Of a stretch of DNA of 32,000 bases, positions 1 through 32,000 are shown piece after piece (within the stretch, counting starts at the first letter, position 1; each line of letters starts with the position of its first letter). Source of the stretch: Micrococcaceae bacterium. GTDB lineage: Bacteria > Actinomycetota > Actinomycetes > Actinomycetales > Micrococcaceae. A model generated the notes under the pieces. That model made no database searches, had not been told where the DNA came from, and saw only the letters and a list, made by a program, of their open reading frames with translations. Position numbers and translations under genes: made by a program. Where the stretch lies: contig DASYGM010000065.1 of the NCBI GenBank assembly GCA_035999715.1, forward strand, positions 16,298-48,297, in the 5' to 3' direction.

Positions 1-557
1 ACCTCCGTAGGAGCCGCCTCCCGCGGCTTAAGCGCCTGCTGGGCCAGGGCAGCGAACTGCTCCGGTGTGTGCCGCCAGATCAGTTCCGGCAACAGGGCCG
101 CGAAATGCGCCTCCAGTGTGACCATCCGCGGGAAGCGTTCGGCCTCCCTGACCAGCCGCCGCCCCATAATGGCAGCCGCCTCTTTGAAGGCCTTGTACTG
201 CAGCAGGCGGGCAAAGAGCAGATCGCGCGCCTCCAGCAGGGCGATGTCCTCGTCGCTCTCCACCTCACCGGAGGGCAGCAGCCGCGCCGCCTTCAGATCC
301 AGCAGGGTGGCGGCTATGACCAGAAACTCACTGGCCTCATCCAGCGCCCATTCCTGGCCCTGTTGCCGAAGCCGGCGGATGTAGCTGATGAACTCGTCTG
401 TCACCTGGGCCAGCGCCACCTCGGTGATATCCAGTTCGTGTTTGGAGATCAGCCCCAGCAGCAGATCGAAGGGTCCAGTGAAATTCGCCAGCCGCACCTC
501 GAATCCTGTCGCCGCCCGGGCAGGTTCCTCCTGGACTGCCGGATTAGGGCGCTCCAC
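1..557 (-). CDS. scpA: segregation and condensation protein A (ScpA), N-terminal part; C-terminus lies beyond the window start
   Basis: Absent from the ORF track because it runs off the window. My minus-strand translation from GTG 557 reads VERPNPAVQEEPARAATGFEVRLANFTGPFDLLLGLISKHELDITEVALAQVTDEFISYIRRLRQQGQEWALDEASEFLVIAATLLDLKAARLL...QFAALAQQALKPREAAPTE, with no stop down to position 1. This matches the ScpA N-terminal signature (F.V.L..F.GP.DLLL.LI). The start overlaps the ParA stop (544-546), as in the usual parA-scpA-scpB arrangement. Confidence 0.8.
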   Translation of the reverse strand, partial: MERPNPAVQEEPARAATGFEVRLANFTGPFDLLLGLISKHELDITEVALAQVTDEFISYIRRLRQQGQEWALDEASEFLVIAATLLDLKAARLLPSGEVESDEDIALLEARDLLFARLLQYKAFKEAAAIMGRRLVREAERFPRMVTLEAHFAALLPELIWRHTPEQFAALAQQALKPREAAPTE

Positions 558-1443
558 CGCGGGCCACCAGCTCCTTGGCCAGGCGGCGGTAGGCGTCCGC
601 TCCCTGGTGGTTTCCGGCGTAGGTGGTGATGGGTTCGGCTGCCACGGTGGCGTCGGCGAACTTGATGGTCCGCTTGATTACCGTTTCAAAGACGGTGTCG
701 CCAAATGCTTCGACGAGCCGGGAAATGACCTCGCGGCTGTGCAGCGTGCGGGCGTCGTACATCGTGGCCAGCACGCCGTCCACCTGGAGCCGCGGGTTCA
801 GCCTGTCCTGGACCTTTTCGATCGTCTCCACCAGCAGGGCCACCGCGCGCAGCGCGAAAAACTCGCAAATCAACGGAATGATCACGCCGTGGGCCGCGGT
901 CAGCGCGTTGACCGTCAGCAGACCCAAGGATGGCTGGCAGTCGATCAGGACGACGTCGTAGTCGTCCTCCACCTTCTTCAGGGCACGGTCCAGCACCTGC
1001 TCACGGGCCACCTCGTTGACCAGCTGCACTTCCGCAGCGGAAAGGTCTATGTTGGCCGGGAGCAGGTCGATGTTCTCGAAGTCGGTGTGCCGGATGGCGT
1101 CCCGGATGTCCACCTTGCGGTCCATGAGGACGTTATAGACGGTGGTCTCCAGCTCATGCGGATTGGTGCCCAGTCCGGCGGAGAGGGCGCCCTGCGGGTC
1201 GAAGTCCACCAGCAGGACGCGGCGGCCGGTTTCGGCCAGCGCGGCGCCCAGGTTGATGGTGGAGGTGGTCTTGCCCACCCCACCCTTCTGGTTGACCATG
1301 GCGATCACCCGGGCGGGACCATGGGATGTCAGTACGGGAGGTTCCGGGAACTCCGTCAGCGGCCGTCCCGTGGGTCCCATGACGAGGTCGTCAAAGTCCA
1401 GGTCGACGCCTTCCAGAGTTGTTGAACCCTGTTCGTTGCTCAC
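544..1443 (-). CDS. ParA/Soj-family partitioning-type ATPase (ParA family protein)
   Basis: 299-aa ORF with a GTG start. It has the deviant Walker A MVNQKGGVGKTT, the DFDPQG motif and ParA/MinD-like length, and sits immediately upstream of scpA. Confidence 0.9.
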   Translation of the reverse strand: MSNEQGSTTLEGVDLDFDDLVMGPTGRPLTEFPEPPVLTSHGPARVIAMVNQKGGVGKTTSTINLGAALAETGRRVLLVDFDPQGALSAGLGTNPHELETTVYNVLMDRKVDIRDAIRHTDFENIDLLPANIDLSAAEVQLVNEVAREQVLDRALKKVEDDYDVVLIDCQPSLGLLTVNALTAAHGVIIPLICEFFALRAVALLVETIEKVQDRLNPRLQVDGVLATMYDARTLHSREVISRLVEAFGDTVFETVIKRTIKFADATVAAEPITTYAGNHQGADAYRRLAKELVARGGAP

Positions 1444-1590
1444 GTATCAGTCCACACTTTCGCTTCTATCGGGTTTCACCGGTCCTTAGCTCAAGGCTAC
1501 CGCCCAGCAATGGCAATATTTCGGAGATTGACACACCCCGGATTTCGAGCCTTTACCCTCAACCGGAGCCTGAATGTTCCGTCGTCGACC

Positions 1591-1596
1591 TATACT
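1591..1596 (+). promoter_or_regulatory. candidate -10 hexamer TATACT for the ABC ATPase gene (near-leaderless transcript)
   Basis: TATACT lies 8 nt upstream of ATG 1605 with no Shine-Dalgarno in between. It is in the divergent parA/ABC intergenic region. This is a pattern match only. Confidence 0.25.
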
Positions 1597-1604
1597 TTGG
1601 ACAG

Positions 1605-2585
1605 ATGAGCAAGTCCCGCAGCCCCAAGTCCTCAGCCCGCAGCGGCACCACCAGGCCCAAGCCAGGCCCAGCCACCGGCGGGCCCTCCTCCGGTGCGCCC
1701 GGAAAGGCTGCAGCAGACCCCGGCAAGACGGTCCCGGCGTCTGCCACGCCATCTGACACCTCGGCCAGACCGCTTGGCTCCTCGGCCACGCCCACGTCGT
1801 CGGGCGCCCCGTCGTCGGCCACGCCACCTGCCGGCAAGGCAACACCGCCAGCCAAAGCAGCGCCGGCCGCCAAGGCCTCCCCCGCGGCGGCCAGGACCGA
1901 ACTGGTCCGTGCGGACCGGCTGAACGTCGGCTACGGTACCAAGGCCGTCTGCGGCGAAATCGGCTTCAGCCTGCGCCAGGGCGAGGCGCTGGCCTTCGTC
2001 GGACCCAACGGTGCCGGCAAATCCACCGTACTGAAAACGGTCGTGGGCCAGCTTGAGGCGATCAGCGGCAAAACGCGCGTCTACGGCGGCGACGCCGATG
2101 ACCGCAGCCTGGAGTTCCGCCGTGAAGTGGCCATGGTGTTCGACGACGATGCGTTCTTCCCTGCGCTGACGGTCCAGGAGCACCTGGCGATCGTCGCCGC
2201 CGGACACGGTGCCACCGACGTCGAGGACCTGATCGATGAGGAACTGGACTTCTTTGGCCTGTCCGAGCAGCGCCAGATGCTCCCGCACAACCTCTCCTCC
2301 GGCCAGCGCCGCAGGATGCTGCTGGCGGCGGCGTTTGTCCGTCCGCGTTCGCTGCTGGTGCTCGACGAGCCGGAGCAGCGCCTGGACACCGGTATGCGCG
2401 AGAGGCTCGCGGCCAGACTGCGCCAGCAGGTCGACGACGGCCTGGGGCTGCTGGTGGTCACGCACGACCCGGCCTTCCTGTCCACGGTAGCCACCCGCGC
2501 CATCTTCGTCGCCGACGAGGTGCGCAAAATGACGCCGGCCCAGGCCGCCGTCGCCATCTCCGCCACCAACCCCCGTGCGGACTGA
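1605..2585 (+). CDS. ABC transporter ATP-binding protein with a ~100-aa Pro/Ala/Ser/Lys-rich N-terminal extension
   Basis: Walker A GPNGAGKST, ABC signature LSSGQRRR, Walker B LLVLDEP and H-loop VVTHD are all present. The track ORF starts at TTG 1419, but 1419-1604 looks non-coding; the first ATG is 1605 (MSKSRSPKSS...). The exact start is uncertain. Confidence 0.85.
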   Translation: MSKSRSPKSSARSGTTRPKPGPATGGPSSGAPGKAAADPGKTVPASATPSDTSARPLGSSATPTSSGAPSSATPPAGKATPPAKAAPAAKASPAAARTELVRADRLNVGYGTKAVCGEIGFSLRQGEALAFVGPNGAGKSTVLKTVVGQLEAISGKTRVYGGDADDRSLEFRREVAMVFDDDAFFPALTVQEHLAIVAAGHGATDVEDLIDEELDFFGLSEQRQMLPHNLSSGQRRRMLLAAAFVRPRSLLVLDEPEQRLDTGMRERLAARLRQQVDDGLGLLVVTHDPAFLSTVATRAIFVADEVRKMTPAQAAVAISATNPRAD

Positions 2586-2588
2586 ACG

Positions 2589-4244
2589 GTGAGCGCGACC
2601 GCCCAGCAGGGCAACCCGGAGAGGGTGTACCTCAGCGCCACGGAGATCCGCCGCTACACCTTCAAGGCCGGGCTGGTCCGGACCGAAGGCGGCATCGGCG
2701 AGCTGATCTCCGAGGTCTACACCTACGTCTTTGGCGCCGTGGTGCTGCTGGTCATGTCCGGTGCCATCATCCTGGGCCTGCGGCACTCGCTGGGCCTGGG
2801 GTCCACCCCGGTGTGGACCGCTTCCGCACTGTCCCCGGGGTTCGCGAGCCTGGCCCCGCTGCAGGCCAGCGCCACGGTCATGCTGACCCTGGCGGCGGCC
2901 ATGCTCAGCATCGAGCTGAATGTCGGCCCCATTGCCATGACCGTGCCACAGACCTTCTGGTGGCTGGGCCTGCCCGTGCGGCGCCGGGGATTCATCCAAC
3001 CCGGCTTCCTGCGCTCCATGATCTGGCCCGCGGCAGGAGGGATCGCCGTCGTCGTACCCCTGTCACTGGGCGTGGGCAGCGAATCCTCCGCCGGCTTTGT
3101 TACGTTGGCCGCCCTCTGTGGTGTCGCGCTGGGCCTGCTGCTGTACGGTCTAGCCGGATGGGTCCAAATCACCGGACGCGGCGCGTGGCTGCGGCCCCTG
3201 GCCGGGGCGCTGACCCTGCTGGCCCCGCTGTCCCTGGTTGCCACCGCACTTTATAACAACGTCTCCGGCACCCGACTGGACATGTCCTGGCTGCTCTACC
3301 TGCCCACCAGCTGGCCGCTGCTGGTGGCCAACGGGCAGCTCTGGCCGCTACTGCTAACCGTCGCCTGCGTGGCCGTCCTGGCCATGGTTTACGCCAACCT
3401 GGAGCGGATCAGCTCCGCCCGGCTGAAGGCCAGCGCCATCGCCAGCACCTATGTGGCCGGCTCAGTGCTCTCCATGGACGCCACCGAACTTTCCAAATCA
3501 CTGAGCAGCGGCACCCGCAGCGGGCATTCCTGGATCCGGCTGCCGCTGGTCTTCCGCACCGGCTCGCAGACCCGGCGCTCGGTTCTGACCCTGCTCAGCG
3601 CACACTTGACCATGCAGCTGCGCCAGCCCGCCCGGCTGCTGCGGGTCCTGGTGCTGGCGGCTATCCCCGCCAGCGTGGCCTCCGTGGAATTCCTGGGCAA
3701 CGCCACCCTGATTGCAGTCGTGCTGTTTTTCTGTGCACACTTTGGCGTCACCGGGCTCGGCGCCGTGGCACGGTTCGCCTCAGGCAACCCCAGCGTGGAC
3801 GCGCTGATGCCGCTGCCGGCGAAGACCGTCCGCCGCGTCCACTACCTGATCCCCGCGGCCGGCATGACGCTGTGGATGGCCGTGGCCTTTATCCTGCTGC
3901 GCGTCCTGGGCGTCGGCTCCTGGCCACTGATCATCCTGGCCATCCTGGCCGGGCCGGGCCTGGGGGGAGCCACCCTGCGCGCGGCCTTCCGTCCGACCCC
4001 TGACTGGAACATGCCCGCCGTCTCCACGGCCATGGGACCGGTGCCCACCGGCGCCATCCGCAGTTTCCTGGTGGGCCCGGACCTGACCCTGATCACCCTG
4101 CTGCCAACGCTGATCTGCTTGATCTCCGGCGGTGTACCGCTGCTGGCGTTTCCGATCCAGCTGGCGCTGACGCTGATCGCCTTCGCTTGGGGCACCCACA
4201 TCCGGAAGCCGAAAAAGCCACAGGCAGCAAAGCCTGCCATTTAG
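2589..4244 (+). CDS. large polytopic membrane protein of unknown function (DUF6297-like by recollection), partner of the upstream ABC ATPase
   Basis: 551 aa with a GTG start 3 nt after the ATPase stop (2583-2585). It has many hydrophobic segments across its whole length and strong GC3 bias. I did not recognise an ABC permease EAA motif. Confidence 0.7.
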   Translation: MSATAQQGNPERVYLSATEIRRYTFKAGLVRTEGGIGELISEVYTYVFGAVVLLVMSGAIILGLRHSLGLGSTPVWTASALSPGFASLAPLQASATVMLTLAAAMLSIELNVGPIAMTVPQTFWWLGLPVRRRGFIQPGFLRSMIWPAAGGIAVVVPLSLGVGSESSAGFVTLAALCGVALGLLLYGLAGWVQITGRGAWLRPLAGALTLLAPLSLVATALYNNVSGTRLDMSWLLYLPTSWPLLVANGQLWPLLLTVACVAVLAMVYANLERISSARLKASAIASTYVAGSVLSMDATELSKSLSSGTRSGHSWIRLPLVFRTGSQTRRSVLTLLSAHLTMQLRQPARLLRVLVLAAIPASVASVEFLGNATLIAVVLFFCAHFGVTGLGAVARFASGNPSVDALMPLPAKTVRRVHYLIPAAGMTLWMAVAFILLRVLGVGSWPLIILAILAGPGLGGATLRAAFRPTPDWNMPAVSTAMGPVPTGAIRSFLVGPDLTLITLLPTLICLISGGVPLLAFPIQLALTLIAFAWGTHIRKPKKPQAAKPAI

Positions 4245-4335
4245 AAAATCCGCAGGCGGCAAGCCCGCCTTATAGAAAAAACGCAGGCGGAACGGGCCGC
4301 CTTCTAGAAAAAACGCAGACGGAACTGCCGCCATC
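4208..4335. repeat. tandem array of four ~31-32 bp hairpin-containing units
   Basis: Unit 1 (4242-4272) is tagaaaatccgcaggcggcaagcccgcctta. Unit 2 (4273-4304) is tagaaaaaacgcaggcggaacgggccgccttc. Unit 3 (4305-4335) is tagaaaaaacgcagacggaactgccgccatc. A degenerate unit 0 (about 4208-4241, gaaaaagccacaggcagcaaagcctgccatt) forms the last codons of the membrane-protein CDS. Units 1 and 2 carry the stem AGGCGG/CCGCCT. On the minus strand each unit reads as a stem-loop followed by GCGTTTTTT. Confidence 0.75.
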
Positions 4336-4346
4336 AGCTGATGGCG
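4329..4346. repeat. perfect 18-bp palindrome CGCCATCAGCTGATGGCG
   Basis: Read directly from the sequence: the reverse complement of CGCCATCAG is CTGATGGCG. It abuts the last hairpin unit and lies 117 nt upstream of the DUF222 gene start. Confidence 0.6.
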
Positions 4347-4462
4347 ACGATCTGCTGGGCGCGCCAGCTTCCTCTCCTCCACAGCCGTGCATCTGGTCCC
4401 GCCACCACACTTAGGACGTCCCGGCACTTATGCCTCGATGTGCGCGCCAATAGCGTTGGGAT

Positions 4463-6526
4463 ATGGATATTGCCCAGGACGCTCTGCCCAGCGGGGATGA
4501 TGCGGCAGACCGGTCCGACACCGGGTCGGCCAGGCATCCTGACGCTGAGGGCGCCATGACCGCTGCACCCCCTGTCCTTCCACCGCAACCTGTCACCGGT
4601 GCCGAGGACCCCGGTTTCCTGGCCGGGCAGTTGAACTTACTCGCTGCCCGCCTCCTGGGAATGGCAGCCCGCGTTCCGGCCGGTCCAGGCGCCCTGCCGG
4701 ATCCGGAGGCTGCGCTCCTGGGGCAGGAACTGGAGCACGCTTCCCGCGTATTGGACGGGCTCAAGGTCGGTATCGCCGGAGACCTGGGAGCGCGCTTCAG
4801 CGCCGGGCGGTACGCCGGATCAGGAGCCTCAACTATGACGGACTTCCTGCGCACCGGACTGCGAATCAGCTCCCGCGACGCAGCCCGCCGGGTACGCCTG
4901 ACAGCAGCGGTGCTGCCCGTTCGCGACGGCATCACCGGCGAACCCATGCCGGTAAGCCTGCCTTTGCTGGCCGCTGCCGTGGATGCCGGGGAGCTGGGTG
5001 CCGAAGCGGCCACCCTCGTCAGCAGCCATGTCGGACAAGCCGCGGACCTGTGCTCCGGCGGCAGGATCAGTGCCGGGAAGGTCGCCGAGGTCGAAGCCGT
5101 CCTCGTCGAGATCGGATCCCGCGCGGACCCGGACTATCTTTCGCGCTGTGCGTCCCGCGTGATCAACGCTCTGGATCCGGATGGAAAGCAGCCCACCGAA
5201 GCCGAGCTGACTGCTAAGGAGGGCATCCGCTTCAGCCGCCCCCGCCGGGGCTTGATTGCCTTCAACGGACACATGACCATTCTCGATTACGAGGAACTCA
5301 TGACCGCGATAGGCACGGCAACCAATCCGCGTTCCGCAGCGAACCGTGAGACAGTCCGGAAAGCCAGGATAGCCGAGGCGGCGGCCTCTGGTTCTGTCCC
5401 AGCCATCCCGCCGGCACCGCCGACGGAGGACTCCTGGCCTTCGGTCCAGGCACCCGAAATTACCTCCATGGTTCAGCCCTGGCCCTCAGGCACCGGTACC
5501 GGTCTGGAAGCGGGTTGGCCTGCCAATTCGGGCGCTGAAGAGTGGCAGGGCTGGCCGGCCCGTCCCGAACATGAGATGTCCGACTGGCCAAAGGTTCCGG
5601 ACCCGGAACCGCTTGTACCGCCCCCCGCTTGGCCTCCCACAGCCGGCACCTGTTCCGGCACCGGTTCCCTTTCAGATGACGGTTTCAAGTGGCCAGCGGG
5701 TCTGGTTGAGCCCGACCCAGCCACCTCCTGGGACACGCGCATAACGGCGACTACAGGCCCACCGACCGGGAGGGACACGGACTCCCCGACCGGACGTTTC
5801 CTCAACGCCTCTGCCAACACCCTCGACGGAGGTGCGGAAACGCCCGCCGACGATCAGCGGCCCCCGCTCCAAGAGCGGGATAACGGCCCGGACCAGGATC
5901 CCGGGACCATATTAAGCCATGCCTCTTCAGATCCGGTGGCCAAAGACCGAAGGACCCGGGCCCAGCAACTCCTTCATGCCATGGTTGATTGCGCCAAATA
6001 CGCCGCCCGCTCGGGGAAGCTGCCAGACAATGGGGGCATGCGCCCGCAATTGCTCGTGACCGTCACCCTCAAGGAACTTCGGGACAACCTCGGCTCCGCA
6101 CTGGTACCGCACAGCGGGGCAATACCAGTCAAACGCATCCGTAAAACTGCCTGCGACGCCGGCATCGTCCCCCTGATTTTCGGCGCCCGCGGAGAAATAA
6201 TTGACGTTGGCCGCAGCCAGTGAACTGTTCCCCCGGCACTGAGACGTGCCCTGCACGCCCGCGACAAGGGCTGTGTCTTCCCCGACTGCACCCGCCCTGC
6301 CCAATGGACCGAAGCCCACCACGTCGTCCACTGGCTCGACGGCGGCGAAACCTCCGTGGCTAATACCTGCCTTCTGTGTTCCTTCCACCACCATCTGATC
6401 CACCACAGCGATTGGGAAATCCGGATGGTTGACGGTATTCCGTGGCTTATCCCACCGCTTAGCCTCGACTACCGCCGCACGCCGCGCCGGAACCACTACC
6501 ACGACCCGCAAGCCCAGCCCAGTTAG
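4463..6526 (+). pseudogene. DUF222 / HNH endonuclease (13E12-repeat type) interrupted by one in-frame TGA at 6221-6223
   Basis: The track ORF 4463..6223 ends ...IIDVGRSQ*. Reading on in the same frame gives [66 protein letters not shown]...HDPQAQPS, ending at TAG 6524-6526. That is the complete HNH nuclease motif of this family. 4463-6526 is 2064 nt, or 688 codons, in one frame. Confidence 0.8.
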
Positions 6527-6833
6527 ATGTGGGTCAACTGCACTGACTCTGTGGGTGCGCTGGACTCGCCCCGGGAGTGCTGTGGGACGCGCATGTGAGA
6601 CCGGCTGGATGCTCGATCCCTTCGCTTCCGACCCGTCCGAAACAACTCTTGCCATCCGCTGGAGGCGCGAGCACAATGAACCTGACAGGCCCTCCACAGT
6701 CCGGGCCGACAGCGGGACAGCGGGCGCTCTCAGTTGCAGCCCGCGCCGGTGCACCTTTCGTCACCCGGACTTGATGGCATCGCGGCTTCCAGGTTGCGGT
6801 GGGTGGACGGTCTGCGGGGAGGGGAGGGCCCCA

Positions 6834-8234
6834 ATGGATCGTGGATGGAACCGGCCCAGGGGCCGGTCCGCAACTGACGACACCCACAAGCGGATGGGGG
6901 GACGCCTGGCGGCTGCCGGGGCATGTGGCATTTTGGGAATCGCCCTGCTCACCTCGTGTTCCTCCGTGTTCACCGATCCAACCGTGCCCCTGCCTCCCAG
7001 TCCTCCGGCTAACGGACCCGTCGTGGAGCCTGGGGCTTCCGCGACCGCCGCCATGGTTTATCCCGGAACGGCAGCCAGCCCCACTGGGAAGCAATCACTT
7101 GATCCCGAGTCGGATGCCACGGCAACTGTTGTCCCCGGCCCGGCATCTACATCCACGCCGTCCAGCCCGCCCGACAGCGGATCTCCGGCCACGACCGCCG
7201 CCGCCCTGCTCACTTGGGTGCCGCCGGGCCCGGCCGACCCCACGGACCCGGCGCCGAACAATTGGTATGCGCAACTGGTTCCCAAAAAGTGCGACCAGAT
7301 GCCGGCCAGCAGCGCGCTGGCCGCCGCGGCCCACTCGCTTTGCCTGGCGGTGACCACCAACGACCAGACGGCCTGGGCGCAAACCGATGCCGTCTACCGC
7401 GCCCTGCCACAGCCGGCGCCATCCGGCTGCCTTGAATCGACCACCTACCGGGTCCTGGCCAATCTGCTCAAGTACCATGCTTCCAATCCAAAAACAGCCG
7501 TCAAGACTGTTCCCGGGACCAAAACGGCGTGCCCCCTGCGGTTGAGCGGTGTAACGGACCCGAATGGGGACGCCAGCATCACCAATCCGCATGTGCCGGC
7601 CGCGGGAGGCTCAACGCTGCGGCTGAAGGGCCGCTTCCAGGACGTCTCGGCGGTTCTGGTGGACGGCCACACAGTCTCCGTAACGAAGCTGGCAGAAAAC
7701 CATTTCGCTTTCACCGCACCTCCTGCCCTGCAGGCCGGGGCGGTGACCGTCCGCGCTCTGGGAGCCGATGGTCAGCCCCTGACTGGCACTGCCCGGTTCA
7801 CGTACGATCCGGCCAGCAGCACCCCGACGCCGACTGAGCCGCCATCGTCGCCCGACGCCGCGCAGCCACCGTCCTCGCTGCCGCCCACGCAGCAACCGGT
7901 GATACCGCCCGCGACTACTCCGCCAGCACCCAAACCGCCGGCATCTCCACCGGCGACCGATCCGCCAACGACGACCGCCACGACGCCGCCAACGACCGCT
8001 CCAGCGACGGCTCCATCCTCGCGGCAGGCAACGGACTCCCTGCCGTTGCCGCCCGGCACGGCAGCCACCGCGGGCCCGTTGTCCGGGAGTAACGACTCAT
8101 TTGCACCGGTGACCCCGGACCCAATAGACCAGCCGACTCCGACGGACCAGACACTGCACACGTCCTCGTCAACTGCCCCGCCCGACCCGCAGACAGCAAC
8201 GCCCTCCGTGCCAGGCCTCATTCCGGTGCCCTAG
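6834..8234 (+). CDS. secreted lipoprotein with an IPT/TIG-like beta-sandwich segment and a long Pro/Thr/Ser-rich C-terminal tail
   Basis: The signal peptide with lipobox is ...GACGILGIALLTSC|SS. The SD-like GGGAGGGGAGG (6817-6827) precedes ATG 6834, and ATG 6894 (MGGRLAAAG...) is an alternative start. The segment GGSTLRLKGRFQDVSAVLVDGHTVSVTKLAENHFAFTAPPALQAGAVTVRAL looks IPT/TIG-like. The track start at 6429 overlaps the HNH pseudogene and was trimmed. Confidence 0.7.
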   Translation: MDRGWNRPRGRSATDDTHKRMGGRLAAAGACGILGIALLTSCSSVFTDPTVPLPPSPPANGPVVEPGASATAAMVYPGTAASPTGKQSLDPESDATATVVPGPASTSTPSSPPDSGSPATTAAALLTWVPPGPADPTDPAPNNWYAQLVPKKCDQMPASSALAAAAHSLCLAVTTNDQTAWAQTDAVYRALPQPAPSGCLESTTYRVLANLLKYHASNPKTAVKTVPGTKTACPLRLSGVTDPNGDASITNPHVPAAGGSTLRLKGRFQDVSAVLVDGHTVSVTKLAENHFAFTAPPALQAGAVTVRALGADGQPLTGTARFTYDPASSTPTPTEPPSSPDAAQPPSSLPPTQQPVIPPATTPPAPKPPASPPATDPPTTTATTPPTTAPATAPSSRQATDSLPLPPGTAATAGPLSGSNDSFAPVTPDPIDQPTPTDQTLHTSSSTAPPDPQTATPSVPGLIPVP

Positions 8235-8292
8235 GATCTGGCTAACGCCGCCCTCAGCGGCGCCTTCAAGCCCGGTCCAACAGGTTCCCGGG

Positions 8293-8317
8293 TAACGGGC
8301 GTGTTCCGCGCCCGTTA
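8293..8317. promoter_or_regulatory. inverted repeat TAACGGGCG-N7-CGCCCGTTA upstream of the nickel permease gene
   Basis: There are perfect 9-bp arms at 8293-8301 and 8309-8317, about 90 nt upstream of ATG 8405, with no U-tail. This is either a candidate operator or the terminator hairpin of the upstream lipoprotein gene. Confidence 0.3.
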
Positions 8318-8404
8318 GCCTATCCCCCGTCGCAGGGCCCGGCGTAGACTGCAGCTACTTTAGGCATCACCGGCACGTCCAGCGGCGGAATCCAGGGCAG
8401 GCTT

Positions 8405-9595
8405 ATGAACTCAGCGGGCACTCTCACCCTGTCCAAGCTTGGCCGGGCCCGAAAATCATTCAGCCGCCGGGAATGGGGATCGCTGGCAGCCATGGCCGGG
8501 TTCGTGGTGCTCCTTCATGCTCTTGGTTGGGGTGTCTTGGTGGCGGTGGCCGCACCCGCCAGCCTTCCGGGTGTCCCCGCGGGGGTCTTTGGCGTCGGGC
8601 TGGGGGTGACCGCCTACACCTTGGGTCTGCGCCATGCCTTCGATGCGGACCATATCGCCGCCATCGACAATACGACGCGCAAACTGATGAACGACGGCAA
8701 GCGGCCGCTCTCGGTCGGATTCTGGTTTTCGCTGGGCCACTCCAGCATTGTCTTTGGGCTGTGCGCCCTGCTCGCTGCCGGCGTTCGCACGCTGGCCGAC
8801 CAGATGGATGCACCGTCCTCGACCCTGCATTCGGTCCTGGCCCTGGTGGGGACGGGCATCTCAGGGGTCTTCCTGTACATCATTGGAATCGTCAATCTGG
8901 TGCTGCTGGTCGGCATTGTCAAAATCTTCCGGGGCATGCGCCACGGCGCCTATGACGAGGCGTCCCTGGAGCAGCAGCTGAATCACCGGGGATTGGTGAA
9001 CCGGGTCTTTGGCCGCGCCACCCGGGTAGTCACACGGCCTTGGCAGATGTACGCCGTCGGGCTGCTCTTCGGCCTGGGATTCGACACCGCGACAGAGGTG
9101 AGCCTGCTGATCGTGGCCGGCGGGGCGGCGGCGTTCGCACTGCCCTGGTACGCCATCCTGACCCTGCCGGTCCTGTTCGCAGCGGGCATGAGCCTGCTGG
9201 ACTCGGTGGACGGCTGCTTCATGAACTTCGCCTACGGCTGGGCGTTCTCCCGGCCGGTGCGGAAGATCTACTACAACCTGGTCATCACCGCGCTCTCGGT
9301 CTCCGTCGCATTGGTGGTCGGCTCGATCGAACTCATCTCCCTCCTGGTGGAGGGGACGGGCATGACGGCCGGACCGCTCGCGGCAATCGGACGGCTGGAC
9401 CTGAACCTGGTGGGCTATGCGATCGTCGCGGTCTTCCTCCTGGCCTGGCTGGCGGCCGTGGCCATCTGGAGATTCGCCCGCATAGAGGACAAATGGGATG
9501 CCGCGTTCCAGCCGCAGCCGGATCCGGAGGATGCCGCCACAGCCCCGGCACTCCGCCCGCCAGCGCACGCCGCGGCCCCGCCGTCGGACTATTGA
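8405..9595 (+). CDS. hoxN: HoxN/HupN/NixA-family nickel/cobalt transporter (NiCoT)
   Basis: The NiCoT signature RHAFDADHIAAIDNTTR is present in TM2, plus LGFDTATEV and GMSLLDSVDG, with about 8 TM segments. It sits directly upstream of hypA and hypB. Confidence 0.9.
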   Translation: MNSAGTLTLSKLGRARKSFSRREWGSLAAMAGFVVLLHALGWGVLVAVAAPASLPGVPAGVFGVGLGVTAYTLGLRHAFDADHIAAIDNTTRKLMNDGKRPLSVGFWFSLGHSSIVFGLCALLAAGVRTLADQMDAPSSTLHSVLALVGTGISGVFLYIIGIVNLVLLVGIVKIFRGMRHGAYDEASLEQQLNHRGLVNRVFGRATRVVTRPWQMYAVGLLFGLGFDTATEVSLLIVAGGAAAFALPWYAILTLPVLFAAGMSLLDSVDGCFMNFAYGWAFSRPVRKIYYNLVITALSVSVALVVGSIELISLLVEGTGMTAGPLAAIGRLDLNLVGYAIVAVFLLAWLAAVAIWRFARIEDKWDAAFQPQPDPEDAATAPALRPPAHAAAPPSDY

Positions 9596-9642
9596 AGTTT
9601 CCAAAGGGGGCGCCTACATTGATTTCAGAGGTGGCAATGCCC

Positions 9643-9972
9643 ATGCATGAACTCTCTATCACCCAAAGCCTGGTCGATGCGGTCCTGGACCGCACCGGCA
9701 CACAGCCGGTTACCGGCGTGCATGTGCGCGTCGGACGGCTCTCCGGCGTCCTGCCTGATGCGATGAGGTTCTGCTTCGAACTGATTTCCGACGGCACGCC
9801 GCTGGCCGGGGCACAGCTGCTGATCGACGAGCCCGACGGCGTAACCCGATGCCGTTCCTGCGGCACGGATACCGCCATGCTGGACATGATCCCGTTGTGT
9901 CCGTGCGGCAGCGCCGACGTCGAAATCATCAGTGGACGCGAGCTTATGCTCACGTCCGTGGAGGTGGCCTGA
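9643..9972 (+). CDS. hypA: hydrogenase maturation nickel metallochaperone HypA
   Basis: MHELSITQSLVDAV is the conserved MHE Ni-binding N-terminus, and the zinc site is CRSCG...CPCG. SD GAGGTGG is at 9627-9633. The track ORF 9040..9972 is an over-extended version of the same frame; ATG 9637 is a possible alternative start. Confidence 0.9.
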   Translation: MHELSITQSLVDAVLDRTGTQPVTGVHVRVGRLSGVLPDAMRFCFELISDGTPLAGAQLLIDEPDGVTRCRSCGTDTAMLDMIPLCPCGSADVEIISGRELMLTSVEVA

Positions 9973-9975
9973 GCT

Positions 9976-10854
9976 ATGTGTTCAACGTGTGGCTGCAGCG
10001 ACGATGCCGGCGTCCGGGTTTCGACCCTCGACGGAGGCCCGGTGGAGGCGCCACATACGCACGACGACGGCGGAACTCCCCACACGCACGACCACACCCA
10101 TGGCGACGGCGGAACTCCCCACACGCACACGCACGACGATGCCCACGCCGTCGGGCCGCGGACCATAGACCTCGAGCAGAACCTGCTGGCCAAAAACGAA
10201 CTCCTGGCCGCCCGCAACCGGGGCTGGTTGGAGGGCCGCGGCATCCGGGCCTTCAACCTCATGAGTTCGCCCGGTTCCGGAAAAACCACGCTGCTGGTGC
10301 GCACCATCGAGGAGCTGGGGAACTCACTGGAGATCGGGGTGATCGAAGGGGACCAGGAAACCTCCGTCGATGCCAACCGCATCCGCGCCACCGGGAGCCC
10401 TGTCATCCAGATCAACACCGGTGCCGGATGCCATCTGGACGCCGGCATGCTGCAGCGCGGCCTTACCGCCCTGAACCCCGGAACCGGATCCACCGTGTTC
10501 ATCGAGAACGTGGGAAACCTGGTGTGCCCGGCCATGTTCGACCTGGGGGAAAGCGCAAAAGTAGTAATCATTTCCGTTACGGAAGGGGATGACAAACCTC
10601 TGAAGTACCCGCATATGTTCACGGCAGCTGACCTGGTCATCATCAATAAGGCCGATCTGCTCCCCTATGTTGATTTCGACGTCGACGCGTGCCTGCGCCA
10701 GGCCCGCCAGCTCCATCCGGGCGTCGAAATGCTGACCGTTTCGGCCAGCACCGGCGAGGGACTTGATGGCTGGTTCAGCTGGATCAGAAATCGGTCCGCA
10801 ACTCCTGCGGCATCCCTTGATACCGCAGGGCAACAGCATCGGATGCCCGTCTGA
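9976..10854 (+). CDS. hypB: hydrogenase nickel incorporation GTPase HypB
   Basis: The N-terminal high-affinity Ni site is MCSTCGCS, followed by the His-rich stretch HTHDDGGTPHTHDHTHGDGGTPHTHTHDDAH. The GTPase motifs are SSPGSGKTTL, ENVGNLVCP and NKADL. Confidence 0.95.
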   Translation: MCSTCGCSDDAGVRVSTLDGGPVEAPHTHDDGGTPHTHDHTHGDGGTPHTHTHDDAHAVGPRTIDLEQNLLAKNELLAARNRGWLEGRGIRAFNLMSSPGSGKTTLLVRTIEELGNSLEIGVIEGDQETSVDANRIRATGSPVIQINTGAGCHLDAGMLQRGLTALNPGTGSTVFIENVGNLVCPAMFDLGESAKVVIISVTEGDDKPLKYPHMFTAADLVIINKADLLPYVDFDVDACLRQARQLHPGVEMLTVSASTGEGLDGWFSWIRNRSATPAASLDTAGQQHRMPV

Positions 10855-10907
10855 TGCCCTGAGATGTACAAACTGGGGCCCGCTCCCTGGGGCTCTCAAA
10901 GGAGGCA

Positions 10908-11969
10908 ATGGTGCCTACTGCTGCAGCAGCGCAGGCTGAAGAGACCCTCATCCATGTCCTGTGGATCAATGCCGGGCTCAGTTGTGACGGGGACTCGGTA
11001 TCCCTGACGGCAGCAACCCAGCCCAGCGTCGAAGAAATCGCCCTCGGCGCGCTTCCCGGGTTGCCCAGAATCGCCATGCACTGGCCGCTGATCGACTTTG
11101 AGTGTGGCCCGCAGGAGGGCGCCGACGATTTCCTGGAGTGGTTCCGCAAGGCCGACCGCGGTGAGCTGGAACCGTTTGTCCTGGTGGTGGAGGGGTCCAT
11201 CCCGAACGAGAAACTACATGCCGACGGCGGCTACTGGTCTGGCTTCGGCAATGACCTTGAGACCGGCCAGCCCATCACCACCAGCGAGTGGCTGGACAGG
11301 CTGGCACCCAAGGCCACGGCGATCATCGCGGCCGGAACCTGTGCCACGTACGGTGGGATCCACGCGATGGCCGGTAACCCCACCGGTGCCATGGGGGTAC
11401 CGGACTACCTGGGCTATGACTGGAAGTCCAAGGCGGGGATCCCCATTGTCTGCGTGCCCGGGTGCCCCATCCAGCCAGACAATCTTTCCGAGACCATGAC
11501 CTACCTGCTCTACCAGGCCACCGGCCAGGCACCGATGATCCCGCTCGATGAGTCGCTGCGGCCCACCTGGCTGTTCGGCGCGACGGTCCATGAGGGCTGC
11601 GACCGCGCCGGCTACTACGAACAGGGCGATTTCGCCACGGAGTACGGCTCCCCCAAATGCATCGTGAAACTGGGCTGCTGGGGGCCGGTGGTCAAGTGCA
11701 ACGTCCCCAAGCGCGGCTGGATGAACGGGCTGGGCGGCTGCCCCAACGTGGGCGGTATCTGCATCGGCTGCACCATGCCGGGCTTCCCGGACAAGTTCAT
11801 GCCGTTCATGGACGAGCCTCCCGGCGGAAGGCTGAGCACCAACGCCGTCCGGCCCTACGGGACCACCATGCGCACGCTGCGCCACATCACAACGCACACG
11901 CTGGACCAGGAACCAAGTTGGCGCAAACCCGGCCGACAACTGCTCACCGGCGCGACCCGCACCTGGTAG
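10908..11969 (+). CDS. hhyS: [NiFe]-hydrogenase small subunit, group 1h/5 (actinobacterial high-affinity type)
   Basis: Fe-S ligand motifs are LSCDGDSVS (Asp in place of the second Cys of the usual CxxC), GTCATYGGIH, VPGCPIQPDN, HEGCDR, KCIVKLGCWGPVVKCN and GGCPNVGGICIGCTMPGFPDKF. There is no twin-arginine signal. SD AAAGGAGG is at 10898-10905, so GTG 10911 is an alternative start. Confidence 0.9.
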   Translation: MVPTAAAAQAEETLIHVLWINAGLSCDGDSVSLTAATQPSVEEIALGALPGLPRIAMHWPLIDFECGPQEGADDFLEWFRKADRGELEPFVLVVEGSIPNEKLHADGGYWSGFGNDLETGQPITTSEWLDRLAPKATAIIAAGTCATYGGIHAMAGNPTGAMGVPDYLGYDWKSKAGIPIVCVPGCPIQPDNLSETMTYLLYQATGQAPMIPLDESLRPTWLFGATVHEGCDRAGYYEQGDFATEYGSPKCIVKLGCWGPVVKCNVPKRGWMNGLGGCPNVGGICIGCTMPGFPDKFMPFMDEPPGGRLSTNAVRPYGTTMRTLRHITTHTLDQEPSWRKPGRQLLTGATRTW

Positions 11970-11996
11970 CGACGCCAACTTTCGAGAGGTGATGTC

Positions 11997-13790
11997 ATGA
12001 CTTCGACCATTCCGATGCCCGCCACGGGCGGCACTTCCGACGACGGCCTGGTGGAGATGGCGTGGGACCCCATCACCCGCATCGTCGGCAGCCTGGGGAT
12101 CTACACCAAGATCGACTTCAGCAACAAGCAGGTGGTGGAGTGCCACAGCACGTCATCGATCTTCCGCGGCTACTCCATCTTCATGCGGGGTAAGGATCCG
12201 CGGGACGCGCACTTCATCACCAGCCGGATCTGCGGAATCTGCGGCGACAACCACGCCACCTGCTCCTGCTATGCGCAAAACATGGCGTACGGGGTGAAGC
12301 CCCCTGCACTTGGTGAATGGATCGTGAACCTGGGCGAGGCCGCCGAGTACATGTTCGACCACAACATCTTCCAGGAGAACCTGGTGGGCGTGGACTACTG
12401 CGAGAAAATGGTCTCCGAAACCAACCCGTCGGTGCTGGCCAGCGCGGAGAACACCCGTGCCCCGCACGAGGCCGAGCACGGCTACCGCACCATCGCGGAC
12501 ATCATGCGCTCGCTGAACCCGTTCACCGGCGAGTTCTACCGCGAGGCCCTGCAGGTCAGCCGGCTCACCCGGGAGATGTTCTGCCTGATGGAGGGCCGCC
12601 ACGTGCACCCCTCCACGCTGTACCCCGGCGGGGTCGGCACCGTGGCCACCGTGCAACTGATGACGGACTACATCACCCGGCTGATGCGCTACGTGGAATT
12701 CATGAAGAAAGTCGTGCCCATGCACGATGACCTCTTCAACTTCTTCTACGAGGCACTGCCCGGCTACGAGCAGGTGGGGCTGCGCCGGACCCTGCTGGGC
12801 TGCTGGGGTTCCTTCCAGGACCCGGACCACTGCAACTTCGAGTACAAGGACATGACGGAGTGGGGCCGGAAGATGTTCGTCACCCCCGGCGTCGTGGTGG
12901 ACGGGAAGCTGGTGACCACCGACCTGGTCCAGATCAACCTGGGCATCCGGATCATGCTGGGCTCCTCCTACTATGAGGACTGGAATGACCAGGAAATGTT
13001 CGTCACCCACGACCCGCTGGGCAACCCGGTGGACAGGCGCCATCCCTGGAACCAGCACACCAATCCGCAGCCGCAGAAGCGCGACCTGCAGGACAAGTAC
13101 AGCTGGGTCATGTCGCCGCGCTGGTCCGACGGCCAGGACAACCTGGCGCTGGACACCGGCGGCGGCCCCCTGGCACGGCTCTGGTCCACGGCGCTCGCCG
13201 GGTTGGTGGACGTGGGCTACATCCAGTCCACCGGGCACAGCGTACAGATCAACCTGCCCAAGACCGCCTTGAAGGGACCTGTCACCCTGGAGTGGAAGAT
13301 TCCGCAGTGGAGCAACACGTTGGAGCGCAACCGGGCCCGCACCTATTTCCAGGCCTACGCGGCCGCCGCCGCCCTGCACTTTGCCGAAAAGGCGCTGGCG
13401 GAGATCCGCGCCGGACACACCAAGACCTGGGAGACCTTCGACGTCCCGGATGAGGCGGTGAGCTGCGGCTTCACGGAGGCCGTCCGCGGCGTGCTGTCGC
13501 ACCACATGGTGATCCGCGACGGGAAGATCGCCAACTACCACCCCTATCCGCCGACGCCGTGGAACGCGAGTCCCAGGGATGCCTCCGGAACGCCGGGACC
13601 CTACGAGGACGCGGTGCAGGGACAGCCGATCTTCGAGGAGAACGACCGCGAGCACTTCAAGGGCATCGACATCATGCGGACGGTGCGCAGCTTCGACCCC
13701 TGCCTGCCGTGCGGGGTCCATATGTACCTGGGCGACGGCAAGACCTTGGAGAAGCTGCACTCCCCGACGCAGTCACTGACCGGAGAGTAG
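11997..13790 (+). CDS. hhyL: [NiFe]-hydrogenase large subunit, group 1h/5
   Basis: The N-terminal Ni-Fe ligand motif is TSRICGICGDNH and the C-terminal motif is SFDPCLPCGVH. A 22-aa extension (MYLGDGKTLEKLHSPTQSLTGE, 13722-13787) follows, of the kind removed by the maturation protease. The protein is 597 aa; SD GAGAGG is at 11984-11989. Confidence 0.95.
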   Translation: MTSTIPMPATGGTSDDGLVEMAWDPITRIVGSLGIYTKIDFSNKQVVECHSTSSIFRGYSIFMRGKDPRDAHFITSRICGICGDNHATCSCYAQNMAYGVKPPALGEWIVNLGEAAEYMFDHNIFQENLVGVDYCEKMVSETNPSVLASAENTRAPHEAEHGYRTIADIMRSLNPFTGEFYREALQVSRLTREMFCLMEGRHVHPSTLYPGGVGTVATVQLMTDYITRLMRYVEFMKKVVPMHDDLFNFFYEALPGYEQVGLRRTLLGCWGSFQDPDHCNFEYKDMTEWGRKMFVTPGVVVDGKLVTTDLVQINLGIRIMLGSSYYEDWNDQEMFVTHDPLGNPVDRRHPWNQHTNPQPQKRDLQDKYSWVMSPRWSDGQDNLALDTGGGPLARLWSTALAGLVDVGYIQSTGHSVQINLPKTALKGPVTLEWKIPQWSNTLERNRARTYFQAYAAAAALHFAEKALAEIRAGHTKTWETFDVPDEAVSCGFTEAVRGVLSHHMVIRDGKIANYHPYPPTPWNASPRDASGTPGPYEDAVQGQPIFEENDREHFKGIDIMRTVRSFDPCLPCGVHMYLGDGKTLEKLHSPTQSLTGE

Positions 13791-13796
13791 CCCGCC

Positions 13797-14807
13797 GTGG
13801 ACGGGGACACGGTGGTGGCTGCCATGGACGGGAACGGAGCCTTCCCGCCCACGGACGGCAGCGCTCCGGAGCGCCCCGTCGACGGCGATCCCCGGGGCGA
13901 GGCCCGGCTCAGGGCCGCGGGCGAGCGGATCAGCACCCTGCTGGACGCCCTGGGCGCCGGCGGCGCGGTGGCCAGGGAGCGTGCCGAGGACCTGGTGCGC
14001 CAGGTGACCGACCTGTACGGCGCGGGGCTGGAACGCATCCTGACCGTCCTGACTGCCGGCGGCCCCGGACGGGACGACGTCCTAAACGAACTGCTGGCGG
14101 ACGATCTGGTCTCCTGCCTGCTGCTGGTGCACGGCCTGCATCCGCGGGACCTGGCCACCCGCGTGGCGTCCGCGCTGGACAGTGTCCGGCCGTACCTGGG
14201 CTCGCATGGCGGCGACGTCGAGTTGCTGGGGATCAGCGACGACGGCGCGGTGCGCCTGCGTCTGCTGGGCAGCTGCCAGGGCTGCCCGTCGTCGTCGGTC
14301 ACGCTCAAGTACGCCGTCGAGGATGCCATCATGGCCGCGGCCCCGGAGGCCACCTCGATTGTGGTTCAGGAGGCGGAAAAGTCCGCCGGCTCGCCGGCAC
14401 TGATCCCCGTGTCATCGCTGCGCCTGCGCCTGGATCAGGTTCCCGAGCAGCCCGAGGGGTCCTGGGAGGCGCTCCCCGGGATTGCCGAGCTGCAGCCCGG
14501 CGAGGTGGCAGGATTCCTGGCCGCCGGCGTGGAGCTGCTGGTTTGCCGGAGCGGGCAGGACCTGTACGCCTTCCGCGACTACTGCCCGCGCTGCACCGGG
14601 TCCATGGCCGGAGCTGCCCTGCAACGGGCGCTCGCCGCGCCCACCGGCGGCGGACTGCTGCGCTGTCCGCTCTGCCGGAGCCACTTCGATGTCCGGCGGG
14701 CGGGGGCATGCGTGGAGGACAAGGGACTGCATTTGGATCCGCTCCCGCTGCTGGTCCGTTCCGGCGTGATGTCCGTAGCCGTGCCGGTCGGAACGGAGCG
14801 CGCCTGA
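13797..14807 (+). CDS. NifU-domain iron-sulfur protein with a C-terminal Rieske-like fold bearing four Cys (HhyE-like)
   Basis: The NifU C-terminal-type segment is LDSVRPYLGSHGGDVELLGISDDGAVRLRLLGSCQGCPSS. The C-terminus YAFRDYCPRCTG...LLRCPLCRSHFD aligns to the Rieske pattern CPH.G...CP.HG, but with Cys in place of both His. The GTG start is 6 nt after the hhyL stop. Confidence 0.8.
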   Translation: MDGDTVVAAMDGNGAFPPTDGSAPERPVDGDPRGEARLRAAGERISTLLDALGAGGAVARERAEDLVRQVTDLYGAGLERILTVLTAGGPGRDDVLNELLADDLVSCLLLVHGLHPRDLATRVASALDSVRPYLGSHGGDVELLGISDDGAVRLRLLGSCQGCPSSSVTLKYAVEDAIMAAAPEATSIVVQEAEKSAGSPALIPVSSLRLRLDQVPEQPEGSWEALPGIAELQPGEVAGFLAAGVELLVCRSGQDLYAFRDYCPRCTGSMAGAALQRALAAPTGGGLLRCPLCRSHFDVRRAGACVEDKGLHLDPLPLLVRSGVMSVAVPVGTERA

Positions 14808-14956
14808 TGGCCCCGGATGGCGCAACGCGTACCCGGGCGGCTGCCGCCCCGTTGGGAGCAGCGCGTGCCCGGGCGGCGGCCCTGTTGGGAGCAGCGCGTG
14901 CCCAGGCGGCGGCCACCCCTGTCGGCTCCACGCGTGCCTGGGCGGCGGCACCATGA
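14807..14956 (+). CDS. possible 49-aa Ala/Arg-rich sORF encoded entirely by a tandem repeat (may be untranslated spacer)
   Basis: ATG 14807 overlaps the TGA of the NifU-domain gene (ATGA), and its TGA 14954-14956 overlaps ATG 14953 of the next gene (ATGA). The peptide is MAPDGATRTRAAAAPLGAARARAAALLGAARAQAAATPVGSTRAWAAAP. I found no SD and no homology. Confidence 0.3.
   Translation: MAPDGATRTRAAAAPLGAARARAAALLGAARAQAAATPVGSTRAWAAAP
14816..14954. repeat. four tandem 33-37 bp GC-rich units filling the intergenic gap inside the hydrogenase operon (MIRU-like)
   Basis: Unit A is 14816-14850. Unit B (14851-14883) is gttgggagcagcgcgtgcccgggcggcggccct. Unit C (14884-14920) is gttgggagcagcgcgtgcccaggcggcggccacccct. 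Unit D (14921-14954) is gtcggctccacgcgtgcctgggcggcggcaccat. B and C differ by one base over their first 31 nt. Confidence 0.75.
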
Positions 14957-15693
14957 CGACGGCGTTGCCTGGGGACGCCCGTGCCCTCTCTGTGCTGCGC
15001 AGGATCAGCGCCAACCGGCCCGCGCCGTCGGACGGCGAGCGCTGCGAGATGTGTGCGGAACCGATTCGTGACGCGCACCAGCATGTGGTGGATGTGGAGA
15101 GCCGGGCCCTGTTGTGCACCTGCCGCCCGTGCTACCTGCTCTTCACCGACCCGCAGGCGCATCTGCGCTACCGGTCCGTGCCGGAGCGCTACCATTCCTT
15201 CCCCGGATTCCGGCTTGGTCAGGGACAGTGGGACGAACTGGAAATCCCGGTGGGCTTGGCCTTCTTCTTCCGCAATTCCAAGCAGGGAAAGATGCTGGCC
15301 TTCTACCCGGGCCCGGCCGGTGCCACCGAATCGGAGTTGCCGCTGGGGGCATGGGATGCGGTCCAAGCCGCAAACCCCTCGCTTGGAGTTGCCGCGCCGG
15401 ACACCGAGGCGCTGCTGATCCGCGGGCCGGGACCGGAGCGGCTGCAGGCCGACTGCCATCTGGTCCCCATCGACGCCTGCTATGAGCTTGTGGGCCAGCT
15501 GCGCCGGGTCTGGCGGGGATTCGACGGCGGCCAGCAGGCGCGCGAACAGCTTGCGGCTTTCTTCGACAAGGTGGCTGGCCGCAGCAGGCCCGTACCAGAC
15601 CTTCCGGAGCCTCCCGCCCCTGCCGCGTCAGCGGACGTGGCGCAACCCGCAGCCCACGCCGCGGCAGCGGAGGGAGCCGTGACAAATGACTGA
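14953..15693 (+). CDS. conserved hydrogenase-cluster protein with an N-terminal five-Cys motif (DUF5947-like by recollection)
   Basis: 246 aa with strong GC3 bias. The motif is ERCEMCAEPIRDAHQHVVDVESRALLCTCRPCYLLF (C31, C34, C55, C57, C60). It is translationally coupled on both sides. Confidence 0.8.
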   Translation: MTTALPGDARALSVLRRISANRPAPSDGERCEMCAEPIRDAHQHVVDVESRALLCTCRPCYLLFTDPQAHLRYRSVPERYHSFPGFRLGQGQWDELEIPVGLAFFFRNSKQGKMLAFYPGPAGATESELPLGAWDAVQAANPSLGVAAPDTEALLIRGPGPERLQADCHLVPIDACYELVGQLRRVWRGFDGGQQAREQLAAFFDKVAGRSRPVPDLPEPPAPAASADVAQPAAHAAAAEGAVTND

Positions 15694-16327
15694 CCTTCAG
15701 TTCGCCGTCGTTGACCTTCAGCCGGAGCGTTACGCCGCGGCCCCCCAACTGACCGCACGGCTGCGCATCAGCGAATCCACCGGCGCCGCCATCCACGCCA
15801 TCGCCCTGCGCTGCCAGGTCCGCATCCAACCGCAGCGGCGCGGCTATGACGCCGAGGAAGCGGCCGGGCTGCTGGACCTCTTTGGCCCGCGCGAACGCTG
15901 GCCCTCCACGCTGAAACCATTCCTGTGGATGCAGTGCAGCACCATGGTCCAGGGGTTCACGGACCAGACCGAGGTGGACCTGCCGCTGCCGTGCACCTTT
16001 GACTTCGACGTGGTCGGCGCGAAATACCTGCACGCCCTCCGGGACAAGGCCGTCCCGCTTGAGCTGCTCTTTTCCGGCACGATCTTCACCAAGGGAACCA
16101 CCGGATTCGGGGTGGAGCAGGTGCCCTGGGACCGGGAAGCGAGCTACCAGATGCCGGTGTCCGTGTGGCGAGGGCTGATGGACGCGTTCTTCCCGCACGC
16201 CGGCTGGATCCGTCTTGACCTCGACGTCATCAACGCGCTGGCGCACTACAAAGCCGCGCTGGGCCTGACCTCCTGGGAGGAAACCATGGAGAGCCTACTG
16301 GCGAAGGCCGGTGAACCGGTCCCGTGA
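15686..16327 (+). CDS. conserved hydrogenase-cluster protein of unknown function (DUF6084-like by recollection)
   Basis: 213 aa. ATG 15686 overlaps the upstream gene by 8 nt, and its stop overlaps GTG 16324 of the next gene (GTGA). No motif was recognised. Confidence 0.8.
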   Translation: MTDLQFAVVDLQPERYAAAPQLTARLRISESTGAAIHAIALRCQVRIQPQRRGYDAEEAAGLLDLFGPRERWPSTLKPFLWMQCSTMVQGFTDQTEVDLPLPCTFDFDVVGAKYLHALRDKAVPLELLFSGTIFTKGTTGFGVEQVPWDREASYQMPVSVWRGLMDAFFPHAGWIRLDLDVINALAHYKAALGLTSWEETMESLLAKAGEPVP

Positions 16328-17757
16328 ACACTAGTCTCAGCCTGGCCCGCGCCATTGCGGATGTGGTCCTCTACGAGGGCTATCTGCTCTACCCCTACCG
16401 GGCCTCCTCCCAGAAGAACCAGGCCCGCTGGCAGTTCGGCATCCTGGGCCCTCAGGGCGCCGCCGGGAACGGAACGGGCGAGGATTCTGCTATGTCCACC
16501 GACTGCCTGCTGCTGGCCGGCCCCCTAGCCCGGCTGGAGGTCCATCTGCGCTTCCTGCAGCTGCAGTCGCGCAGCGTCGAGGAGGCCGACGGCGGCGCCT
16601 TCCGGCCGGTGCCCGGGCTGACGGTCGGATCCGCCAGCTGGCTGAGCTGGGACGAGGCGACTGAGCACGAGCTGACGCTGGGGCCGTTCAGCCTGGCCGA
16701 GCTGGCCGAGGGCCTGAGCCTGCCCGTGGAGGTTGCCGGCGGGGAGGAGGCGGAACTTCTGACGGATGAGGCCGGCACGGTGGCCGGAAGGCTGGTCCGA
16801 CGGCGGCGGCCGCTGCACGGTGTCGTCCGGCTGACGGCGGCGGAAGTTCCGCCAGCCGGGACGGCGGAAGTGTCGCCAGCCGGGACGGACACCAGTGCCC
16901 CGTTCGACTGTGGCAGCAGGCCGTTGCTCCGGCTGCGGGTGGCAGCCGAAAACCTTGCGGACGGCCAGGGCGCGGGCAAGCAGGGTGCCATCGCCACGTC
17001 GTTTATCGGCACCCATCTGCTGCTTGGCGCCCAGGACGCGGATTTCGTCTCGCTGCTTGAGCCGCCCGCCGAAGCTCAGGCCGTCGCTGCCGCGTGCACC
17101 CATCACCGGTGCTGGCCCGTACTGGCCGGTCCAGAAGGCCAGCGGGACATTCTGCTGCTGTCCCCGATCATTCTCTACGACCACCCGGCCGTTGCTCCGG
17201 AAAGCTCCGTTGCCCTCTACGACTCCACCGAAATCGACGAGATCCTGACCCTGCGTGTACTGACACTGACCGAGGAGGAAAAGGCCGAGGCCCGTGCCAC
17301 CGATCCGCGTGCGGCTGCGGTCATTGACCGCTGCGAGGCGATGTCCCCGCAGGAGCTGCAGCAGCTGCATGGGGCTCTGCGCAGCCCGCATGCCATGGAG
17401 GGGGCAGCAGAAGCCGGGGATCTGCCCTGGTGGGATCCGGCATCGGACGCCAGCGTCCAGCCGGAGGCCGACGTCGTCATGATCGCCGGAGTCCCGGTCT
17501 CGCGGGGCAGCCGGGTGGTTGTCCGCCCGCAGCGCCGGGCCGACGCACAGGACCTGTTTTCCGCCGGCCAAATCGCCCGCGTCAACGGCGTGCACTTCGA
17601 CGTCGACGGAAGCACGCACGTCGCCGTCGTTCTGGAAGCGGATCCGGCCGCGGAACTGCAGGAATGGTACGGCCGCTATCTGTATTTTGCACCGGAGGAG
17701 CTGGAACCGATGGGTCCGCTGACGGACCCGGAAGATCGAAGGGAAAATGGATCATGA
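16324..17757 (+). CDS. 477-aa hypothetical protein of the hydrogenase operon
   Basis: This long ORF has consistent GC3 bias. The N-terminus reads ADVVLYEGYLLYPYRASSQKNQARWQFGILGP. It contains an in-frame 24-bp tandem duplication at 16840-16887 and is coupled to its neighbours at both ends. I recognised no domain. Confidence 0.75.
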   Translation: MNTSLSLARAIADVVLYEGYLLYPYRASSQKNQARWQFGILGPQGAAGNGTGEDSAMSTDCLLLAGPLARLEVHLRFLQLQSRSVEEADGGAFRPVPGLTVGSASWLSWDEATEHELTLGPFSLAELAEGLSLPVEVAGGEEAELLTDEAGTVAGRLVRRRRPLHGVVRLTAAEVPPAGTAEVSPAGTDTSAPFDCGSRPLLRLRVAAENLADGQGAGKQGAIATSFIGTHLLLGAQDADFVSLLEPPAEAQAVAAACTHHRCWPVLAGPEGQRDILLLSPIILYDHPAVAPESSVALYDSTEIDEILTLRVLTLTEEEKAEARATDPRAAAVIDRCEAMSPQELQQLHGALRSPHAMEGAAEAGDLPWWDPASDASVQPEADVVMIAGVPVSRGSRVVVRPQRRADAQDLFSAGQIARVNGVHFDVDGSTHVAVVLEADPAAELQEWYGRYLYFAPEELEPMGPLTDPEDRRENGS

Positions 17758-17873
17758 GAGTCCTAGGCATGCTCACCACACTCGTGTTGCTGGCCGGGGC
17801 CGCTACGGTTGCGGTCGTCGGGGTGCGCTCCATCCCTGACATCCAGCGCTACCTTAAGATCAGGCAAATGTGA
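17754..17873 (+). CDS. 39-aa single-pass transmembrane micro-protein
   Basis: The peptide is MRVLGMLTTLVLLAGAATVAVVGVRSIPDIQRYLKIRQM: one hydrophobic helix followed by a basic amphipathic tail. ATG 17754 overlaps the upstream TGA (ATGA), and its stop 17871-17873 overlaps GTG 17870 of the protease ORF. Confidence 0.55.
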   Translation: MRVLGMLTTLVLLAGAATVAVVGVRSIPDIQRYLKIRQM

Positions 17874-18502
17874 GGCAATCGGTCCAAGCCGGTCAGCCCA
17901 GGGCCGTGGCTCCGGCCCCGGGTCCGGCCCTGGTATCCGGGCCGGACCCGGGGCATGTGCTGGTGGCCGGCGTCGGTAACATCTTCCTGCGCGACGACGG
18001 CTTCGGCCCCGAGGTGGCCCGCAGGCTCGCCTCGGAACCCCTTGCGTTCCAACCAGGGGTGCAGGTGGTGGATTACGGCATCCGCGGGATGCATCTGGCC
18101 TACGATCTGTTGGACCCGGTGGATGCGCTGGTGCTGGTGGATGCGTTGCCTCCGGGTTCCGGGATGCCTGGAGACCTCCGTGTGATGCAGATAACGCCGG
18201 AGGATCTAACGTCCGGGTCACACATTGGCCAGCCACACGTTGGGCAGCCACACGTTGGGCTGGGGCTGGACCTGCACGGCATGGATCCGTTGACGGTCTT
18301 GGCCCGGCTTCGCTCGCTGGGCGGAGAGCTGCCGATGACCTATCTGGTGGGGTGCGTGGTGGCGGACACCGAAGAAGGCATCGGTCTCTCGTCCGCAGTG
18401 GAGGCCGCCGTGCCGCGCGCCATGGCCCAGGTCATCTCGCTGGCTGCGCAGCATGTTTCCGCGGTCGCCGCTGAACTGACCCCAACCGATCCGAGGAGGT
18501 AG
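17870..18502 (+). CDS. hupD: hydrogenase maturation (large-subunit C-terminal) endopeptidase, HupD/HyaD/HybD family
   Basis: VLVAGVGNIFLRDDGFGPEVARRL and VVDYGIRGMHLAYDLL...LVLVDA are typical of this family. The start is uncertain: either GTG 17870 (coupled) or GTG 17957 (VLVAGVGN...). It contains a QPHVG-QPHVG in-frame repeat. Confidence 0.85.
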   Translation: MRQSVQAGQPRAVAPAPGPALVSGPDPGHVLVAGVGNIFLRDDGFGPEVARRLASEPLAFQPGVQVVDYGIRGMHLAYDLLDPVDALVLVDALPPGSGMPGDLRVMQITPEDLTSGSHIGQPHVGQPHVGLGLDLHGMDPLTVLARLRSLGGELPMTYLVGCVVADTEEGIGLSSAVEAAVPRAMAQVISLAAQHVSAVAAELTPTDPRR

Positions 18503-18507
18503 CCGCC

Positions 18508-18807
18508 ATGTGTCTGGGGATTCCGGGAAAAGTAATAGAGATGGTTGAGGGGTACGGAGGCCAGCTGGCGCTGGTTGATGTGGCCGGGGTGCGGCGGAAG
18601 ATTAACATCGGCCTGTTGGACGAGGGGCCGCTTGAGCCGGGGTCGTGGGTGCTCATACATATGGGGTTTGCGCTGGAACGCGTGGATGCCGCCGGGGCTG
18701 ACAAAGCCATGGACGGGCTGGAACTGATGGGCCGGCCCCGGAATGCCGACGTGGACGCCGGTAAACAGGCAGCCGTTGGGGAAGTTCGGGGCGTGACCGA
18801 AGTTTAG
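18508..18807 (+). CDS. hypC: HypC/HybG/HupF-family hydrogenase assembly chaperone
   Basis: The N-terminus MCLGIPGKVIEM contains the essential Cys2, and PGSWVLIHMGFALERVD is also present. SD GAGGAGG (18493-18499) lies 8 nt upstream. Confidence 0.9.
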   Translation: MCLGIPGKVIEMVEGYGGQLALVDVAGVRRKINIGLLDEGPLEPGSWVLIHMGFALERVDAAGADKAMDGLELMGRPRNADVDAGKQAAVGEVRGVTEV

Positions 18808-19583
18808 GTGTAGTGCTCCAGGGCCACGGCGGTGCCCCTGTGTTCGACGCTGCTGTTCGCGATTTTCAGGTGCCGGACGGTGAAGAGCTGTAGCTGGTGC
18901 AGCTGCGGCGCGGTGAGCCTGTCGCACACCCAGTCCCAATGCAGGGATACGGCGTCGCCCACGGCCAGGTCCGCCACGAAGCCCACGCCCGCCACCGCGT
19001 ACCTGGCCGTCTCAACCTGTGGCTGGCCGAGTGAGAGGACCCGGCCGTCCCACTCCAGCGGGCGGGAGCTCACCAGGGCCTCGTCGCCGGTGATGGCCAG
19101 CACTTCGCCCCACCGGATGCGGCATTTATCCAGCACGTTTAGTGCGGTGGCATAGCGCCGGTCATCGCGCAGCAGCCCCAGCCATGGATAGACCTCGAAG
19201 ACATGGAAACTGTGGTGCGGAACGCCGCCCGCCAGCACCCCTTCGATCAGGTGCGGGAACTGCTGCCCGGTGCGGGCGCGGAACCGGTCTTCCATTGAGT
19301 TGCCAACGTTTCGGAGGCCGACGCGGTCCAGCAGTGAGTTGCCCACCCAGTAGGCCTCCACCACCCGGTGATCCAGTGGATCACGGATTCCTGTGGCCCC
19401 GGCAATGAGTTCCAGATAGGGCCAGGCACCGGCGAACCCTTTGGCCAGTTCACGCAGTCCGGGATCTGTGACGCCGGATTGGCCGTAGTGCAGCAGTGCA
19501 TCACTGTCTTCGGGCCCGCAACTGCCTCGGGAGTTGGGCGGGTAGGCATAACGGACAAACAACTGGGCGCCATCGATAACCAT
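18804..19583 (-). CDS. DUF6390-like protein (by recollection) whose C-terminal third resembles HypC
   Basis: 259 aa from ATG 19583 (MVIDGAQLFVRYAYPPN...), with a GAGG-containing SD upstream. The track ORF extends to 19889, but that extension is Pro/Arg-rich and lacks codon bias. The gene is convergent with hypC and shares 4 nt (18804-18807). Confidence 0.75.
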   Translation of the reverse strand: MVIDGAQLFVRYAYPPNSRGSCGPEDSDALLHYGQSGVTDPGLRELAKGFAGAWPYLELIAGATGIRDPLDHRVVEAYWVGNSLLDRVGLRNVGNSMEDRFRARTGQQFPHLIEGVLAGGVPHHSFHVFEVYPWLGLLRDDRRYATALNVLDKCRIRWGEVLAITGDEALVSSRPLEWDGRVLSLGQPQVETARYAVAGVGFVADLAVGDAVSLHWDWVCDRLTAPQLHQLQLFTVRHLKIANSSVEHRGTAVALEHYT

Positions 19584-19680
19584 GTTCTGGCCTCGTTCCC
19601 TAGGGTGATACTTGACGGTAGCACCGCCCTGTATGGCCGACAAGGAAACCTGAAGCTGCCGTCGTCGGGCGCGCGTTCCG

Positions 19681-19709
19681 TTGACACTCCCAGCACCCGG
19701 GTAGATGCT
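19681..19709 (+). promoter_or_regulatory. candidate promoter TTGACA-N17-GATGCT for the ABC importer operon
   Basis: TTGACA is at 19681-19686, followed by a 17-nt spacer and GATGCT at 19704-19709, about 55 nt upstream of GTG 19765. This is a pattern match only. Confidence 0.3.
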
Positions 19710-19764
19710 GGAGGCCTGCACGCTCTTCTTGAACACCAATGTTCTCTGTCGAGGAGGTGAGCCA

Positions 19765-20916
19765 GTGTCTTCCGGCCAGATCCCCCGGCGCTCGCTCCTG
19801 AAAGGCATCGTCCTAGGTGGCGGGGCGGCGTTGCTGTCCGGCTGCGGCCCGAGCGGCGACGCGGGCGGCGCCCCAACGGTGGCAGGCACTGACTACGCCG
19901 CCGGCCCCCTCAGCGTCACTGACCAGCGTGGCAAGACCCTGACCTTCAGCAAACCGGTCACCAGGGTGGTGACCATTCCGATGCCGGCGGCTTCGCTACT
20001 GGTGGCCGTCGACCAGGGCGCAGGCCATCTGTCCGCCATGCATAACGCGTCCTGGGTGGCCATGCGGGACGGCATTATGGGACAGTTCTACCCGGCTGCT
20101 TTGAACATCCCCCATGACATTGCCACCCAAGACTTCATCCCGAACGTCGAAAGCGTCCGCGCGCTGGATCCGGACGTCGTCGTGCAGTGGAGCGACTCGC
20201 AACTCATCGCCCCACTGGAAAACGCGGGCCTGAAGGTGCTGGGGCTGAGCAACACTGGAACGCAGCAGGACGTGGATGCCTGGATCACCATGTTCGCGGC
20301 CATGCTGGGCAAGCCGGAGCGTGCCAGCCAGTTCAAGGCCCGCAGCGACGCGGAACTGAAGGAAGTCCAGTCCGCTGCTGCGGGGCACGCCGGAGCCGGC
20401 CCACGGATCATCTACTTCAACCGCTTCACCGGCGGTCTCAAGGTGGCGGGAACGAGCAGCTACAACGACTTCTACATCAAACTGGTGGGCGGAACCAATC
20501 CGGCCTCCGGCGCGCAGGGGGCTAAGGGCTCGGGGATGGTCGGGGTCGACGTCGAACAGGTGCTGGCCTGGGATCCGGAGGTGGTCCTGTTGGGGAACTT
20601 CGATGCGGCGATGCCCAACGACATCTACTCCAACCCGGTCTGGCAGACGGTCTCCGCGGTCCGCTCCCGCCGGGTCTACAAGGTTCCGCTGGGCGGCTAC
20701 CGCTGGGATCCGCCCGGACAGGAATCGCCCTTGATGTGGCACTGGCTGGCAGACATCAGCTTTCCCCAGCAGGGTAAATCGCAGCTCCGCAACAAGATCA
20801 CCGGCTACTACGACTTTCTCTATGCCCGTAAACCCAGCACCGAGCAAATGGACAAGGTCCTGTGGACCGATGTGAACGGCCAGTCGACCGACTACGGGCA
20901 ATTCGATGCTTCATGA
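19765..20916 (+). CDS. ABC transporter substrate-binding lipoprotein, FecB/BtuF (iron-chelate/cobalamin, TroA-like) type, Tat-signal
   Basis: GTG 19765 lies 7 nt after SD GAGGAGG (19751-19757). The twin-arginine plus lipobox signal is SSGQIPRRSLLKGIVLGGGAALLSGC. The body resembles periplasmic binding protein family 8 (VVTIPMPAASLL..., DPDVVVQW, DPEVVLLGN). Confidence 0.85.
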   Translation: MSSGQIPRRSLLKGIVLGGGAALLSGCGPSGDAGGAPTVAGTDYAAGPLSVTDQRGKTLTFSKPVTRVVTIPMPAASLLVAVDQGAGHLSAMHNASWVAMRDGIMGQFYPAALNIPHDIATQDFIPNVESVRALDPDVVVQWSDSQLIAPLENAGLKVLGLSNTGTQQDVDAWITMFAAMLGKPERASQFKARSDAELKEVQSAAAGHAGAGPRIIYFNRFTGGLKVAGTSSYNDFYIKLVGGTNPASGAQGAKGSGMVGVDVEQVLAWDPEVVLLGNFDAAMPNDIYSNPVWQTVSAVRSRRVYKVPLGGYRWDPPGQESPLMWHWLADISFPQQGKSQLRNKITGYYDFLYARKPSTEQMDKVLWTDVNGQSTDYGQFDAS

Positions 20917-22165
20917 GTCCGGCTCGGACCGCCTGAGCCGGGACGCAGCACCGGCAGCGGGCGCGCCCGAGGCCTCGCCCCCGAACCGGCACGGCGGCAA
21001 GCCGGCCAAGTCGCCCGGCGGCAAGCCGGTCGGGCCGCCCGGCCGCACGCAGACCGCATTGCCCGGCGGCAAGCCGGTCAGGTCGCACAGCCGCACGCAG
21101 ACCGCGTTGCACGGCCGCAGGCAGACCAAGTTGCCCGGCCGCAGGCCGGGCAGGTACCCCGCACGCGCCGTGGCGGGCAGCTCCGTCGTCGTCCTCCTGA
21201 TGGGCCTGGCGGCGCTGGCGCTGGGGCGCTACAACGTTCCGTTCTGGGATGTGCTGCAAACGCTGGCGTCCCGGCTGCTGCCGATCCCCGCGTCCGTCAG
21301 TGGGGTGGAACAGAACGTGGTGCTGCTGGTGCGGCTGCCGCGGGTGCTGCTGGCGCTGCTGGTGGGCGGCGGACTGGCAATCGGTGGCGCCGCGCTGCAG
21401 GCCATCTTCCGCAATCCGCTGGTCAGCCCGGAAATCATCGGCGTCTCCGCCGGTGCCTCTTTTGGCGGTGCGCTGGCCCTGCTGCTGGGACTAGGCTCCG
21501 CCGTGCTGGTGGGTTCATCCTTCCTGTTCGGGCTTGCGGCGTTGGGGCTGCTGTTCCTGATCACCTCGGGGAAGGGCGGCACGCCGATGCTGATGCTTGT
21601 GCTGGGCGGAGTGGTCACCGGGTCCTTCTTCTCGGCGCTGGTGGCCCTGGCTACCTATGTGGCGGACCCGTTCACCACGCTGCCTGCCATTGTTTTCTGG
21701 CTGTTGGGCAGTGTGGCATCGGCAACTTACGCCCAGGTGCTGGTGGCGGTGGGACCGGTGCTGGTGGGGACTGCCGTACTGCTCGCGCTGCGCTGGCGGA
21801 TCAACGTCCTCTCGCTGGGCGATGAGGACGCCGCGGCGCTGGGGCTGCGGCCGCGGACCCTGCGCTGGGTGGTCCTGGTCTCGGTGGCCCTGATCGTGGC
21901 AGGCGCAGTGGCGGTCAGCGGTGCCATCAGCTGGGTGGGACTGGTGATTCCGCACCTGGCACGGATGTGGGTGGGCCCGGACCACCGCGTGCTGCTGCCG
22001 GTGTCCTTCCTGGTGGGCGGGGCCTACATCGTTGCCGTGGACACCATTGCCCGTACGGCAACCGCCGGCGAGATTCCGCTGGGGGTCCTCACTGCGCTGA
22101 TCGGCGCCCCGGTGTTCTTCCTGCTGCTGCGGCGCAACCGGGACAGGATCTGGGACAGTGCTTGA
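20906..22165 (+). CDS. iron-chelate type ABC permease (FecCD/BtuC family) with a repeat-encoded N-terminal extension
   Basis: The FecCD core is RLPRVLLALLVGGGLAIGGAALQAIFRNPLVSPEIIGVSAGASFGGAL. ATG 20906 overlaps the SBP gene by 11 nt. An alternative start at GTG 21170 (VAGSSVVVLLMGLAALAL...) would drop the 88-aa Gly/Lys/Pro/Arg-rich extension. Confidence 0.85.
   Translation: MLHESGSDRLSRDAAPAAGAPEASPPNRHGGKPAKSPGGKPVGPPGRTQTALPGGKPVRSHSRTQTALHGRRQTKLPGRRPGRYPARAVAGSSVVVLLMGLAALALGRYNVPFWDVLQTLASRLLPIPASVSGVEQNVVLLVRLPRVLLALLVGGGLAIGGAALQAIFRNPLVSPEIIGVSAGASFGGALALLLGLGSAVLVGSSFLFGLAALGLLFLITSGKGGTPMLMLVLGGVVTGSFFSALVALATYVADPFTTLPAIVFWLLGSVASATYAQVLVAVGPVLVGTAVLLALRWRINVLSLGDEDAAALGLRPRTLRWVVLVSVALIVAGAVAVSGAISWVGLVIPHLARMWVGPDHRVLLPVSFLVGGAYIVAVDTIARTATAGEIPLGVLTALIGAPVFFLLLRRNRDRIWDSA
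21014..21109. repeat. 48-bp tandem duplication (2 copies) inside the 5' extension of the permease ORF
   Basis: Copy 1 (21014-21061) is cccggcggcaagccggtcgggccgcccggccgcacgcagaccgcattg. Copy 2 (21062-21109) is cccggcggcaagccggtcaggtcgcacagccgcacgcagaccgcgttg. Partial related copies flank them. The repeat is in-frame (16 codons). Confidence 0.8.
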
Positions 22166-22922
22166 GCTTGCCGGTGCCGGCTTTGGCTATTCGCGGCAGG
22201 ACTGGGTGTTCCGGGACCTCAGTTTCACCGTGCCCGCAGGGACGGCCACCGCCATTTTGGGACCCAATGGTGCGGGGAAGACAACGCTGGTGCGGTGCGC
22301 CGCCGGCCTGCTCAGCCCGCAGGAAGGCGAGATACGGCGTCGGGACACGGTGGGCTATGTGCCGCAGGCGCACGGCAGTGCATTTGCCTACCGGGCGCTG
22401 GATATGGTGCTGATGGGGCGGGCCCGCAAGGTGGGGCTTTTCCGCTCCCCGGGGCCCTCCGACGCCGCAGCAGCGGCCGGGGCCATGCACCGGGTGGGGA
22501 TCGGCGCGCTGGCTGACCGGCTGTTCCCCACGCTCAGCGGCGGCGAGCAGCAGCTGGTCCTGATTGCCCGGGCCATCGCCGCCGGTTGCCCCATCCTGGT
22601 GCTGGATGAGCCGGCCACCGGTCTGGACCTGAAGAACCAGGCGCTGGTGCTGACTCTGCTGCGCGAGCTGCTGGCCGATGGCATGGCCATGCTGTTGAGC
22701 ACGCATCATCCGGACCACGCCCTGTATCTGGCCGATTCCGTGGTGCTGATGGGCCGGGACCGTGTCCAGGCGGGCAGCGCCGCGGAGTTGTTGACGGCTC
22801 CGGAGCTGTCCGCGTTGTACGAGGTCCGCGTCTCGACTGTTGATTACGACGATGGCGGGCATCCCCGGCGGACGGTGGTGCCGCACTTTGACGTGCCGCT
22901 GCCTCCCATGGCCCCCCGCTGA
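22158..22922 (+). CDS. ABC transporter ATP-binding protein (FecE/FepC/BtuD type)
   Basis: Walker A GPNGAGKTT, signature LSGGEQQL, Walker B ILVLDEP and H-loop STHHPD are present. The GTG start overlaps the permease stop. Confidence 0.9.
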   Translation: MLELAGAGFGYSRQDWVFRDLSFTVPAGTATAILGPNGAGKTTLVRCAAGLLSPQEGEIRRRDTVGYVPQAHGSAFAYRALDMVLMGRARKVGLFRSPGPSDAAAAAGAMHRVGIGALADRLFPTLSGGEQQLVLIARAIAAGCPILVLDEPATGLDLKNQALVLTLLRELLADGMAMLLSTHHPDHALYLADSVVLMGRDRVQAGSAAELLTAPELSALYEVRVSTVDYDDGGHPRRTVVPHFDVPLPPMAPR

Positions 22923-22933
22923 CGGGTTGAAAA

Positions 22934-22977
22934 CACACTTCGCGCCCATGTCCTCGAAAACATGGGCGCGACGTGTG
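22934..22977. terminator. strong hairpin between convergent genes; canonical intrinsic terminator for dctA (minus strand)
   Basis: The core is CGCGCCCATGT (22941-22951), an 8-nt loop, and ACATGGGCGCG (22960-22970). It extends to 17 of 18 paired positions over 22934-22977. On the minus strand it is followed by TTTTCAACC. It lies 12 nt after the ABC ATPase stop and 60 nt after the dctA stop. Confidence 0.6.
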
Positions 22978-23036
22978 CTCTCAACTGGACGCCGCTTCAA
23001 CGCGGGGTCACCGCAACAGGGGCGGGAGGGGGTCGA

Positions 23037-24482
23037 TCAGACGGAGACCTTTTCCCGCTCCCCGGCTGCCGAGTCGGGACCGTTCAGGGCTCCCGTGCCG
23101 CTCACGGCTCCGACCAGCACGGCATCATCCGCGTCGCCGTCGGCATCCAGGACACCGTGCCCGCCGTCGGCCATCATGGTGGTCTCGTCGAAGGGTTCCA
23201 ACCGGTTCAGCACGCGGTCCACCCGGGGCCGATCGATTTCTTTGACCCAGGTGCCCATGATGACCGTCGCCACCGCGTTGCCGGTGAAGTTGGTCAGTGC
23301 GCGGGCCTCGGACATGAACCGGTCGATGCCGACAATGAAGGACACGCCGCCCACCAGGTCCGGCCGGTGCGAGGCCAGCCCGCCCGCAAGGGTGGCCAGA
23401 CCGGCGCCACTGACGCCCGCGGCCCCCTTGGAAGCCAGGATCATGAAGAGCAGCAGGCCGATCTGGGAACCGAGGTCCAACGGCTTACCCAGCGCGGAGG
23501 CAACGAACAGGGCCGCCATGGTCAGGTAGATGGCAGTGCCGTCCAGGTTGAAGGAGTAGCCGGTGGGGACGGTGACGCCAACAACCGGCTTGGAAACGCC
23601 CAGGTGCTCCATCTTGGCGATCAGCCGCGGCAGCGCCACTTCGGAGGACGAGGTGGAGACAATGAGCAGGTATTCCCGGCCCAGGTAGCGCATCAGCTTG
23701 AAGATGTTCACGCCGGTGACCAGCTTCAGGATGCCGCCCAGGATGATCACGATGAAGATGATGCAGGTGAGGTAGAACGCGCCCATCAGGGACAGCAGGC
23801 TCAGCACTGCCTTCCAGCCGGTCAGGCCGACGACGGCGGCAATGGCACCGAAGGCACCCACCGGCGCCAGCCACATGATCATGATCAGGATCCGGAAGAC
23901 CAGCGCCTGGATGTAGCCGATGCCGGTCAGGACCGCCTTGCCGGTCTTGCCCATCTTCTGCAGCGCAAAGCCGGCCAGCAGCGCAATCAGCAGGGTCTGC
24001 AGAATGTTGCCCGCCGTCAGGGAGGACAGCAGCGAGGTGGGGATGATGCCCAGGACGAAGTCCGTCGTCGTGCTGGCCTCAGCGGGAGCCTTATAGACCG
24101 CGTCCTTGAGGTTCAGGCCGGCGCCGGGGTGGATGATGTTGCCAACCACCAGGCCGATGGCGAGTGCGAAGGTGGACATCACCATGAAATAAGCCAGCGC
24201 CAGGCCGCCCACCTTGCCCACCGTAGTGGCTTTGGCTATGGAGCCGATGCCCAGAACGATGGTGCAGAAAATGATGGGCGCGATCATCATCTTGATCAGC
24301 GCAATGAAGCCGTCGCCCAGCGGCTTCAGCTGGGCGGCGAAGCCATCCTTGCCGGGGAAGGCCAGGCCGACGACGACGCCGAGAATGACCGCCACGACGA
24401 CGGCGATGTACAACCAATGCGATTTGTCGAGCCTCTTGCGGCGTGCGACAGGTGCAGCTGACTCTCCTCGCTGAGAGGTCAT
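23037..24482 (-). CDS. dctA: C4-dicarboxylate / cation symporter (DctA, DAACS family)
   Basis: 481 aa. FIALIKMMIAPIIFCTIVLGI, SSSEVALP and typical DAACS topology are present. SD AAGGAG lies 6 nt upstream of ATG 24482. Confidence 0.9.
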   Translation of the reverse strand: MTSQRGESAAPVARRKRLDKSHWLYIAVVVAVILGVVVGLAFPGKDGFAAQLKPLGDGFIALIKMMIAPIIFCTIVLGIGSIAKATTVGKVGGLALAYFMVMSTFALAIGLVVGNIIHPGAGLNLKDAVYKAPAEASTTTDFVLGIIPTSLLSSLTAGNILQTLLIALLAGFALQKMGKTGKAVLTGIGYIQALVFRILIMIMWLAPVGAFGAIAAVVGLTGWKAVLSLLSLMGAFYLTCIIFIVIILGGILKLVTGVNIFKLMRYLGREYLLIVSTSSSEVALPRLIAKMEHLGVSKPVVGVTVPTGYSFNLDGTAIYLTMAALFVASALGKPLDLGSQIGLLLFMILASKGAAGVSGAGLATLAGGLASHRPDLVGGVSFIVGIDRFMSEARALTNFTGNAVATVIMGTWVKEIDRPRVDRVLNRLEPFDETTMMADGGHGVLDADGDADDAVLVGAVSGTGALNGPDSAAGEREKVSV

Positions 24483-24626
24483 CGGGCACTCCTTATTAGC
24501 TAGTCTTGACTATGACGTACGGGAACGTCCTGGTCCGCACGGACCAGTTCCGCGCTCTGACCAGCATGCCGTCCCTTGTGATAGTCATCACCCTTGCGTT
24601 CATATTGGTCACAGAGCCACTTGGTG

Positions 24627-24673
24627 CAGAACAATCAGTCCAGGGTCCAGAGGTCCAGAACAATCAGTCCAGG
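24627..24673. promoter_or_regulatory. 18-bp direct repeat CAGAACAATCAGTCCAGG x2 in the dctA / sensor-kinase divergent intergenic region
   Basis: The copies are at 24627-24644 and 24656-24673 (29-bp period), with four GTCCAG hexamers in between and within them. The second copy runs into the kinase SD. These are candidate response-regulator binding sites. Confidence 0.4.
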
Positions 24674-24685
24674 AAGGAGCCGGTC

Positions 24686-26542
24686 GTGGGATTACGGGAC
24701 TGGAGCATTGCCCGCCGGCTCCTTGTGGGCAACCTGCTCTTCATCCTGCTGGCGACGGCGATTGTGACTGCTGCACTGTATTTCGATGCCCGTGACAGGT
24801 CCTACAGCCAGGCGGAGGACAGGATGGCCTCGATTGCGACGACCATTGCGGACAATCCGCTCGTGCTCACGGCGGCAGCCAGCCCCGACCCCACGGCGGC
24901 GCTGCAGCCGTATGCGCAACAGGTGATGGCCGGTGCGCGGGTGGATTTCATCACGATCATGGCACCGGACCGGACCCGCTGGACGCACCCCAATCCAGCC
25001 GAGATCGGCAAACCCTACATCGGCTCGATCGAGCAGGCCCTGGCAGGCCGGACCTACACCGAAATCACCGCGGGGACGCTGGGTCCGTCGGTGCGGGCAA
25101 TCGTCCCGGTCAAGGATGCCAGCGGGGCAGTGAAAGCGCTGGTGGCCGTGGGCGTCACGGTGACCAACGTGGAAGTGGCGCTCAGCGCAAGGCTGCCCGC
25201 CGTCGTCGGCATTGCCTTGCTGCTGCTGCTGGGCGGGTCCATCGCCGCCTGGCTGCTGGGCCGCTACCTGCGCCGCGTCACGCTGGGCTGGGGACCGGAA
25301 CGGCTGGGCCAGCTCTTTGCCTACTATGAGTCGGTGCTGCACTCGGTCCGCGATGGTCTGGTGCTGGTGGACCGCAACGGCGAACTCGTTATGTACAACG
25401 ACCAGGCGGCCGAGCTGCTGGGCATCGGGGCACCGGTGGAGGGCCGTCCCGCCCCCAAACTCAGTGAACTGGAGCTGCCGGAAAGCCTGGAGGAGTTGCT
25501 GCGAAGCGGCCGGACCGCGCGGGACGAAATCCACCTGACCGGCTCCCGGCTGCTGGTGGTCAGCCAGGAACCGGCCCGCTCCCCCGGCGCCGCGCCTGTC
25601 GGCGCCCCGCCCGAAGTACACACCCCATCCAAAGCGGCCGTCGCCGGAACGGAGGCAAAAACGTCGCCCGCGGCGCGGTTCCGCAGGCCCCGCCCATCCC
25701 GGATGGGTACTGTCGCGACCCTGCAGGACCACACGGTGATCCAGCGCCTGGGTGATGAGCTGCGTTCCACCCGGACGCTGACCGACGCTCTCCGGGCGCA
25801 GACACATGAGCACGCCAACCGCATCCACACCCTGGTTTCGCTGCTGGAACTTGGCCGCACCGAGCAGGCACTGCAGTTTGCCACCCAGGACCTGCAGCTG
25901 AGCCAGCGGCTGGCCGACGAGGTGCTCTCCTCCGTGGATGAGCCGGTGATCAGCGCGCTCCTGATGGGCAAGGCGGCGCAGGCGAACGAGCGTGGGATCG
26001 AGCTCCGCGTGCGCGTGGATGCGGACGCCCAAACAGCGGGCATCAGTGCCCACGATGCCGTCACCATCCTGGGGAACCTGATTGACAATGCCCTGGATGC
26101 CGCGGCGGATGGGGAGGAGCCGCGCTGGGTTGAGGTCAATCTGGGGGCCGGAGCAGGTGTTGGATCCGGCCGTGGCCTTGGCTCCGGTTCTGGCGGTCGT
26201 TCCGGGAGCGGCACCGACCTTGCCCCCGGTTCTGGCACTGGCTCCGGGACGGCCCTGATCCTGGAGGTCGCGGACAGCGGCGTCGGCGTGGATGCTACCG
26301 CGGACAATGTGCTCAAGAAGGGCTTCACCACCAAGCTTTCCGACGGCGGCGGCCGCGGAATCGGCCTTGCCCTGGTCCGGCAGTCCGTGCAGCGGCTGGG
26401 CGGAAGCCTGGACATCGGCCGGCGGGCGGGGGCGGTCTTTACCGTCACCCTGCCCGTGGGGCCGGCGAACGGGGCGGGTGACCTGACGACGTCGGAGGGC
26501 CCGGCTGGGCGCGACGGAGTGGGAGCCACCGATGGCCCTTAG
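24686..26542 (+). CDS. sensor histidine kinase, DcuS/CitA (dicarboxylate-sensing) family
   Basis: GTG 24686 lies 6 nt after SD AGGAAGGAG (24671-24679). The architecture is TM1, a periplasmic PDC/PAS-like domain (FITIMAPDRTRWTHPNP...GSIEQAL), TM2, a cytoplasmic PAS, the H-box HEHANRIHTLVSLLELG, the N-box LGNLIDNALDA and the G-box VADSGVG. The track start at TTG 24506 has poor codon bias. Confidence 0.85.
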   Translation: MGLRDWSIARRLLVGNLLFILLATAIVTAALYFDARDRSYSQAEDRMASIATTIADNPLVLTAAASPDPTAALQPYAQQVMAGARVDFITIMAPDRTRWTHPNPAEIGKPYIGSIEQALAGRTYTEITAGTLGPSVRAIVPVKDASGAVKALVAVGVTVTNVEVALSARLPAVVGIALLLLLGGSIAAWLLGRYLRRVTLGWGPERLGQLFAYYESVLHSVRDGLVLVDRNGELVMYNDQAAELLGIGAPVEGRPAPKLSELELPESLEELLRSGRTARDEIHLTGSRLLVVSQEPARSPGAAPVGAPPEVHTPSKAAVAGTEAKTSPAARFRRPRPSRMGTVATLQDHTVIQRLGDELRSTRTLTDALRAQTHEHANRIHTLVSLLELGRTEQALQFATQDLQLSQRLADEVLSSVDEPVISALLMGKAAQANERGIELRVRVDADAQTAGISAHDAVTILGNLIDNALDAAADGEEPRWVEVNLGAGAGVGSGRGLGSGSGGRSGSGTDLAPGSGTGSGTALILEVADSGVGVDATADNVLKKGFTTKLSDGGGRGIGLALVRQSVQRLGGSLDIGRRAGAVFTVTLPVGPANGAGDLTTSEGPAGRDGVGATDGP

Positions 26543-27239
26543 CCCTGATCCCATCCGCGTCCTGGTGGTCGACGACGAGCCCATAGCCGCGGACGCACAC
26601 TCGGTCTACGTCCAGCGCCTGGACGGCTTTGCCCTGGCCGCCGTGGCACGCAACGGCCAGGAAACCCTGCGGGCTCTGGCCGATGCCTCCGCCGCCGGCA
26701 ACCCGATCGATCTGATCCTGCTGGACATGAACCTGCCGGATCTGCACGGGCTGGACGTGAGCCGGCGGATCCGTGCCGCCGGCTACGCCGTGGATATCAT
26801 TGCCATCACCGCCGTCCGCGAACTGCAGACTGTCCGCGGCGCCATATCAGCCGGCATTGTGCAGTACCTGATTAAGCCGTTCACCTACGCGACGTTTGCG
26901 GAGAAGTTGGCCAACTACCGGCAGTTCCGGCTCCAGCTGCAGACCCAGGAATCATCCGCCTCACAGTCCGGCGTCGACCAGGCCTTCGCCAGTTTGCGCA
27001 GCCCGGTGGAGGCCGCCCTCCCCAAGGGGCTCTCCGAGGCGACCCTGTCCGCCGTCGTCGACCTGCTGACGACCAGCGCAGGTCCGGTCTCCGCGACCGA
27101 GGTGATGGAGCAACTGGGCATGTCCCGGGTGACCGCCCGGCGCTACCTGGAGTACCTTGCGGACCAGCAGTCCGTGCGCCGCAGCGCCAGGTACGGCACC
27201 CCCGGGCGCCCCGAAAACGAATACAGCTGGCTGAGGTAG
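26532..27239 (+). CDS. response regulator, CitB/DcuR family
   Basis: The receiver domain reads RVLVVDDEP...DLILLDMNLPDLHG...LIKPF, with a C-terminal HTH (ATEVMEQLGMSRVTARRYLEYL). ATG 26532 overlaps the kinase stop. Confidence 0.9.
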   Translation: MALSPDPIRVLVVDDEPIAADAHSVYVQRLDGFALAAVARNGQETLRALADASAAGNPIDLILLDMNLPDLHGLDVSRRIRAAGYAVDIIAITAVRELQTVRGAISAGIVQYLIKPFTYATFAEKLANYRQFRLQLQTQESSASQSGVDQAFASLRSPVEAALPKGLSEATLSAVVDLLTTSAGPVSATEVMEQLGMSRVTARRYLEYLADQQSVRRSARYGTPGRPENEYSWLR

Positions 27240-27252
27240 GCGCCCGCCTACG

Positions 27253-27315
27253 CGTTGAGTGTGGACTTATGCCCCTTGGAACGCGGATTTTAGGGGCACA
27301 ACTCCACACTCAACG
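27253..27315. terminator. long imperfect inverted repeat (24-nt arms, 22 of 24 paired, 15-nt loop) after the response-regulator gene
   Basis: The left arm (27253-27276) is cgttgagtgtggacttatgcccct and the right arm (27292-27315) is aggggcacaactccacactcaacg. It starts 14 nt after stop 27237-27239 and has no 3' U-run. It may instead be a REP/MITE-like element. Confidence 0.45.
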
Positions 27316-27323
27316 AGGGAAAG

Positions 27324-27333
27324 ATGTATACAT
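27324..27333. promoter_or_regulatory. candidate GntR-family operator, palindrome ATGTATACAT
   Basis: This is a perfect 10-bp palindrome with a TGTATACA core matching the generic GntR/FadR operator pattern GT-N-AC. It lies about 100 nt upstream of the GntR regulator start. Confidence 0.45.
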
Positions 27334-27388
27334 AACGCCTTTTCTGGATATAGGATTGGGGGAAATAGCGGCGCAGTGAGCTGCTCTC

Positions 27389-27396
27389 TGTATACA
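27389..27396. promoter_or_regulatory. second TGTATACA palindrome, candidate GntR operator
   Basis: It has the same 8-bp core, 65 bp downstream of the first copy and 34 nt upstream of ATG 27430. Confidence 0.4.
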
Positions 27397-27429
27397 CTGA
27401 GGGAACACGATGGGTTGCGAGGAGGCAGG

Positions 27430-28062
27430 ATGCGTGCCAGCGATCGAGCCTACGAGGCGCTGCGTGCAGACATTGTCGAATGGCGGCTGCCTCCCGGGTC
27501 GGTGCTGGCCGAGGTGGAGCAGTCGAAGCGGCTGGGGGTCTCGCGCACCCCGCTCCGGGAGGCGCTGGCCCGGCTCACCGCCGAAGGACTGGCGGCCGCA
27601 CACTCCGGCCGCGGCGTCGTCGTCACCGACATTTCCCTGGACCACGTCCGGGAGCTCTTCGAGCTCCGCGAGGCGCTGGAATGCCGGGCCGCAGCGCTGG
27701 CCGCCGAGCGCGGCGACCGGACGGTCTTTGACCAGTTGCATGCACAGCTGGCGGGCGCCGAGGGACTGCTCAGTCCCGAGGACCCAAGCCGGCAGGAGTA
27801 TTACGGCCTGGTGGGGCGACTCGACGAGGCGATCGATGCCGCCGTCGGCAATGCCTACCTGGCCCAGGCGCTGAGGAACCTGCGGATCCATCTGGTGCGC
27901 GTCCGGCGGATGGCGAAGGACAATCCGGACCGGCTGATGGAAGCCGCCCGGGAACACGCCACCATTGCCGGGGCCATCGCCGTCGGAAACCCCGCACTCG
28001 CCGCCGCCGCCACCACTGTCCATCTGAGCAAGAGCCTCGACCATCTGTTAGCCACCCACTGA
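27430..28062 (+). CDS. GntR-family (FadR/FCD subfamily) transcriptional regulator of the methylcitrate operon
   Basis: The N-terminal winged HTH is [47 protein letters not shown], with an FCD-type C-terminal domain. SD GAGGAGG precedes ATG 27430. The track start at 27259 was trimmed. Confidence 0.85.
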
Positions 28063-28126
28063 CCCGGCCTCCAGGACGATCCATCCGCGAGACCGCCCAT
28101 CCGGAACGCTTCACGAAAGGAAGCCG

Positions 28127-29677
28127 ATGACGATCCAACATCACGTCCGCGTCTACAGGAGCGAGGAAAACCTGGCCCGCCAGGACCAGCTGGCGTACAA
28201 GATTGCCCAGGTCGCGGCAGACCCGGTGCCGGTGTCGGAGGAGGTCACCGCGATGGTGATCAACCGGATCATCGACAACGCGGCGGTGGCCGTCGCCTCG
28301 CTGAACCGGGCCCCGATTGTGGCCGCACGCGCCCAGGCGCTGGCGCATCTGGTGCGCCCGGGGCAGGACGGTTTCACCGGTAAGGGATCCTGTATCTACG
28401 GCATCGACGAGCGGGTCTCGCCGGAGTGGGCAGCCTGGGCTAATGGGGTAGCCGTGCGGGAGCTGGACTACCATGACACGTTCCTTTCCGCGGAATACTC
28501 GCACCCCGGGGACAACATTCCGCCGATTCTGGCGGTGGCCCAGCACGTGGGCAGCACCGGCGCGGATCTGGTCCGCGGCATTGCCACCGGCTATGAAATC
28601 CAGGTGGATCTGGTCAAGGCCATCAGCCTGCATAAACACAAGATCGACCACGTGGCCCATCTGGGGCCCTCCGCCGCCGCCGGCATCGGCTCGCTGCTGG
28701 GCCTGGACGTCGACACGATCTTCCAGGCCGTGGGCCAGGCTTTGCATACGACGACGGCGACCCGGCAGTCCCGCAAAGGCGAGATCTCCACCTGGAAGGC
28801 GCACGCCCCGGCCTTCGCCGGAAAGATGGCCGTGGAGGCGGTGGACCGTGCCATGCGGGGCCAGACCTCGCCGACGCCGATCTACGAGGGTGAGGACGGG
28901 GTCATCGCGTGGCTGCTGGATGGTCCGGATGGCTCCTATGAGGTCCCGCTGCCGGCCGAGGGTGAGGCCAAGCGCGCCATCCTGGACACCTACACGAAGG
29001 AACATTCCGCGGAGTACCAGGCCCAGGCCTGGATCGACCTGGCCCGGAAACTGCACGGCGCATACCCGCAGCTGGCGGACCCGGCCCAGGTGCAGAGCAT
29101 TGTCATCCACACCAGCCACCACACGCACTATGTGATCGGCTCCGGCGCGAACGATCCGCAGAAATACGATCCCTCCGCCTCCCGCGAGACACTGGACCAC
29201 TCCATCCCCTACATCTTCACCGTCGCGCTGCAGGACGGCGCCTGGCACCACGTAGCCTCCTATGCCCCGGAGCGCGCCGCCCGGCCGGACACCGTGGATC
29301 TGTGGCACAAGGTCAGCACCCGGGAGGACCCGGAATGGACCCGGCGCTACCACTCGCTGGACCCCCAGGAGAAGGCCTTCGGTGGCAGAGTGGAGATCAC
29401 CCTGGCGGACGGGACCACCATCACGGATGAGATCGCCGTCGCGGACGCCCACCCGCTGGGCGCCCGGCCCTTTGCCCGCGTGCAGTACATCAACAAGCTC
29501 CGCACCCTGGCCGCCGGCATAGGCGGACAGCGGGTGGTGGCGGAGGAGGAAATCGACCGCTTCCTGGACACCGTGCAGCGGCTGCCCGAGCTGGCCGCCG
29601 GCGAACTGGACGGGCTGAACATCCGGGCCGCCGCCGGCGTCATAAACCTGGCCACTGCGCCGAAGGGACTGTTCTGA
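28127..29677 (+). CDS. prpD: 2-methylcitrate dehydratase (MmgE/PrpD family)
   Basis: 516 aa of PrpD-family sequence ([38 protein letters not shown]), in prpD-prpB-prpC context. SD GAAAGGAAG is upstream. Confidence 0.9.
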
Positions 29678-30591
29678 TGCTCTACGCCAAGACCACCGCC
29701 GCGCAGAAACGGCTCAACTTCCGGCAGGCCCTGGCCTCCGGCCGGCTGCTGCAGTTCCCGGGCGCCTTCAACCCGCTCTCCGCCACCCTCATCCAGGACA
29801 AGGGGTTCGACGGCGTCTACATTTCCGGCGCGGTCCTCGCCGCCGACCTGGGGTTGCCGGACATCGGACTGACCACGCTGACCGAGGTGGCAGGCCGGGC
29901 CCGGCAGATTGCCCGGATGACGGACCTGCCCGCCATTGTGGATGCGGACACCGGGTTCGGCGAGCCGATGAACGTGGCCCGCACGGTGCAGGAATTCGAG
30001 GACGCCGGACTGGCCGGCTGCCACATCGAGGACCAGATCAACCCCAAGCGCTGCGGGCACCTGGACGGCAAGGCCGTCGTCGACCTGGACACCGCAGCCA
30101 AACGGCTGCGTGCCGCCGCCGACGCCCGCCGCGATCCGAACTTCCTGCTGATGGCCCGCACCGACATCCGCGCGGTGGACGGCCTGCAGGCCGCCATCGA
30201 CCGGGCCAAGGCACTGGTCGACGCCGGCGCGGACGCCATCTTCCCCGAGGCCATGCGGGACCTGGGCGAATTCGAGGCGGTCCGGAAGGCAGTGGAAGTG
30301 CCCGTCCTGGCCAACATGACAGAGTTCGGCAAGAGCGAACTCTTCACCGCCGGGCAACTGGAATCCATCGGCATCAATATGGTCATCTACCCGGTGACCC
30401 TGCTGCGCAGCGCGATGGGCGCCGCCGAGCGTACGCTGGAGACAATCCGCACAGCCGGATCACAGCAACCGGCGGTAGAGACGATGCAGAGCCGCGCGCG
30501 GCTGTATGAGCTGGTGGACTACGAGTCGTACAATCGCTTCGATACAGCTGTTTTCAATTTCACAGTTCCCGGAAGCCAGGAGCAGCCATGA
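29677..30591 (+). CDS. prpB: methylisocitrate lyase
   Basis: PEP mutase/isocitrate lyase superfamily motifs are present: IVDADTGFG and AGCHIEDQINPKRCGHLDGK. The start overlaps the prpD stop (TGATG). Confidence 0.9.
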   Translation: MLYAKTTAAQKRLNFRQALASGRLLQFPGAFNPLSATLIQDKGFDGVYISGAVLAADLGLPDIGLTTLTEVAGRARQIARMTDLPAIVDADTGFGEPMNVARTVQEFEDAGLAGCHIEDQINPKRCGHLDGKAVVDLDTAAKRLRAAADARRDPNFLLMARTDIRAVDGLQAAIDRAKALVDAGADAIFPEAMRDLGEFEAVRKAVEVPVLANMTEFGKSELFTAGQLESIGINMVIYPVTLLRSAMGAAERTLETIRTAGSQQPAVETMQSRARLYELVDYESYNRFDTAVFNFTVPGSQEQP

Positions 30592-31745
30592 CAGCAACAC
30601 CAGAAACTGCCAGCAGCGAGGTGGAGGTCCACAAGGGCCTGGCCGGCGTCGTGGTGGACACCACGCGGATCTCCAAGGTGAACCCCGAGACCAATTCCCT
30701 GCTGTACCGCGGCTACCCGGTCCAGGAACTGGCAGCGAAATGCTCCTTTGAGGAAGTGGCCTACCTGCTCTGGTACGGCGAACTGCCGACAGCGGACCAG
30801 CTGGCGGAGTTTGAAAAGGCCGAAAGGGATGGCCGCGGTCTGGAGCGCGTGGTCAAGGCGGCCATCGACCTGCTGCCGCAGACCACCCACCCGATGGACG
30901 TCTGCCGGACCGCCGCGTCGGTGCTCGGCGCATCGCACCCCCAAGCCGAGGACAACTCGCGGGAAGCCAACCTGAAGAAGTCGATCGACCTGCTGGCCGC
31001 GATGCCCGCCGTCGTCGCCTATGACCAGCGCCGCCGCCGCGGCCAGGAGGAAGTCCCGGCCCGCGATGACCTGGGCTATTCGGCGAACTTCCTGTACATG
31101 ACGTTCGGCGAGGAGGCTGCCCCCGAGGTGGTGGAGGCGTTCAACACCTCCATGGTGCTGTACGCGGAGCACTCCTTCAACGCCTCCACCTTCACGGCGC
31201 GGGTGATCACCTCCACCCTGGCGGACCTGCATTCAGCCGTCACCGGTGCCATTGGTGCGCTCAAAGGGGCACTGCACGGGGGCGCCAACGAGGCCGTGAT
31301 GCACACCTTCGAGGAGATCATCGCGAGCGCCGGCGGGAAGGATCTGGCCGGCCACGCACAGGCCTGGCTGGAGGATGCCCTGGCCAGCAAGAAGAAGATC
31401 ATGGGCTTTGGCCACCGGGTCTACAAGCACGGCGATTCGCGGGTACCCACCATGAAGGCGGCCCTGGATGCGATGGTGGAGCACTACAACCGGCCGGACT
31501 TGGGCGAGCTGTACGACGCCATGGAAGCGGGGATGGCGCAGGCGAAGAACATCAAGCCCAACCTGGACTACCCCACCGGGCCCGCCTACCATCTGATGGG
31601 CTTTGACACCGGGACCTTCACCCCGCTGTTCGTGGCCAGCCGGATCACGGGCTGGACGGCACACATCATGGAGCAGCTGGAGTCCAATTCGCTGATCCGT
31701 CCGCTGAGCCTGTACGACGGAGTAGACGAGCGGCACGTGCCCTAA
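30588..31745 (+). CDS. prpC: 2-methylcitrate synthase / citrate synthase
   Basis: Citrate synthase family motifs are present: MVLYAEHSFNASTF, GALKGALHGGANE and GFGHRVYKHGDSR. The ATGA overlap with prpB supports the start. Confidence 0.9.
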   Translation: MTATPETASSEVEVHKGLAGVVVDTTRISKVNPETNSLLYRGYPVQELAAKCSFEEVAYLLWYGELPTADQLAEFEKAERDGRGLERVVKAAIDLLPQTTHPMDVCRTAASVLGASHPQAEDNSREANLKKSIDLLAAMPAVVAYDQRRRRGQEEVPARDDLGYSANFLYMTFGEEAAPEVVEAFNTSMVLYAEHSFNASTFTARVITSTLADLHSAVTGAIGALKGALHGGANEAVMHTFEEIIASAGGKDLAGHAQAWLEDALASKKKIMGFGHRVYKHGDSRVPTMKAALDAMVEHYNRPDLGELYDAMEAGMAQAKNIKPNLDYPTGPAYHLMGFDTGTFTPLFVASRITGWTAHIMEQLESNSLIRPLSLYDGVDERHVP

Positions 31746-31831
31746 CCGGGTAACCGGACCGGAGCCTGTTCTGCGGCTTGGAAGCGCCCTACCCGTGCCC
31801 TGCCCGAGTTTCCCCCGGGACACTGGCCCGA

Positions 31832-32000
31832 TCAGGCGCTCCAGATGCCGGATATGCTCTCCGCGACCGTCTCATTGTCGTCATTGAGCACCACGCGCAC
31901 GGCAAGCCGCTGCCCCGCGAGCATCGCCGGCAGCCAGTGCTCCGCATCCGCCCACATCCGCTCCCGCGGGAGCACGCTGACTGGGTGCCACTGCGGAGCT
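31832..32000 (-). CDS. C-terminal end of an unidentified protein; the rest lies beyond the window
   Basis: My minus-strand translation reads ...APQWHPVSVLPRERMWADAEHWLPAMLAGQRLAVRVVLNDDNETVAESISGIWSA*, with the stop at 31832-31834 and high GC3. No family was recognised. Confidence 0.45.
   Translation of the reverse strand, partial: APQWHPVSVLPRERMWADAEHWLPAMLAGQRLAVRVVLNDDNETVAESISGIWSA

What the first reader, a model, noticed from the sequence alone, without database searches (positions are those of the whole stretch)
13797..17873. Six translationally coupled genes of unknown function between the group 1h hydrogenase structural genes and the maturation protease
Seen: from the hhyL stop (13790) to the protease ORF (17870) every junction is tight or overlapping. 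The junctions are a 6-nt gap at 13791-13796, ATGA at 14807, ATGA at 14953-14956, an 8-nt overlap at 15686-15693, GTGA at 16324-16327, ATGA at 17754-17757 and ATGTGA at 17868-17873. The products are a NifU-domain protein with an all-Cys Rieske-like C-terminus (336 aa), an Ala/Arg repeat sORF (49 aa), a five-Cys protein (246 aa), a 213-aa protein, a 477-aa protein and a 39-aa TM peptide. Apart from the Cys clusters I can assign no catalytic or cofactor motif.

Established: group 1h/5 [NiFe]-hydrogenases (Hhy of Mycobacterium smegmatis, HhySL of Streptomyces, the actinobacterial-type enzyme of Cupriavidus necator) oxidise H2 at atmospheric concentrations. They lack a Tat signal and a cytochrome b partner, and their link to the respiratory chain is unresolved.

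Inference: this block makes up about 39 percent of the 10.4 kb locus. It is the best candidate for the missing electron-transfer, membrane-docking or O2-protection module. The tight coupling suggests stoichiometric partners of HhySL rather than trace-level maturases.
Basis: partly seen in the sequence, partly recalled or inferred. Interest (0 to 1): 0.8.

Follow-up and report, generated by a model that had tools for sequence, protein, structure and literature searches.

The report
Conserved accessory genes of air-hydrogen hydrogenase
Five of the six reported genes are real and always sit next to the hydrogenase that lets soil bacteria live on atmospheric hydrogen, but this block was already known, looks more like enzyme-assembly machinery than a missing electron wire, and its most interesting member is a tiny membrane peptide.

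Summary
The window comes from a Micrococcaceae (Arthrobacter-like) genome. It carries nicO-hypA-hypB-hhyS-hhyL, the block in question, then hupD-hypC.

**What is real**
- Five of the six ORFs are real, conserved genes:
  - HhyE (NifU plus a 4-Cys Rieske-like domain)
  - DUF5947
  - DUF6084
  - a 477-aa family with no Pfam model ("g5")
  - the 39-aa single-pass membrane peptide DUF6893 ("g6")
- The 49-aa Ala/Arg "sORF" is not a supported gene. It lies on a lineage-specific 33/36-nt tandem repeat, has non-coding codon-position GC, and has no homologue in 80 related loci.

**Linkage**
- In 160 fetched loci and three plasmids, g5 always sits with group 1h hydrogenase genes, in the same order.
- This is the known PHG066-069 / MSMEG_2718-type block. 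It is not a new system.

**Function**
- Tight coupling does not indicate stoichiometric subunits, because the same chain includes the protease and HypC.
- g5 is recurrently fused to the maturation protease, and DUF6084 is fused to g5.
- Purified group 1h enzymes contain only the two structural subunits.
- I favour an assembly or maturation role.
- DUF6893 is also present, unannotated, in Cupriavidus and Methylocystis. It is a plausible but untested membrane anchor.

The parts
8405..9595 (+). nicO-type nickel transporter. This is the start of the 10.4 kb locus.
   Evidence: Pfam NicO, E 6.9e-91
9643..9972 (+). hypA (start approximate)
   Evidence: Pfam HypA, E 4.5e-29, on the translation of 9598-9972
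9976..10854 (+). hypB
   Evidence: Pfam cobW/HypB/UreG, E 1.7e-25
10908..11969 (+). hhyS, group 1h small subunit. No twin-arginine signal is visible in the N-terminus.
   Evidence: Pfam Oxidored_q6 plus NiFe_hyd_SSU_C; sequence read
11997..13790 (+). hhyL, group 1h large subunit
   Evidence: Best solved relative is 5AA5 HofG at 1072 bits; the next best is 169 bits
13797..14807 (+). g1 = HhyE-type protein: N-terminal region, a NifU domain with CxxC, and a Rieske-like domain with two CxxC motifs
   Evidence: Pfam NifU E 2e-22 and Rieske at 22.2 bits against a cut-off of 20.3. Matches the HhyE description in PMC6883350. Present in 74/74 genome loci.
14807..14956 (+). g2 = 49-codon open frame on a tandem repeat. 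It is at most a translational-coupling relay, not a conserved gene.
   Evidence: The closest relative, L001, has only a 10-codon mini-ORF with the same TGATG...ATGA ends.
14822..14947 (.). 33/36-nt tandem repeat, 3.6 copies
   Evidence: TRF score 131-134. No excess RNA structure, z = +1.4. No Rfam hit.
14953..15693 (+). g3 = DUF5947, with the N-terminal motif C-x2-C-x7-H-x-H-x10-C-x-C-x2-C and a confident alpha/beta C-terminal domain
   Evidence: Pfam 244 bits. C31 C34 H42 H44 C55 C57 C60 C176 are invariant and C168 nearly invariant (A2). AF2 pLDDT 74. Homologue of PHG067.
15686..16327 (+). g4 = DUF6084, with no conserved Cys/His ligand set
   Evidence: Pfam 316 bits; alignment A3; fused to g5 in P0232
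16324..17757 (+). g5 = 477-aa family without a Pfam or NCBIfam model: beta-sandwich core, a conserved low-confidence linker, and an SH3-like C-terminal domain
   Evidence: Fused to the HycI protease in 7 clusters.
17754..17873 (+). g6 = DUF6893, a 39-aa single-pass membrane peptide with a basic C-terminal motif S-I-P-D-x-x-R-Y-L-K-x-R-x-M
   Evidence: Pfam 56.5 bits. Found in all 80 genome loci and in 58/80 metagenome loci. Codon-position entropy 1.03/0.74/1.42.
17870..18502 (+). HupD/HycI-type maturation endopeptidase. The true start is possibly GTG 17957.
   Evidence: TIGR00072 E 1.3e-29; start discussed
18508..18807 (+). hypC
   Evidence: Pfam HupF_HypC, E 9e-22
18804..19889 (-). DUF6390 gene, convergent with hypC. 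It is a further conserved unknown of this neighbourhood.
   Evidence: Pfam E 1.7e-91; tblastn hit in 61 of 80 genome loci

Best explanation
The block is the conserved, group-1h-specific accessory segment of the hhy operon. It corresponds to PHG066-PHG069 of Cupriavidus necator and the MSMEG_2718-type genes of mycobacteria.

**Shown**
- Five genes (HhyE, DUF5947, DUF6084, g5, DUF6893) are inherited as a unit with hhySL, and their junctions overlap across phyla.
- The sixth ORF is a repeat expansion in a short intercistronic linker.

**Inferred mechanism**
- The soluble proteins act mainly before or during enzyme assembly. They are not permanent subunits.
- HhyE uses its Nfu-type domain to build or deliver Fe-S clusters to HhyS in air.
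- DUF5947 (a Cys/His metal site), DUF6084 and g5 form a chaperone-like set. It handles the unprocessed subunits and hands HhyL to the endopeptidase, to which g5 is physically fused in some lineages.
- DUF6893 stays in the membrane with its basic C-terminal tail in the cytoplasm. It may hold the finished enzyme, or the assembly complex, at the membrane.
For: **Linkage and order**
- Genome loci: g4 76/76, g3 76/76, g1 74/74, hhyL 70/70, hhyS 64/64. Distant metagenome loci: 55/57, 47/48, 40/41, 26/26, 17/17.
- The same order with overlapping junctions occurs on pHG1, a Methylocystis plasmid and a Mycobacterium plasmid.

**Fusions**
- g5::HycI in P0138, P0140, P0141, P0183, P0189, P0195 and P0205; DUF6084::g5 in P0232.
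- These recur in independent assemblies.
- The g5::HycI fusion of P0140 was seen in its full operon context (L167).

**No sign of permanent subunits**
- DUF6084 has no conserved Cys/His ligand set, and g5 matches no Pfam or NCBIfam family, including no cofactor-binding domain.
- The NifU domain's closest solved relatives are Nfu-type Fe-S scaffold proteins.
- The Rieske-like domain of HhyE is dispensable: 14 of 37 distant loci have NifU-only spacing, and the protein is 192 aa in C. necator.
- The purified Methylacidiphilum enzyme shows two bands only (PMC7174314).
- 5AA5 is the only solved group 1h relative, and none of the accessory proteins appears in any PDB chain.

**Analogy with Huc**
- HucE, the Huc counterpart of HhyE, is required for activity (PMC6883350).
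- Yet purified Huc has only HucS, HucL and a third subunit, and the paper never mentions HucE (PMC10017518).

**g6 topology**
- One hydrophobic helix is followed by a net-positive tail.
Against: - No experiment on DUF5947, DUF6084, g5 or DUF6893 exists in the searched literature.
- The loss of Hhy activity in the hhyE deletion fits an electron relay as well as a maturase (PMC6883350).
- Weakly bound partners could be lost during purification. The purified Methylacidiphilum enzyme did lose affinity (PMC7174314).
- Fusion to the protease shows functional linkage, not a mechanism.
- Fold searches gave no informative structural relative, so the 'chaperone' label is inference only.
- Methylacidiphilum is reported to lack hhyE and the hypothetical Hyd-1h operon proteins described in Pyrinomonas, yet it makes active enzyme (PMC6688271, PMC7174314). 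The set is therefore not universally required for maturation either.
Confidence: 0.55

Rival explanations
1. The products are stoichiometric partners of HhySL and form the missing electron-transfer and membrane-docking module. Electrons would pass from HhyS to the 4-Cys cluster of HhyE and/or the Cys/His site of DUF5947, then to menaquinone at a DUF6893-anchored complex.
For: - Strict genetic linkage.
- Cys clusters in g1 and g3.
- Hhy is strongly membrane-bound although HhyS and HhyL have no membrane segment (10.1101/769216).
- No anchor is known (PMC13332983).
- The hhyE deletion abolishes activity, and the PHG067 homologue has been proposed as an acceptor (PMC6883350).
- A YceI-type lipid-binding gene follows DUF6893 in 9 loci.
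Against: - The coupling argument is void, because the protease and hypC sit in the same chain.
- g5 is fused to the protease.
- g4 has no conserved Cys/His ligand set and g5 matches no cofactor-binding family.
- The Rieske-like domain is absent in many lineages.
- Purified enzymes contain only S and L (PMC7174314; 5AA5).
- By analogy, Huc reduces menaquinone analogues without HucE (PMC10017518).
Confidence: 0.2
2. An oxygen-protection or repair module. The proteins continuously rebuild or shield the Fe-S clusters and active site of an enzyme that must work in air for months. This would be an ongoing maintenance role rather than one-off maturation or electron transfer.
For: - The NifU-type domain.
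- Co-expression in one tightly coupled operon with the structural genes.
- The purified enzyme loses activity over time (PMC7174314).
Against: - There is no direct evidence.
- This role is not distinguishable from maturation with sequence data.
- It does not explain the protease fusion or the membrane peptide.
Confidence: 0.12
3. g2 is a genuine sixth gene that encodes a functional Ala/Arg-rich peptide.
For: - The frame is open, and its start and stop overlap g1 and g3.
- The repeat periods of 33 and 36 nt are multiples of three. The same holds for the in-frame repeats inside g5, the protease and the permease. The intergenic repeat at 4211-4332 has a period of 32 nt.
- L001 keeps a 10-codon mini-ORF with the same ends.
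Against: - The GC pattern by codon position is not coding-like.
- All three forward frames are open across the repeat, so the open frame carries little weight.
- No homologue in 80 loci.
- Most relatives start g3 directly after the g1 stop.
- Public pipelines did not call it.
Confidence: 0.07

Closest known systems
C. necator H16 pHG1 actinobacterial-type hydrogenase cluster (hofK/hofG followed by four accessory genes and a protease, i.e. PHG066-PHG070 by my reading of the old locus tags)
   Same: Same order: small subunit, large subunit, NifU protein, DUF5947, DUF6084, g5 homologue (35% identity), protease. All junctions overlap, including the same 8-nt DUF5947/DUF6084 overlap.
   Different: - The NifU protein is 192 aa and lacks the Rieske-like domain.
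- The DUF6893-like peptide lies after the protease and is unannotated (L081 9999-10100).
- There is no repeat ORF.
HhyE (MSMEG_2718) of Mycobacterium smegmatis, and the MSMEG_2717 gene next to it
   Same: g1 has the HhyE architecture of a NifU-like CxxC plus two C-terminal CxxC motifs, and it lies directly after hhyL. Deleting HhyE abolishes Hhy activity (PMC6883350).
   Different: The orthologue here is untested. In this window a 145-nt repeat separates it from the DUF5947 gene.
Hydrogenase-specific accessory genes of membrane-bound group 1 enzymes (hoxLOQRTV, hupFGHIJK, hyaEF). This comparison rests on my own knowledge of those operons.
   Same: They occupy the same position, between the structural genes and the hyp genes, alongside the endopeptidase. 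They are needed for aerobic assembly and are absent from the purified enzyme.
   Different: No sequence or detectable fold relationship to g3, g4 or g5. Group 1h has no Tat signal, so Tat-proofreading chaperones are not needed.
HucM, the third subunit of the group 2a hydrogenase Huc
   Same: It answers the same problem: how a hydrogenase without membrane segments reaches menaquinone (PMC10017518).
   Different: HucM is a stoichiometric subunit of the purified complex. Nothing here resembles it. DUF6893 is a 39-aa single-pass peptide.
Small single-pass subunits of respiratory complexes, such as CydX of cytochrome bd (own knowledge)
   Same: Similar size, a single helix, encoded inside the operon of its partner, and often missed by annotation.
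   Different: No homology. A role in a complex is unproven for DUF6893.
MIRU-type intercistronic tandem repeats of mycobacteria (own knowledge)
   Same: A tandem repeat inside an operon whose small open frame overlaps the stop and start of the flanking genes, so that coupling is preserved.
   Different: No sequence similarity was tested. This is a single locus, and no other copies occur in the window or in the fetched loci.

Membership tests
Group 1h (actinobacterial-type) [NiFe]-hydrogenase locus | The large subunit is closest to characterised group 1h enzymes | tested here: met
   HofG 5AA5 scores 1072 bits; the next best solved hydrogenase scores 169 bits
Group 1h (actinobacterial-type) [NiFe]-hydrogenase locus | The small subunit has no Tat signal, and the operon has no cytochrome b gene | tested here: met
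   The HhyS N-terminus MVPTAAAAQAEETLIHVLW has no RRxF motif. No multi-pass membrane protein lies between 10908 and 18807.
HhyE (PMC6883350) | NifU-like domain with a CxxC motif | tested here: met
   Pfam NifU E 2e-22, residues 123-188, containing GSCQGCPSS
HhyE (PMC6883350) | C-terminal domain with two CxxC motifs, encoded directly downstream of hhyL | tested here: met
   YCPRCTG and RCPLCRS; 6-nt gap after hhyL
HhyE (PMC6883350) | Required for Hhy activity | not testable with these tools
   Genetic evidence exists only for M. smegmatis
Rieske [2Fe-2S] proteins | CxH...CxxH ligand set (two His ligands) | tested here: not met
   All four ligand positions are Cys. The Pfam Rieske score of 22.2 bits is borderline against a cut-off of 20.3, and Rieske_2 falls below its cut-off.
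DUF5947 (PF19372) | Score above the Pfam gathering threshold | tested here: met
   244.2 bits against 25
DUF6084 (PF19562) | Score above the Pfam gathering threshold | tested here: met
   315.9 bits against 25
DUF6893 (PF21833) | Score above the Pfam gathering threshold; one hydrophobic helix followed by a basic tail | tested here: met
   56.5 bits against 24.6; consensus from 76 unique genes
Structural (stoichiometric) hydrogenase subunit | Co-purifies or is co-solved with the S and L subunits | tested here: not met
   No PDB chain is related to g3, g4, g5 or g6. The purified Methylacidiphilum enzyme shows two bands (PMC7174314). This is indirect evidence only, because those preparations could have lost weak partners.
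Hydrogenase maturation factor | Required for processing or cofactor loading, and absent from the mature enzyme | not testable with these tools
   Supported only indirectly, by the g5::HycI fusions and by gene position

The most novel reading that the evidence does not exclude
DUF6893 is the long-sought membrane anchor or quinone-interface subunit of group 1h hydrogenases.
- It is a roughly 32-40-aa tail-anchored peptide.
- It is present in the hhy clusters sampled here from Actinomycetota, Alpha- and Betaproteobacteria and unassigned soil metagenome contigs, and it is usually unannotated.
- Its invariant cytoplasmic motif (P-D-x-x-R-Y-x-K-x-R-x-M at the C-terminus) would dock HhySL at the membrane.
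- In some lineages it may work with an adjacent YceI-type isoprenoid-binding protein.
- DUF5947, DUF6084 and g5 would be a previously undescribed class of protease-associated assembly chaperones.
Probability: 0.25. Interest if true: 0.75.

Novelty: new member of a known kind. Interest (0 to 1): 0.5.

Why it matters
Group 1h hydrogenases are thought to account for much of the soil uptake of atmospheric H2, which PMC7174314 puts at about half of atmospheric H2 turnover. How the enzyme reaches the membrane and the quinone pool is still open: a 2026 paper states that no anchoring subunit is known.

This work does not solve that question, but it narrows it.
- It removes a false gene from the candidate list.
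- It shows that operon coupling cannot be read as stoichiometry.
- It redirects the large unknown proteins towards assembly, through their fusions to the protease.
- It singles out one small, near-universal and commonly unannotated membrane peptide as the candidate to test first.

Tried and rejected
**Searches that gave nothing useful**
- Sequence searches of all PDB chains with g1, g3, g4, g5 and g6, and with profiles of g3, g4 and g5. Nothing was found beyond Nfu-type domains for g1.
- Foldseek against the PDB.
  - g5 gave only a low-TM match to DrmA (TM 0.2) and an SH3-like C-terminal match to PetP and nitrile hydratase beta. I do not interpret either functionally.
  - g3 gave nothing (best E 0.087).
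- Profile-profile comparison of DUF6084 with g5 showed no paralogy (probability 1%).
- Pfam scans of distant g5 and g3 homologues at E up to 1 gave no consistent family.

**Tests on the g2 repeat and the operon**
- RNA structure of the g2 repeat is no better than shuffles (z = +1.4).
- Rfam gave no hit in 10000-20000.
- The promoter and terminator scan was at shuffle expectation.

**Idea rejected**
- I considered that DUF6893 is present only where the enzyme is membrane-bound and absent from the cytoplasmic C. necator enzyme. This fails because pHG1 carries an unannotated copy.

**Literature gaps**
- Schafer et al. 2013 is not held.
- One search timed out.
- 'DUF5947', 'DUF6084' and 'DUF6893' gave one irrelevant paper.

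Full report
**What is in the window**

The region lies in a high-GC (about 66-70%) genome. The closest relatives of its proteins are Micrococcaceae such as Arthrobacter and Pseudarthrobacter. Pfam and NCBIfam scans define the following units:

| Unit | Coordinates |
|---|---|
| nicO | 8405-9595 |
| hypA | about 9643-9972 |
| hypB | 9976-10854 |
| hhyS | 10908-11969 |
| hhyL | 11997-13790 |
| block under study | 13797-17873 |
| HupD/HycI-type endopeptidase | ends at 18502 |
| hypC | 18508-18807 |
| DUF6390 gene, convergent | 18804-19889, minus strand |

- HhyL is unambiguously group 1h. Its best solved relative is HofG of C. necator (5AA5, 1072 bits); the next hydrogenase scores 169 bits.
- nicO to hypC spans 10,403 nt.

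**Checking the observation**

All six ORFs exist at the stated coordinates, and the junctions are as described, with two qualifications.

1. The g1/g2 junction is TGATG, a one-base overlap, not ATGA.
2. The g6/protease overlap (ATGTGA) assumes a GTG start at 17870 that adds about 29 unconserved residues.
   - Across 78 related loci, protease similarity begins at a median of residue 29.
   - TIGR00072 aligns from residue 31.
   - Public gene calls on near-identical contigs start at the GTG equivalent to window 17957, which leaves an 83-nt gap.

**The 49-aa 'Ala/Arg sORF' (g2) is not a supported gene**

- It coincides with a 33/36-nt tandem repeat of 3.6 copies at 14822-14947.
- Its GC by codon position is 0.80/0.86/0.70. 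Every neighbouring gene shows the coding pattern of this genome, with a low second and a high third position.
- By my reading of the sequence printed, all three forward frames are free of stop codons across the repeat, so an open frame means little.
- tblastn finds no homologue in any of 80 related loci.
- The closest relative (L001, with HhyL 95% identical) has only a 10-codon mini-ORF with the same TGATG...ATGA ends. Most other relatives start the DUF5947 gene directly after the HhyE stop.
- On three public contigs that carry the identical DUF5947 protein, no gene was called in this 145-nt gap.
- The repeat has no excess RNA structure (z = +1.4) and no Rfam match.
- One point in its favour: the repeat periods are multiples of three, so the frame from the g1 stop to the g3 start is kept. 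It may therefore be translated passively as a coupling relay. I give less than 10% to its being a functional protein.

**The five real genes**

- **g1** is an HhyE-type protein.
  - It has a NifU domain (E 2e-22) with a CxxC motif. It also has a C-terminal Rieske-like fold whose four ligand positions are all Cys.
  - This matches the published description of HhyE (PMC6883350).
- **g3** is DUF5947 (244 bits).
  - Residues C31, C34, H42, H44, C55, C57, C60 and C176 are invariant, and C168 is nearly invariant.
  - AlphaFold models the C-terminal alpha/beta domain confidently. It models the Cys/His segment poorly, as expected for a metal site.
- **g4** is DUF6084 (316 bits), with no conserved ligand set.
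- **g5** (477 aa) has no Pfam or NCBIfam model, yet the family is large.
  - There are at least 8,000 clusters at 90% identity.
  - There are 3,850 clusters at 50% identity with E up to 1e-3, of which 1,057 have E up to 1e-30.
  - Its model has a confident beta-sandwich core and a strongly conserved but low-confidence helical linker. It ends in a small SH3-like domain.
- **g6** is DUF6893 (56.5 bits): one hydrophobic helix followed by S-I-P-D-x-x-R-Y-L-K-x-R-x-M at the C-terminus.

**Linkage to the hydrogenase**

- *Genome loci.* I fetched 80 genome loci through g5 and mapped all window proteins onto them.
  - Wherever the contig reached far enough upstream, the partners were present in the same order. 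The counts were g4 76/76, g3 76/76, g1 74/74, hhyL 70/70 and hhyS 64/64.
- *Distant metagenome loci.* A second scan of metagenome contigs was seeded with distant g5 homologues, about 35-40% identical to the window protein.
  - It gave g4 55/57, g3 47/48, g1 40/41, hhyL 26/26 and hhyS 17/17.
  - The two exceptions are still hydrogenase-linked. L139 has hhyS running directly into g5. L149 has the order hypB-g5-protease-hhyS.
- *Annotated plasmids.* The same block with overlapping junctions is annotated on C. necator pHG1, a Methylocystis plasmid and a Mycobacterium plasmid.
- *Counter-example.* The literature reports that Methylacidiphilum has an active group 1h enzyme without hhyE and without the hypothetical operon proteins described in Pyrinomonas (PMC6688271; PMC7174314).

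**The small peptide**

- A search for small hydrophobic ORFs, followed by an HMM built from the hits, found g6 in all 80 genome loci.
- It also found g6 in 58 of 80 metagenome loci. Among metagenome loci with enough downstream sequence, only L107 and L159 lack a detectable copy.
- Unannotated copies lie just after the protease gene in two plasmids:
  - C. necator pHG1: MKGFLKYLVLPALVVALLANIKDIRRYIRIRSM
  - Methylocystis: MGLFEIILGLLILALIAFNFRDIVRYIKITMM
- The M. intracellulare plasmid has a copy in the unannotated gap before the protease.
- Across 76 distinct genes, variability by codon position is 1.03/0.74/1.42 bits, a coding signature.
- Where the protease is encoded elsewhere, g6 stays next to g5 (L086, L095, L096, L104, L158).
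- In L167 and eight metagenome loci, a YceI-family gene follows g6 immediately. By my own knowledge, with PMC8472277 as a pointer, that family binds polyisoprenoid lipids.

**What the block most likely does**

Several lines of evidence weigh against this.

- The same chain of short gaps and overlaps continues into the endopeptidase and hypC, which are maturases.
- Fusions point to assembly.
  - Seven of ten unusually long g5 homologues carry a C-terminal HycI protease domain, and one carries an N-terminal DUF6084.
  - These fusions recur in independent assemblies.
  - One fusion was seen in a full operon: hhyS, hhyL, a 181-aa ORF with no Pfam hit, DUF5947, DUF6084, g5::HycI, DUF6893.
- The enzyme purified from Methylacidiphilum shows only the two structural subunits (PMC7174314).
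- The single solved group 1h relative is 5AA5, and no PDB chain is related to g3, g4, g5 or g6.
- The Rieske-like domain of HhyE is missing in C. necator, Methylocystis and 14 of 37 distant loci. This argues against it being the general electron outlet.
- Purified Huc reduces menaquinone analogues with HucS, HucL and a third subunit only. The paper does not mention HucE (PMC10017518), although HucE is genetically required (PMC6883350).

I therefore favour an assembly or maturation role for HhyE, DUF5947, DUF6084 and g5 (confidence 0.55). The stoichiometric electron-transfer module remains the main rival (0.2), followed by a continuing repair role (0.12).

DUF6893 is the one product that fits 'membrane docking'. 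Hhy is found only in the membrane fraction and resists 5% cholate (10.1101/769216). A 2026 paper states that no anchor has been identified (PMC13332983). This is a lead, not a result.

**Novelty**

- The block is known. HhyE was characterised in 2019, and the PHG067 homologue was already discussed as a possible acceptor (PMC6883350).
- Three of the families have Pfam DUF entries.
- This window is a new member of that known arrangement.
- What this analysis adds:
  - removal of g2 as a gene;
  - the protease and DUF6084 fusions of g5;
  - the near-universality and poor annotation of DUF6893;
  - the optional nature of the Rieske-like domain.

Noticed in passing
window 18804-19889 (minus strand): A DUF6390 gene lies convergent with hypC. 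A tblastn homologue lies within about 8 kb downstream of g5 in 61 of 80 genome loci, on either strand, and in 5 metagenome loci.
   Followed up: partly
L081 9999-10100 (pHG1 about 66753-66854); L082 about 9732-9830; L163 8335-8454: Unannotated DUF6893-like small ORFs occur in C. necator pHG1, a Methylocystis parvus plasmid and a Mycobacterium intracellulare plasmid. In the first two they lie just after the protease gene, and in the third just before it.
   Followed up: yes
L167 10044-10565; L083, L087, L088, L093, L094, L121, L131, L132: A YceI-family gene (polyisoprenoid-binding, lipocalin-like) lies directly after DUF6893 in L167 (Acidimicrobiaceae-type) and in eight taxonomically unassigned metagenome loci. 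It is absent from the window and from the 80 genome loci. It may be a quinone-handling partner.
   Followed up: partly
window 4211-4332: An intergenic tandem repeat of 32 nt with about 3.5 copies (consensus GAAAAACCGCAGGCGGCAAAGCCCGCCATATA) lies after a DUF6297 gene. Each unit contains a short GC-rich inverted repeat. It is unexplained.
   Followed up: no
window 18219-18260, 16838-16888, 20992-21161: In-frame tandem repeats occur inside coding genes: 15 nt x 2.8 in the protease, 24 nt x 2.1 in g5, and 24/48/72 nt in the FecCD permease N-terminus. A public contig that encodes the identical DUF5947 protein (L164) is 39 nt shorter between the end of g6 and the start of hypC. I attribute this to repeat copy number in the protease gene, but I did not align the two sequences.
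   Followed up: partly
L081 3208-4263, L082 3287-4366, L163 1933-2988: RefSeq names the group 1h small subunit 'hydrogenase expression protein HypE' in three unrelated records. This is a systematic misannotation, also remarked on in PMC13332983.
   Followed up: no
L139 1802-4200: On this metagenome contig hhyS runs directly into g5, with hhyL, hhyE, DUF5947 and DUF6084 missing. It is either a deletion variant or an assembly artefact.
   Followed up: partly
window 19705-22922 and whole window: A periplasmic-binding-protein / FecCD / ABC-ATPase transporter follows the locus. hypD, hypE and hypF are not in the 32 kb window, although they flank the cluster in several relatives.
   Followed up: no

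What the first reader, a model, noticed from the sequence alone, without database searches (positions are those of the whole stretch)
14807..14956. MIRU-like tandem repeat forming a start/stop-coupled sORF between two hydrogenase operon genes
Seen: the 146-nt gap between the NifU-domain gene and the five-Cys gene consists of four tandem 33-37 bp GC-rich units (14816-14954). One frame is open across the whole array. It begins with an ATG overlapping the upstream TGA (ATGA at 14805-14809) and ends with a TGA overlapping the downstream ATG (ATGA at 14953-14956). The peptide is an Ala/Arg repeat (GAARARAAALL / GAARAQAAATP).

Established: mycobacterial interspersed repetitive units (MIRUs) are tandem repeats in intergenic regions of operons, and their small ORFs overlap the stop and start codons of the flanking genes.

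Inference: this is the same architecture in what looks like a non-mycobacterial actinobacterium. It may preserve translational coupling across a repeat expansion, and its copy number could vary between strains and modulate downstream expression.
Basis: partly seen in the sequence, partly recalled or inferred. Interest (0 to 1): 0.6.

Follow-up and report, generated by a model that had tools for sequence, protein, structure and literature searches.

The report
Repeat-expanded relay mini-ORF in hydrogenase operon
Between two accessory genes of a soil actinobacterium's hydrogenase operon, a tiny bridging reading frame that probably hands ribosomes from one gene to the next has been lengthened from 10 to 49 codons by tandem duplication; it works like a mycobacterial MIRU but arose locally and is not one.

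Summary
Four diverged 32-37 bp GC-rich units (14815-14952) fill the 145-nt gap between the NifU-Rieske gene and the DUF5947 gene. A 49-codon ORF (14807-14956) starts in TGATG on the upstream stop and ends in ATGA on the downstream start. The array is identical in 7 contigs from at least 6 soil samples, so it is not an assembly artefact.

It is not a MIRU-family element:
- No second copy was found in this genome or in relatives.
- It shows no similarity to a genuinely dispersed MIRU-like element at the same junction in a Mycobacterium MAG.
- Copy number did not vary within the species.

Six close relatives (83-86% DUF5947 identity) carry one 33-nt mini-ORF with the same TGATG...ATGA couplings. 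This array is an in-frame expansion of that spacer.

Across 163 actinobacterial loci, 120 have a direct stop/start overlap here. Of 33 loci with a spacer, 22 bridge it with such relay mini-ORFs, against 1.7 expected by shuffling.

Best reading: a termination-reinitiation relay that keeps DUF5947 translation coupled, with the peptide a by-product. Translation itself is untested.

This is a new variant of a known kind, of moderate interest. The recurrence across lineages is the more interesting result.

The parts
13797..14807 (+). NifU-domain plus Rieske-like gene (336 aa); stop TGA at 14805-14807
   Evidence: Pfam NifU E=2e-22 and Rieske E=1.4e-4. The stop position is conserved in relatives.
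14795..14798 (+). GGAG Shine-Dalgarno-like motif 8 nt upstream of the sORF ATG
   Evidence: Duplex energy with the anti-SD is -8.4 kcal/mol, reached by about 9% of random positions.
14805..14809 (+). TGATG: upstream stop and sORF start overlap by one base
   Evidence: The same TGATG is present in N5, Sec5.7, G002, G004, L199, L200 and L201.
14807..14956 (+). Relay sORF, 49 codons plus stop; Ala/Arg-rich, with no coding-type codon usage
   Evidence: Translation. Codon-usage log-odds is -4.6. GC at codon positions 1/2/3 is 0.82/0.86/0.71. No Pfam hit. The exact peptide is not in the 15-billion-protein collection.
14815..14952 (+). Tandem array of four units (36, 33, 37 and 32 nt), 81% GC; U4 is the positional orthologue of the single spacer in relatives
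   Evidence: TRF, repeats, unit alignment with relatives' spacers, unit identities.
14953..14956 (+). ATGA: the sORF stop overlaps the DUF5947 start by 4 nt
   Evidence: The weak SD-like GGCGG upstream scores -6.3 kcal/mol, reached by 26% of random positions. Start-region accessibility is low at 0.29, against a background median of 0.35.
14953..15693 (+). DUF5947 gene (246 aa), the downstream partner of the coupling
   Evidence: Pfam DUF5947 E=8.5e-73. The N-terminus MTTALPG... is conserved in the closest relatives.

Best explanation
The array is a lineage-specific, locally generated minisatellite. It is an in-frame tandem expansion, by a net 117 nt, of a 33-nt 'relay' mini-ORF that close relatives carry between the NifU-Rieske gene and the DUF5947 gene of a group 1h [NiFe]-hydrogenase operon.

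Proposed mechanism (inferred):
1. Ribosomes finishing the NifU-Rieske gene at TGA 14805-7 restart at the overlapping ATG 14807, helped by GGAG 8 nt upstream.
2. They read the 49 codons of the repeat, melting this 81% GC stretch.
3. They terminate at TGA 14954-6 and restart at the overlapping ATG 14953 of DUF5947.

This preserves the termination-reinitiation coupling that most actinobacteria achieve here with a direct 4-nt overlap. The peptide is a by-product.

Shown: the anatomy, the origin from the single-unit spacer, uniqueness in the genome, stability within the species, and non-random recurrence of relay mini-ORFs at this junction. Inferred: that the sORF is translated and that DUF5947 expression depends on it.
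For: Ancestral coupling and relay recurrence:
- Of 163 actinobacterial loci, 120 have a direct stop/start overlap at this junction, so coupling is the ancestral, conserved state.
- Among 33 loci with a spacer, 22 bridge it by mini-ORF(s) whose start overlaps the upstream stop and whose stop overlaps the DUF5947 start. Spacer shuffling gives 1.74 expected and a maximum of 5 in 500 trials.
- There are about 10 distinct sequence classes in Micrococcaceae, Nocardioidaceae, Frankiales, Jatrophihabitans, Mycobacterium and others. The DUF5947 tree needs at least 17 state changes.
- Genome-wide in G000 such relays are not enriched: 19 of 804 pairs versus 14 expected. The signal is therefore specific to this junction.

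The close clade:
- Six close relatives have TGATG, a 33-nt sORF and ATGA: N5, Sec5.7-like L198, L199, L200, G004 and G002.
- Their peptides differ (MRACAGMGAP, MRARAGTGAP, MDPGAGDPAP) while length, frame and both overlaps are kept.
- L201 starts DUF5947 directly at the TGATG ATG.

The G000 array:
- Its units align colinearly with the relatives' spacer.
- Anchor spacings are 36, 33 and 36, and the net expansion of 117 nt keeps the frame.

The DUF5947 start:
- It has only a weak SD-like motif and below-median accessibility.
- No promoter or terminator motif lies between the genes.

Precedent: termination-reinitiation at ATGA/TGATG overlaps (PMC6728339); a uORF with an AUGA overlap is essential for ppe2 expression in M. 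tuberculosis (PMC11260477); short ORFs that 'deliver' ribosomes, and MIRU ORFs coupled at -4 nt (PMC12548453).
Against: - There is no expression or ribosome-profiling evidence, so translation of the sORF is not shown.
- All three frames are open over the array, so openness is uninformative.
- Because the founding unit was 33 nt, frame preservation after duplication is partly automatic. Period-multiple-of-3 arrays are also 46% of intergenic arrays in this genome.
- The region does not fold better than shuffles (z=+1.3), so no special structure demands unwinding.
- The weak SD-like GGCGG could still allow independent initiation.
- Kin are not independent, so the count of independent relay origins (about 10-17) is approximate.
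Confidence: 0.7

Rival explanations
1. Neutral minisatellite in a non-coding spacer. The repeat has no role, and the two-end coupling is inherited from the 33-nt ancestor and survived only because 33-nt units keep the frame. DUF5947 is initiated independently from its own weak ribosome-binding site.
For: - The genome is rich in minisatellites: 216 arrays in 3.1 Mb, and 46% of the intergenic ones have periods that are multiples of 3.
- sORF codon usage is not coding-like.
- The peptide is not conserved among relatives.
- A GGCGG motif lies upstream of ATG 14953.
- Relay junctions genome-wide are at chance level.
Against: - The 22-versus-1.7 excess of relay mini-ORFs at this junction across lineages is hard to explain without selection on coupling.
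- Two later 3-4-nt length changes among units also kept the frame.
- The DUF5947 SD is no better than 26% of random sites and its start is poorly accessible.
Confidence: 0.2
2. A true MIRU-type element: a member of a dispersed, possibly mobile repeat family whose copy number varies between strains and tunes downstream expression.
For: - The architecture is the same as MIRUs: an intra-operon tandem repeat with an sORF overlapping the flanking stop and start (PMC12548453, PMC3635867).
- Copy number differs between species, 1 versus 4 units.
- Unitigs break inside the array in two further soil runs, which could reflect heterogeneity.
Against: - No other copy in the 3.1-Mb genome, which is 89.5% complete.
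- None found in 25 relatives, and the spacer core is single-copy in N5 and G004.
- No similarity to the dispersed MIRU-like element found at the same junction in a Mycobacterium MAG.
- The array is base-for-base identical in 7 contigs from at least 6 samples, while another 36-nt repeat in the same operon is polymorphic.
- Units are 32-37 bp, below the 40-100 bp MIRU range.
- Units are 14-31% diverged, so the array is old and stable.
Confidence: 0.03
3. The 49-aa Ala/Arg-rich peptide is itself a functional micro-protein of the hydrogenase maturation machinery.
For: It sits in a conserved operon, is coupled at both ends, and has a decent SD.
Against: - Orthologous sORFs are 10 aa with different sequences, and are absent in most genomes.
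- Codon-usage score is negative.
- No Pfam hit.
- Low-complexity repeat composition.
Confidence: 0.03
4. Assembly or frameshift artefact: the repeat really belongs to the coding sequence of a flanking gene, as a C-terminal or N-terminal low-complexity extension.
For: - Other lineages do carry such extensions: a Pro/Ala tail on NifU-Rieske in L014 and (GINSA)n at the DUF5947 N-terminus in L101/L102.
- L201 has an in-frame 27-aa leader.
Against: - The sequence is identical in 7 independently assembled contigs and in two runs of different studies.
- The upstream stop and the MTTALPG start are conserved in six relatives.
Confidence: 0.01

Closest known systems
Mycobacterial interspersed repetitive units (MIRUs; Supply et al. 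1997, as summarised in PMC12548453 and PMC3635867)
   Same: A tandem repeat inside an operon, co-oriented with the genes. It carries a small ORF whose start overlaps the upstream stop and whose stop overlaps the downstream start, so coupling is kept across the insertion.
   Different: - Not dispersed: a single locus in this genome.
- No sequence similarity to a MIRU-like element.
- Units of 32-37 bp rather than 40-100 bp.
- Generated in place from a pre-existing 33-nt spacer rather than by insertion.
- No strain-level copy-number variation seen.
- The host is a Micrococcaceae bacterium, not a Mycobacterium.
Termination-reinitiation coupling at ATGA/TGATG overlaps (Huber et al. 2019, PMC6728339) and coupling uORFs such as uPPE2 of M. 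tuberculosis (PMC11260477)
   Same: The same stop/start overlap motifs at both ends, and a short ORF whose likely role is to deliver ribosomes to the next gene.
   Different: The short ORF sits between two operon genes as a two-step relay rather than in a 5' leader. It is built of tandem repeats. No experiment exists for it.
Coding-region minisatellites (in-frame VNTRs) of actinobacterial genes
   Same: The period is a multiple of 3, the composition is low-complexity Ala-rich, and the origin is slipped-strand or unequal recombination. This is common in this genome.
   Different: It lies outside any conserved protein, in a separate frame, and is bounded by two stop/start overlaps.

Membership tests
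MIRU (mycobacterial interspersed repetitive unit) | Dispersed at many loci of the genome (interspersed) | tested here: not met
   - Own genome: only the locus itself; the next best match is 28 nt at E=0.03.
- The 19-mer core with up to 2 mismatches is near the control level.
- 25 relatives: only weak 24-36-nt matches at E of 1e-4 or worse.
- The N5 and G004 spacer core is single-copy.
- Positive control: the element at the same junction in a Mycobacterium MAG has 9 further matches at E<=0.001.
- Caveat: G000 is 89.5% complete.
MIRU (mycobacterial interspersed repetitive unit) | Located between co-oriented genes of an operon | tested here: met
   It lies between the NifU-Rieske and DUF5947 genes of the hydrogenase operon, with no promoter or terminator motif between them.
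MIRU (mycobacterial interspersed repetitive unit) | Small ORF overlapping the stop and start codons of the flanking genes | tested here: met
   TGATG at 14805-14809 and ATGA at 14953-14956.
MIRU (mycobacterial interspersed repetitive unit) | Units of 40-100 bp | tested here: not met
   Units are 32-37 bp. The range comes from PMC3635867.
MIRU (mycobacterial interspersed repetitive unit) | Copy number varies between strains (VNTR) | tested here: not met
   Seven contigs from at least 6 samples, 99.7-100% identical overall apart from the 36-nt insertion in L183/L184, are all base-for-base identical across 14753-15000. The difference is only between species, 1 versus 4 units. Unitig breaks in runs X6 and X7 are inconclusive.
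MIRU (mycobacterial interspersed repetitive unit) | Sequence homology to MIRU units | tested here: not met
   Only 7-9-nt chance matches to the MIRU-like elements of L082 and L139. The M. tuberculosis consensus itself was not available from a tool.
Termination-reinitiation translational coupling | Stop and start codons overlap (ATGA or TGATG) on one mRNA | tested here: met
   Met at both ends of the sORF. The motifs are as defined in PMC6728339.
Termination-reinitiation translational coupling | Downstream translation depends on upstream translation | not testable with these tools
   Only indirect support: a weak SD and low accessibility at ATG 14953, and comparative conservation of the relay.

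The most novel reading that the evidence does not exclude
At the NifU-Rieske/DUF5947 junction of group 1h hydrogenase operons, an unbroken chain of translating ribosomes is under unusually strong selection across Actinobacteria. Whatever comes to lie there is converted into a mini-ORF coupled at both ends. Examples are a frameshift relic of the DUF5947 leader, a genuine MIRU in mycobacteria, or a four-unit tandem expansion here. This would point to obligatory co-translational assembly or fixed stoichiometry of these two uncharacterised maturation proteins. It would also show that MIRU-like architecture can arise in place, without a mobile element.
Probability: 0.45. Interest if true: 0.6.

Novelty: new variant of a known kind. 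Interest (0 to 1): 0.45.

Why it matters
- It shows that the architecture thought typical of MIRUs, a repeat-borne small ORF coupled to both neighbours, can arise locally by tandem duplication of a relay mini-ORF. This happened in a non-mycobacterial actinobacterium and without a dispersed element.
- The recurrence of relay mini-ORFs at one specific junction (22 of 33 spacer-bearing loci versus about 2 expected) is a natural experiment. It argues that translational coupling itself is the selected trait.
- It flags the NifU-Rieske and DUF5947 proteins of high-affinity hydrogenase operons as a pair whose co-translation or stoichiometry probably matters.
- It gives a simple, testable system with 0-, 1- and 4-unit natural alleles for measuring how relay length affects coupling efficiency.

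Tried and rejected
- RNA structure: 14780-14980 folds no better than shuffles (z=+1.32) and has no Rfam match. A structured RNA element is rejected.
- Promoter or terminator inside the spacer: none found.
- Dispersed family: searched in the own genome, 25 relatives, N5 and G004. Nothing found.
- Homology to the mycobacterial element: none.
- Programmed frameshift fusing the sORF to DUF5947: rejected by reading the sequence. There is no slippery heptamer at ...GCACCATGACG..., and sORF peptides are not conserved.
- Functional peptide: no Pfam hit and negative codon-usage score.
- Intermediate alleles: the metagenome scan gave no relative closer than 74%. The 5.8-billion-protein search found nothing between 85% and 100% identity, so no 2- or 3-unit alleles were found.
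- Copy-number heterogeneity in reads: the runs held only contigs.
- Genome-wide relay habit: 19 observed versus 14 expected, so it is not a general property of this genome.
- My crude GC3/codon-usage gene caller covers 86% of the genome. Numbers that depend on it are approximate.

Full report
**Where the window lies.** The window is contig C116:16298-48297 of a 3.1-Mb, 268-contig genome that is 89.5% complete. Its closest named relatives are Micrococcaceae: Pseudarthrobacter sp. N5, Micrococcaceae bacterium Sec5.7 and Arthrobacter spp..

The finding sits in a group 1h-type [NiFe]-hydrogenase operon:
- large subunit, 11997-13790;
- NifU plus Rieske-like gene, 13797-14807;
- DUF5947, 14953-15693;
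- DUF6084, 15686-16327.

**Observation.** TRF reports an array at 14822-14947, with period 36 x 3.6 copies or period 33 x 2.7 copies. I place four units at 14815-14850, 14851-14883, 14884-14920 and 14921-14952. They are 36, 33, 37 and 32 nt long and 69-86% identical in pairs. The CGCGT anchors are spaced 36, 33 and 36 nt apart.

The ORF 14807-14956 encodes a 49-aa Ala/Arg-rich peptide. Its TGA lies inside ATGA at 14953-14956. The gap is 145 nt and 81% GC.

All three + frames are open across the array, so openness carries no weight. The exact coupling at both ends is the informative feature, and only 4% of spacer shuffles reproduce it.

**Is the array real?** Yes. The whole stretch lies, without a difference, in single contigs of two soil-metagenome runs from different studies; one of them may be the source. 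Positions 14753-15000 are base-for-base identical in six contigs from JGI and Logan assemblies that carry the same or a nearly identical DUF5947. A seventh contig begins inside the array and matches it.

**Is it a MIRU?**
- *Dispersal: not met.* The 150-nt stretch has no second copy in the genome; the next best match is 28 nt at E=0.03. The 19-nt core with up to 2 mismatches is near control level. Twenty-five relatives give only weak short matches. The relatives' spacer core is single-copy in N5 and in the G004 MAG.
- *Positive control.* The 69-nt spacer at the same junction in a Mycobacterium MAG (L082) has 9 further matches in that genome at E<=0.001 (five at E<1e-7). One lies about 690 nt downstream in the same operon. 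It behaves as a genuine MIRU-like element. The G000 array shares only 7-9-nt chance matches with it.
- *Strain-level copy-number variation: not seen.* The array is invariant in all near-identical contigs. A different 36-nt repeat in the DUF5947 tail (15631-15666) is duplicated in three of those samples.
- *Unit size.* Units of 32-37 bp are below the 40-100 bp MIRU range (PMC3635867).
- *Conclusion.* The architecture is MIRU-like, but family membership fails.

**Where it came from.** Six relatives at 83-86% DUF5947 identity have TGATG, then a 33-nt ORF, then ATGA at this junction. They are N5 (L020), a Sec5.7-like contig (L198), L199, L200, the G004 MAG (L016 = L024) and G002 (L010, an unpublished genome whose evidence is redundant with L199).

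Their 10-aa peptides differ (MRACAGMGAP, MRACAGLGAP, MRARAGTGAP, MDPGAGDPAP), while length, frame and both overlaps are kept. The G000 units align colinearly with this spacer, and U4 is its positional orthologue. The array is therefore an expansion of the spacer by a net 117 nt (39 codons).

Another relative, L201 (83% identity), starts DUF5947 directly at the TGATG ATG with a 27-aa Ala/Gly/Pro leader. Other members of the genus have a direct ATGA or GTGA overlap. A likely history is this:
1. The sORF is a relic of the 5' end of a variable DUF5947 leader.
2. An indel split it off from the rest of the gene.
3. It was later expanded in G000.

The direction of the L201 change is not resolved. No intermediate alleles were found: nothing lies between 85% and 100% identity in 5.8 billion proteins, and the metagenome scan returned nothing closer than 74%.

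**The comparative result.** I classified the junction in 163 loci from species-representative genomes and metagenomes.
- 120 have a direct stop/start overlap.
- 22 bridge a spacer with one mini-ORF (in one case two) whose start overlaps the upstream stop and whose stop overlaps the DUF5947 start.
- 21 are otherwise: 1-2-nt gaps, unresolved starts, or no coupling.

Among the 33 non-direct loci with room for a spacer, 22 are relays. Shuffling the spacers gives 1.74 expected and a maximum of 5 in 500 trials.

The relays fall into about 10 unrelated sequence classes, 15-69 nt long, in Micrococcaceae, Nocardioidaceae/Propionibacteriales, Frankiales, Jatrophihabitans, Mycobacterium and unnamed MAGs. 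The state needs at least 17 changes on a FastTree tree of DUF5947. Tree error inflates that number, and kin are not independent.

In the G000 genome as a whole, relays are at chance level: 19 of 804 same-strand pairs against 14 expected, using my crude gene caller. The excess is therefore specific to this junction. At 150 nt, G000 has the longest relay seen.

**Mechanism.** The best-supported reading is a two-step termination-reinitiation relay.

Precedent:
- ATGA and TGATG overlaps support reinitiation in bacteria and archaea (PMC6728339).
- In M. tuberculosis a uORF with an AUGA overlap is essential for ppe2 expression and needs the tight overlap (PMC11260477).
- A 2025 review notes that short ORFs may exist only to deliver ribosomes. 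It also notes that MIRU ORFs are coupled at -4 nt, so insertion has minimal impact on expression (PMC12548453).

Local features that fit:
- The sORF ATG has GGAG 8 nt upstream, scoring -8.4 kcal/mol (about the top 9% of random sites).
- The DUF5947 ATG has only GGCGG, scoring -6.3 kcal/mol, which 26% of random sites reach.
- Accessibility of the DUF5947 start region is 0.29 against a background median of 0.35. Stand-alone starts in the operon score 0.44-0.69.
- No promoter or terminator motif lies between the genes.

Features that argue against a functional peptide or RNA:
- The codon-usage score of the sORF is negative.
- There is no Pfam hit.
- The region folds no better than shuffles.
- There is no Rfam match.

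**Caveats.** Translation of the sORF is not shown. Frame preservation is partly automatic when a 33-nt unit duplicates, although two later 3-4-nt length changes also kept the frame. Period-multiple-of-3 arrays make up 46% of intergenic arrays and 98% of coding arrays in this minisatellite-rich genome, which holds 216 arrays. That feature therefore gives only about two-fold support.

**Verdict.**
- The coupling interpretation is supported and strengthened by comparison across lineages.
- The MIRU-family and VNTR-tuning interpretation is not supported.
- It is a new variant of a known kind: a relay sORF expanded in place by tandem duplication.

Earlier notes of this scan on the same window (e1-2454738, tight junctions throughout the operon; e1-2454739, a 39-aa ORF coupled at both ends at 17754-17873) agree with what I see. 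My genome-wide scan independently flagged the 17754-17873 junction as the only other relay in this operon.

Noticed in passing
window 15631-15666 (DUF5947 C-terminal tail, ADVAQPAAHAAA): A 36-nt in-frame tandem duplication is polymorphic between near-identical strains: 258-aa P0004 in three Logan samples versus 246-aa P0003/P0005. The junction array is invariant in the same contigs.
   Followed up: partly
L082:1918-1986 (Mycobacterium sp. MAG BP_236); homologous spacer in L139: The same NifU-Rieske/DUF5947 junction holds a 69-nt two-end-coupled sORF that belongs to a dispersed family, with 9 further matches in that genome at E<=0.001. One copy lies about 690 nt downstream in the same operon. 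It behaves as a genuine MIRU-like element.
   Followed up: partly
L101:1411-1540 and L102:100-200 (metagenome contigs): The DUF5947 N-terminus carries 15-nt tandem repeats encoding (G-I/V/L-N-S-A)n. The leader of this gene is a repeat and indel hot spot in several lineages.
   Followed up: no
L014 (G021, another Micrococcaceae genus), upstream of the DUF5947 start: The NifU-Rieske gene carries a Pro/Ala-rich C-terminal extension of about 100 aa, followed by a 1-nt gap before the DUF5947 start.
   Followed up: no
L201:39-140 (Logan contig, P0013): In this relative (83% identity) DUF5947 starts directly at the ATG of TGATG, with a 27-aa Ala/Gly/Pro leader. It may be the ancestral or a re-fused state of the sORF clade.
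   Followed up: partly
window 17754-17873: The 39-aa ORF between the 477-aa gene and the protease gene is the only other junction in this operon that my genome-wide scan flagged as a two-end-coupled relay. Whether it is a real micro-protein or another relay was not examined.
   Followed up: no
whole genome G000; window 4211-4332, 20992-21161 and 16838-16888: The genome is minisatellite-rich: 216 non-overlapping arrays with period of at least 15 and at least 2.5 copies in 3.1 Mb. 98% of coding ones and 46% of intergenic ones have a period that is a multiple of 3. The window itself holds a 32-bp AT-richer array at 4211-4332 and a 24/48/72-bp array at 20992-21161.
   Followed up: partly
runs X6 and X7 on window 14792-15062: Logan unitigs break inside the array (14792-14880, 14851-14903, 14874-15062) with uneven depth. 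This could reflect strain heterogeneity in those soils and could not be resolved from contigs.
   Followed up: no

What the first reader, a model, noticed from the sequence alone, without database searches (positions are those of the whole stretch)
17754..17873. 39-aa single-TM micro-protein coupled at both ends inside the hydrogenase operon: candidate membrane anchor
Seen: the peptide MRVLGMLTTLVLLAGAATVAVVGVRSIPDIQRYLKIRQM has one clear hydrophobic helix and then a basic tail. Its ATG shares ATGA with the stop of the 477-aa gene, and its TGA overlaps the GTG of the protease ORF.

Established: neither hydrogenase subunit here has a signal peptide or TM segment, and no cytochrome b gene is present.

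Inference: this is the only membrane-spanning product in the structural part of the operon. It could tether the soluble HhySL complex, or the 477-aa protein, to the membrane. Such small ORFs are easily missed by annotation.
Basis: partly seen in the sequence, partly recalled or inferred. Interest (0 to 1): 0.6.

Follow-up and report, generated by a model that had tools for sequence, protein, structure and literature searches.

The report
Hydrogenase-cluster membrane micro-protein (DUF6893)
The 39-codon frame is a real, widely conserved gene for a one-helix membrane peptide of the catalogued but untested family DUF6893, which travels with the hydrogenase that consumes atmospheric hydrogen and is a testable candidate for how that enzyme is held at the membrane.

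Summary
Window 17754-17873 (+) encodes the 39-aa peptide as read, with an ATGA overlap to the 477-aa gene and ATGTGA at the longest protease ORF. It is not a chance ORF. It matches Pfam PF21833 (DUF6893) at 56.5 bits (cut-off 24.6) and has coding-type codon statistics. It is the only TM-grade hydrophobic product between hhyS and hypC.

The family is large: 2,751 representative clusters across at least 8 phyla. It is almost confined to group 1h [NiFe]-hydrogenase clusters, usually beside the maturation protease. Every member I looked at has one hydrophobic helix. In all 30 profile-found members the tail has invariant Arg-Tyr and the protein ends in Met. Charge bias predicts N-out/C-in.

The function is untested. 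The membrane-tether reading is plausible, and papers up to 2026 say no anchor subunit is known. Complex modelling did not reach the mark for HhyS+HhyL (median 0.11) or for the 477-aa protein, HhyE and protease (0.00). One of three runs put the conserved tail on the 1h-specific C-terminal extension of HhyS; this is a lead only.

This scan has reported the same family before, on other genomes. Verdict: an ordinary member of a known family of unknown function, with a worthwhile, testable hypothesis.

The parts
17754..17873 (+). DUF6893 small-protein gene (39 codons plus TGA)
   Evidence: sequence; PF21833, 56.5 bits against a cut-off of 24.6; coding-type GC3 of 0.78; single copy in the genome.
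17738..17744 (+). Shine-Dalgarno-like GAAGGGA, 9 nt before the ATG
   Evidence: Nearly all homologues carry GGAGG or AAGGAG 5-10 nt upstream of their start.
17769..17825 (+). Hydrophobic helix, residues 6-24 (predicted transmembrane segment)
   Evidence: 19-aa Kyte-Doolittle mean of 2.23; the family median uncharged span is 17.5 residues; the language-model features are those of a single-pass membrane helix (unchecked labels).
17835..17870 (+). Conserved C-terminal tail P-D-[ILV]-x-R-Y-[LFMI]-[KR]-[IML]-R-x-M, residues 28-39, ending the protein
   Evidence: R32, Y33 and M39 are invariant, and D29 and R37 nearly so, in 30 members found by the Pfam profile. These five residues fall on one face if the tail is helical; net charge is +2.76 on the C side against +0.98 on the N side.
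16324..17757 (+). 477-aa conserved protein of unknown function, upstream neighbour (ATGA overlap)
   Evidence: no Pfam or NCBIfam family; homologues sit next to the sORF or protease in all loci; fused to the protease in some genomes. AF2 model at pLDDT 83, with no solved fold for the N-domain and an SH3-like C-domain.
17870..18502 (+). HycI/HupD-type hydrogenase maturation protease (longest ORF; start uncertain, possibly 17957)
   Evidence: PF01750; TIGR00072, 103 bits, from residue 31.
10908..11969 (+). hhyS, group 1h small subunit; residues from about 301 to 353 are a 1h-specific C-terminal extension
   Evidence: 5AA5_A at E 2.9e-161, while other small subunits align only to about residue 300; the unsupported modelling lead places the sORF tail on residues 292-337.
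11997..13790 (+). hhyL, group 1h large subunit
   Evidence: PF00374; 78% identical to the C. necator pHG1 enzyme..
13797..14807 (+). hhyE-like NifU plus Rieske-like iron-sulfur protein
   Evidence: The role in M. smegmatis comes from PMC6883350.
18508..18807 (+). hypC/hupF chaperone, downstream end of the conserved module
   Evidence: PF01455; synteny.

Best explanation
SHOWN. The ORF is a translated-type, conserved gene of family DUF6893. The product is a 30-40 aa bitopic membrane peptive-like protein: a short N-terminus, one hydrophobic helix, and a basic C-terminal tail. The tail carries invariant Arg-Tyr and a terminal Met. The gene belongs to the group 1h [NiFe]-hydrogenase gene cluster.

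INFERRED, and the mechanism I commit to. The helix sits in the cytoplasmic membrane with the tail in the cytoplasm. The conserved face of the tail docks a cytoplasmic component of the Hhy system. The peptide thus acts in trans as the membrane tether of this otherwise soluble-looking enzyme. The most likely docking site is the 1h-specific C-terminal extension of HhyS, next to where small subunits of membrane-bound hydrogenases carry their own anchor. This would bring the electron exit close to the quinone pool.
For: Gene reality:
- Pfam hit above the cut-off.
- Coding-type codon statistics.
- Shine-Dalgarno sites across homologues.
- 2,751 representative clusters at E<=0.001, nearly all 32-40 aa and matched to their last residue.

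Link to group 1h, in a 401-genome phylum sample:
- 34 of 48 genomes with HhyL at 64% identity or more carry the sORF. All 16 genomes that have only a hydrogenase about 40% identical to HhyL lack it.
- All 30 loci fetched put it next to the 477-aa gene, the protease or hypC.
- 118 of 120 pattern-found loci from Acidobacteriota, Dormibacterota, Planctomycetota, Gemmatimonadota, Verrucomicrobiota, Pseudomonadota and others are true members. Of 125 copies, 81 lie directly after the protease.

Anchor-plus-docking design:
- The helix sequence drifts while the tail is fixed.
- Long Acidobacteriota forms keep one TM helix and the same tail, separated by a linker of about 25 aa.
- Charge bias predicts N-out/C-in.
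- D29, R32, Y33, R37 and M39 share one helical face.

Position and modelling:
- In some Acidobacteriaceae the single copy lies directly upstream of hhyS.
- One modelling run (0.54) and the contact sets of all three runs (83-88% shared) put exactly the conserved tail residues on HhyS 292-337.

Need for such a part:
- M. smegmatis Hhy is found only in membranes and resists 5% cholate, yet has no TM segment (10.1101/769216).
- The same puzzle is reported in Methylacidiphilum (PMC7174314).
- The only solved 1h structure is 5AA5, which holds just the two subunits.
Against: - There is no experimental datum on the protein.
- Complex modelling gave no support. HhyS+HhyL+sORF had a median of 0.11 against a mark of 0.34. 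Agreement between seeds is not evidence. In a heterodimer model the HhyS extension may simply be an exposed surface.
- The gene sits in the maturation part of the cluster (protease, hypC), not in the hhyS-hhyL-hhyE operon of M. smegmatis.
- In some genomes it follows hypB, or lies in a protease-hypF-hypC set with no 1h structural genes.
- A whole 1h subclade (HhyL 64-66% identical) lacks the gene. It has no replacement TM ORF in the six loci scanned.
- Some Acidobacteriota copies lie in unrelated neighbourhoods.
- dN/dS over the whole ORF is only about 0.5.
Confidence: 0.4

Rival explanations
1. Assembly factor. The peptide works during late maturation rather than in the finished enzyme. It would hold the protease, the 477-aa protein or the Hyp nickel-insertion machinery at the membrane, for example near the nickel permease. 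Alternatively it would hand the processed enzyme to its membrane site and then leave.
For: - 81 of 125 copies lie directly after the protease and 13 directly after the 477-aa gene.
- The 477-aa protein is fused to the protease in some genomes, so these neighbours form one module.
- Copies follow hypF-hypA-hypB in L057 and L123.
- G384 has protease-sORF-hypF-hypC without a 1h large subunit in the genome.
- In M. smegmatis the position lies outside the structural operon MSMEG_2722-2718.
- This reading would explain why soluble, active enzyme can be purified from C. necator although the gene is present.
Against: - Modelling with the 477-aa protein, HhyE and the protease scored 0.00. Those chains folded poorly, so this is weak evidence.
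- No known [NiFe] maturation step needs a membrane (general knowledge of the Hyp pathway).
- Some copies sit directly upstream of hhyS.
- The nickel permease is not a conserved neighbour.
Confidence: 0.3
2. Adaptor to another membrane complex. The helix binds an integral membrane protein, such as a terminal oxidase, a quinone-handling protein or the NicO/HoxN nickel permease. It would modulate that protein in the way small single-helix subunits such as CydX or AcrZ do. The tail would act as a regulatory or lipid-interface element rather than a hydrogenase dock.
For: - Small single-TM proteins often act this way (general knowledge).
- A NicO permease lies in the window's locus and a HoxN permease in the pHG1 locus.
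- Orphan copies occur away from hydrogenase genes, one of them next to an ABC1/UbiB-type kinase.
Against: - The conserved part is the cytoplasmic tail, not the helix. This is the reverse of what helix-helix recognition in the membrane predicts.
- No membrane protein is a conserved neighbour.
Confidence: 0.12
3. No protein function. The frame would be a by-product of translational coupling between the 477-aa gene and the protease, or a chance open frame in G+C-rich DNA.
For: - In this window the frame is open for 147 codons, and open frames are common in G+C-rich DNA.
- dN/dS is about 0.5.
Against: - The peptide is conserved across at least 8 phyla, in two gene orders and in positions that couple nothing.
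- Three residues are invariant, and in all 30 profile-found members the protein ends in Met.
- Homologues have their own Shine-Dalgarno sites.
- The codon-position GC pattern starts at the ATG.
Confidence: 0.02

Closest known systems
Pfam PF21833 (DUF6893); NCBI 'DUF6893 family small protein'
   Same: Full-length match above the curated cut-off. Same length class, the same single hydrophobic helix and the same C-terminal Arg-Tyr ... Arg-x-Met end.
   Different: Nothing separates the window's copy from the family. The family itself has no assigned function, and no paper in the searched library mentions it.
C-terminal transmembrane helix of group 1 membrane-bound hydrogenase small subunits (E. 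coli HyaA, PDB 4GD3) with cytochrome b HyaC/HoxZ
   Same: A single helix that holds a [NiFe] hydrogenase at the membrane, located after the small subunit's C-terminal region near the distal cluster (general knowledge). HhyS aligns to these subunits only up to about residue 300.
   Different: - That helix is part of the small subunit, follows Tat export and faces the periplasm.
- It works with a four-helix haem protein.
- Here the helix is a separate 39-aa gene product, the enzyme has no Tat signal, and no cytochrome b gene is in the cluster.
- Binding of the sORF to HhyS is not shown.
HucM, the stalk subunit of the M. smegmatis group 2a hydrogenase Huc (PMC10017518)
   Same: An extra small subunit, encoded with a high-affinity cytoplasmic-side hydrogenase that lacks TM segments. 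It connects the enzyme to the membrane and the quinone pool.
   Different: [quoted passage not shown]
- DUF6893 is a 33-39 aa predicted integral single-pass peptide.
- I did not test sequence relatedness; nothing suggests any.
Small single-helix accessory subunits of respiratory and transport complexes (for example CydX of cytochrome bd, AcrZ of AcrB); recalled, not tested here
   Same: Peptides of 30-50 aa with one TM helix, encoded in or beside the operon of the complex they serve.
   Different: In those proteins the helix makes the specific contact inside the membrane. In DUF6893 the conserved part is the cytoplasmic tail.

Membership tests
DUF6893 (PF21833) | Match to the Pfam profile above the gathering score over the whole profile | tested here: met
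   56.5 bits against 24.6, with profile positions 1-32 of 32 on residues 8-39; 54.8 bits in the six-frame genome search.
DUF6893 (PF21833) | Small protein (about 30-45 aa) with one hydrophobic helix | tested here: met
   (Kyte-Doolittle mean 2.23 over residues 6-24). (family lengths mostly 32-40 aa).
DUF6893 (PF21833) | C-terminal motif with invariant Arg-Tyr and a terminal Met (my description of the family from its members) | tested here: met
   R32, Y33 and M39 are invariant in 30 profile-found members, and the window has all three. Four of the 150 best library hits run on past the Met.
DUF6893 (PF21833) | Gene lies in a group 1h [NiFe]-hydrogenase cluster beside the protease or the 477-aa gene | tested here: met
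   The window's order, 477-aa gene - sORF - protease - hypC, recurs in Rhodococcus, Nocardia, Prescottella, Arthrobacter sp. A5 and the M. intracellulare plasmid.
Cytochrome b-type hydrogenase membrane anchor (HyaC/HoxZ, PF01292) | Four transmembrane helices with haem-ligating histidines | tested here: not met
   The peptide has one helix and no histidine. No such Pfam hit was found for it or its neighbours.
Hydrogenase membrane-anchor subunit in the functional sense (physically part of the enzyme) | Binds the hydrogenase and is needed for its membrane location | tested here: inconclusive
   median score 0.11, with one run at 0.54, against a mark of 0.34. No experiment exists. This needs fractionation of a mutant and co-purification.
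HucM-type stalk subunit | Protein of about 189 aa forming a tetrameric amphipathic coiled-coil tube (PMC10017518) | not tested
   The length and predicted architecture differ (39 aa, one TM helix). No sequence or structure comparison was run.

The most novel reading that the evidence does not exclude
DUF6893 is the missing third subunit of group 1h high-affinity hydrogenases. It would be an integral single-helix anchor supplied in trans. Its invariant Arg-Tyr...Met tail would clamp the 1h-specific C-terminal extension of HhyS. That would place the electron exit at the membrane and explain both the detergent-resistant membrane binding of Hhy and the soluble, low-affinity behaviour of enzyme purified without it.
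Probability: 0.3. Interest if true: 0.8.

Novelty: new member of a known kind. Interest (0 to 1): 0.5.

Why it matters
Group 1h hydrogenases are a main biological sink for atmospheric hydrogen. Papers from 2014 to 2026 repeat that the enzyme is membrane-bound but that no anchoring subunit or route to the quinone pool is known.

A conserved integral-membrane peptide encoded in almost every such cluster makes that question directly testable. One start-codon mutant and one co-purification in M. smegmatis would do it.

If the peptide proves to be an assembly factor instead, it would be the first membrane-located step in [NiFe] maturation.

If neither holds, this is one more annotated small protein of unknown function.

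Tried and rejected
Repeated with two upstream in-frame codons, it found only 10 close relatives.
- The search for related loci with alignment A1 failed because no stretch was conserved enough. The first DNA pattern had too few plain bases. Absence anywhere cannot be read from it.
- Natural fusions that would name a partner: none found. Long open frames around the sORF are in other frames than the neighbouring genes. The 149-aa library protein P0139 looks like a frameshifted join of the C-terminal domain of the 477-aa protein with the sORF.
- A replacement TM ORF in the six sORF-less 1h loci scanned: none is consistent across them.
- PDB sequence search with the family profile gave only chance hits at E of about 1.
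- AF2 model of the 477-aa protein plus Foldseek: no informative whole-fold match. Only the C-terminal domain is SH3-like, resembling PetP and the nitrile hydratase beta C-terminus. This did not help name the sORF's partner.
- The HhyS C-terminal extension differs by indels between clades with and without the sORF. This is one phylogenetic split, so I treat it as a lead, not as covariation evidence.
- dN/dS among close relatives is about 0.5. It is too weak to carry the argument, which rests on family-wide conservation of the tail.
- No sequencing-run search was made. Transcription of an operon-internal ORF would not show translation.
Full report
OBSERVATION

- The ATG shares ATGA with the stop of the 477-aa ORF (16324-17757).
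- The last codons read ATG TGA, and the GTG at 17870 opens the longest ORF of the HycI-type protease.
- That protease start is not settled. The protease families match only from about residue 30, and homologues align from residues 18-30. GTG codons at 17957 and 17963 are possible starts, and codon statistics for 17870-17956 are ambiguous.
- The peptide has the only TM-grade hydrophobic stretch between hhyS and hypC: a 19-aa Kyte-Doolittle mean of 2.23, against 1.36 or less for all other products.
- HhyS has no twin-arginine signal.
- No cytochrome b family appears among the cluster genes.
- The NicO nickel permease upstream (8405-9595) is a multi-TM protein, so 'only TM product' holds for hhyS to hypC only.

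IS IT A GENE?

Yes.
- It matches Pfam PF21833 (DUF6893) at 56.5 bits against a curated cut-off of 24.6, covering the whole profile.
- GC by codon position is 0.60/0.42/0.78, like its neighbours. The same frame just upstream has GC3 of 0.46, so the coding signal begins at the ATG.
- A Shine-Dalgarno-like GAAGGGA lies 9 nt upstream. Nearly all homologues carry GGAGG or AAGGAG at the right distance.
- NCBI already names relatives 'DUF6893 family small protein' in Pseudarthrobacter and Mycobacterium.
- A profile of 45 members finds 2,751 representative clusters at E<=0.001 among 1.84 billion proteins. Almost all are 32-40 aa and match to their last residue.
- No paper in the searched library mentions DUF6893, and no member or relative is in the PDB.

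WHERE IT OCCURS

Phylum sample. I searched an even sample of 401 genomes of the window's phylum.
- The Pfam profile hits 37 genomes.
- 48 genomes have a large subunit at least 64% identical to the window's HhyL.
- 33 genomes have both, and one more (G187) has a divergent copy found with my own profile.
- None of the 16 genomes that have only a hydrogenase about 40% identical to HhyL has a hit. That count includes the two unpublished genomes G048 and G120; without them it is 0 of 14.
- Two real hits lie in genomes without a 1h large subunit. G243 is a decayed cluster with hhyS fragments. G384 has protease-sORF-hypF-hypC.
- Of the 14 genomes with a 1h enzyme but no sORF, eight form one subclade (HhyL 64-66% identical). 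The six of its loci that reach past the protease have no small hydrophobic ORF near it and no consistent replacement.
- For four of the 14 (two of them in that subclade), the stretch I fetched ends at a contig end. Two more are rearranged Streptomyces clusters.

Other phyla.
- The gene is present but absent from the gene tables I was shown in C. necator H16 pHG1 (L031:17642-17740, which is NC_005241.1 66753-66851, between the protease and hypF) and in Methylocystis parvus pMpar-2 (L032:17308-17403).
- Earlier notes of this scan call the pHG1 gene PHG071. I could confirm only that PHG070 is the protease.
118 hold true members by profile.
- They come from Actinomycetota, Acidobacteriota, Dormibacterota, Planctomycetota, Gemmatimonadota, Verrucomicrobiota, Pseudomonadota and a 'delta proteobacterium' MAG.

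Neighbourhoods of the 125 copies in those loci.
- 81 lie directly after the protease, and 23 of these are followed by hypC.
- 13 lie directly after the homologue of the 477-aa gene, and 8 of these are followed by the protease. This is the window's order. It is shared with Rhodococcus, Nocardia, Prescottella, Arthrobacter sp. A5 and a M. intracellulare plasmid.
- 2 lie directly upstream of hhyS.
- 25 have no cluster gene within 700 nt. This is an upper bound, because the loci are fixed 8-kb blocks.
- Of ten orphan copies examined, two follow hypF-(hypA)-hypB and the rest have unrelated neighbours.

M. smegmatis. MSMEG_2714 ('hypothetical protein') sits between MSMEG_2715 and the protease MSMEG_2713 and is listed as co-induced with the cluster (PMC5445863). 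It is probably the orthologue. That is inferred from position only.

ANATOMY OF THE FAMILY

- All members have one hydrophobic helix. The median uncharged span is 17.5 residues, and it is 19-21 in the window's clade.
- The tail reads P-D-[ILV]-x-R-Y-[LFMI]-[KR]-[IML]-R-x-M, followed by a stop codon.
- In the 30 members found by the Pfam profile (so not biased by my pattern), R32, Y33 and the terminal M39 are invariant. D29 and R37 are nearly so.
- The helix sequence varies freely, which accounts for a whole-ORF dN/dS of about 0.5.
- If the tail is helical, D29, R32, Y33, R37 and M39 share one face (mean direction 15 degrees) and the variable residues face the other way (198 degrees).
- Net charge is +2.76 on the C side of the helix and +0.98 on the N side. 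The C side is the more positive in 92 of 122 members, which predicts a cytoplasmic tail.
- Acidobacteriota also have a long form of 65-75 aa. It has a polar N-terminus, one TM helix, a linker of about 25 aa and the same tail. It lies after the protease, sometimes in tandem with the short form.
- Some Acidimicrobiia carry tandem short copies.
- A fixed tail on a drifting helix, with a variable linker, is what one expects of a membrane anchor joined to a docking peptide.

WHAT DOES THE TAIL BIND?

This could not be settled.
- ESMFold2 complex runs with HhyS+HhyL+sORF scored 0.11, 0.54 and 0.08 (median 0.11, mark 0.34). The tool's verdict was no support and no evidence against.
- In the best run, sORF residues 26, 29, 30, 32, 33, 36, 37 and 39 touch HhyS residues 292-337. 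The three runs share 83-88% of their contacts. The tool warns that seed agreement is no support.
- Residues from about 301 to 353 of HhyS are an extension found only in the 1h enzyme 5AA5. Other solved small subunits align only to about residue 300.
- In membrane-bound group 1 enzymes the small subunit continues at that point into its own TM anchor (general knowledge). The lead is therefore mechanistically attractive.
- That HhyS region may instead be an exposed dimer surface in a heterodimer model.
- The extension differs by indels between clades with and without the sORF, but that is a single split.
- A pool of the 477-aa protein, HhyE (residues 37-336), the protease (residues 28-210) and the sORF scored 0.00, with poor folds for all chains.
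- The 477-aa protein remains without function. It has no Pfam or NCBIfam hit. Its AF2 model (pLDDT 83) shows a beta-rich N-domain with no solved match, a helical linker and an SH3-like C-domain.
- The 477-aa protein is fused to the protease in L091 and L130 and in an Atlas cluster of 644 aa. This ties it to the late maturation step.

READING

The literature states the need for such a part.
- M. smegmatis Hhy is found only in the membrane fraction and resists 5% cholate, although no subunit has a TM segment.
- Methylacidiphilum Hyd-1h is membrane-associated 'without membrane anchor'.
- HhyE was proposed as the electron relay because no cytochrome b is present.
- A 2026 paper still says no anchoring subunit has been identified.

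I therefore rank the tether reading first, at about 0.4. The counter-evidence is real:
- the gene keeps company with the maturation genes;
- it can occur with hyp genes alone;
- one 1h subclade does without it.

An assembly-stage role is the main rival, at about 0.3. A role on another membrane complex is less likely, because the conserved part is the cytoplasmic tail. A non-functional frame is excluded by the conservation.

STANDING

The window's copy is an ordinary member of a catalogued family whose function has never been tested. This scan has reported the same family on at least 17 other genomes with the same general reading. I scored on my own tests.

- the anatomy of the tail;
- the long and tandem forms;
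- the 1h subclade that lacks the sORF;
- the placement of copies beside hhyS or hypB;
- the result that complex modelling did not reach the mark for the partners tried, with a single unsupported lead to the HhyS extension.

Noticed in passing
window 16324-17757; L091:986-2887:+; L130:2434-4146:+: The 477-aa protein of unknown function is fused in frame to the HycI-type protease in two Acidimicrobiia-type loci (634 and 571 aa) and in an Atlas cluster of 644 aa. It therefore probably acts with the protease in late maturation of the large subunit.
   Followed up: partly
L060:3805-5322:-, L061:4509-5921:-, L068:527-2026:+ (stop at about residue 355-361); L084:3198-4586:- (stop at residue 406): Homologues of the 477-aa protein in Pyrinomonadaceae and other Acidobacteria carry one in-frame stop at the same place. 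That place coincides with the disordered linker of the AF2 model (pLDDT below 50 at residues 350-364). The gene is probably split into an N-domain gene and an SH3-like C-domain gene there. I did not check which stop codon is used.
   Followed up: no
window 16324-17757 (model m334554c47454): The AF2 model of the 477-aa protein (pLDDT 83, pTM 0.69) has a large beta-rich N-domain with no solved counterpart (TM 0.25 or less). Its C-terminal barrel of about 75 residues resembles PetP of cytochrome b6f and the C-terminus of nitrile hydratase beta.
   Followed up: partly
L038, L039, L041, L042, L043, L045 (genomes G210, G018, G380, G252, G092, G045): In a subclade of group 1h clusters (HhyL 64-66% identical to the window's), the six loci that reach past the protease keep hhyS, hhyL, hhyE, DUF5947, DUF6084, the 477-aa gene and the protease. 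They have no DUF6893 gene. The HhyS C-terminal extension in this subclade carries two one-residue insertions and a different sequence.
   Followed up: partly
L031:17642-17740:+ (NC_005241.1 66753-66851); L032:17308-17403:+: DUF6893 genes lie in the gaps after the protease in C. necator H16 pHG1 and in Methylocystis parvus pMpar-2. They are absent from the gene tables shown for these plasmids, and those tables are known to be incomplete. The Methylocystis copy is divergent: the motif's last Arg is replaced (the protein ends Thr-Met-Met) and it scores only 6 bits with my profile.
   Followed up: yes
L051, L053, L065, L166 (two short copies); L068, L125, L141, L169 (short plus long form): The small gene is duplicated in several lineages. 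Some carry tandem short copies. Acidobacteriota carry a short form and a 65-75 aa long form with a linker of about 25 aa that holds a second, partial R-R-Y-L motif.
   Followed up: partly
L009 (G243:C1:2947319-2950408): This is a decayed cluster. Only fragments of hhyS and of the 477-aa gene remain, and the genome has no 1h large subunit. The DUF6893 gene, the protease and hypC are still intact.
   Followed up: no
L047 (G384:C1:2552000-2570000): The set protease - DUF6893 - hypF - hypC - (hypE-like) - SIS lies next to haem-synthesis genes. The genome has no 1h large subunit. Its only [NiFe] large-subunit match lies elsewhere in the genome and is of another type.
   Followed up: partly
window 9040-9972 and 8405-9595: The longest ORF holding the HypA domain is 310 aa, but the domain covers only residues 202-309, and the ORF overlaps the NicO permease gene by about 550 nt. 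The real hypA start is probably far downstream, near 9640.
   Followed up: no
window 18804-19889 (-) against 18832-19408 (+): The two plus-strand ORFs after hypC (107 and 88 aa) have no family hits. Which strand codes was not resolved here. The 107-aa ORF does have tblastn matches in L002, L022 and L122.
   Followed up: no
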